32,000 nucleotides of DNA from Geotalea uraniireducens Rf4 (lineage in GTDB: Bacteria; Desulfobacterota; Desulfuromonadia; Geobacterales; Geobacteraceae). How positions within the stretch are numbered: the first letter of the stretch is position 1; each line of letters begins with the position of its first letter. Position numbers and translations under genes: made by a program. The notes under the pieces were generated by a model that was not told the origin of the DNA, ran no database searches, and was given only the letters and a program-made list of their open reading frames with translations. The DNA lies in the NCBI RefSeq assembly GCF_000016745.1, contig NC_009483.1:2370001-2402000 (forward strand), given 5' to 3'. Below are positions 1 through 32,000 of the stretch, piece after piece.

Positions 1-1
1 G

Positions 2-76
2 TTGCTCCACCTGACGCGCAAGGAGCCGTTCAAGGCTGAAGAAGGATCAAAAGTTGCGCCGAAGATCAAATTTTAG
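2..76 (+). CDS. lemA: LemA family protein, 3' end only (gene starts upstream of the window)
   Basis: Frame 2 is open from the window edge to TAG 74-76 and reads LLHLTRKEPFKAEEGSKVAPKIKF*. This resembles the conserved C-terminal tail of LemA proteins. LemA genes typically sit directly upstream of TPM-domain genes, as here. Confidence 0.5.
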   Translation: MLHLTRKEPFKAEEGSKVAPKIKF

Positions 77-144
77 CAATCTGATAATGACATGTTCGAA
101 GCATCCTCCCACCCCTTCCCTTAAAGGGAAGGGAAACAGTCAGG

Positions 145-1002
145 ATGGTTATGAAAAAAATCCTCATCCTCATTCTGCTTCTGCTTGCCCCTTGCATGGC
201 TTACGGCCTCGATGTTCCTCCTCTTCGAGGCCATGTCAACGACTACGCCGCAATCCTGTCGCCAACTACCGTCCAGGAGCTTGAACAACGACTCAGCGCA
301 TTTGAACAGAGCGATTCCACCCAGATTGTCGTGCTGACCATCCCGACACTGGCGGGTGAAAACCTGGAGGAATTTTCCATAAAGGTGGCTGAGACATGGA
401 AAATAGGGCAAAAGGGTGTGGATAACGGTGTAGTGCTTCTGGTCGCAAAGCAGGAACAAAAACTGAGGATCGAAGTGGGAAGGGGATTGGAAGGAAAATT
501 GACCGACCTGGTTTCCGGCCGGATCATTCGGGGAGAAATCGTTCCTCGATTCAAGCAAGGCGACTTTGACGGCGGAGTTGTAGCCGGCGTTACTGCCATC
601 ATGGCCGTGGCCAAGGGTGAGTACAAGGCTTCATCCAGTGACCTGCGCCACGGCAGGAAGAGCGCCCATCCCGTCTTTACCCTCGTTATTTTTGTTGGTC
701 TTGCCGCTGTGTTTTTGGGTGCGTTGTCCAAAGTGCTGGGCGGAATCGCCGGCGCCGTCGGATTTCCCATTATTGCGCTCCTTACCTTTCCCGGTTTGTC
801 GCTGCTGATACTGGCGTTATCGGCTGTGGCAGGATTTTTTCTCGGACTCTTGCTGAGTTTCCTCTTTAGCGGCGGCGGTTTTTTCGGCGGGCCGTTTATC
901 GGGGGAGGTTTTGGCGGCGGATCATTCGGCGGTGGCGATTCGGGCGGTTTTTCCGGCGGCGGTGGCGACTTTGGCGGCGGCGGAGCTTCCGGGGACTGGT
1001 AG
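145..1002 (+). CDS. TPM-domain (YgcG-like) membrane protein with Gly-rich C-terminal tail
   Basis: 285-aa ORF. It has a signal peptide (MKKILILILLLLAPCMAYG) and TPM-type blocks (RGHVNDYAAILS, QIVVLTIP, GVVLLVAKQEQKLRIEVGRGLEG). Hydrophobic helices follow, then a tail GGGFGGGSFGGGDSGGFSGGGGDFGGGG. The start could be ATG 145 or ATG 151. Confidence 0.85.
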   Translation: MVMKKILILILLLLAPCMAYGLDVPPLRGHVNDYAAILSPTTVQELEQRLSAFEQSDSTQIVVLTIPTLAGENLEEFSIKVAETWKIGQKGVDNGVVLLVAKQEQKLRIEVGRGLEGKLTDLVSGRIIRGEIVPRFKQGDFDGGVVAGVTAIMAVAKGEYKASSSDLRHGRKSAHPVFTLVIFVGLAAVFLGALSKVLGGIAGAVGFPIIALLTFPGLSLLILALSAVAGFFLGLLLSFLFSGGGFFGGPFIGGGFGGGSFGGGDSGGFSGGGGDFGGGGASGDW

Positions 1003-1106
1003 ATTGCACATTATAGCGGGTGCGAGCTGTCGAATGTTCTGATTTGATGCAGCGGTGTCCGGTTAGTAACTTGCATAGGCTGATATTTTGTAAAAAAAGG
1101 GTTTCT

Positions 1107-1203
1107 GTAGGGGCGCGGCCTTGGCCCGCCCGCCTTTGACTGGTGTGAATAGAGCAACAAGGTCGGATTTGACGACAAGGGCGGGCCAAGGCCGCGCCCC
1201 TAC
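1107..1203. repeat. Perfect 25-bp inverted repeat (GTAGGGGCGCGGCCTTGGCCCGCCC / GGGCGGGCCAAGGCCGCGCCCCTAC) with a 47-nt spacer
   Basis: Read directly: 1107-1131 is the exact reverse complement of 1179-1203. Each arm can also fold on itself (GGGCG-C-GGCC tt GGCC-CGCCC). It lies in the spacer between the two TPM genes. Confidence 0.9.
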
Positions 1204-1310
1204 GATGGAAAACAAAAGGCAATATAGGACGTTGGCCTTATGTGCAAATATCTAACCGGACAGTACTGGATTTGATGGGTTGTTCACGCATTTTCCCATA
1301 GGTACAAGAT

Positions 1311-1946
1311 ATGATAACCAAGAAAACTAAAGATTTTTTCACTGCAGAGGAGAAGGAGCGTATCCGCCAGGCGGTGGCTGCTGCCGAGGCCGGCACTTCA
1401 GGAGAGATTGCCACAATGGTCGTGGCTGAGAGCGACAGTTACCGTGAGGCACAACTCCTCGGCGTCATGTTTCTCTCCGGTTTCCTTGCCCTCGTCGTTT
1501 CCATAATCATCCGTCACGTGACGATCTGGTCTTATATTCCTCTCGTCTTTTTGCTGGGCCTTCCCGCTTTCTTTCTTTTTGTCCGTTTCCCCCGTCTGAA
1601 ACTTGCCTTTGCCGGGCGAAGAAGGCTGAACGAAGCGGTCCGCAACAGGGCGGTAAAGGCCTTTTTTGAGAAGGGTCTTTATCGCACCAGGGATGAGACG
1701 GGTGTTCTCATATTCATCTCACTTCTGGAACGAAAGGTCTGGATCCTGGGCGACCGGGGCATTAATGCACGGATCAGGCCCGAATCATGGGGGAGTCTTG
1801 CTGCTGATCTGGCCGCCGGCATCAGAGGCGGGCGGGCCTGCTCAGCGCTTTGTGCCATTATCGCATCATGCGGCGAGGAACTCGGACGGTATTTTCCCAA
1901 AGGGACGGACATCGGTAATGAACTGCCGGACGAGGTGATCCTCTGA
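1311..1946 (+). CDS. TPM-domain membrane protein (DUF477-like)
   Basis: 211-aa ORF. FFTAEEKERIRQAVAAAEAGTSGEIATMVV is followed by two hydrophobic helices, then TRDETGVLIFISLLERKVWILGDRGI. It is the typical third gene of LemA-TPM-TPM clusters. Confidence 0.8.
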   Translation: MITKKTKDFFTAEEKERIRQAVAAAEAGTSGEIATMVVAESDSYREAQLLGVMFLSGFLALVVSIIIRHVTIWSYIPLVFLLGLPAFFLFVRFPRLKLAFAGRRRLNEAVRNRAVKAFFEKGLYRTRDETGVLIFISLLERKVWILGDRGINARIRPESWGSLAADLAAGIRGGRACSALCAIIASCGEELGRYFPKGTDIGNELPDEVIL

Positions 1947-2173
1947 ATGACCGCATGGTTTTTAGCTGTTCCCCCATGGAAGTCCCATTGTTGCTGTTTG
2001 TGGCTGTTAATTAATGTCTTGAGCTGATTGCAGCTATATTACAGCATGACTCAGTTATCCCACCACGTTTGATTACATTTTCGTATCATCCCTTTCAAAG
2101 TCACCCATCTTAATCTCTCGCCCCGTTGCACGGCTGTTGCCACCATAGGAAAGATAGATTTATATATATTCAA

Positions 2174-2189
2174 CGGCATTGCAATTGCA
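2174..2189 (+). promoter_or_regulatory. Candidate sigma54 (-24/-12) promoter upstream of the cytochrome gene
   Basis: CGGCAT-TGCAA-TTGCA matches TGGCAC-N5-TTGCA at the invariant GG and GC with correct spacing. An AT-rich tract (TTTATATATATT) lies just upstream. It sits ~115 nt before ATG 2305. Confidence 0.4.
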
Positions 2190-2304
2190 ACTTTGTTGTA
2201 GGGCACGTACGTCGAGTCCATTTTAAGCTTGAAATATGGCGTACGGAACGGCTTTTTACAGGGGGTGTACCTTGAGCAATGTTCAGGGGAAGGGTTGGCT
2301 GGCC

Positions 2305-5300
2305 ATGATTTGGGCCATGTTGCTGTCGGCCATGTTTTTGTCAGCCGGAACGGCGGAAGCGTCATTGGTGTGCTACGACTGTCATGGGACACGAAGCACA
2401 GGAGACTACCGGCCTATTGATGCTTCTTATCGAAACATTTCAACCGGCGGATTTCAGGGAACCCATCGCAACCATCTTCCTCTCAATGCCAATGGCGAGA
2501 GTTGCACACCCTGCCATCCCGGGAGCGGTGCATATACCACCAGCCACCGGGACGGGCTGATACAACTATCCAACAACATCAAGAACTCTCCCTTGCCCGC
2601 CGTATACAACCATTACACCACTCCCTTTCCCCAGACTCCATCTCCCTCGCTCGGCTCCTGTACCAATGCCAATTGCCATTTCGAGTCAGTGACGCCGACC
2701 TGGGGGAGCGCATCTTTGATTGCACCGGCCGGATGCAGCACGTGTCACGTCTCGCCGCCGGGAGACGGCAATCATCCAGCGTCAAGCGGCGCCGGCAAAA
2801 AGCACGGTGATTACTTCGGCACGGACACCGGCAGTTGCGGCAAGTGTCACATCGATCACACCAGCGAAGCCAAACCGTTTGCCCATGCCACCAGCGCCGG
2901 CAAACGTCCCTTAATTGTTCAGTTCACAGCCGCCCCCAATGACAACGGCAGTTATAGCGGCGTTGTCAGCTATCCTGAGTATCTTCCCAGCCGGAATCCT
3001 TCGAGAAACGGCACCTGCACCAACCTTTACTGTCACAGCGACGGCAGTGGCGGCGTGGCGAAAACCACGGCCGTGTGGGGTGGAACGCTCGATTGCGCAG
3101 GCTGCCATGACAGTGCCGGCGATACCACAAGCCTCAGTGGCCGACATGGGAAACATACCGGCAATTCAGGCTACGCCTTTACCTGCGAGCGTTGCCACAA
3201 GGGGACCGTAAGCGGTAACGACGCCATCGTTGACATAACCAAGCATGTCAACAAAACTAAAGATATAGTTTTCAAGGAAGGCGGAAACTTTAACAGTACG
3301 GATAAAGGTTGCAGCAATACCTATTGCCACAGCAACGCTGCCGGTGGTCCTCCAACGATTCCCGTTAAATGGACTGATACCGCGTCGATGAAATGTTACT
3401 CCTGCCATAGGGGGCGGACGGTTGACAACACGGCGACTGACTGCGCACAGTTGGGCGGGACCTGGGATGCCGCAAAGGGGTTCTGCACTCCCTACCTGAA
3501 TATGACCTCCAACGGCCATAGCAGACTGGTAGGTCCGCAATGGATCCGCAAGTATCCCTGCAGCTACTGCCACAACGCCACGCTTGATTCGTCCGGCAAC
3601 ATCATCGACAGGACCCGGCATGTAAATGGCGTGAAGGATGTGGTGATCGCCCCGCAATGGGCGATCGTCGGCAGACCTGCACCTGGCTACGACCCGAACG
3701 ACAAGGTCTGTGACAACGTCTACTGTCACAGCGACGGTACTACAAACCCTGAAGACGTTCGCCATTTTGCCTGGACCGCACCCAAAACCGATTGCAACAG
3801 CTGTCATGGCCATCCGCGGGGAACGTGTTCCAATGCCGGTTGTCACGACGGCAGGGTTGACGTTTCAGGCAAGGTATGGACCATCAAAACCGGCTGGACA
3901 GCAGGTCAGGAGTGGAAGGCGGCGACCCCCATGTTCCCCAACCAGGGTACTGGGACGGCCCGGGCCAACTCCCACCAGCGTCACACGGACACCAATTTTA
4001 CCTGCGACCAGTGCCATGCGGCGACCATAACCAACGGCATCTGTACCGATTGCCACGCCGCAGGCATTCCTGCCGGCAGCATGACCGAAGTATCCCATTT
4101 GAACGGCAACTTCCACGTCAACAAAACCAAGGATGTGGTTTTCAAACAGGGTGGTTCGTATAACCAGGTCAACAAAACCTGCTCCAATACCGCCTGCCAT
4201 TCGGGGGGTACCGATCCGCAGTGGGGCGGGTCGGTCAACAGCGCGGTCATCTGTCTGACCTGTCACGGGACCACGGGTCCTGATGTGGACAGTTTCGGTT
4301 TCAATATATACAGTACCCAGACCAAGATCAATCTGACCGAATGGGTGACCAACGGCCATGGCAGGCCTACTTCTGCCGGTCCGTATCCGTCCAGCGGCAA
4401 TCCGGCAGCCAACTTCCCCGGTAATCCCTGCTGGTACTGCCATGACAATAATGTGCTTCATAATGACGCGAACAATCCATTCCGACTGCGACAGCATGCC
4501 CAGTTCGCCAATCGTTTCGAGAAGGAGTGTGTTTACTGCCATATGGTCGGGCTCGACAGCGAATGCCTTTCCTGTCATGACAATAGCGAGTCCCTGGCGC
4601 CACAGCTTACCTCGTTAGCTGAAGATCCTTCCGCACAATGGCCTGACGGCACTGTTGCACCCCGTCCGGACCACAGGGGCATGACCGGAGGTGGCACGTC
4701 ATGTCTGACTTCTTCCTGCCATTATGTTGATCCCGCTGATCCGACTAATGACCTTAAGCGGCATAACGCGGGAGCAGGGGGGTGGTCGGCCGCACAGCAG
4801 ACCGATGTGAAGAATCAGTACACGATGATGGGGGTCTGCCTGAAGTGCCACGACGACGATACCGGCGGAAAATGCACAAGTTGCCATACGGCACCGCCCG
4901 ACAATCCCATGAAGTACACCCTCGGTTTCGACCCCTGCACCGGATTCATCAAGCCCCAGATAGCGCGGGCATCATCGGTCCACTTCGGCTACAAGCACAA
5001 CCGGGAATACCTGCAAGACGGCATCTGGAAGGGTGGCAAATTCTGCTGGGACTGTCACGACCCCCACGGCGACAGCAACATCTACATGATTCAGAACAAG
5101 GTCGCCACTTCCACAGAGGGCACTTTCGGCATTCCCCGGACCAGGGCAGACGTGGTCTTTACCAGAAAGCAGAGCGGGCTGGATTATGCCCGAATCACCG
5201 CCCCCTACAACGGTATCTGCAATGTCTGTCATTCCGCGGGAAGCCAGCATTACCGGGTCGATGGCGGCGATGGCCACAACGCCAGCAGGGTCTGTACCAC

Positions 5301-7095
5301 CTGTCACGAACATCGATTCACCGACAGCCATGCCGATGACCAGCCGTGCAATACCTGTCATCTGAACAAGCCTGTGCCGCGCCATTCGGCATTCGGTCTG
5401 CCGCGGGACTGCACCAAGTGCCACAGCGGCACCATCGGCATGCGTATGGATGTCATGGGGCAGATGAAGGCCAATTCCCATCACGTCCAGGGTGTAACGG
5501 TCACCAACAAGCACTGTTACTCCTGCCATTGGGAGTCCACTCCCGAAGGGCTCATCGATGTCAAACACCACAGGGGGTATAACTACAAGAACTATTCATC
5601 GGTCAAGAATGCTTCAGTTGATCTCGTTGTATGGGGGCCGGGCGTCAGGCCGTCCATCTACAAGTTATACACGACCGCAGTTCAGTTCCTGGCGAGCAAC
5701 ATCGGCACGGCCAACGAGAGGACCGAATCGGCCAAGCTGACCAACGTCTGCATCAGCTGTCACAGCGACCAGAACAACGATACCCAGCCGTTCAACGACT
5801 GCAAGACGCCTCGGCAGTATGCCTGGGATCTGCAGAGCGTCGCTGCCCGCTATTCACAGACAGGTACAACTACCTGGGGCAAGTACAACTCCACCACCTA
5901 TCCTAGCGCCAACCAGAAAGACAAGGTCATCAAGGCTTTCTCGGCACACGGCAATGCAGCATCCAACCAGGGTGGCTATGATCCTGCCAACGGTTTCGAC
6001 GCAGCGATTCCGAACACGCGCGGCGGGGGGCAGAACGTGCAGTGTTTCGACTGCCACAGTTCCCACGGCTCCAAGGTGGTGGGGGTTACCTCCAGCTATG
6101 TCACCTTCAACGGCACACAGAACGGAGCGAACCTGAAGGAGACCCAGGCCGGCAAGGGTGGCTACAGCATGAGCTACAAGGCATCGGCCAATGCCGCTAC
6201 AGGAGCAGTAAATCCTTACAATGCCGGGGCCGGTCAATGCTTCGACTGTCACATGAACCAGAATGCGGGCATCACCCCATGGGGGTATCAATCAACCTTC
6301 GGCGCGACTGCGCCGATCAAGGAGTATATGGATCCGGACAGATTTGGCGCTGCTACGCCTGCTTACATGCAGCGGTATCCATATAAAACAAAGCCGACTG
6401 CGGGTGGTCACCTCAAAGCGTCAAGCTTCCTGAACCATACGACGGCCGCACAGAACAAGATCAACGGTCTCTGCACGCCGTGCCACGATCCGCACGGGGT
6501 GAGTCCGTCGCTGGGTGCGAAACAGGCTTATGCCATCCCGATGCTGAAGGGGACCTGGATGACCTCGCCATACAAGGAAGATGCGGCTTTGTTGGACACC
6601 AATAACCCTCCGGGCGGTCAGCCGGTCCCTGATCCCACACCCGGCGTCTACACCGATCAGAAAACGTTTGGCGGGGCGCGGATAAGCGAAGACGACAGCC
6701 GGTTCGCCGGGCTTTGCCTGCGCTGTCATTACAAGAACAACCTGACTGACGGCATCAACAAGAACCAGCCATGGAAGAGCGTGGACCGGATCCACGAATC
6801 GGTCAAGGGATGGGGGGCGAACACCCAGCATTCTTATTCATGCTCAAAATGCCACATGCCCCATGCATCAGGCCTCCCCCGTCTCATGATGACAAACTGC
6901 CTCGACTTCAAGCACCGTGGGAGAGTGGCGTCAGGTGGGCAGGCGGGTTCCAACAGCGCGGCTTTCTATTATTGGTTTGACGATCAGCAAGTCCGCAGCG
7001 GCAGTTTCCCGCGCGGATTCGAGCAGGCAGGGGTGAACTGCCACCCGACCGGCGCCTGGCCGGACAACAGCTGGAATGCGGTGACGCCATGGTAA
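2305..7095 (+). CDS. Giant secreted multiheme c-type cytochrome (Geobacter CxxxxCH...CxxCH module family)
   Basis: The ORF is open from 2236. ATG 2305 is preferred: GGGGAAGGG lies upstream and the product begins MIWAMLLSAMFLSAGTAEA, a signal peptide. My hand count of the supplied translation gives 29 CxxCH and 7 CxxxxCH motifs (CTNANCH, CTNLYCH, CSNTYCH, CDNVYCH, CSNAGCH, CSNTACH, CLTSSCH). There are repeated H-V-N-K-T-K-D-h-V-F-K-x-G-G ... CSNTxCHS modules. Confidence 0.93.
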   Translation: MIWAMLLSAMFLSAGTAEASLVCYDCHGTRSTGDYRPIDASYRNISTGGFQGTHRNHLPLNANGESCTPCHPGSGAYTTSHRDGLIQLSNNIKNSPLPAVYNHYTTPFPQTPSPSLGSCTNANCHFESVTPTWGSASLIAPAGCSTCHVSPPGDGNHPASSGAGKKHGDYFGTDTGSCGKCHIDHTSEAKPFAHATSAGKRPLIVQFTAAPNDNGSYSGVVSYPEYLPSRNPSRNGTCTNLYCHSDGSGGVAKTTAVWGGTLDCAGCHDSAGDTTSLSGRHGKHTGNSGYAFTCERCHKGTVSGNDAIVDITKHVNKTKDIVFKEGGNFNSTDKGCSNTYCHSNAAGGPPTIPVKWTDTASMKCYSCHRGRTVDNTATDCAQLGGTWDAAKGFCTPYLNMTSNGHSRLVGPQWIRKYPCSYCHNATLDSSGNIIDRTRHVNGVKDVVIAPQWAIVGRPAPGYDPNDKVCDNVYCHSDGTTNPEDVRHFAWTAPKTDCNSCHGHPRGTCSNAGCHDGRVDVSGKVWTIKTGWTAGQEWKAATPMFPNQGTGTARANSHQRHTDTNFTCDQCHAATITNGICTDCHAAGIPAGSMTEVSHLNGNFHVNKTKDVVFKQGGSYNQVNKTCSNTACHSGGTDPQWGGSVNSAVICLTCHGTTGPDVDSFGFNIYSTQTKINLTEWVTNGHGRPTSAGPYPSSGNPAANFPGNPCWYCHDNNVLHNDANNPFRLRQHAQFANRFEKECVYCHMVGLDSECLSCHDNSESLAPQLTSLAEDPSAQWPDGTVAPRPDHRGMTGGGTSCLTSSCHYVDPADPTNDLKRHNAGAGGWSAAQQTDVKNQYTMMGVCLKCHDDDTGGKCTSCHTAPPDNPMKYTLGFDPCTGFIKPQIARASSVHFGYKHNREYLQDGIWKGGKFCWDCHDPHGDSNIYMIQNKVATSTEGTFGIPRTRADVVFTRKQSGLDYARITAPYNGICNVCHSAGSQHYRVDGGDGHNASRVCTTCHEHRFTDSHADDQPCNTCHLNKPVPRHSAFGLPRDCTKCHSGTIGMRMDVMGQMKANSHHVQGVTVTNKHCYSCHWESTPEGLIDVKHHRGYNYKNYSSVKNASVDLVVWGPGVRPSIYKLYTTAVQFLASNIGTANERTESAKLTNVCISCHSDQNNDTQPFNDCKTPRQYAWDLQSVAARYSQTGTTTWGKYNSTTYPSANQKDKVIKAFSAHGNAASNQGGYDPANGFDAAIPNTRGGGQNVQCFDCHSSHGSKVVGVTSSYVTFNGTQNGANLKETQAGKGGYSMSYKASANAATGAVNPYNAGAGQCFDCHMNQNAGITPWGYQSTFGATAPIKEYMDPDRFGAATPAYMQRYPYKTKPTAGGHLKASSFLNHTTAAQNKINGLCTPCHDPHGVSPSLGAKQAYAIPMLKGTWMTSPYKEDAALLDTNNPPGGQPVPDPTPGVYTDQKTFGGARISEDDSRFAGLCLRCHYKNNLTDGINKNQPWKSVDRIHESVKGWGANTQHSYSCSKCHMPHASGLPRLMMTNCLDFKHRGRVASGGQAGSNSAAFYYWFDDQQVRSGSFPRGFEQAGVNCHPTGAWPDNSWNAVTPW

Positions 7096-7142
7096 GCATA
7101 GGTCTTAAAATCAAGGAGTCGAAATTATCCGGAGATACGTCG

Positions 7143-10100
7143 ATGAGGCAAATCGTCCCTGCCATTATGGCAAAGAATATCTGTGGAGCGATCTCCAGGC
7201 AATGGCTGGGCATGTTTCTGGCCTGCTTTATTTTCCTTGGCGTCATCTGTCAGGCTTTTGCTGCTGGAGGCGACATCGTCTGGCAGAAGGGCGATGCGCA
7301 AGCGGGGAAGCAGGAGTCGAAGTCTTCTGGGGTGGATTCTCTGGGGAGTGTCATCATCACCGGCTATCAGAATCTGACCGGTGACACCAATGATGACTAC
7401 TACACCGTCAAGTTCAAGGCCGACGGTAGCGGTGTCGTTTGGCGAGCTTCGTACGACAAGGCAGGCGGTTCCGACCAGGCCACGGCGGTTGCGCTGGATT
7501 CGAACGACGACGTCATCGTCACCGGCTTTGCCTGGAACGGGCTCAACAAGGACATTCACATTATCAAGTACAGCGGCGCCACCGGCGCGGTCATCTGGCA
7601 ACAAACCTATGACGGTTCGGCGCACGGCAACGACATCGGCGCATCGATCGCGGTGGACAGCCTCGATAACGTCTACGTGGCCGGCTACACCCAGAACGGC
7701 GATGGCAATGACGATTACCTCGTTCTCAAGTATACCCCCGGCGGTACCCCAGTCTGGCAGGCGGCCTATAATGGGGCCGCCAACGGCATCGACCAGGCAA
7801 CATCCCTGGCGGTGGGGATTGACGGCGTCGCCGTGACGGGACAATCCTGGAACGGCACTGCATTCGACATGGCTACGGTGAAGTACGACTTCAGCGGAGC
7901 CAAGCTGTGGGAAAAAAGTTATTCGACCGGCGCAGGTACGTGCATCGGCAAGCAGACCAGTATGGACGCAGCCGGCAACGTGGTCGTTACCGGCTCTGCC
8001 TCAAACGCCATAGACCTGGATATTTACACCGCAAAATACAACGGCGCCACCGGCGCGATCATCTGGGGTAAAACTTATAATGGCGCCTACGACGATGAAC
8101 CGAACGGACTCATAATTGATGCAACGGGTGATGTCTATATAACGGGCTATACCTGGACCCTCTCCGGGACCAACGATTTTTATACCGCGCGCTATAACGG
8201 CGGCACCGGCGCCCTCGTCTGGCAACAGTTATTTGATTCCGGCAACGGCAATACGGATTTGGCCATCGCTACCGGCATCGGGGTGGACCCTTCAGGTGAT
8301 GTGTTCGTAACCGGTTATACCGTGGCAGCAGGGAACTATGACTTCCAGACCATCAAGTACAAAAAGGACAACGGCAATCAGCTCTGGCAGCAGAGCTTTA
8401 ACGGCACGGCCAACGCGAACGACCGGCCGGTGGGGATCTGGGTCACGTCAACCGGAGATGTGCTGGTGACGGGATGGAGCGACAGCGGCGCAAACGATCT
8501 GGATTATTACGTCATCAAGTACGATCCGGGGGCGTTGAATCCTCCGACGAACCTCGCAGCGACCTCCCTTTCCAACACGAGCATCCAGCTTTCCTGGACG
8601 GACAATTCCGGCAACGAGGACGGCTTCAAGATCGAGCGGAAACTGGGAGAATACGGAACCTACGCCCAGATCGCCACGGTGGAGCCGAACACAACCACCT
8701 ATTCCGACACGGGGCTTGCCGCCAACAACTACTATTACTATCGGATCCGTTCGTACAGCGCCGCTAACGGCGACTCCCATTACAGTAACGAGGCCCACGC
8801 CCTGACCGTGGTCGTGAACTTCCTTCCACCGGCTTGGAGCTATCTCTACAACAGCCCGGACAACATGGACGATTTTGCCAATGCCATTGCCGTCGGTCCC
8901 GACAACAATCCGGTGGTGACCGGTTACAGTCTGCGCACTGTCGGCGGGTTCGATTACTACACGGTCAAGTTGAACCGGGCGGACAAGAGCGTCATCTGGA
9001 GTCACCTCTACGATGATCCTGACAGCGAGATGGATGTGGCGAAATGCGTGGCGGTGGACAGTAACAACAGTGCCGTTGTTTCCGGATACTCTCAACTGTA
9101 TTACGCCCCTGCCCAAGGTAACATCAACTCCATCTACACCGTCAAGTATCCGACGACTGGTCCTCCTGAGACATGGCACACCCAGTACAACGGTCCCGGA
9201 GCCATCGACGATCGGGCTACGGCTATTGCCACCACTACCGACGCGTCCGACAATATCGTGGTTATCGGCTACGGTAAGAACGCGGCAGGCAATGAAGACA
9301 TCTATGTCATAAAATATCCATCATCGCCTCTCCTTGATCAGATGGGCAATGCTATTGCCGCCTGGGCCGCCACACCATTTGACGGCGACGGAGATGATAT
9401 TCCGAGCGCCGTAGCAGTAGGGCCGGACGGCAGTGTCTACGTCACCGGATACAGCGAGTCAGCCTCGAATTCGAACATCTATAACTTCTTCACGGCAAAG
9501 TACAACGGGGCAAACGGAACACTCCTCTGGTCCGACATATACAGCGTGACGGCGGAAGGGGATAACCGGGGTAACTCCATTGCTGTAGATGCGTCCGGAG
9601 ATCTTTATGTTACAGGTTCTGCAACAAATGCAGCCGGGAACAAGGATTTCTACACCATCAAATATAGTGGTACGAGCGCAACGGCACAAAGGTTGTGGGA
9701 GCGGCCCTTCGATGGACCAGCCAACGGCGACGACGAGGCGGTGGCAGTGAAGGTTGACCCCATCGACGGCGCCATCGTCGTTGCCGGAACCAGCCTTACC
9801 AATCCCGGTGACCACGACGTCGCCCTTATCAGGTATAACCCGGCCGGCGACGTGATCTGGCAGAAAACGTTGCAGAGGCCTGCCAATGATGACCTTGCGA
9901 CGGCCATGGCAGTTGATTCATCCGGTTATATCTACATTGCCGGCAGCACCGGCAACGGTAGCGCGATAGACATCCTCTCCCTCATTTATGACTATGAAGG
10001 GACCTTTCTTGGGGCGACCTTATTTAACGGGGATGCTAACGGTAATGATGAGTCGAGCTCTATCGCCGCCAATTACCAGGGGGAGGCGTTCATCGCCGGG

Positions 10101-13100
10101 TACTCCACCAACGCAGGCGGCAACGCGGACTACGTGGTGCTGAAACAGACCAACAGCTACATCCTCGTCCCCGCACCGTTCACCGCCACCTCTCCGGCCG
10201 ACTACAGCAAGGTCGACCTTGCGTGGGGGAACAACACCAGCGGCACGGGTTTTCTCATTGAGAGGACCCTTGGGCCGGTAACTCCTTCAAGTACCTGGAC
10301 CCTCATAAATACCGCTTCACCCGGCACTACCAGTCATATGGATAGCGGGCTCAATGCCGGTACCCAATATTGCTACCGGATCGAGGCGTTTAATGGGAGC
10401 CTCATTTCCCGAAAGCTCATATCATGTACAACTACCACATTGCCGACGCCAACCCTGAATCAGTTAGTTACAGTATCGGCTACGGCAATAGATGTCAGCT
10501 GGAACAACGTTGCCGGAAACACCGGCTACAAGCTGGAACGGAGCGCTAACGGCATTACCTGGACCCAGGTGGGGGGGAATCTTGCCGCCGACACAACCGT
10601 CTATCACGACACAGGTTTGACCTCCGGAACCGTATATTTCTATCGGGTGAGCACCATCAGCGGCGCCGGCACCTCTCTGGCGAGTACCATCCAGGCTGCT
10701 CCTGTGCTCAATGCCCCCACGGGAATAACGTCAGCCAAGGTAGACCTGTCGTGGCCTGCTGTCACCGGAGCCACCGGCTACAAGCTGGAGCGTAGCCCGG
10801 ACAATACGACGTGGACGCAAATCGCCACACCGGCCCCGAATGCCACAAGTTACTCGGACACCACCGTCTCCTCGGGAATTCTCTATTATTACCGAATCAA
10901 GGCAGTAAGTGTTACTGGAGACTCCGGCCCCAGTCTTGTCCAGTCGACCATGACCAAGCTTAAGACCCCGGTCCTCAGCACTCCGACGGCCACATCCTCT
11001 ACCCAAATCGCACTGGTCTGGACCGACCTGAACGGCAACGAGACAGGGGTCACCGCCGAGTACGCCGCCTGCAACCAAAACAATCCCAACACGTGTGCCA
11101 ATGTTAACTATGACCCGTATTGGGGCGCCTGGACTCCGGTGACCTATGAGGCCAATACTACCACCGCCACTATCGCCAGCCTGACCCCTGGCCGCACTTA
11201 CCGGTTCCGGGTGACGGCGACACTCACCGGTGCCAACTCCGACCCGAGCACCGTTATGGCAGGCACCACCATCCTCGTCGGGCCCACGAATTTAACTGCG
11301 ACGGCGGCCACCAGCAGCACCGTCACCCTTACCTGGAGCGATATCCTTGGTGAGACGAATTACCGGGTGATCAAGGATGGCGCCGTCCTGACCGGCACCG
11401 GCCTGCCGTTAGGACAGCAGGCAACCACGTACACGGTCACCGGCTTGAGTCTCAACACCCAGTACTGCTTCAATGTAGAGCCCTATAACGCTACCAGTTA
11501 CGCTGACAGCAACCAGTCGTGCATCACCCTCTATGGGCCGCCGACGCTTGATTCCGTAAGCGCCGTATCGCAGAGCGAGATTGACCTGGCATGGACCGAC
11601 GTGAGCGGCGAGACCGGCTACGAGGTATGGCAGAGCCAAGCTACCTATCCGTCTAGTCCTCCGGCCAGTCCCTCCACCGGGAGTTGGAATGCTTACACCA
11701 ACCTGACAGCAACACCGCTTGATGCGGATTCAACGTCGTATCCCAAGACCGGGCTCTCGGTCGGCTATACCTACAAGTACAAGATACGCTACAAACTTCC
11801 CGACGGCAGCTTTTCGCCATACAGCAACGAAATCATGGCAACGACAATTCCTTCGACGCCGAGCCTGAGTACCTCCGTGGTTTCCATATCGCAAATCAAC
11901 CTGAGCTGGGGCAATGTTAACGGTGAGACCGCTTACAACATGCAGACGAAAGCACTTTCAGGAGCAAGCTGCACCACCGAGGACTGGACCGGCATCTCCT
12001 CCACACCGTTGGCCGCGAACACGACATCCACTGCCGTTACAGGGCTTACGGAAGGAACCAGCTACTGCTTCAGGATAAATGCATCCAATTCTGCGGGAGC
12101 ATCTCCCTGGAGTACCGCAGTAACCCAGACGACCCTCCTTCCTGCGCCGACCCTGGATGCGTTGACCGGCGTCACCCAGTCGCAGATCAGCCTCTCCTGG
12201 AACAACGTTACTGGGAACAACGGCTACAAGGTGGAGCTGAGCACGAACAATATCTCCTGGTTGCAGATTGCCACGCCAGCTGCCAACGTGATTACTTACA
12301 ACGACAGCAATCTGATGCCCAACCAGATCTACTATTACCGGGTGTCCACTAAAAACAGCGCCGGAAGCTACTCCTCGCCCCAGAGTAACGTGCTGAACGC
12401 CACAACACTTCCCGTTCCCTCTCCCACCCTGAATACGCTCACAGGGATTACCACGAGTCAGATCACCCTTTCCTGGAATGATGTGGCGGGCAATGTCGGC
12501 TATAAGGTTGAGCGCAGTCTCGATAACATCACCTGGACCCAGATCGCCACGCCGGCTACCGGGGCGACGAGCTATCCCAATACCGGCCTGTCTGCCGGCA
12601 CCCTTTACTATTACCGGGTATCCACCAGGAACAGCATTGGCTACTACTCCGCCCCGAGCAACGTGCTGTCTGCAACCACGACATCGTCGGCACCGATAGT
12701 TACGCTCAACCTGGTAACGGAAGCGCGCATCGACCTCAACTGGCAGGTCGTTCTTGGCGCCACAAACTACAAGGTCATGCGGTCGATCGGCACGGGTGGT
12801 CCATGGAGCCAAGTAAACAACTTGTCTATCGTATATACAACCCTTTACTGCGGGTATTATTCGACACCAACCATCGGCTGCCCGACCCTGGTGCCGGCAT
12901 ACACTTCATTTCCTGATGCATCTTTGACGGAAGACACCCAGTATTGTTACCAGCTCATGGCCTGGAACGCGACCGGCGGCGATTCGGCGCCGAGCAATAC
13001 GGTATGTCTGAAAACACCGGCTGTGGGCGGTCCAATCCTGACAGCGGTCACCCCCCTTAATTCGTCGAAAATTCAACTTGACTGGACGTACAATCCGGCA

Positions 13101-13349
13101 GCTTGCTCGCCCGATCCCTGTGATACCCCGGACGGTTTCGAGGTCTGGCGGCAACTGTTGAGTGGGGAATGGGCGCTCGTTACAACGTTGCCGAATATCT
13201 CCACTTACACCGATACTACCGCCATAGAACCTTTGAAAACCTATACTTACCGTGTGCGGGCTTATAAGGGCTCGGATGAATCGGCGTACAGTAATACGGT
13301 GGGTGCTTCTACTCCGGCTTTCTCAACTGTGGATGGTACCTGCCCCTGA
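7143..13349 (+). CDS. Giant secreted protein: two SBBP-type beta-propeller regions plus ~12 fibronectin type III domains
   Basis: The ORF is open from 7089, overlapping the cytochrome stop. ATG 7143 is preferred: AAGGAG/GGAG lies upstream and a signal peptide ends ...FLGVICQAFA-AG. About 8 blades of the type D-x-A-x-x-V-A-V-D ... V-x-V-T-G-Y ... DYYTVKY-x-x-x-G-x-x-x-W occupy ~7270-8540. One FN3 follows (~8541-8810), then a second set of ~8 blades (~8810-10150). An array of 11 FN3-like units with (S/T)W...GY-K-h-E-R...Y-Y-Y-R-V signatures fills ~10167-13320. Confidence 0.9.
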   Translation: MRQIVPAIMAKNICGAISRQWLGMFLACFIFLGVICQAFAAGGDIVWQKGDAQAGKQESKSSGVDSLGSVIITGYQNLTGDTNDDYYTVKFKADGSGVVWRASYDKAGGSDQATAVALDSNDDVIVTGFAWNGLNKDIHIIKYSGATGAVIWQQTYDGSAHGNDIGASIAVDSLDNVYVAGYTQNGDGNDDYLVLKYTPGGTPVWQAAYNGAANGIDQATSLAVGIDGVAVTGQSWNGTAFDMATVKYDFSGAKLWEKSYSTGAGTCIGKQTSMDAAGNVVVTGSASNAIDLDIYTAKYNGATGAIIWGKTYNGAYDDEPNGLIIDATGDVYITGYTWTLSGTNDFYTARYNGGTGALVWQQLFDSGNGNTDLAIATGIGVDPSGDVFVTGYTVAAGNYDFQTIKYKKDNGNQLWQQSFNGTANANDRPVGIWVTSTGDVLVTGWSDSGANDLDYYVIKYDPGALNPPTNLAATSLSNTSIQLSWTDNSGNEDGFKIERKLGEYGTYAQIATVEPNTTTYSDTGLAANNYYYYRIRSYSAANGDSHYSNEAHALTVVVNFLPPAWSYLYNSPDNMDDFANAIAVGPDNNPVVTGYSLRTVGGFDYYTVKLNRADKSVIWSHLYDDPDSEMDVAKCVAVDSNNSAVVSGYSQLYYAPAQGNINSIYTVKYPTTGPPETWHTQYNGPGAIDDRATAIATTTDASDNIVVIGYGKNAAGNEDIYVIKYPSSPLLDQMGNAIAAWAATPFDGDGDDIPSAVAVGPDGSVYVTGYSESASNSNIYNFFTAKYNGANGTLLWSDIYSVTAEGDNRGNSIAVDASGDLYVTGSATNAAGNKDFYTIKYSGTSATAQRLWERPFDGPANGDDEAVAVKVDPIDGAIVVAGTSLTNPGDHDVALIRYNPAGDVIWQKTLQRPANDDLATAMAVDSSGYIYIAGSTGNGSAIDILSLIYDYEGTFLGATLFNGDANGNDESSSIAANYQGEAFIAGYSTNAGGNADYVVLKQTNSYILVPAPFTATSPADYSKVDLAWGNNTSGTGFLIERTLGPVTPSSTWTLINTASPGTTSHMDSGLNAGTQYCYRIEAFNGSLISRKLISCTTTTLPTPTLNQLVTVSATAIDVSWNNVAGNTGYKLERSANGITWTQVGGNLAADTTVYHDTGLTSGTVYFYRVSTISGAGTSLASTIQAAPVLNAPTGITSAKVDLSWPAVTGATGYKLERSPDNTTWTQIATPAPNATSYSDTTVSSGILYYYRIKAVSVTGDSGPSLVQSTMTKLKTPVLSTPTATSSTQIALVWTDLNGNETGVTAEYAACNQNNPNTCANVNYDPYWGAWTPVTYEANTTTATIASLTPGRTYRFRVTATLTGANSDPSTVMAGTTILVGPTNLTATAATSSTVTLTWSDILGETNYRVIKDGAVLTGTGLPLGQQATTYTVTGLSLNTQYCFNVEPYNATSYADSNQSCITLYGPPTLDSVSAVSQSEIDLAWTDVSGETGYEVWQSQATYPSSPPASPSTGSWNAYTNLTATPLDADSTSYPKTGLSVGYTYKYKIRYKLPDGSFSPYSNEIMATTIPSTPSLSTSVVSISQINLSWGNVNGETAYNMQTKALSGASCTTEDWTGISSTPLAANTTSTAVTGLTEGTSYCFRINASNSAGASPWSTAVTQTTLLPAPTLDALTGVTQSQISLSWNNVTGNNGYKVELSTNNISWLQIATPAANVITYNDSNLMPNQIYYYRVSTKNSAGSYSSPQSNVLNATTLPVPSPTLNTLTGITTSQITLSWNDVAGNVGYKVERSLDNITWTQIATPATGATSYPNTGLSAGTLYYYRVSTRNSIGYYSAPSNVLSATTTSSAPIVTLNLVTEARIDLNWQVVLGATNYKVMRSIGTGGPWSQVNNLSIVYTTLYCGYYSTPTIGCPTLVPAYTSFPDASLTEDTQYCYQLMAWNATGGDSAPSNTVCLKTPAVGGPILTAVTPLNSSKIQLDWTYNPAACSPDPCDTPDGFEVWRQLLSGEWALVTTLPNISTYTDTTAIEPLKTYTYRVRAYKGSDESAYSNTVGASTPAFSTVDGTCP

Positions 13350-13423
13350 TAGCAGCGTGCTGGTAATGTAGGGTGATTACCGATATTACGGCGTTAAAGG
13401 AGGTGACGTTAACGGTGATAAAA

Positions 13424-13477
13424 ATGAGATACGTACGACCAAAGGTTGTTGGAAGTAGTACAGTTCATCCCTGTTGA
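13424..13477 (+). CDS. Candidate 17-codon small ORF (MRYVRPKVVGSSTVHPC)
   Basis: ATG 13424 is preceded by GGTGAT (13414-13419) and further upstream by AAAGGAGGT (13396-13404). An in-frame GTG at 13415 is an alternative start. It lies between the giant gene's stop and the terminator at 13537. I recognise no homology, and it is too short for statistics. Confidence 0.25.
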   Translation: MRYVRPKVVGSSTVHPC

Positions 13478-13536
13478 GTGCGAGTGCTGGAGAGAAAATG
13501 CATTCGGACTATTGACGGGTGCTATTTAGTTGTTAC

Positions 13537-13566
13537 GGGGCGGCTCTCAAGTCGCCCCATTTTCTT
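13537..13566 (+). terminator. Candidate intrinsic terminator of the cytochrome/propeller operon
   Basis: GGGGCG (13537-13542) pairs with CGCCCC (13553-13558) around a 10-nt loop, followed by ATTTTCTTG. Confidence 0.5.
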
Positions 13567-13736
13567 GTCCAGCGTAGCGGGTAAACCCGGACTGTCGAAA
13601 GAAACAGGCGTCACCCTTTAACGCACTGTACAAAAGCAGTTGAGCGGCCGAGAATTATCAACTCGACAACTTAATAATTTAAAGGTATGTATAATCCCTG
13701 TACGCAGAATGCGGATATATAGAGTGCTGAAAAAGG

Positions 13737-14495
13737 TTGACCGTGGCTAAAGAGAGACTCGATAAAATCCTGCTGGACCGTGGGCTGGCGCAATCCCGCG
13801 AGCGGGCGAAGGCGCTGATAATGGCCGGCCAGGTAGTGGTGGACGACCACCTTGCTGACAAGGCCGGGCAGATGGTCGCGCTTGAAGCTGAGATTCGGTT
13901 GAAAGGAGAGGTTCATCCATTTGTCAGTCGCGGCGGCCTTAAGCTGCAAAAGGCGCTCGATGAGTTTGCCATCGACGTGAACGGTCTTGTGGTCATGGAT
14001 GTGGGCGCATCCACCGGCGGATTTACCGATTGCCTGCTGCAACGGGGGGCAAAAAAGATTTTTGCCGTCGACGTCGGGTATGGGCAGCTTGCCTGGAAAC
14101 TCCGCCAGGATGAACGGGTCGTGAATCTGGAAAAGACCAACATTCGCTACCTGGAGCCGGATAGGCTTGAGGAGATACCCGACATGGCTGTCATCGACGC
14201 ATCGTTCATCTCTCTTGACAAGGTTCTCCCCGCAACGATCCGCCTGATAAGCGATACCGGAGTCGTGGTTGCCCTGATTAAGCCCCAGTTTGAGGTGGGA
14301 CGTGGCGAAGTGGGGAAGGGTGGGGTGGTGCGTGATGAAAAAAAACATGCCGAGGTGATTTCTGCCATAACTGTCTTGGCTGCAGATCTGGACCTGACCA
14401 TCAAGGGTATTACCGAATCGCCGATTTTGGGGCCTAAGGGGAACAAGGAATTTCTCATTTATCTGGAGAAAAAGGGACGGTCGACGTGTGAGTGA
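13737..14495 (+). CDS. tlyA: TlyA-family rRNA (cytidine-2'-O)-methyltransferase (hemolysin A-like)
   Basis: 252-aa ORF. It has an N-terminal S4-like segment (RLDKILLDRGLAQSRERAKALIMAGQVVVDD) and an FtsJ-type SAM site (VMDVGASTGGFTDCLLQRGAKKIFAVDVGYGQL). The track start is TTG 13737; GTG 13743 is an alternative. Confidence 0.9.
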   Translation: MTVAKERLDKILLDRGLAQSRERAKALIMAGQVVVDDHLADKAGQMVALEAEIRLKGEVHPFVSRGGLKLQKALDEFAIDVNGLVVMDVGASTGGFTDCLLQRGAKKIFAVDVGYGQLAWKLRQDERVVNLEKTNIRYLEPDRLEEIPDMAVIDASFISLDKVLPATIRLISDTGVVVALIKPQFEVGRGEVGKGGVVRDEKKHAEVISAITVLAADLDLTIKGITESPILGPKGNKEFLIYLEKKGRSTCE

Positions 14496-14588
14496 CGTCA
14501 CTGAATAATAGCAGTATTACTTGAAAATTGAATAACGCCGGAGTATAAGTACATGAGAGTTCGGCGGGATACAGGGATGGGGGGACGC

Positions 14589-14933
14589 ATGGAAGACTGC
14601 ATCTTTTGCAAGATAATCAGGGGTGATATTCCCGTAGCGAGGGTTTATGAGGATGACCTGGTCATAGCCATCGAGGATATTGCGCCGGTCGCGCCGCTTC
14701 ACCTCCTTATAATGCCGAAAAAACATATTGCGAATTCACTGGATTTGCAGCCCGAGGACGACGCGCTGATCGGCCATATCTTTCGCGTAGCGGCAACCAT
14801 TGCCCGCGAGAAGGGGGTTGCCGCAGACGGGTTCCGCATCGTCAACAACAATAATGCCGGCGCCGGTCAATCGGTATTTCACGTCCACTTCCATTTTCTG
14901 GCCGGGAGGCATTTAACCTGGCCCCCTGGCTAA
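14589..14933 (+). CDS. HIT-family (histidine triad) nucleotide hydrolase/transferase
   Basis: MEDCIFCKIIRGDIP at the N-terminus and the histidine triad HVHFHFLAG near the C-terminus. The ORF is open from 14553, but HIT proteins normally start just before the CIFC motif, which favours ATG 14589. Confidence 0.88.
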   Translation: MEDCIFCKIIRGDIPVARVYEDDLVIAIEDIAPVAPLHLLIMPKKHIANSLDLQPEDDALIGHIFRVAATIAREKGVAADGFRIVNNNNAGAGQSVFHVHFHFLAGRHLTWPPG

Positions 14934-14978
14934 CTATAGAGATACTTGCGTAGAATCACATTGTCGGAGGAAATGAAC

Positions 14979-15509
14979 ATGAGGAGCATTTTTGTAGCAA
15001 TCATACTTCTATTTGCTGTTCCAGCGCTTGCAGAAACCTATAAGTGGGTGGATGACAAAGGAACTGTGAATTTCGCGGATGACCTGGGTTCCGTTCCGAA
15101 AAAATACCGTAAAAAGGTTAAGGTGCTCGGTGGCGACGAGGGCAATGTTCCGCAGGTGACGGAAATTGATGAGTCAACGAAGGGTAAGGCAAAGGGTGAG
15201 GATAAAAAGGACGACTCAAAGGAGAGCGCATCTGCCGGAAAAGAAGGGAAAAAGAAGGCGGTTTACGGCGGGAAGGACGAGGCTGCCTGGAAAGCCGATT
15301 TCGGGAAGCTTAAAGCTGATATAAAAGCTTCCGAAGAACAGCTGGACGATACGAGGGCACGTTTGAAGGATTCAAGCAAGATGTCCAGGTCAGAGTATCT
15401 CAGTCTTCAATATACTGTAAAGGACATCGAGCACAGATTGACGGAATTGAGGAAAAAGCTCGATGCTCTCAACGAGTCTGCCGCAAAGGCGGGCGTGCCG
15501 CCGGAGTAG
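14979..15509 (+). CDS. DUF4124-domain secreted protein with Lys/Glu-rich coiled-coil tail
   Basis: Signal peptide MRSIFVAIILLFAVPALA, then ETYKWVDDKGTVNFADD, the DUF4124 signature. GGAGG at 14966-14970 lies 8 nt before ATG 14979. ATG 14973 and TTG 14946 are alternative starts. Confidence 0.8.
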   Translation: MRSIFVAIILLFAVPALAETYKWVDDKGTVNFADDLGSVPKKYRKKVKVLGGDEGNVPQVTEIDESTKGKAKGEDKKDDSKESASAGKEGKKKAVYGGKDEAAWKADFGKLKADIKASEEQLDDTRARLKDSSKMSRSEYLSLQYTVKDIEHRLTELRKKLDALNESAAKAGVPPE

Positions 15510-15526
15510 ATACAATATAGTTTCTG

Positions 15527-15568
15527 CAACAAAAAAGCCCGGAGAAAAATCTCCGGGCTTTTTTGTTG
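15527..15568. terminator. Bidirectional intrinsic terminator
   Basis: GCCCGGAG (15537-15544) pairs with CTCCGGGC (15551-15558). It is flanked by an A-tract on the left and TTTTTTGTTG on the right, so it can terminate transcripts from both strands. Confidence 0.8.
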
Positions 15569-15620
15569 TAATTGGATGTAACTGAGGAATGCTTTTTTCT
15601 TATTCGTCGGTAGAAACTGT

Positions 15621-15950
15621 TCAGCGCCTGATGGTATGCTCTTTAGCGACCACACAATCAGGTTTGGCTGTTCGTTTCCCCTTTTTCGAGCGGTTGTTAC
15701 GCGCCTGACGAATGAGACGATTCGCTTTCGCGTTATTCCCAGTGACACCAATTAATAGGTTGCTCCAAAATACCGTATGCTGTTTGAGCCGCTGACCTTT
15801 TTTCAATTATCTTCCAAGAAAACGCTTCAGGCTTCCTTCTCCAAAGAGGGCTTGCACACCGCGTCCGTACTCGAAGATGTTGTCATTTAATTAATAGTCA
15901 GGTTCCTCTTCTGCGATTACCTGTATTCCAGAGCTGTTTTCAGAGAACAT
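15621..15950 (-). pseudogene. 109-codon reading frame interrupted by two in-frame TAA codons (decayed gene, or three small ORFs)
   Basis: On the minus strand, ATG 15950 opens MFSENSSGIQVIAEEEPDY, ended by TAA (15893-15891). LNDNIFEYGRGVQALFGEGSLKRFLGR follows, ended by TAA (15809-15807). The 61-aa track ORF (TTG 15806) then runs to a stop at 15621. All three are in the same frame. I recognise no family. Confidence 0.25.
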
Positions 15951-15959
15951 TGTAAACTT

Positions 15960-15987
15960 ATTGTATTACGGTATTTTACCTTGTCAA
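15960..15987 (-). promoter_or_regulatory. Near-consensus sigma70 promoter (TTGACA-16 nt-TACAAT) reading toward lower coordinates
   Basis: The minus strand reads TTATTGACAAGGTAAAATACCGTAATACAATAAGTTTACAATG. The -35 maps to 15982-15987 and the -10 to 15960-15965. The first ATG (15950) lies 9 nt after the -10, so any mRNA would be nearly leaderless. Confidence 0.45.
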
Positions 15988-16072
15988 TAACATGTAATAT
16001 TTTTTTTCAGTTGTTGCTGTCCATTTGTTAATACTTTTCGGCTGATGGAAAAAGAACTTTAGGGAAATTTTC

Positions 16073-17371
16073 TTATAATCCAAAAATTCTTCCGATTGTT
16101 CCCGGAGATATGAGGTCTATGGTCATTAACAGGGTCAGAACGATCATGGCGATAACCGTTAGCCATGCCACAAGGTTAAAACCATGGCCATTAGTATAGT
16201 TTCCCATCAGTTTCTTGTCGTTTATAAGAATAAGCATGAAGATGAGTACGAAGGGAAGTACTGCACCGTTGACCACCTGTGAAAGAAACATGATCATTAT
16301 CAATGGTGCATTCGGTGTCAGGATGGTCAACGCGCTGATGATTATAATTATTGTGAACAGCCAGAAAAACTGGGGAGCTTTTCTGAAATCCTTGTCAATT
16401 CCTGATTCCCAGCCCATCCCTTCGCAGATATAGTAGGAAGTGGAGAGTGGGAGAATGCATGCGGCGAACAGGGATGCGTTGAACAGTCCAAATGCAAACA
16501 GTGTCGATGCATAGTTGCCTACAAGAGGCTTGAGGGCAATGGCAGCATCTGCTGCTGTTTCAACTTTCAAACCCTGCATGTGTATGGTAGAAGCGCAGGC
16601 CACGACGATAAAGAAGGCTACCACAATGGCCATCAGGCAACCGACTATGACATCCAGCCGCGAAAAACTGTACTGATCGATGGTGATCCCTTTTTCAACC
16701 ACCGCCGATTGCTGGTAAAACTGCATCCATGGCGCAATCGTTGTTCCAACAACGCCAATCATGGTAATCAGGTAACCGCTGTCGGCTTGAAATGTCGGAA
16801 CTACGGTCGCTTTCAGAATTGTGCTCCATTGCGGTCCGGCCATAAATGCGGCAATCGGGTAAGCGATATACACCATGCAGGCGACCAGGAAGACCTTCTC
16901 CACGACCTTATAAGAGCCTTTGACCACCAGCAGCCAGACCAGAACCGCGCTGATAGGGACCGAGATGTACTTGCTGATACCGAATATTTCAAGACTGGCG
17001 GCGATCCCTGCAAATTCAGATACGGAATTCCCCATATTGGTCAAAAGAAGGGCAATCATCACGTAAAAGGTTACCTTTACCCCGAATGACTCACGAATAA
17101 GGTCTGACAAACCCTTGCCGGTTACGGCTCCCATTCGTGCACACATTTCCTGAATCACCACAAGGGCGATTGTCGTGGGGATCATTACCCATAAAAGTCC
17201 ATAACCGTATCGTGCGCCCGCCAAGGAGTAGGTGGTAATTCCGCCGGCGTCGTTATCGACGTTAGCGGTAATAATGCCCGGGCCGAGAATGGCAAGAAAT
17301 AGAATGATGTTCTTAACGTTGACCTTACGGATTGGTTTGAATAACTTGACGATGCTGATGCCGGTAAACAT
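16073..17371 (-). CDS. Nramp/SLC11-family transporter with the Nramp-related Mg2+ transporter (NRMT/NrmT-like) site signature
   Basis: 432-aa polytopic membrane protein. The Nramp helix-1 block is GPGIITANVDNDAGGITTYS and the helix-6 block is MIGVVGTTIAPWMQFYQQS. The metal-site positions read D-A-G-G and T-x-x-A instead of the canonical D-P-G-N and A-x-x-M. Confidence 0.85.
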   Translation of the reverse strand: MFTGISIVKLFKPIRKVNVKNIILFLAILGPGIITANVDNDAGGITTYSLAGARYGYGLLWVMIPTTIALVVIQEMCARMGAVTGKGLSDLIRESFGVKVTFYVMIALLLTNMGNSVSEFAGIAASLEIFGISKYISVPISAVLVWLLVVKGSYKVVEKVFLVACMVYIAYPIAAFMAGPQWSTILKATVVPTFQADSGYLITMIGVVGTTIAPWMQFYQQSAVVEKGITIDQYSFSRLDVIVGCLMAIVVAFFIVVACASTIHMQGLKVETAADAAIALKPLVGNYASTLFAFGLFNASLFAACILPLSTSYYICEGMGWESGIDKDFRKAPQFFWLFTIIIIISALTILTPNAPLIMIMFLSQVVNGAVLPFVLIFMLILINDKKLMGNYTNGHGFNLVAWLTVIAMIVLTLLMTIDLISPGTIGRIFGL

Positions 17372-17445
17372 AGGTAGATCTGAGCCTCTTTCAGAAAAGC
17401 TGACAAAATGGTCGAGCGTTGATAGTAGATGGTTTATTCATGCAG

Positions 17446-18714
17446 TTAATGATGGTGGTGGCGCCTGCGCCTCAATGCGTAGGGGAGAAACAGTTCCAGA
17501 ATGTCGTCGACGGTAACAATCCCCGCCATTTTGTCTTCTTTATCAAGGACAGGAACGGCTATGAGATTGTATTTCGCGATAATCTCAAGAATTTCTTCCG
17601 GTGCCGCTTCCACATCCACTGTTTTCAGATTTGTGGACATAAGTTCTGAAATGGACGAGTTTGGCGGAGCCATGATAAGCTCCTTAAGGCTCACAACTCC
17701 CTGTAACCGTTCATCCGGATTGGTAACGTAGACGTAATAGACTGTTTCCACATCAGGCGCCAGGAGCCTTACTTCTTTTAAGGCGTCTTCCACCGTCAGT
17801 TCGCTGGATATAGCCAGGAATTCACTGTTCATGAGGCCACCAGCCGTATCTTCCTCGTGTTCCATCAGTTCCTGAATGTCCTCAGCCTCCTCAACATCCA
17901 TAAGCCCCAGCAATTCCTGCGCTTTTTCTTCAGGCAGGTCGCCGAGGACGTCTGCGGCCTCGTCCGGGTCCATCTCTTCCAGGATGTCGGATGCCTGCTC
18001 ACTATCCAACTGGCTTATGACACGACTGCGCAATTCCGGTTCCAGTTCGTGGATGGCTTCACCGGCAGTTTCGGTATCCAGGGAGTTCAAGACGGTCTGG
18101 ATATTTTTCGTCGGAATCTGGGAGATGATATGGGCAAGGTCGGCCGGGTGCAGTTCTTTCATTTGTTCGCGAGCCACGGTCAAGGTGAGGCGTGACAGGT
18201 TCATCTCCAGAAGTTGCACGTATTCCCAGCTTATGTGCTGGTGTGGAAGCTGTTTTTTCAGAATGCCCGCAATTTTCTCTCCCAGATGTTCGTATCCGAG
18301 TCGGCGAAGAAGTCCTCTAAAGCCGATATCTACGAAGAAAATACAGAGATGCTCCTTATAGCTTCCCAGTTTGAGATCATTCACACGGACTACTTTTGCG
18401 CCGTTGACATCGACGATCTGCTTATCGAGAATGTCGCGCTTGACCAGGATTTCGCCATCTTTAGCAATGTATTCCGGCAGGTGGTTGGTCGCACCGGCTA
18501 TGGAAATGACAAAGCGGTTAAAAAGAGAAATGCGGTTCCAGGGGATGGAGAGTATGCGCCGCCCTTTTTTGACCAGCAGGTGCGACACTTCAGGGAACAC
18601 TTCACCGGGGACCATGATCAGGTCCCACAGTTTGCCGATCTCATGGCCTTGGGTGTTGATGACGGTTTTGCCGAGTATTGAACTGATAAAAATTTCACTC
18701 ATGACATTATTCAT
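17446..18714 (-). CDS. Soluble PRC-barrel / MgtE N-domain / CBS-pair protein (MgtE cytoplasmic sensor without the membrane pore)
   Basis: The track ORF starts at 18768, inside the riboswitch terminator, so ATG 18714 (or 18702) is preferred. PRC-like segments are GKTVINTQGHEIGKLWDL and ILDKQIVDVNGAKVVRVNDLKL. MgtE_N-like acidic helices follow (LHPADLAHIISQIP...EEMDPDEAADVLGDLPEEKAQELL...EDIQELMEHEEDTAGGLM). A CBS pair runs to IVTVDDILELF. The protein ends LPYALRRRRHHHH with no hydrophobic helix. Confidence 0.85.
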   Translation of the reverse strand: MNNVMSEIFISSILGKTVINTQGHEIGKLWDLIMVPGEVFPEVSHLLVKKGRRILSIPWNRISLFNRFVISIAGATNHLPEYIAKDGEILVKRDILDKQIVDVNGAKVVRVNDLKLGSYKEHLCIFFVDIGFRGLLRRLGYEHLGEKIAGILKKQLPHQHISWEYVQLLEMNLSRLTLTVAREQMKELHPADLAHIISQIPTKNIQTVLNSLDTETAGEAIHELEPELRSRVISQLDSEQASDILEEMDPDEAADVLGDLPEEKAQELLGLMDVEEAEDIQELMEHEEDTAGGLMNSEFLAISSELTVEDALKEVRLLAPDVETVYYVYVTNPDERLQGVVSLKELIMAPPNSSISELMSTNLKTVDVEAAPEEILEIIAKYNLIAVPVLDKEDKMAGIVTVDDILELFLPYALRRRRHHHH

Positions 18715-18724
18715 AACTGGTTCC

Positions 18725-18760
18725 ACAATATAAAAGGCCCTTTCAGGGAGAAAGGGCCTT
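18725..18760 (-). terminator. Intrinsic terminator forming the expression platform of the M-box riboswitch
   Basis: The minus strand reads AAGGCCCUUU-CUCCCUG-AAAGGGCCUU, followed by UUUAUAUUGUGG. This is a 10-bp GC-rich stem, a 7-nt loop and a U-rich tail, sitting ~10 nt before the start codon. Confidence 0.75.
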
Positions 18761-18780
18761 ATACGCAAAAGGGCACGACT

Positions 18781-18948
18781 TTCCCCTGGTTTGAGTTTCA
18801 GCAGTGCACAACGTAGGTCGAAAATGACAACCAGCTACATTAGATAAAGCCTTAATCCGACTAAACCTGGTCTACCGCATTGGCGTCTTTCGACGTTTCT
18901 GGGCAGTAGCTTTTGTTTGTGCAAACGCCTCTTCCTAACGAGGAATTA
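18781..18948 (-). promoter_or_regulatory. M-box (ykoK-leader class) Mg2+-sensing riboswitch
   Basis: The minus strand reads UUCCUCGUUAGGAAGAGGC-GUUUGCACAAAC-AAAAGCUACUGCCCAGAAACGUCGAAAGACGCCAAUGCGGUAGAC...UCGGAUUAAGGCUUUAUCUAAUGUAGCUGGUUGUC...CCUACGUUGUGCACUGCUGAAACUCAAACCAGGGGAA. These blocks match, in order, the conserved M-box core as I remember the B. subtilis mgtE leader. P1 can form between UUCCUC and GGGGAA. Confidence 0.8.
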
Positions 18949-18957
18949 CGACTAAAA

Positions 18958-18986
18958 TTTATATTCCCGGTCGGATTATTTGTCAA
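18958..18986 (-). promoter_or_regulatory. Near-consensus sigma70 promoter (TTGACA-17 nt-TATAAA) driving the M-box operon
   Basis: The minus strand reads AGGGTTGACAAATAATCCGACCGGGAATATAAATTTTAGT. The -35 maps to 18981-18986 and the -10 to 18958-18963. The predicted start lies a few nt before the riboswitch P1. Confidence 0.65.
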
Positions 18987-19116
18987 CCCTTTGTTTGGTT
19001 TCTGCTTGTCAGTCTCTGCTGCAGCGGTAGTGACGCCAACGGCGCAGGCTGGTCTGAAGATTGACACCCCATATTTTTACTGTTACCTTATGGCAAACTT
19101 ACTAATGGAGACAGGC

Positions 19117-19899
19117 ATGCAATTTCCAAACTTCGACCCGGTTTTCCTTCGTTTGGGTCCCCTTGAGTTTCGTTGGTACGGCCTCATGTATATTATCGGT
19201 TTTGTGAGCGCCTATTTTATCATCAAGGCCGGCGTCAGGCGAAAAAACGTTCCTCTGACCAAGGACGATGTGGCGGATCTTATTTTTTCTGTGGCTCTCG
19301 GCATCATTCTCGGTGGCCGTTTCGGCTACATTCTATTTTATAATTTTTCCTACTATCTCGCCCATCCCCTCAAGTTCTTTGCCGTGTGGGAAGGGGGGAT
19401 GTCCTTTCATGGCGGGTTGATCGGAGCCGTTCTGGCTGGATTATATTATATCAGAAAGAAGAAAATTGCCTTTTATCAAATAGCCGATGTCGGCTTTCTT
19501 GCCGCACCGGTAGGCCTTGGGTTGGGGAGGGTCGGCAATTTCATAAACGGTGAACTGTATGGACGGGTTACCGATGCCCCCTGGGGGATGGTCTTTCCCA
19601 CCGGCGGTAATCTTCCGCGTCATCCTTCGCAACTTTACGAGGCTTTTCTCGAAGGTCCGCTGATGTTTGTGATCCTCTGGGTGATTGGCAGGAAAGAACA
19701 TCCTGCAGGTGTTATATTCTGGGCATTTATCTGTATGTATGGTCTTTTTCGATTTATTGTGGAGTTTTTCCGCGAACCGGATAGCCAGATCGGTTTCATT
19801 CTAGGTGGTCTTTCCATGGGACAGATGTTGAGTTTGCCGATGTTCTTACTGGGTGGGGGGATGATCGTCTGGCTGTATGGCAGGAGGAAAGTGCGTTAA
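19117..19899 (+). CDS. lgt: Prolipoprotein diacylglyceryl transferase
   Basis: MQFPNFDPVFLRLGPLEFRWYGLMYIIGF at the N-terminus, GGMSFHGGLIGAVLAG, and the Lgt signature GRVGNFINGELYGR. GGAG lies 7 nt before ATG 19117. The longer track ORF from 18913 would overlap the divergent promoter and riboswitch region. Confidence 0.92.
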   Translation: MQFPNFDPVFLRLGPLEFRWYGLMYIIGFVSAYFIIKAGVRRKNVPLTKDDVADLIFSVALGIILGGRFGYILFYNFSYYLAHPLKFFAVWEGGMSFHGGLIGAVLAGLYYIRKKKIAFYQIADVGFLAAPVGLGLGRVGNFINGELYGRVTDAPWGMVFPTGGNLPRHPSQLYEAFLEGPLMFVILWVIGRKEHPAGVIFWAFICMYGLFRFIVEFFREPDSQIGFILGGLSMGQMLSLPMFLLGGGMIVWLYGRRKVR

Positions 19900-19927
19900 C
19901 TGGGAGAAAGGACGGCGGATGTTCTTC

Positions 19928-20353
19928 CTATTGCAATCTTTTTTTCATTTCAAGGACATTGCCGTCACAGACTTTCCTGTAGCAGACGGAATCCATCAGC
20001 GATTTTATCATGTATATGCCGCGACCACGGTCCTCCAACTCCTCAAAGTTAGGTGCAGGGATGGTGTTGATATCGAATCCCTGGCCAAAATCGTAAACCT
20101 TGATGGTTAAATCATCTTCGCAGATGTTTATCACAATATGTACCATTTTGTCAGGGTCGCCGGTGTTTGCGTGCTTGATGGCGTTTACCATCGCCTCGGT
20201 CAGGACCAGGTTCAAATGATAGGCGAGGGTATCCCGGTCGCCGGTATACTTAACCAGTTCCTTGGCGATATCTTCTCCAATTCTGCCGATAAGACTCAAA
20301 TAGCGAGTCTGGTTGGGGACCTTGATATCAACCTCTATTTCATTCTTTTCCAT
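19928..20353 (-). CDS. Anti-sigma-factor-type serine kinase (RsbW/SpoIIAB-like GHKL ATPase)
   Basis: 141 aa. The N-box is EAMVNAIKHAN, G1 is VYDFGQGFD and G2 is GRGIYMIKSLMD. It lies directly downstream of a STAS gene. Confidence 0.85.
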   Translation of the reverse strand: MEKNEIEVDIKVPNQTRYLSLIGRIGEDIAKELVKYTGDRDTLAYHLNLVLTEAMVNAIKHANTGDPDKMVHIVINICEDDLTIKVYDFGQGFDINTIPAPNFEELEDRGRGIYMIKSLMDSVCYRKVCDGNVLEMKKRLQ

Positions 20354-20372
20354 CTGAGCCTCACCTTAATAA

Positions 20373-20708
20373 CTAAAAGTTGTCCAGTGCTTCGGAAGTG
20401 GAGGAGAATATCTCGAATACCCTGTGCAGTCTTGTCAGTTCAAACATCGACCTTACCTGTGATTGGAGTGAAGACAGTTTAAGGATTCCCTGATGGGAAA
20501 TGGCGTTTTTAAAGCCCGAAACGAGCGCTCCCAAACCTGAGCTGTCGATAAAGCGAACGTCCTTCAGGTCTACCAGCACATTCTTCTTGCCTTCTTCAAA
20601 AAGTCTCTGCACCTCTATTTTCAACTCTCCAGAGTTGTGGGCGTCGAGTCTCTCCTCTTTTACATAGATAATTACGACGTCATTCCTTGTTTCGGTTTGA
20701 AGATTCAT
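20373..20708 (-). CDS. STAS-domain anti-anti-sigma factor (RsbV/SpoIIAA-like)
   Basis: 111 aa. VLVDLKDVRFIDSSGLGALV contains the conserved phosphorylatable Ser context (DSSGL). GGAG lies 6 nt before the ATG. Confidence 0.88.
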   Translation of the reverse strand: MNLQTETRNDVVIIYVKEERLDAHNSGELKIEVQRLFEEGKKNVLVDLKDVRFIDSSGLGALVSGFKNAISHQGILKLSSLQSQVRSMFELTRLHRVFEIFSSTSEALDNF

Positions 20709-20762
20709 GCCATGCTCCTGTGAGTTAACTCGCTGTTTATTTTGATTTTGCCTTTAAATATA

Positions 20763-20791
20763 GTTATATAGCAATGCGGCTGGTGGTTCAA
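20763..20791 (-). promoter_or_regulatory. Candidate sigma70 promoter for the STAS/kinase pair (TTGAAC-17 nt-TATAAC)
   Basis: The minus strand reads TTGAACCACCAGCCGCATTGCTATATAAC within the 144-nt gap upstream of the STAS gene. Confidence 0.35.
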
Positions 20792-20852
20792 CTAAATATG
20801 TTGTTCAGCCGGTAAGTCTTGATTTTCGTAGAACGTTTTCAGCCCGCTGCTT

Positions 20853-23800
20853 TCAATCTACTTTCATGACAACCATGGAAATATCGTCCTGCAGCAAAGT
20901 GGATGAAGTATATTCCGTTACCTCCTTAAAGATCCTCTCGATAATTTTCTGGGGCTCATTTTCAAAAACTTCAGTCAAAACAGTGCAGAGCCTTTCTGTG
21001 CCGAATAATTCCCCAGTTACAGTTTGTGCTTCAATAATTCCATCAGTGTAGAAAAGTACCAAGTCACCTTTCTGCAATTGGATACTCTTTCCTTCAAAGG
21101 AGACAGCACGGTTGACTCCAAGAATAAGACCTTCTGCGTCCAGTTCGGTGCAGGCCAACTTTCCACGTCGGAGAAGGATGGGGGGATTGTGGCCGGCGTT
21201 GGCATAGTTGAGGACGCGGCTTTCTGCGTTGTAATTCGCATAAAACATGGTAATGAAGAGTTCGGCTCTGGTCAGATCTTCGTAGAGAAGGTCGTTGAGG
21301 ACGGAAAGTATATCGGTACAGGAAGTCGTCGAATGTACTTGAGCCCGCAGAACGCTGCGCGTTTCAACCATTATCAATGCAGCTCCGACGCTGTGACCTG
21401 ACACATCGGCTATGATCATGTCGATATCGTTTTCACCGCGCAGAAAGTAGTCATAATAGTCGCCTCCCACATGGGCTGCAGGTACACAGTAGCAGGCAAA
21501 ACGAACGCCGGGCAAATATGGGAACGAAGCCGGCAGGAGCGAAAGTTGTATCTGCTTTGCAATTTCCATATCTCTGAGCACTCTGGCGTTTTCCAGCAGG
21601 GCTTCTTCTTTTTGCTGTCGTTCCTTTTCCTTGGCTTCCCGTTCAGAGACGATCTTTACCGCCTGAGCCAATTGTCCGGCAAGACTGCCGAGAAGCTGAA
21701 GGAACGGTTCGGTGAAAAGGCCCACTATCGACTTTGAGAATACCGAGAGAATCCCCATCGGGGGGTCCCCTTCACTGGCGATAGGGATATGGGCGAATGA
21801 CTTTATTCCTTCGTGCTCCATGATTTCTTTAGACTTGGGTTTGGTAAGATACTGCGTGTCATTGACGAATTCCGCTCTATTGCCCAGGAATGCTTCACCT
21901 ATGTGGGTGTCGATTTCCGGCAGCCTGCCGTGTCGGGTAATCTGCTGGTTTCCTGTGCCGCGGTAACAACGGACGGTTAAAATTCCCTGTTCATCCACCA
22001 GCCTGATAACGGCCAGATCAAACTTGAATTCCTTACGGAGCAATTCAAGGAGATCTTCCATGATGATCTGCAGGTCGAGGGACCGGTTCATGATTTCCGA
22101 AGCCCGTAGTCTGACGTAAAGCGCTTCCCGACTCTGGTCGAGTGAGGTGCGGACTGTGCTGAAGATGTCGTACACGGACTCCATTTTTGAGCCGATGTCG
22201 CTCAGGTAGCTTTCGACGATGGCTCCGGCAGCTGCTGCGCCCAGAGAACCGGCCAGTGTTTTCTCGATAAATCGTTTGAGATTCGGCAGTTCAAACTCCG
22301 ACACTCCGCCTTTTCCGTCGATTTCCCTGTTTCCCAGGTATTCACTTATGGCGGAGTGGGCCTGAGTTTCTCCGATGAATTTTGTCATGAGATTTACAAA
22401 TTGCAGGATCGTTACCGGTTTCGAGAGCCGCTTCGTTTCCCACGGCATCTTGATTTGCTCCGGTTCAAAAACGTCAACGAATCTTTTTACCTGCTCCTGT
22501 TCACGTTCATCCTGGCCCAATATGATGGAAAGTGCCAGATAAGCGCCGATATTGAACAGCATGCTCCAGAACAGGGAGTGGCTCCAGATATCAAAGCCGA
22601 CAAGACCGAAAAGTTGTGTGGGTCTCAAAAAGTCCAGACCGAAGGGCCCTTTTGTCAGAATATCGCTTTGCCACCATCCTGATTTCACAAAGGAAGGGAC
22701 GAGCAAGGTGTAAAACCAGATTATGAAGCCGAGGAGCATGCCGGTTATTGCCCCGGCCTTGTTTCCCCTGTGCCAGTAGAGCCCGCCGATCAGAGCGGGG
22801 CCGAACTGGGCGGCGGCGGCAAAAGACATGAGCCCCATGGTGACCAGCATATAGGTTTCGCCAACGATGTTCTGGTAAAAATATCCGAGTAAGACGACCA
22901 GGAAGATGCCGAAGCGCTTCATGTTGATGAGCAGAACCGGGAACCAGCTTCGCGGTTTCAGCCTGACCACGACCGGCATGATCAGGTGGTTGAGAAACAT
23001 GGTGGAAATTGCAACGGATTCGACCATAACCATCCCGGCTGCGGCGGAAAAACCACCAAGAAAAGCGATCAATGCCAGCCAGGAATGACCGCTCAGCAAG
23101 GGGAGGGTGAGAACAAAATAATCGGCATTGGCGCTGTTGCCGGTAAAGAGGATTCCTCCCAGGGCGATGGGCATGACAAAGAAGTTTATCAAAAACATGT
23201 AGACGGGGAACAGCCACATGGCCTTTTTTATATGCTCCTCGTTGGAGTTTTCGATGACCATGATGTGAAACTGACGGGGGAGCAACATGATGGCTCCCAT
23301 GGAGAGGTAGAGCATGGTGAACCAGTTTGCATAGGAGATTTCCCCTGGTTCACCGAAGGTTGTCAGGCGGTTGAGGAGTACCTGGTTTGCATTCATCCGG
23401 GAAAAAATGTCTTCAAAACCGTCAAAAAGAATATAGGTAGTAAATAAGCCGACCAGTAAATAAGCCCCGAGCTTTACGATCGATTCCACTGCTATGGCCG
23501 CCACGAGCCCTTCATGTCGCTCTGAAGAAACCAGGCGCCGAGCGCCGAAGATTACGGCAAAGGTGCTGAGTATCAGCGCGGCAAAAAAGCCTGTTTGGAA
23601 TGTCAATGGGGAACGGCCCTGCATCAGTGGGAGCTGGACCGACGGGTGACCGCAGATGATGTCAAAGGTTGTGGTTACCGCCTTGAGCTGCACAGCTATA
23701 TAAGGTGTTATGCCGAGGATGATGATGATGGTAACCAGTGCCCCGAGCCATTGCGATTTCCCGTAGCGCGAGCTGATAAAGTCGGCTATGGAGGTGATGT

Positions 23801-24092
23801 TGTTTTCCTTGGCGATTCGCACAATCTTGCGCAGCAGGAACCACCAGGAAAATGCGGTGAGTGTGGGGCCAAGATATACGAGAAGAAAATCGAGACCGGT
23901 TGTGGCAGCCTTCCCGACGCTGCCGTAATAGGTCCATGTGGTAGCATAAACAGCGATGGAAAGGGAATAGATATAGGGGTTGGAGATGATGCTTTTACCC
24001 TTCTCCTGCTTCTTGTCAGCGTAGTAAGCGATCAGGAAGAGGAAAAATATGTAAAGGAGGGAGACCCCGATGACCAGTTTGATGCTCAGCAT
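20853..24092 (-). CDS. Sodium:solute symporter (SSS/SLC5)-like membrane domain fused to GAF and PP2C (SpoIIE/RsbU-type) phosphatase
   Basis: 1079 aa. Residues ~1-525 form ~13 hydrophobic helices with an SSS-like N-terminus (YATTWTYYGSVGKAATTGLDFLLVYLGP). Residues ~665-812 are GAF-like. Residues ~845-1079 are PP2C (AAHVGGDYYDYF, MIIADVSGHSVGAALIM, NAGHNPPILL, LVLFYTDGIIEA, QDDISMVVMKV). Confidence 0.88.
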   Translation of the reverse strand: MLSIKLVIGVSLLYIFFLFLIAYYADKKQEKGKSIISNPYIYSLSIAVYATTWTYYGSVGKAATTGLDFLLVYLGPTLTAFSWWFLLRKIVRIAKENNITSIADFISSRYGKSQWLGALVTIIIILGITPYIAVQLKAVTTTFDIICGHPSVQLPLMQGRSPLTFQTGFFAALILSTFAVIFGARRLVSSERHEGLVAAIAVESIVKLGAYLLVGLFTTYILFDGFEDIFSRMNANQVLLNRLTTFGEPGEISYANWFTMLYLSMGAIMLLPRQFHIMVIENSNEEHIKKAMWLFPVYMFLINFFVMPIALGGILFTGNSANADYFVLTLPLLSGHSWLALIAFLGGFSAAAGMVMVESVAISTMFLNHLIMPVVVRLKPRSWFPVLLINMKRFGIFLVVLLGYFYQNIVGETYMLVTMGLMSFAAAAQFGPALIGGLYWHRGNKAGAITGMLLGFIIWFYTLLVPSFVKSGWWQSDILTKGPFGLDFLRPTQLFGLVGFDIWSHSLFWSMLFNIGAYLALSIILGQDEREQEQVKRFVDVFEPEQIKMPWETKRLSKPVTILQFVNLMTKFIGETQAHSAISEYLGNREIDGKGGVSEFELPNLKRFIEKTLAGSLGAAAAGAIVESYLSDIGSKMESVYDIFSTVRTSLDQSREALYVRLRASEIMNRSLDLQIIMEDLLELLRKEFKFDLAVIRLVDEQGILTVRCYRGTGNQQITRHGRLPEIDTHIGEAFLGNRAEFVNDTQYLTKPKSKEIMEHEGIKSFAHIPIASEGDPPMGILSVFSKSIVGLFTEPFLQLLGSLAGQLAQAVKIVSEREAKEKERQQKEEALLENARVLRDMEIAKQIQLSLLPASFPYLPGVRFACYCVPAAHVGGDYYDYFLRGENDIDMIIADVSGHSVGAALIMVETRSVLRAQVHSTTSCTDILSVLNDLLYEDLTRAELFITMFYANYNAESRVLNYANAGHNPPILLRRGKLACTELDAEGLILGVNRAVSFEGKSIQLQKGDLVLFYTDGIIEAQTVTGELFGTERLCTVLTEVFENEPQKIIERIFKEVTEYTSSTLLQDDISMVVMKVD

Positions 24093-24352
24093 CAGTGCCG
24101 CTCCCCTTTTTCGTCTTTTTCTCTTTCAGACATATCAATGGCTTTGGTGAAGAGAAAGATGACAAAAATTGAAACCAGCCAGCCGATCTGGAAATAGAGG
24201 TAGAGGAACGGTATATGGAAAACAACGATCGGTTTATTGAAGATGGTGACAAAGGGATAGTTCATCATGATGATTCCCAAAATAAAGAAAATCACCCATG
24301 ATTCCTTGAGACGTAAACGTTTAAATAGTAAGGTCTTCAGTATCGGCCACAT
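24092..24352 (-). CDS. Small two-TM membrane protein, translationally coupled on both sides
   Basis: 86 aa with two hydrophobic helices (WVIFFILGIIMMNYPFVTIF; LYLYFQIGWLVSIFVIFLF) and a charged tail. Its ATG overlaps the upstream stop (TAATG at 24350-24354). Its stop overlaps the downstream ATG (TGATG at 24090-24094). Confidence 0.6.
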   Translation of the reverse strand: MWPILKTLLFKRLRLKESWVIFFILGIIMMNYPFVTIFNKPIVVFHIPFLYLYFQIGWLVSIFVIFLFTKAIDMSEREKDEKGERH

Positions 24353-25914
24353 TACAGTAACTCCAGGCGCTTGAGAATATCGTCGACATTATCCAACAAT
24401 GGGCCGGAAGTATCAATGGGAATTATATTCCCTTCATTCGCCTCCACCGGTTCGAACTCTTTTTTCTGCTTATGAAACAATTTCCACCTTCCATCTGAAA
24501 TTGCCGCGGGTTTGTTCATGCGATCGTCGAGCCGCTGTTTTATGATTTTATCAGGACAACTCGTCAGGATGATGATAACGGGTGCGCCCAATTTTTCAGC
24601 CAGGCTGCGGAAGCGTGCGCGGTCGCCCTTACGGCGGAACGTCGCGTCTACAACAATGCTCTGTCCGGCGATAAGCGACTTTTCACTGCGGTTTAACAGC
24701 TCTTCGTAGGTTGCCTCGTTGAAAGCAGGGGTATATATTCCTTGCCCGTAATTGCTGCGGTCGTGTGAATAGACAGGCAATCCGCTGATTTCCTTTCGCA
24801 CCGCATCAGCTGCAACAGTGCCTATCCCGAGTTCGAAGGCCATAGCGGAAGCTATGGCACTCTTGCCGCTCCCCATGAGACCGCAGGTAATAATCAGGCT
24901 TGGGGTAAGTCGGCGGCGCAGGATGTAGCCCCTTGCCAGCCGGAAATAGAGCTTGGCTTTTCCCCTGGCGCCTTCTTTTTCTTCCTCCGTTATATTCGGG
25001 TCATTCAGCCTGAAACTTTCCACCTTCCCCCTGACAACAGCGCGGTAGGTTTTGTAAAAGTCGAGCAGTGCCGGAAGTTCCCGGTCGCCGGTTGCCTCCT
25101 GGTATTCATCGAGCAGGATTGAGGAAAACGAACTTTTTCCATGGTAGTCCAGGTCCATGAGCAAAAAGGCAATGTCGGCGGCAGTGTCGCTGTAACGGAA
25201 GCGTTTGTTGAACTCGATGCAGTCGAAGACATACACTTTGTCGGTCAGGCAGATATTCTCCGAGTGTATATCGCCGTCACACTCCCGGATGAACCCCTTT
25301 GTCACCCTCTCGGCAAAGAGTGACCGGTTTTGACTGATAAAATCCTTAACCCATTCCCTGATAATCCGCAGGTCTTTTTTTGAAAGTGAGATACCAATGA
25401 ATTCGGTCAGTTGCTGAAAATTTTCCTCCCAGTTGCGACTGATATTTTCAACGCTCCCATAGCCGTCTATTTCCTCGCTGCGTCCGGCTATACGATGAAA
25501 TTCGGCAATGGTGCGGGCAATCCGTCGCATATCCTCATCAGTAACCTTTTCTTCAGCCAAGAGCCTGTGAAGCATCCTTTCCTCGGGAAGCCGTTTCATC
25601 TTCACTGCGTAATCGATAATCCTGCCTTCTCCGTCGATTACTATTCCAGCCGGAGATTCCCGGACTTCCACCACTCCCAGATAGATGTCGGCGCAGAGTC
25701 GGCGGTTCAGTCGCACCTCTTCATCGCAGTAAAAGCGGCGTCGATCGAGGGTTGTGAAGTTGAGAAAACCGAAGTCCACCGGTTTTTTAATCTTGTAAAC
25801 GAAATTATCGGTAATGAAGAGAAAAGATATATGTGTTTGCAGAAGATGGACGGAGGTGGTGCTTTCCGGGTAGGCGCGCGTATTAAGTAATGATTTTATC
25901 AACATCTGGGCCAT
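24352..25914 (-). CDS. Bifunctional APH-like phosphotransferase / P-loop (AAA_33-type) kinase fusion
   Basis: 520 aa. The N-terminal ~330 aa has a kinase-fold catalytic loop (DGDIHSENICL) and a DxxE-like motif (VFDCIEF). The C-terminal ~180 aa has a Walker A motif (CGLMGSGKSAIA). Confidence 0.8.
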   Translation of the reverse strand: MAQMLIKSLLNTRAYPESTTSVHLLQTHISFLFITDNFVYKIKKPVDFGFLNFTTLDRRRFYCDEEVRLNRRLCADIYLGVVEVRESPAGIVIDGEGRIIDYAVKMKRLPEERMLHRLLAEEKVTDEDMRRIARTIAEFHRIAGRSEEIDGYGSVENISRNWEENFQQLTEFIGISLSKKDLRIIREWVKDFISQNRSLFAERVTKGFIRECDGDIHSENICLTDKVYVFDCIEFNKRFRYSDTAADIAFLLMDLDYHGKSSFSSILLDEYQEATGDRELPALLDFYKTYRAVVRGKVESFRLNDPNITEEEKEGARGKAKLYFRLARGYILRRRLTPSLIITCGLMGSGKSAIASAMAFELGIGTVAADAVRKEISGLPVYSHDRSNYGQGIYTPAFNEATYEELLNRSEKSLIAGQSIVVDATFRRKGDRARFRSLAEKLGAPVIIILTSCPDKIIKQRLDDRMNKPAAISDGRWKLFHKQKKEFEPVEANEGNIIPIDTSGPLLDNVDDILKRLELL

Positions 25915-26174
25915 GGCCTGTCCTTAACGCCGTGATATTACTTGAAAATATTATCACACTCAGTAGTCGGCGCAACCCGGAAAAAATTATAAAGTTTGTT
26001 TGACGGTCGTACCTATTTATGTTAGCTTTTCATATGGTTGATCGTACCAACCGGCGTAGTTTTATAGAACAGTCTGACAATGCTGAACACATAATTAAAC
26101 AAAGAACCTGGCTCAAGTAGTAAATTGGCCGCCCATCTACCATATCAAAAGGCTATTGATTTATCGGGTAATTC

Positions 26175-27896
26175 ATGAAAAAGAAGTATTGTGTTGTCAA
26201 CCTCTGGTTCTTTGTGGTTCTCTCAGGATGCGCGACCGGCCATGTAGCCGAGCCGCCTCTTCTTCAGGCTCAAGCCCTCCATCCCGACGTTAATATCGCT
26301 GAATCACGCTCCATGTATATCTATTCGCTCTCCCGTATCCATGTTCTGGAAGGTGATTTCGATGGGGCTTTATCCCTCCTCCAGGCGGCGGTTGAGGCAG
26401 ATCCCAAATCCGCTTTTCTTCGCAAATCCATTGCTCAGGTCTATTTACAGATGAACAGGTTCCAGGACGCGCTGGAATCTTGTCAAACCGCCATCAAACT
26501 TGATCCCGGCTTTGTCGAGGCACAGATCCTGGCAGGAAATATTCTGGTCGGTCTGCAGCGGGATAAAGAGGCCATTCCTTACTACAAAAAGGCCCTTGAA
26601 ATTGACCCGTCCAAGGAAGACATCTACCTCCACCTGGCCATCGCCTACGTGAAGGGGTTTGAATACGAGGAGGCTGTCAACACCCTTAAGGTGCTTCTCA
26701 AGGTCAATCCCGATTCCGCCATCGGTTATTACTATCTGGGGAAGACTTACGATCAGATGAAGCTTTCCAAGGATGCCGCCAACTACTATAAAAAGGCGGT
26801 GGAGCTGAAGCCGGATTTTGAGCAGGCTATCATTGATCTGGGGATTTCCCAGGAAATGCAGGGGCTCGCCGGTGAGGCAATTAATACCTACAATGAATTG
26901 TTGCGGATCAATCCGGTTAATTACAATGTCATTCAACATCTGGTTCAGCTGTATATCCAGCAGAAGCGCCTTAATGACGCCCTTACGTTGTTGAAAAATA
27001 TGGCCGACAGCGGTATCGGCGGACAGGAAACACACCGTAAGATCGGCCTCATTTATCTGGAGATGGAGCGTTACGACGACGCAATCAAGGAATTTACCGA
27101 GATACTCGGGCAGGAGCCGGACGCTCAGCAGGTTCGATATTATCTGGCATCCACTTATGAGGAGATGGAAGATTTCGACCGTGCCATCGAAGAATTCAAG
27201 AAGATCCCCCCGTCATCAGCCCATTATTTTGATGCTTTGGGACATCTCGGCTTCCTTTATAAGGAAAACGGAGAGCCGGAGAAGGGGATTGCACTTCTTA
27301 AGGAAGCAATCACCAACCAGCCGAATCGAATCGAACTTTATCTGAATCTTGCCGGACTCTATGAATCGATGGATCAATTTGCCGAGGGGCTCCGGGTGTT
27401 GACGGATGTGGAAGGGAATTTCCCCAATGATCCTCGGCTGAGCTTCCGCATGGGCGTTCTTTATGACAAGATGGGTAACAAGGACGAATCTATTGCCCGG
27501 ATGAAAAAGGTCATTGCCCTGGCGCCGAACGATGCGCAGGCATTGAACTATCTCGGCTATACCTACGCAGAGCTTGGCGTCAATCTGGATGAGGCGTTGC
27601 AGTATCTGAACAAGGCCGTTTTGCTCCGCCCGGATGACGGCTTCATTCTGGACAGCCTCGGTTGGGCCTATTACAAAATGAAGCGCTACGACCAGGCGGT
27701 GTTCCATCTGGAACGGGCCGTCCAGCTGGTTGACGAGGACGCCACCATAATTGGTCACCTGGCCGATGCATATTTTGCCAACAGGGAATACCGCAAGGCG
27801 CTTACACGTTATCGCCGCGTCCTGCAGCTGGAGCCTGAGCGCAAGGACATCGCCGAGAAGATAAAGAAGATCATGGCGGAGACCGGTGAAAAATGA
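26175..27896 (+). CDS. TPR-repeat lipoprotein
   Basis: 573 aa. Lipobox VVLSGC is at the N-terminus. More than 10 TPR-like 34-residue repeats are visible (A..Y...G......A...Y.KAL.L.P). The stop overlaps the next start (ATGA at 27893-27896). Confidence 0.85.
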   Translation: MKKKYCVVNLWFFVVLSGCATGHVAEPPLLQAQALHPDVNIAESRSMYIYSLSRIHVLEGDFDGALSLLQAAVEADPKSAFLRKSIAQVYLQMNRFQDALESCQTAIKLDPGFVEAQILAGNILVGLQRDKEAIPYYKKALEIDPSKEDIYLHLAIAYVKGFEYEEAVNTLKVLLKVNPDSAIGYYYLGKTYDQMKLSKDAANYYKKAVELKPDFEQAIIDLGISQEMQGLAGEAINTYNELLRINPVNYNVIQHLVQLYIQQKRLNDALTLLKNMADSGIGGQETHRKIGLIYLEMERYDDAIKEFTEILGQEPDAQQVRYYLASTYEEMEDFDRAIEEFKKIPPSSAHYFDALGHLGFLYKENGEPEKGIALLKEAITNQPNRIELYLNLAGLYESMDQFAEGLRVLTDVEGNFPNDPRLSFRMGVLYDKMGNKDESIARMKKVIALAPNDAQALNYLGYTYAELGVNLDEALQYLNKAVLLRPDDGFILDSLGWAYYKMKRYDQAVFHLERAVQLVDEDATIIGHLADAYFANREYRKALTRYRRVLQLEPERKDIAEKIKKIMAETGEK

Positions 27897-29515
27897 GGAT
27901 CGGCCACGCAGCCTGTCTCATCTTACTTTCCCTGGTCCTGCTCATTGCAGCCTGTACTGACAAGCAGCCGGTCCGACAGACGGTGCGTGGTCCCGGCAAG
28001 CCTGCTTACGGTGACGCCATCGTTGTCGGCTCCATCGGCGATGCCTCCAACCTGATTCCACTCCTTGCCTCCGACACTCCTTCCTTTGAAATCGCCGGTT
28101 ATGTTTATAACGGCCTGGTGAAATACGACAAGGACCTGAACCTGGTCGGCGACCTGGCCGAGTCGTGGGACATCTCGAAGGACGGTCTGACCATCACTTT
28201 CCACCTGCGCAAGGGAGTCAAATGGCACGACGGCGTGGAATTCACCTCCGCCGACGTCCTTTACACCTACCGCGTCACCATTGATCCGAAGACCCCCACG
28301 GCCTATTCCGAAGATTTCAAGCAGGTGAAGAGAGCTGAAGCGCCGGACCGCTACACGTTCAGCGTTACCTACGGCAAGCCGTTCGCCCCGGCCCTGGCAT
28401 CCTGGGGAATGAACATTCTACCCGCCCACCTCCTGGAAGGAAAAGACATCACCAAGAGCGAGCTGGCCCGCAGGCCGGTCGGCACCGGCCCGTACCGCTT
28501 CAAGGAGTGGGTTGCGGGGCAGAAGATCGTACTTGATGCGTACAAGGACTACTTCGAGGGGGAGCCGTACATCGGTCGTTACGTGTACCGCATCATCCCC
28601 GATAACTCCACCATGTATATGGAACTGAAGGCGGGCGGGCTGGACATGATGGGGCTGACCCCGGTCCAGTATCAGCGCCAGACCGGCACGCCGGATTTCA
28701 AGGCGCGTTTCAACAAATACCGCTACCCCGCTTCTGCCTATACCTATCTCGGCTACAACCTGCGAAACCCCATGTTTGCCGACAAGCGGGTGCGCCAGGC
28801 CATTACATCGGCTATCAACAAGGACGAGATCATCCACGGCGTGCTGTTCGGTATGGGACAGGTCGCTCACGGCCCTTATAAGCCGGGGACATGGGCCTGC
28901 AACCCACATATCAAGGATTTCGACTATAACCCCGCCCTGGCGAAACAGCTCCTGACCGAAGCGGGCTGGAGGCAGGTGAACAGCGACGGAGTGCTGGTAA
29001 AGGACGGCAAGCCTTTCACCTTTACCATTCTCACCAACCAGGGGAACGACCAGCGTCTGAAAACCGCCCAGATAATCCAGCGCCGCCTGAAAAATGTCGG
29101 TATCGATGTGAAGATCCGGGTCCTCGAATTTGCGTCCCTCTTGACCAATTTTATCGACAAGGGGAACTTCGACGCGCTGATCATGGGGTGGACCATCACC
29201 CAGGACCCAGACATCTTCGACGTCTGGCATTCCAGCAAGACCGGACCGAAAGAGCTGAATTTCATCGGCTTCAAGAACAAAGAGGTGGACCGGCTGATAG
29301 AGGAGGGGCGCAGCACCTTCGATGTGGAAAAGCGGAAACGTTGCTACTACCGCATCCAGGAGATCCTTGCGGACGAGCAGCCCTACACCTTCTTGTATGT
29401 GCCGGATTCGCTGCCGGTGGTGAGCTCCCGCTTCCGCGGCATTGAGCCGGCCCCGGCAGGGATCACGTACAACTTCATCAAGTGGTATGTCCCCAAAGAG
29501 GAACAGGTGTACTAA
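27893..29515 (+). CDS. ABC transporter substrate-binding lipoprotein, family 5 (peptide/nickel type)
   Basis: 540 aa with lipobox LLIAAC. Family-5 blocks are present: LVKYDKDLNLVGDLAESWDISKDGLTITFHLRKGVKWHDG and TGPYRFKEWVAGQKIVL. Confidence 0.9.
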   Translation: MRIGHAACLILLSLVLLIAACTDKQPVRQTVRGPGKPAYGDAIVVGSIGDASNLIPLLASDTPSFEIAGYVYNGLVKYDKDLNLVGDLAESWDISKDGLTITFHLRKGVKWHDGVEFTSADVLYTYRVTIDPKTPTAYSEDFKQVKRAEAPDRYTFSVTYGKPFAPALASWGMNILPAHLLEGKDITKSELARRPVGTGPYRFKEWVAGQKIVLDAYKDYFEGEPYIGRYVYRIIPDNSTMYMELKAGGLDMMGLTPVQYQRQTGTPDFKARFNKYRYPASAYTYLGYNLRNPMFADKRVRQAITSAINKDEIIHGVLFGMGQVAHGPYKPGTWACNPHIKDFDYNPALAKQLLTEAGWRQVNSDGVLVKDGKPFTFTILTNQGNDQRLKTAQIIQRRLKNVGIDVKIRVLEFASLLTNFIDKGNFDALIMGWTITQDPDIFDVWHSSKTGPKELNFIGFKNKEVDRLIEEGRSTFDVEKRKRCYYRIQEILADEQPYTFLYVPDSLPVVSSRFRGIEPAPAGITYNFIKWYVPKEEQVY

Positions 29516-30493
29516 ATGCTTGGCTACCTGATAAAACGGCTCTTGATGCTGGTTCCGCTGTTTCTCGGGATCACCCTCATCACCTTTACGGTGATCCATC
29601 TGGCCCCCGGCGAACCGGTCGAGATGCAGACTGCAATGAACCCCAAGATATCCGCCCAGACGAGGCAGAAGCTGCGGGAATACTACGGCCTGGACAAACC
29701 GCTCCACGTCCAGTACGGAAGATGGCTGACACGCCTGTCAAAACTTGATTTCGGCCGCTCCTTTGCGTCTGATAATCGGCCGGTCATCGATAAAATCAAG
29801 GAACGCATTCCGGTCACCCTGTCGCTGAACATCATTGCCCTGGTTCTGGAATTCGGCCTGGCCATACCGATCGGCATCCTCGCAGCCACCCACCGGGAGA
29901 CCTTACTGGACAAAGGGATTACGATCTTCGTCTTTCTCGGCTTTGCCGTGCCGACCTTCTGGCTGGCGCTTCTACTCATGTACCTCTTCGGGGTCAAGCT
30001 CGGCTGGCTTCCCATTTCCGGCCTCCATTCGCTCGGTAGCGAGGGTTTCACCCCAGTCCACAGGCTTCTGGACATTGGTAGACACCTGTTTCTTCCCATT
30101 GCCGTTGCCACCTTCGGCAGCCTCGCCGGACTTTCACGCTATATGCGCGCCAACATGCTGGAGGTGCTCGGGCAGGATTACATAACGACGGCCCGGGCCA
30201 AGGGTCTTGCGGAAAGGGCGGTCATCTACCGTCATGCGCTGAAGAACGCACTGCTGCCGGTCATCACCCTCCTTGGCTTTTCACTTCCGGGACTGATAGG
30301 GGGGAGTGTGATCTTCGAGACCATATTTGCCATTCCCGGGATGGGTCAGCTCTTCTACATGGGGGTGATGGCGAGGGATTATCCGCTGGTGATGGGTATT
30401 CTCGTGATCGGCGCATTCCTCACCCTGGTGGGAAATCTGCTGGCGGATCTCTGTTATGCCTTGGCTGACCCCCGTATTCGCCACGGCGGGTAA
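29516..30493 (+). CDS. ABC transporter permease (DppB/OppB-like)
   Basis: 325 aa. The N-terminus [34 protein letters not shown] is typical. The EAA-type loop reads [30 protein letters not shown]. The start abuts the SBP stop. Confidence 0.92.
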
Positions 30494-30526
30494 ACTCGAG
30501 GTTTTATCCTATAAAAAGCATTTTAG

Positions 30527-30643
30527 CCACGAATTTTCACGAATTTGCACGAATTTACAAGCTCTTGTGATTCACCAGGTCGGTGACTACTTAAAACTTT
30601 ACAAGGGGTTAAAAACATTCGTGTTTATTCGTGTCATTCGGTA
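30527..30643. repeat. Phased heptamer element: 3 direct CACGAAT copies and 3 inverted ATTCGTG-type copies, each set at 10-nt spacing
   Basis: CACGAAT occurs at 30528, 30538 and 30548. ATTCGTG occurs at 30617 and 30627, and ATTCGGT at 30637. The arms are separated by ~62 nt. Confidence 0.85.
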
Positions 30644-32000
30644 CGCCAGGCCAAGCCTGGCTGATCTATCTGACTGAAAAGTGTCAGACATGTAAATTGC
30701 TCGTTCACCATGTAGTCGCGGTCTGTCACGAGAGGGTAACCAAACGTGGGGAGTAAGACCGGTTCTTTGTAAGAAAAGAGCGAAGGGTACGATAACTACC
30801 CTGACGACGAAGACGCGAGCCCAGCGCAAGCGAACCCGTTTCGGCCTCGTTACACGTAGTTGACAGTGGCCAACCTTCCGAATGTGGTGAAGCCTGCCAC
30901 CCACCGGTGATAAACGAGCGAAAGAACCGGTGGGACTGTCCGGGGTGATTGGGGAGGGCGCGTGTCGAAAGATCAGCCGAGGAACCTGGGAGGTCCGACG
31001 TAATTCCCAAAGCGAAAGGGTTTCGCCGAAGGGAGAACGCCGACGGGGAATCAATAACCCGCCAAGCGTGTACGGTCGGAATTCGGAGCGGCCCATAGTA
31101 GCCGGGAAGCGGGGTAATGCCCGTGGAGCCAAGGGGCCGTACTTCAGTCATGTTTACACGGAAAGAGAGGAGACCCGCTTGAGCGACAGACGCTCCATAA
31201 CGGAATGGATGGCCGAAGGATTCGAACCTGAACCCGGACTGCCGGTAAAAGTCTCCCTTCTGCGGTGGAAACTGAGCAGCAAGGCCAAACGAGAACCGCA
31301 GTTCCGGTTCTATGCCCTTTACGACCGAATCCATCGTCGTGATGTACTTGAAACGGCGTGGTTGCGAGTAAAGGCGAACAAGGGCGCGCCGGGAGTCGAT
31401 GGTGTCAGCATTGAATCCATCGAGGTGCGGGCAGACGGAATATCCGGCTATCTTGACGAAATTCAAGAAAGCCTGAGAACCAAAAACTACAAACCATCCC
31501 CGGTGCGTCGCGTCTACATCACCAAGCCCAACGGCAAACTGCGCCCGCTCGGCATACCGTGCGTGCGGGACAGAATTGTACAGGCAGCCGTACTCCTTAT
31601 CCTCGAACCGATATTTGAGGTGGACTTTCTCGACTGCTCCCATGGATTTCGTCCCAAAAGGCGTCCCCATGGAGCCCTCGACCAAGTCGGTAATAACCTC
31701 CAACTCGGACGGCAGGAAGTGTATGACGCGGATCTTTCGAGCTACTTTGACAGCATCCCCCACGAGCACCTGATAGTAGAACTTGAGCGGCGCATAGCCG
31801 ACCGGAGTGTCCTCAAACTGATCCGGCAATGGCTTCACAGTCCGGTAGTAGAAGAAGACGGCAGCATCAGCCGTCCCAAACAAGGGACGCCACAAGGCGG
31901 GGTAATATCTCCCCTTCTTGCCAACATCTACCTTCACCGGCTCGACCGGGCCTTTCACGAAGAAGCAGACAGCCCCTACCACTTCGCCAGAGCGCGCATG
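30641..32000 (+). mobile_element. Group II intron, 5' part (3' end outside the window; 5' boundary uncertain by about +/-100 nt)
   Basis: The intron-encoded RT ORF (next feature) is preceded by ~540 nt of GC-rich, hairpin-dense non-coding sequence. This is the usual length of ribozyme domains I-III. GTACG at 30641 is the only GUGYG-like pentamer at the expected distance. Confidence 0.75.
31179..32000 (+). CDS. Group II intron reverse transcriptase/maturase (partial, continues past the window end)
   Basis: My own translation of the frame not listed in the track: ...[55 protein letters not shown]...[23 protein letters not shown]...[14 protein letters not shown]...[16 protein letters not shown]...[25 protein letters not shown] lies 7 nt before TTG 31179; ATG 31209 is an alternative start. 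Confidence 0.9.

Follow-up and report, generated by a model that had tools for sequence, protein, structure and literature searches.

A free-standing homologue of the PRC-MgtE cytoplasmic assembly encoded with an NRMT-type Nramp in Geotalea uraniireducens Rf4, a putative divalent-cation sensor acting in trans

Genes and control elements at the locus

The window analyzed here (the whole stretch of 32,000 nucleotides from Geotalea uraniireducens Rf4) carries on its reverse strand a gene for a putative sensor protein at 17446..18714 (-) and, directly downstream of it, a gene for an Nramp family protein at 16073..17371 (-). The start codon of the sensor gene (ATG at 18714) was kept as given in the preliminary description of this DNA; the coordinates include the stop codon, and the product is a free-standing PRC-PRC-MgtE_N-CBS-CBS protein of 422 amino acids that reads from MNNVMSEIF to LPYALRRRRHHHH at its C-terminus. 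The mechanical open reading frame is longer (17446..18768 (-), 440 amino acids). Residue numbers given below refer to the 422-residue protein, and those printed by the Pfam scan of the 440-residue frame are 18 higher.

Upstream of the sensor gene an M-box Mg2+ riboswitch aptamer (RF00380) was identified at 18777..18949 (-), matching the model over its full length (positions 1-169) with 133.7 bits (gathering threshold: 44, E-value: 3.6e-30). Its expression platform contains an intrinsic terminator at 18726..18760 (-), of which the hairpin (18734-18760; 11-bp stem AAGGCCCTTTC/GAAAGGGCCTT, then the U-run TTATATTG) was recovered by the terminator scan as well as in the MFE and centroid folds. A candidate sigma-70 promoter was read from the sequence at 18958..18986 (-), with TTGACA at 18986-18981, a 17-nt spacer and TATAAA at 18963-18958; some 9 nt separate it from the M-box downstream, and it may be the promoter of the operon. 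The promoter scan omitted this candidate because it demands a T at position 6 of the -10 element. The spacer between the two genes (17372..17445 (-)) includes an AAGAGG Shine-Dalgarno-like motif and measures 74 nt, where 75 nt had been reported earlier. No terminator was detected between the genes by the terminator scan.

The downstream gene encodes a protein of 432 amino acids (PF01566, 365 bits) with the motifs DAGG and TTIA-PW. In NRMT proteins the DPGN and MPH motifs are replaced by DxxG in alpha1 and TxxA-T in alpha6 (PMC8806188), and the motifs of the window Nramp fit this signature. Its best relative in the PDB was EleNRMT (7QIA; E-value 8.7e-124, 416.8 bits), far closer than its MntH relatives (about 1e-31, at most 113.6 bits), so that its previous assignment as an NRMT-type Nramp agrees with both the site motifs and the relationship to characterized proteins. 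NRMTs constitute the fourth class of bacterial Mg2+ importers. Mg2+ transport has been shown for Ca_c0685, Ca_c3329 and EleNRMT only (PMC4072509; PMC8806188), and an NRMT member from A. capsulatum preferred Mn2+ (PMC4072509). Judged by its sequence, the window Nramp is a predicted NRMT Mg2+ transporter. EleNRMT is monomeric, not coupled to H+ and devoid of extramembrane domains (PMC8806188), and no partner is needed for transport by Ca_c0685, Ca_c3329 or reconstituted EleNRMT (PMC4072509; PMC8806188).

Architecture and conserved sites of the sensor protein

The sensor protein begins with a PRC-barrel domain (residues 5-69, 18508..18702 (-); PF05239, 29.7-30.2 bits, cutoff 21.2), which is followed by a second, PRC-like beta-barrel with a helical hairpin (residues ~92-168, 18211..18441 (-)), the MgtE_N helical domain (residues 188-289, 17848..18153 (-); PF03448, 99.2 bits), a CBS pair (residues ~295-409, 17488..17832 (-); PF00571 in two stretches, 66.3 bits) and the C-terminal tail LPYALRRRRHHHH (residues 410-422, 17449..17487 (-)), where Pro and an Arg/Lys cluster stand at the position of the MgtE plug helix. 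Two PRC-like segments had been proposed before. The first was recognized directly by Pfam, whereas the second had no Pfam match on its own and is a probable internal duplicate of the first, as suggested by hhalign of the family profiles of the two segments (95.4% probability, E-value 1.9e-8, 43 columns) and by the AlphaFold2 (AF2) model, which predicts beta strands at residues 99-129. The second barrel also contains LDKQIVD..G.KVVRVNDL, which outside the MgtE part is the best-conserved motif that the family has.

The MgtE membrane domain (PF01769) was not matched in the Pfam scan of the sensor open reading frame, and of the 450 profile positions of the TIGR00400 mgtE model only 18-250 were covered, with 179.2 bits and hence below the NCBIfam equivalog cutoff of 232.75. 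The maximum Kyte-Doolittle hydrophobicity over 19 residues was 1.39, from which we conclude that the protein has no transmembrane helix. These results bear out the earlier view of an MgtE_N domain and CBS pair without the pore and without any hydrophobic helix. The AF2 model had a mean pLDDT of 90.5, with low values in the C-terminal tail, and residues ~178-409 superposed on the Mg2+-bound MgtE cytosolic domain 2YVY with a target-normalized TM-score of 0.86 and an rmsd of 1.9 Å (Foldseek); 2YVY was also matched in sequence by phmmer (E-value 1.6e-41).

It could be argued that the gene is the decaying remnant of an ordinary mgtE, truncated or frameshifted, yet beyond the missing transmembrane domain nothing favors such an origin, and we consider it to have practically no chance of being correct. 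The length of about 420 amino acids and the tail are kept across homologues that number in the thousands, dN against G. toluenoxydans was 0.095 with synonymous sites saturated, and the AF2 model is confident. The remnant explanation is further weakened by the 74-nt gap, which runs straight into the Nramp gene and leaves no room for pore-coding sequence. The protein is accordingly an intact free-standing MgtE cytoplasmic module, as had been suggested. Homologues of about 420 amino acids are often mislabelled in genome annotations as "magnesium transporter" or "membrane protein", even though they have no membrane domain.

Full-length channels with the architecture PRC-PRC-MgtE_N-CBS-MgtE(TM) and about 600 amino acids (e.g., P0126, P0146, P0194) align with the whole of residues 1-409, including both barrels. 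Among the top 150 clusters, 23 were such full-length PRC-MgtE channels, with 35-44% identity to the window protein. They add the plug VDDxxDVxxEExxED and the PF01769 membrane domain, both of which the soluble forms lack. The idea that the PRC barrels are an adaptation for docking to NRMT was rejected, since the full-length channels carry them too. In a neighbor-joining tree of 146 representatives most of the full-length channels clustered together, yet they were interleaved with soluble forms, and how often and in which direction fission took place could not be read from the tree.

Residues E219, D251 and D255 align with the ligands E59 (Mg7), D91 (Mg4) and D95 (Mg6) of the MgtE of T. thermophilus (TtMgtE), D404 with D247 (Mg4), and N383 and E407 with D226 and D250 (Mg5). 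D251, D255 and D404 were invariant in all 78 sequences; position 219 was Glu or Asp in 77 of them and position 407 in 71, and position 383 was Asn in 56 and Asp in 20. By this alignment the cytosolic Mg2+ ligands of MgtE are largely kept, with Mg4, Mg6 and Mg7 conserved and Mg5 half kept. In TtMgtE, Mg5 was disabled by the D226N/D250A mutation, and Mg2+ binding at MgtE sites is weak (millimolar range). Of the TtMgtE ATP contacts, Y170, R187 and D188 are matched by Y327, K/R344 and D/E345. Leu takes the place of the adenine-stacking F227 in 76 of the 78 sequences, the position of N203 is variable, and the F227A mutation abolishes ATP binding in TtMgtE. That the sensor protein senses ATP is doubtful from these residues.

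The tail of the soluble proteins has the form LPxxx[RK]3-4 at the point where the full-length channels continue into the plug. E258 and D259 of the MgtE plug helix align with R415 and R416, two positions that are Lys or Arg in 71 and 70 of the 78 homologues, respectively (70-75 for positions 415-417). Of 116 soluble clusters, 78 had the basic tail, and some variants have a hydrophobic, TM-like helix at their end. Its RRRRHHHH end had been described as a potential metal- or membrane-interacting tag, and of this the Arg/Lys cluster is broadly conserved, whereas the His run is confined to the Geobacteraceae and variable there; a conserved poly-His metal tag was therefore discarded. The partner in Eggerthellaceae has a different tail, made up of an acidic helix and one hydrophobic, TM-like helix. 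The tail that replaces the MgtE plug helix is likely the output element of the sensor. As the acidic plug helix with E258/D259 is missing, the gating mechanism of MgtE is not simply transferable.

Conservation of the gene pair and of the riboswitch

Of the 78 homologous loci that could be assessed, 77 have an Nramp gene with NRMT motifs directly downstream and on the same strand. The loci come from at least six phyla and include members of Geobacteraceae, Desulfocapsa, Nitrospirota, Chloroflexota, Armatimonadota and Dormibacterota. The stop and start codons of the two genes overlap by 4 nt in 45 of these loci. Among the partner Nramps, 76 of 77 have T-T-I-[AT]-P-[WY] in alpha6 and 71 of 77 have D-A-G-G in TM1, counts in which L059 ends at a contig end and L024 reads DASG. 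An Nramp neighbor was also found for three of four more distant representatives. The gene of a 91%-identical EleNRMT relative is preceded by the partner gene at a distance of 4 nt, and a hydrophobic, TM-like helix forms the end of the partner protein that accompanies a close homologue of EleNRMT. The pairing of sensor and NRMT is widespread and not due to chance, and within the clade the co-occurrence expected earlier was clearly observed.

No Nramp neighbor was found in the sister clade of the soluble protein, nor an Nramp at the P0265 locus, which shows that the module is not strictly an NRMT subunit. In the orphan clade, L025 follows a fluoride riboswitch and a Na_H_Exchanger gene, and P0392, P0393, P0395 and P0398 had no transporter neighbor. 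The orphan proteins keep a similar tail with Pro/Trp and Arg/Lys. An open reading frame of 851 amino acids at L062 was considered as a natural fusion of sensor and Nramp, i.e., as Rosetta-stone evidence, and was rejected owing to a 1-nt frameshift at the junction, seen by comparison with its siblings (LMLARVEEE vs. LMLPRGWKKRS), just before the usual 4-nt overlap.

The M-box was searched for with Rfam covariance-model scans of 52 loci and an nhmmer scan of all 88. It was present in the same position at 12 of 15 assessable Geobacteraceae loci and at none of the Rfam-scanned loci of other phyla; the nhmmer model is sequence-only and built from Geobacteraceae M-boxes, so that divergent M-boxes in loci outside the Rfam scan may escape it. 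On current evidence, with 12 loci all in the Geobacteraceae, the M-box was rejected as a universal companion of the pairing. The double feedback by RNA and protein that was put forward for this locus would thus be possible where the M-box exists, and does not extend to the Rfam-scanned loci of the other phyla.

Putative function, alternatives and comparison with known systems

We propose, with confidence that is about evenly balanced, that the protein is a soluble homologue of the whole cytoplasmic assembly of PRC-MgtE which is co-transcribed with NRMT and serves as a membrane-proximal divalent-cation sensor restraining NRMT in trans. The sensor would read cytosolic divalent cations, chiefly Mg2+, near the membrane and act on the co-encoded transporter. 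The analysis shows the architecture, the synteny, the conserved sites and the riboswitch, and from these we infer that the protein binds NRMT, that its action depends on Mg2+, and that it inhibits rather than activates. For a carrier that lacks both proton coupling and its own cytoplasmic domain, this would provide a fast post-translational shut-off, to which the M-box would add slower transcriptional control by attenuating transcription from the operon promoter. The output would be given by the Pro-kinked Arg/Lys tail or, in Eggerthellaceae, by the acidic helix and TM-like helix, instead of by the acidic plug helix, and either type of tail may hold the module at the membrane or at the transporter surface. 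Against the proposed brake stand the sister clade and P0265 with no Nramp neighbor, the Asn in place of the Mg5 ligand D226 in 56 of 78 sequences, the missing MgtE plug helix, the activity of Ca_c0685, Ca_c3329 and EleNRMT without a partner, and the unchanged rescue in the A. capsulatum co-expression test described below.

Several alternative functions were weighed against this brake. The partner may be an assembly, stability or activating subunit that packs on the 11-TM carrier, which in its native host would not be fully active or stable without it. The 4-nt overlaps in 45 loci, where translational coupling suggests stoichiometric co-production, are consistent with such a subunit, as are the C-terminal TM-like helix of the Eggerthellaceae partner and the reported instability of NRMT homologues in detergent, EleNRMT having needed 11 consensus mutations (PMC8806188). 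However, NRMTs need no partner to complement B. subtilis deficient in Mg2+ transport or to transport in liposomes, producing both A. capsulatum proteins together brought no improvement, and invariant Mg2+-ligand residues of MgtE are hard to explain in a purely structural subunit, which leaves this role unlikely. An autonomous cytosolic sensor of Mg2+ or other divalent cations, directed at another transporter or pathway and merely co-regulated with NRMT under Mg2+ limitation, would account for P0265 and the orphan clade (L025, P0392, P0393, P0395, P0398), all without Nramp, and for the similar tail that the orphans keep. We regard it as rather improbable. Within the clade of the window protein, 77 of 78 loci keep the gene order across at least six phyla, with or without the M-box and with frequent 4-nt overlaps; such conservation is typical of interacting products and not of co-regulation alone.

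The remaining alternatives concern what the module binds. A CBS pair that senses adenine nucleotides instead of or alongside Mg2+, as MgtE does ATP, would tie NRMT to the energy state of the cell, and the residues Y327, K/R344 and D/E345 point in this direction. The loss of the stacking Phe in 76 of 78 sequences, at a position where mutation to Ala abolishes ATP binding by TtMgtE, and the variable N203 position make it quite unlikely. Shin et al. (2014) had alternatively suggested a chaperone, and the many conserved acidic sites, the very acidic N domain and the A. capsulatum pair, which appears to handle Mn2+ rather than Mg2+, would suit a metallochaperone or cytoplasmic Mg2+/Mn2+ buffer that takes the ion from the inward-facing NRMT vestibule. 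MgtE sites, however, bind Mg2+ weakly, no chaperone-like target is known, and with free cytosolic Mg2+ in the millimolar range a stoichiometric chaperone would add little, so that we consider this function very unlikely.

Returning to the sensor as a brake on NRMT, a broader and more tentative proposal, which we hold at somewhat short of even confidence, is that PRC-MgtE_N-CBS, once part of a PRC-MgtE channel and then split off, is a portable Mg2+ sensor that works close to the membrane and gates the LeuT-fold NRMT, with the plug exchanged for a polybasic tail or a TM-like anchor and with the orphans controlling other targets. If true, a channel regulatory domain would have been re-used in trans across transporter superfamilies, for which documented cases are rare, and all published NRMT biochemistry, EleNRMT included, would have been done on an incomplete complex. 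How cells avoid Mg2+ overload through NRMTs is a question, as these are neither proton-coupled nor equipped with a cytoplasmic domain, and the conserved partner, flagged in 2014 and left out of later structural and functional work, is an obvious candidate regulator. Sensing is made testable by the MgtE-ligand positions E219, D251, D255 and D404, and the orphan clade could serve as a natural control.

The N domain and CBS pair are common to the window protein and the cytosolic domain of TtMgtE (2YVY, 2ZY9, 5X9G), and the ligands of Mg4 (D91/D247), Mg6 (D95) and Mg7 (E59) are conserved between them. The window protein differs by the absence of the five-helix pore and of the acidic plug helix and by its two additional N-terminal beta barrels, and in its family D226 (Mg5) is mostly Asn and the ATP-stacking F227 is Leu. 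The full-length PRC-MgtE channels are nearer to the window protein than TtMgtE is; no published discussion of a PRC-MgtE subfamily was found in the literature. The M-box-mgtE system of B. subtilis follows the same two-layer logic, with an M-box attenuator and an MgtE-type sensor on the transporter. In the window, by comparison, sensor and transporter are two polypeptides, the transporter is a LeuT-fold carrier and not an MgtE pore, and the RNA layer was not found in most lineages of the pairing.

The closest precedent is the work of Shin et al. (2014; PLoS Genet 10:e1004429; PMC4072509), who reported that an MgtE-like gene adjoins most NrmT genes, proposed cytoplasmic feedback regulation or a chaperone role for its product, and found M-box-Nramp loci mostly in Clostridia and Deltaproteobacteria. 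The window protein and its neighbor fit this MgtE-like partner of NrmT, being a free-standing cytoplasmic-domain homologue that is co-directional with and adjacent to the transporter gene. The operons of that study (Ca_c0685; Acp2976-Acp2977) have the same order, with a homologue of the MgtE cytoplasmic domain immediately upstream of an NRMT-clade Nramp, and often the M-box as well, as in the window; the C. acetobutylicum partner is split into two genes and that of the window is one gene. In the sole co-expression test, Acp2976 together with Acp2977 from A. capsulatum, the partner had no effect on rescue by the transporter (PMC4072509), and as the assay sought better rescue, inhibition would have gone unseen. 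No later characterization of the NRMT partner was found in the literature. The pairing and the idea of feedback in trans were therefore already published in 2014 (PMC4072509) and are not new. The PRC barrels go unmentioned in the text of Shin et al. (2014), as do the basic tail and the full-length PRC-MgtE relatives, and otherwise nothing essential differs. The present analysis adds to it the kinship with PRC-MgtE, the conserved Mg4, Mg6 and Mg7 ligands, the exchange of the tail, the occurrence of the M-box in Geobacteraceae only among the scanned loci, the partner of an EleNRMT relative with its TM-like helix, and the sister clade.

Operon layout and domain composition of the sensor

The coding region of the sensor was set to positions 17446-18714 on the reverse strand (ATG at 18714, 422 aa), matching the span first reported, within a mechanical ORF of 440 aa (17446..18768, reverse strand), because an M-box aptamer (RF00380; 18777-18949, reverse strand; 133.7 bits versus a gathering score of 44) and, 3' of it, a terminator hairpin with an 11-bp GC-rich stem and a U-run (18734-18760, reverse strand) stand upstream of this ATG. 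Residue numbers refer to the 422-aa protein; the Pfam scan of the 440-aa ORF prints numbers 18 higher. A promoter-like TTGACA-17-TATAAA was recognized by eye just 5' of the M-box, and the lgt gene (forward strand, up to 19899) diverges from the operon. The NRMT-type Nramp gene (16073-17371, reverse strand, 432 aa) follows on the same strand at 74 nt, a correction of the 75 nt first reported, and the terminator scan found no terminator between the two genes, which both lie behind the one M-box as the preliminary description had stated. Its product shows the NRMT signature (DAGG / TTIA-PW) and scored 416.8 bits against EleNRMT (PDB 7QIA), the structurally solved member of this Mg2+ transporter clade, versus no more than 113.6 bits for MntH structures.

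Pfam identified a PRC barrel (residues 5-69), MgtE_N (188-289) and two CBS domains in the sensor and no MgtE membrane domain; the NCBIfam mgtE equivalog covered it at profile positions 18-250 of 450 only, with a score below the cutoff, and no segment reached the hydrophobicity of a transmembrane helix, all in agreement with the initial reading of a membrane-less MgtE_N and CBS protein. Of the two PRC-like segments that reading had proposed, the first is the Pfam barrel. The second, taken alone, was not recognized by Pfam; the two segments matched each other in profile-profile comparison (95.4% probability, E-value 1.9e-8) and the AF2 model predicts a beta barrel here, so that a second PRC barrel is weakly supported; this and the gap length are the only departures from what the initial reading observed. 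The AF2 model was confident (mean pLDDT 90.5), and its C-terminal 230 residues superposed on the Mg2+-bound cytosolic domain of the Thermus thermophilus channel TtMgtE (PDB 2YVY) with a target-normalised TM-score of 0.86 and an rmsd of 1.9 A.

Directly downstream of the NRMT gene lies a 6S RNA gene (RF00013, 52.2 bits; 15758-15937, reverse strand) with its own strong sigma-70-like promoter (TTGACA-16-TACAAT; promoter-like site 15960-15987), and this synteny recurs in the Geobacteraceae loci L004-L006, L008, L012-L014, and L016. A partner-switching module at 19928-24092 (reverse strand) encodes a STAS anti-anti-sigma protein, a HATPase_c_2 anti-sigma kinase, and a 1079-aa protein, in which GAF and SpoIIE/PP2C phosphatase domains follow a long N-terminal region that appears multi-helix and hydrophobic by eye and has no Pfam match.

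Genomic context of sensor homologs

The genome scan covered one genome per GTDB species, and the best 80 of 331 sensor relatives were taken as loci; these belonged to the Geobacteraceae, Desulfocapsa, Nitrospirota, Chloroflexota/Limnocylindria, Armatimonadota, Dormibacterota, and one Bacillota MAG. Within the Geobacteraceae the window is Geotalea-like (84% identity to G. toluenoxydans). Synteny was near-obligate: among these best 80 of 331 relatives an Nramp gene lay directly downstream on the same strand in 77, that is in 77 of the 78 assessable loci, since two of the three exceptions run into a contig edge, and the proposed co-occurrence with NRMT genes elsewhere is thereby borne out within this clade. 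The pair is often translationally coupled, the sensor stop and Nramp start codons sharing a 4-nt overlap in 45 loci. Of the 77 partner Nramps, 76 showed the alpha6 motif T-T-I-[AT]-P-[WY] and 71 the TM1 pattern D-A-G-G, the misses including one locus shortened by a contig end (L059) and one reading DASG (L024). Three of four more distant 50%-identity cluster representatives again had the sensor-Nramp arrangement. Starting from the transporter instead gave a matching picture: the gene for a Paraeggerthella protein that shares 91% identity with the crystallised EleNRMT construct is preceded, at a distance of 4 nt, by a PRC-MgtE_N-CBS gene encoding 450 aa. The evidence for functional linkage of sensor and NRMT in this clade is statistically overwhelming.

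An 851-aa sensor-Nramp ORF in a Chloroflexi MAG (L062, VBFI01000077.1, 4001-6560) was rejected as a true fusion because comparison with its siblings showed a 1-nt frameshift, which sits just ahead of the usual 4-nt overlap and is probably an assembly error or recent mutation. A second NRMT-like paralogue occurs in some Chloroflexota loci, in tandem downstream (L030, 5338-7831) or on the opposite strand (L065, 7310-8545).

Control by the riboswitch is restricted by lineage. M-boxes were found in 12 of 15 assessable Geobacteraceae loci and in none of the Rfam-scanned loci of Desulfocapsa, Nitrospirota, Chloroflexota, Armatimonadota, Dormibacterota, and Eggerthellaceae; nhmmer over all 88 loci returned the same 12 only, using a sequence-only model from Geobacteraceae that could miss divergent ones. 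The RNA layer of feedback suggested in the preliminary description therefore stands for this lineage and, on these scans, not in general.

The link of the module to NRMT is not absolute. L025, in the Bacillota MAG (JAMDEM010000101.1, 2715-5254), has no Nramp and was the only one of the 80 loci where the sensor adjoins a different transporter family; there a fluoride riboswitch (RF01734) is followed by a Na_H_Exchanger-family gene and the PRC-MgtE_N-CBS gene. The four closest relatives of its protein (P0392, P0393, P0395, P0398; 53-59% identity) had no transporter neighbor, and the locus of cluster representative P0265 likewise lacked Nramp. Copies of this orphan clade, located on L086, L087, L088, and one JGI contig, retain a Trp/Pro plus Arg/Lys tail; on two of the contigs the sensor gene begins 4 nt after a BMC (PF00936) bacterial-microcompartment shell-protein gene, near an LPG_synthase_TM gene.

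Origin, metal sites and C-terminal element

All proteins of a 50%-identity representative library were read, giving 12,861 matches. Among the best 150 clusters, 122 were soluble proteins of ~400-460 aa and 23 were proteins of ~593-656 aa that aligned over residues 8-409 and continued into the PF01769 membrane domain. The sensor therefore corresponds to the entire cytoplasmic part of an MgtE subfamily that carries PRC barrels, and the barrels, being present in full-length forms, do not represent an adaptation to NRMT. In a neighbor-joining tree the full-length forms mostly clustered, yet interleaved with soluble ones. P0126, P0146, P0165, P0194, and P0210 are ~600-aa MgtE-type proteins with PRC barrels at the start; of these, P0126, P0146, and P0194 gave a PF01769 match, and P0165 and P0210 did not, despite their similar length and hydrophobic C-terminal sequence. 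Database names of the ~420-aa membrane-less homologs include 'MotE/YlmC with PRC-barrel domain', 'CBS domain-containing protein' and the misleading 'magnesium transporter' and 'membrane protein'. Our literature search found no paper co-mentioning PRC barrel and MgtE.

Inter-domain Mg2+ ligands of TtMgtE are conserved: those of Mg4 (D91/D247; sensor D251/D404) and Mg6 (D95; sensor D255) were invariant in 78 of 78 sequences, and that of Mg7 (E59; sensor E219) was E or D in 77. At Mg5, Asn predominates at the D226 position (56 N, 20 D), and 71 of 78 sequences have E or D at the D250 position.

Beyond the final CBS strand, full-length forms continue with VDDxxDVxxEExxED, the acidic plug helix, where soluble forms have VDDxxExxLPxxx[RK]3-4. 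TtMgtE E258 and D259 (sites Mg2 and Mg3) align to sensor R415 and R416, positions that were K or R in 71/78 and 70/78 homologs, respectively. Where MgtE joins its membrane domain, the soluble proteins carry basic or hydrophobic elements: the tails of 116 soluble clusters comprised 78 basic, 38 short or other, and 2 with a terminal hydrophobic helix. The His run is confined to Geobacteraceae and varies there (HHHH, YHHH, YRQH, NLYH, QTNY). In the Eggerthellaceae partner an acidic plug-like helix is retained and leads into a single hydrophobic TM-like helix; in Paraeggerthella (L081/L082, 2644-3996, 450 aa; EleNRMT-like gene downstream at 4001-5296; no M-box) these read AWDAIEEDVSSD and IVGGIIGAVLFLVLYTMALFQII, and the protein therefore resembles an MgtE cut after TM1. 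P0265 and P0225 likewise finish in a hydrophobic helix.

Putative mechanism and published systems

In the best-supported reading, to which we give about an even chance, the sensor is a membrane-proximal cytosolic sensor of Mg2+ or divalent cations acting in trans on the co-encoded NRMT. It would bind NRMT physically, compact upon Mg2+ binding, and may supply the gate missing from an uncoupled, domain-less carrier; that the outcome is inhibition at high Mg2+ is proposed tentatively, as the direction of regulation is the more doubtful part.

Two other roles seem unlikely to a similar degree, namely a stabilising or activating subunit of NRMT, and an autonomous sensor with other targets, for which the orphan copies speak and against which the near-obligate synteny does. 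A nucleotide sensor is less probable again: the TtMgtE ATP contacts Y170, R187, and D188 are kept or show conservative exchanges, 76 of 78 homologs have Leu in place of the adenine-stacking F227, the N203 position is variable, and ATP binding appears doubtful from these residues. A metallochaperone or buffer ranks slightly lower still. A pseudogene is hardly credible; compared with G. toluenoxydans, dN was 0.095 with synonymous sites saturated, and by this measure the gene is under strong purifying selection.

The discovery of NrmT (Shin et al., 2014, PMC4072509) came from M-boxes that precede Nramp-like genes, 'mostly in Clostridia and Deltaproteobacteria'. Regulation of NRMT in trans, the inference of the preliminary description, re-derives a published hypothesis, because the same study reported the pairing, under the name 'mgtE-nramp operons', and proposed this interpretation. 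In its single test, Acp2976 plus Acp2977 of A. capsulatum rescued Mg2+-transport-deficient B. subtilis no better (PMC4072509); this discriminates poorly among the readings because improved rescue was scored, and a brake would show as Mg2+/Co2+/Ni2+ hypersensitivity. Our literature search found no later characterisation of the MgtE-like partner. The PRC-MgtE origin, the plug-to-basic-tail swap, the TM-like-helix variant, and the orphan clade offer experimental handles. EleNRMT is monomeric, with 11 TM helices, no extramembrane domains and no H+ coupling, and is unstable in detergent; its structural paper leaves an MgtE-like partner unmentioned (PMC8806188), and the best-studied NRMT was studied without that partner. 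The sensor-NRMT operon of the window is already known as a type, being an instance of a published operon class with a published hypothesis.

Follow-up and report, generated by a model that had tools for sequence, protein, structure and literature searches.

The window, which is the whole 32,000-nt stretch of DNA analysed here, carries a leader followed by two genes on its minus strand. Gene 1 (17446..18714) encodes a 422-aa protein in which a PRC barrel, an MgtE_N domain and two CBS domains were identified with Pfam, and residues 178-409 of this protein match the cytosolic domain of the T. thermophilus MgtE (2YVY) with 146 bits. No match to the MgtE membrane domain was obtained with Pfam, and the NCBIfam mgtE model, TIGR00400, aligned over profile positions 18-250 of 450 with 179 bits, below its cut-off of 232.75. 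Because a membrane domain is missing and the TIGR00400 match is partial and below the cut-off, gene 1 was taken to encode the sensor part of MgtE plus a PRC barrel, without the pore; a full-length MgtE channel was ruled out by the lack of a transmembrane pore domain. A second PRC barrel in residues 90-177 was also discarded, since none was found there with Pfam even at E = 1. An identical 422-aa gene has been called on public contigs.

Gene 2 (16073..17371, minus strand) encodes a 432-aa protein of the NRMT/NrmT type that matches the Pfam Nramp family with 365 bits. The best solved structure for this protein was EleNRMT (7QIA, 417 bits), compared with 113 bits for the DraNramp MntH. The score against any MntH/Nramp structure was at most 114 bits, and the NCBIfam MntH model gave 151, below its cut-off of 430. 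Judged by its sequence, gene 2 belongs to the NRMT clade and not to the canonical Nramp/MntH proteins. These Pfam, 2YVY and 7QIA comparisons bore out an earlier reading of the locus, made from the sequence only, which had placed an MgtE cytosolic-domain protein without membrane domain and then an NRMT-type relative of Nramp downstream of the leader. Among public contigs, the exact NRMT protein occurs in metagenome contigs only. The 74-nt gap between the two genes contains neither a terminator-like site nor a strong promoter, which argues that genes 1 and 2 most likely form one predicted transcript, and their adjacency is conserved across related loci. Gene 2 is followed directly by a 6S RNA gene that has a separate promoter.

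The sequence-only reading had identified the leader as an M-box Mg2+ riboswitch and had proposed an Infernal search with the Rfam model RF00380 as a check. This search was positive. The minus strand from 18949 to 18777 matched RF00380 (M-box, ykoK type) with a score of 133.7 bits (gathering score, 44 bits) and an E-value of 3.6e-30, and the match spanned model positions 1-169 of 169 without truncation. This full-length match confirmed, at the level of sequence and family consensus, that the aptamer is a genuine and complete M-box. The conserved blocks listed earlier were all found on the minus strand and in the same order: GUUAGGAAGAGGC (18939..18927), GCUACUGCCCAGAAACGUCGAAAGACGCCAAUG (18910..18878), UAAGG (within 18856..18848), UAAUGUAGCUGG (18842..18831) and CACUGCUGAAACUC (18806..18793); their likeness to the B. 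subtilis leader was checked against the Rfam consensus alone. In the family-consensus alignment all the core blocks of RF00380 are present, namely GUUAGG..GAGGC, AAACGUCGAnAGACGCCAA, UUAAGG, CUAAUG..AGCUGG and UGC..AAACUC. According to the Rfam structure line, the closing helix P1 is made by the 5' strand UUCCUC (18940..18945) and the 3' strand GGGGAA (18781..18786), the latter being the switching sequence.

A full-length M-box was also found at the same place in 12 Geobacteraceae loci (L001-L008 and L011-L014), with scores of 127.7-140.3 bits, and these 12 species-level genomes together with the window provided a set of 13 leaders for comparison. With the window as reference, mean nucleotide identity to the relatives was 85% in the aptamer, 70% in the coding sequence of gene 1 and 55% in the linker, terminator and tail, and most of the core-block columns were invariant across the 13 leaders. 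For the covariation test, 46 Rfam pairs were placed on a plain MAFFT alignment of these leaders that had not been fitted to the structure. Under the Rfam structure 90.6% of the alignment cells pair, versus 35-46% when the partners were slid by 1-3 columns, and compensatory double changes were present at 6 aptamer pairs versus 0-1 in the slid controls. As read from these alignments, purifying selection maintains the fold of the aptamer. The unconstrained minimum-free-energy fold (ViennaRNA) recovered the terminator and most of the inner helices of the leader, without P1. The absence of P1 from this fold was expected of an RNA stabilised by Mg2+-dependent tertiary contacts, although it lends the helix no positive support, and the fold carries no information on the switch.

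The promoter of the leader was read directly from the minus strand as a -35 hexamer TTGACA (18981..18986) and a -10 hexamer TATAAA (18958..18963) separated by a spacer of 17 nt, exactly as had been claimed earlier. We infer that transcription would start near position 18951, about 7 nt past TATAAA. The -35 region GGTTGACAA was kept in 11 of the 13 M-box leaders, and TATA occurs at identical spacing from it in the same number of related leaders (11/13). This promoter was absent from the output of a simple promoter scan because the rule applied there accepts only -10 hexamers that end in T. From the end of the aptamer to the start codon of gene 1 (18714), which is also on the minus strand and about 10 nt 3' of the U tail, there are 63 nt.

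These 63 nt include an intrinsic terminator. The terminator scan detected a single terminator-like site on the minus strand of the leader, a hairpin of sequence AAGGCCCUUUC-UCCCU-GAAAGGGCCUU (18734..18760) with an 11-bp stem, a 5-nt loop and a folding energy of -18.5 kcal/mol, with UUAUAUUGUG directly 3' and an interrupted U-rich tail, UUUUAUAUUGUG, at 18724..18735. The hairpin and tail described earlier are thus there, with a stem of 11 pairs, counting the basal A-U pairs, and not of 10. All 13 leaders combine a GC-rich hairpin with a U run behind it; the stem sequences vary, and compensatory changes have occurred at stem pairs 2, 4, 7, 8 and 9 as numbered from the loop.

The segment CAGGGGAAAG (18779..18788) encloses the entire 3' strand of P1 and is complementary to CUUUCUCCCUG (18744..18754), which extends from the end of the terminator 5' arm through the loop to the first G of its 3' arm. 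The two strands, CAGGGGAAAG and CUUUC-U-CCCUG, form 10 bp with one bulged U, and the resulting antiterminator hairpin (18788..18744) folds at -14.6 kcal/mol. The pairing itself, its single bulge and the partner at 18754..18744 had been noticed earlier; CAGGGGAAAG, which had been put at 18782-18791, lies about 3 nt away, at 18788..18779. The proposed antiterminator would use the 3' strand of P1 and would be mutually exclusive with the terminator, as had been predicted, and the pairing recurs in 13/13 leaders. In the nascent segment from the P1 3' strand to the terminator loop, that is, the RNA made before the 3' arm of the terminator, this pairing between a GGGGGAA-like P1 3' strand and the pyrimidine-rich 5' arm and loop was the minimum-free-energy fold in all 13 leaders.

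One important question is whether this antiterminator is specific. Among the 18-nt windows of each leader, the one containing the P1 3' strand was the best partner of the terminator 5' arm in 9/13 leaders, and in four leaders (that of the window, L001, L002 and L014) that arm also has a few purine-rich partners of roughly equal quality elsewhere in the leader. In a control in which the last two pairs of the antiterminator helix of the window were dropped, the duplex did not significantly outperform those obtained when the terminator 5' arm and loop were shuffled at constant composition, across the 13 leaders: 23-40 of 500 shuffles were at least as good in three of them, and the remaining leaders were much worse. 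Therefore, the specificity of the antiterminator rests on its conservation and on the analogy with characterised M-boxes, not on statistics, and a specific helix is plausible, and conserved, as a reading of the sequence. Most of the apparent design is a purine/pyrimidine polarity, and the exact pairing register given above is therefore presumed.

Taken together, the locus is very probably the leader of a two-gene operon in which a canonical M-box works as an OFF switch of transcription. When cytoplasmic Mg2+ is high, the aptamer would compact with P1 (UUCCUC/GGGGAA) closed, the terminator at 18760..18734 and its U tail would form, and a leader of about 225 nt would be released by RNA polymerase before it reaches the start codon of gene 1 (18714). 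When Mg2+ is low, P1 would be open, and its 3' strand, within CAGGGGAAAG (18788..18779), would pair with 18754..18744 as soon as the latter is transcribed; this antiterminator pairing would block the terminator and allow read-through into gene 1 and gene 2. The soluble PRC/MgtE_N/CBS protein encoded by gene 1 may be a Mg2+-sensing partner, and the product of gene 2 would import Mg2+. That the switch responds to Mg2+, and in which direction, we infer by analogy with the B. subtilis mgtE and C. acetobutylicum M-boxes. For the characterised elements, the Fig. 1A legend of Shin et al. (PMC4072509) states that 'increased magnesium promotes transcription termination', the compacted aptamer sequestering a tract that would otherwise disrupt the terminator.

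The ion to which such a switch answers could be another one: a true M-box might report chiefly a different divalent cation, such as Mn2+ or Fe2+, in an operon that imports a transition metal. Shin et al. considered that some M-box variants might sense other divalent ions, and in the same paper (PMC4072509) the A. capsulatum NrmT, which has no riboswitch, behaves as a Mn2+ transporter despite an adjacent MgtE-like gene; Mn2+ is also transported by EleNRMT (PMC8806188). Against this stands the aptamer itself, since it fits the Mg2+-sensing consensus at 133.7 bits and its core is not divergent. The NrmT-linked M-boxes of C. acetobutylicum compact with Mg2+ like the B. subtilis element, and Shin et al. 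proposed that an M-box can be taken to mark Mg2+ specificity (PMC4072509). The transporter also argues for Mg2+. The structure and the ion-site logic of NRMT proteins were solved in 2022 with the EleNRMT of Eggerthella lenta (Ramanadane et al., PDB 7QIA, PMC8806188), with which gene 2 aligns free of gaps over about 400 residues (417 bits). In this alignment D41, G44, T210 and Q365 of gene 2 correspond to D55, G58, T224 and Q379 of EleNRMT, and A213 and W215 replace the Met and His of helix 6 of Nramp, as in EleNRMT, where their counterparts would be A227 and W229, numbers derived from the constant +14 offset of the alignment. The ion site of gene 2 has thus kept the Asp, with Asn changed to Gly on helix 1, has Thr on helix 6 with Met changed to Ala and the proton-path His changed to Trp, and has Gln on helix 10. 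The same D/G/T/Q site and the two replacements, Met to Ala and His to Trp, are found in EleNRMT, and T224 of that protein is needed for Mg2+ transport (PMC8806188). This likeness concerns the regulated gene and not the RNA. Gene 2 is thereby predicted to encode an NRMT-type Mg2+ importer, and sensing of chiefly another cation appears very improbable.

A different alternative changes the mode of control, which would be mainly translational, by occlusion of the ribosome-binding site, or would act via Rho as in the M. tuberculosis Mbox, the hairpin at 18760..18734 being incidental. Translational and Rho-dependent M-box platforms do exist (PMC12810186), and the U tail in this leader is interrupted (UUUUAUAUUGUG). 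The M. tuberculosis Mbox belongs to the same aptamer family as the element described here; it controls a small upstream ORF by means of a translational platform and Rho-dependent termination (PMC12810186), whereas this leader has an intrinsic terminator. The hairpin and its U run have been retained in 13/13 leaders with compensatory stem changes, despite a 45% divergence of the expression platform. A search for a conserved upstream ORF within the leader gave none, as there are stops in all three frames and no ORF is common to the leaders. In addition, the purine-rich ribosome-binding region lies 3' of the U tail and outside both alternative helices. The position of this region and the lack of a conserved upstream ORF make transcription termination the best reading, and mainly translational or Rho-mediated control very improbable. 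The last alternative, a decayed or chance resemblance to an M-box without regulatory role, found no support and was effectively refuted by an E-value of 3.6e-30 over the full RF00380 model, by an aptamer more conserved than the adjoining coding sequence across 12 other species-level genomes, and by a fold backed by covariation.

The protein encoded by gene 1 is 84% identical to those of Geotalea toluenoxydans and Geotalea sp. SG265 and 66-77% identical to those of other Geobacteraceae, its N-terminal PRC-barrel region being conserved among the relatives, and among the products of the window there is a cytochrome that bears the Geobacter-specific motif CxxxxCH...CXXCH. The 84% identity to G. 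toluenoxydans and this motif agree with the earlier view that the DNA comes from a Geobacter-like genome. The terminator and the same alternative pairing are present in all 12 of the M-box-bearing Geobacteraceae relatives. No M-box reached the gathering score in the more distant homologous operons (L015 and L018-L060), and none was seen down to E = 1 in L009, L010, L015, L017-L020, L022 and L023. An nhmmer profile of the aptamer, which was the sole method used for L061-L080, retrieved only the 12 Geobacteraceae loci and the contigs of the window itself. The two genes also occur widely as a pair in Nitrospirota, Chloroflexota and other MAGs, and there no M-box accompanies them.

Three Geobacteraceae loci, L009, L010 and L017, retain the promoter (including GGTTGACAA), both genes and the ion-site residues of NRMT behind a leader of about 100 nt from which the M-box is absent; in L010 and L017 the 6S RNA downstream is retained as well. 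This pattern, as deduced from sequence comparison, points to a lineage-specific loss of the M-box, or to its gain in the sister clade. A tie between the presence of an M-box and the D/G/T residues of the NRMT ion site was looked for and rejected, since these residues are nearly universal: the D-G-T pattern was found in 79 of 80 NRMT-match sequences (from 77 related loci, three same-sequence contigs and the window), the remaining one having Glu for Asp. Outside the Geobacteraceae, most loci without M-box carry Thr at position 213, where gene 2 has Ala. The Geobacteraceae have traditionally been included in the class Deltaproteobacteria.

The arrangement found here has been published. By means of an Infernal search, Shin et al. 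(2014, PLoS Genet 10:e1004429, PMC4072509) reported Nramp-related genes immediately 3' of M-boxes, 'mostly in Clostridia and Deltaproteobacteria'. [quoted passage not shown] S5 refers to 'mgtE-nramp operons' whose promoter regions hold M-boxes. In the same study, Mg2+ transport was shown for C. acetobutylicum proteins, and Mg2+-dependent compaction for the associated M-boxes. 'Geobacter' does not appear as a named example in the main text and text supplements of Shin et al., and therefore the conclusion that the arrangement is already known rests on their statement about the Deltaproteobacteria. The sequence-only reading had implied that the locus was unusual, M-boxes being mainly a feature of Firmicutes and this one preceding a split sensor and an NRMT; in view of the 2014 report (PMC4072509) that implication does not hold. 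The locus is a further instance of the known succession of M-box, MgtE-like fragment and NrmT. The small new point is the existence of three loci (L009, L010 and L017) with the promoter and the gene pair and without the M-box.

The closest described counterparts are the Ca_c0685 and Ca_c3329 M-box operons of C. acetobutylicum which, like the one studied here, combine an RF00380 element with a terminator-based OFF logic, a soluble MgtE-domain protein and then NrmT (PMC4072509). In the Ca_c0685 operon, as described there, the MgtE-like homologue is split over two genes, whereas here it is a single gene of 422 aa with an N-terminal PRC barrel. The leader also shares its core blocks and the proposed transcriptional OFF switch with the B. 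subtilis mgtE (ykoK) M-box, the founding member of RF00380 (PMC4072509); the latter regulates a full-length MgtE channel, whereas here the MgtE cytosolic domain is a protein by itself, encoded in the regulated operon together with an NRMT. The PRC barrel of the MgtE-like protein is unmentioned in the available text of Shin et al. 2014 (PMC4072509).

Under the transcriptional OFF switch, the operon may hold two layers of Mg2+ feedback, one provided by the M-box RNA and the other by the protein of gene 1, which would gate NRMT in trans as a detachable sensor of Mg2+. We put this forward tentatively, as a possibility that we regard as rather doubtful. In such an arrangement the regulatory domain of a 'split MgtE' would be lent to an unrelated transporter fold, and L009, L010 and L017 would serve as natural single-layer controls. 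A gating role for the MgtE-like protein was already speculated on by Shin et al. in 2014 (PMC4072509), so its demonstration alone would be new.

As one more Geobacteraceae example of a published pattern, the locus matters little beyond its correct annotation, and any Rfam-based annotation pipeline would label the leader as an M-box. The 13 leaders and the three riboswitch-less relatives could nevertheless serve as a small comparative data set on riboswitch loss and on the evolution of expression platforms. With regard to annotation, the leader should be labelled as an M-box riboswitch, and gene 2 as an NRMT-type Mg2+ transporter and not as MntH. The divergent upstream neighbour is lgt, and public gene calls start lgt near 19117. 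Because of these calls, the TTG-extended ORF 18913..19899, which is on the opposite strand and overlaps the aptamer, was considered an artefact of ORF listing and should be shortened to lgt, with its start near that position.

The open reading frame listed for lgt on the plus strand (TTG start, 328 aa, 18913-19899) overlaps the M-box aptamer, which lies on the opposite strand. In public gene calls Lgt is a 260-aa protein with its start near 19117, and therefore the divergent intergenic region is about 400 nt long and contains the riboswitch leader.

The M-box was searched for in the leaders of the MgtE-like gene of three Geobacteraceae relatives (L009, positions 2850-3000; L010, positions 2870-3002; and the same region of L017), and none was detected even at E = 1. 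These leaders are about 100 nt long and retain the GGTTGACAA promoter. Both the MgtE-like gene and the gene of the Nramp-related magnesium transporter (NRMT) are present in the three loci, and the ion-site residues of NRMT are unchanged. This suggests either a lineage-specific loss of the riboswitch or its gain in the sister clade.

Residues 213 and 215 of NRMT were compared in the related loci L018-L080. Outside the Geobacteraceae-like group, the position equivalent to the Nramp Met is occupied by Thr rather than Ala in most homologues, and that equivalent to the Nramp His by Tyr rather than Trp in many; the Asp, Gly and Thr residues of the site are nearly universal. All of these homologues lack an M-box. 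A fluoride riboswitch (RF01734, 50.2 bits) was observed in one locus, a Bacillota MAG (L025, positions 1715-1776); the MgtE-like and NRMT genes lie about 1.2 kb downstream of it, and the riboswitch probably serves some other gene.

The MgtE-like protein (gene at 17446-18714, minus strand) has an N-terminal PRC-barrel domain at residues 5-69, and the approximately 100 residues that follow, within the region 1-177, matched no family. The conservation of this region extends to Nitrospirota and Chloroflexota, where the homologues match from residue 8 onwards.

On its downstream side the NRMT gene is directly adjoined by a 6S RNA gene (15758-15937, minus strand; RF00013, 52.2 bits versus a gathering score of 46.4), which has its own promoter, TTGACA-16-TACAAT, at about 15960-15987 on the same strand. 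This neighbourhood was seen again in many Geobacteraceae loci: 6S RNA reached at least the gathering score beside NRMT in L004-L006, L008, L012-L014 and L016, and is also retained, with scores slightly under it, in the M-box-less L010 and L017.

Elsewhere in the window, a 418-aa open reading frame (30726-31982, minus strand) had no match in a Pfam search with E up to 0.001. A partner-switching module occupies 19928-24092 on the minus strand and is made up of a HATPase_c_2 anti-sigma kinase (19928-20353), a STAS anti-anti-sigma protein (20373-20708) and a protein of 1079 aa in which a membrane region resembling SSF transporters is combined with a GAF and a SpoIIE/PP2C phosphatase domain. Two giant genes follow one directly after the other on the plus strand (2236-13349); the first encodes a multihaem cytochrome of 1619 aa that contains c7/c3 domains and the Geobacter CxxxxCH...CXXCH motif, and the second, immediately 3' of it, a protein of 2086 aa in which six fibronectin-III domains are accompanied by SBBP beta-propeller repeats.
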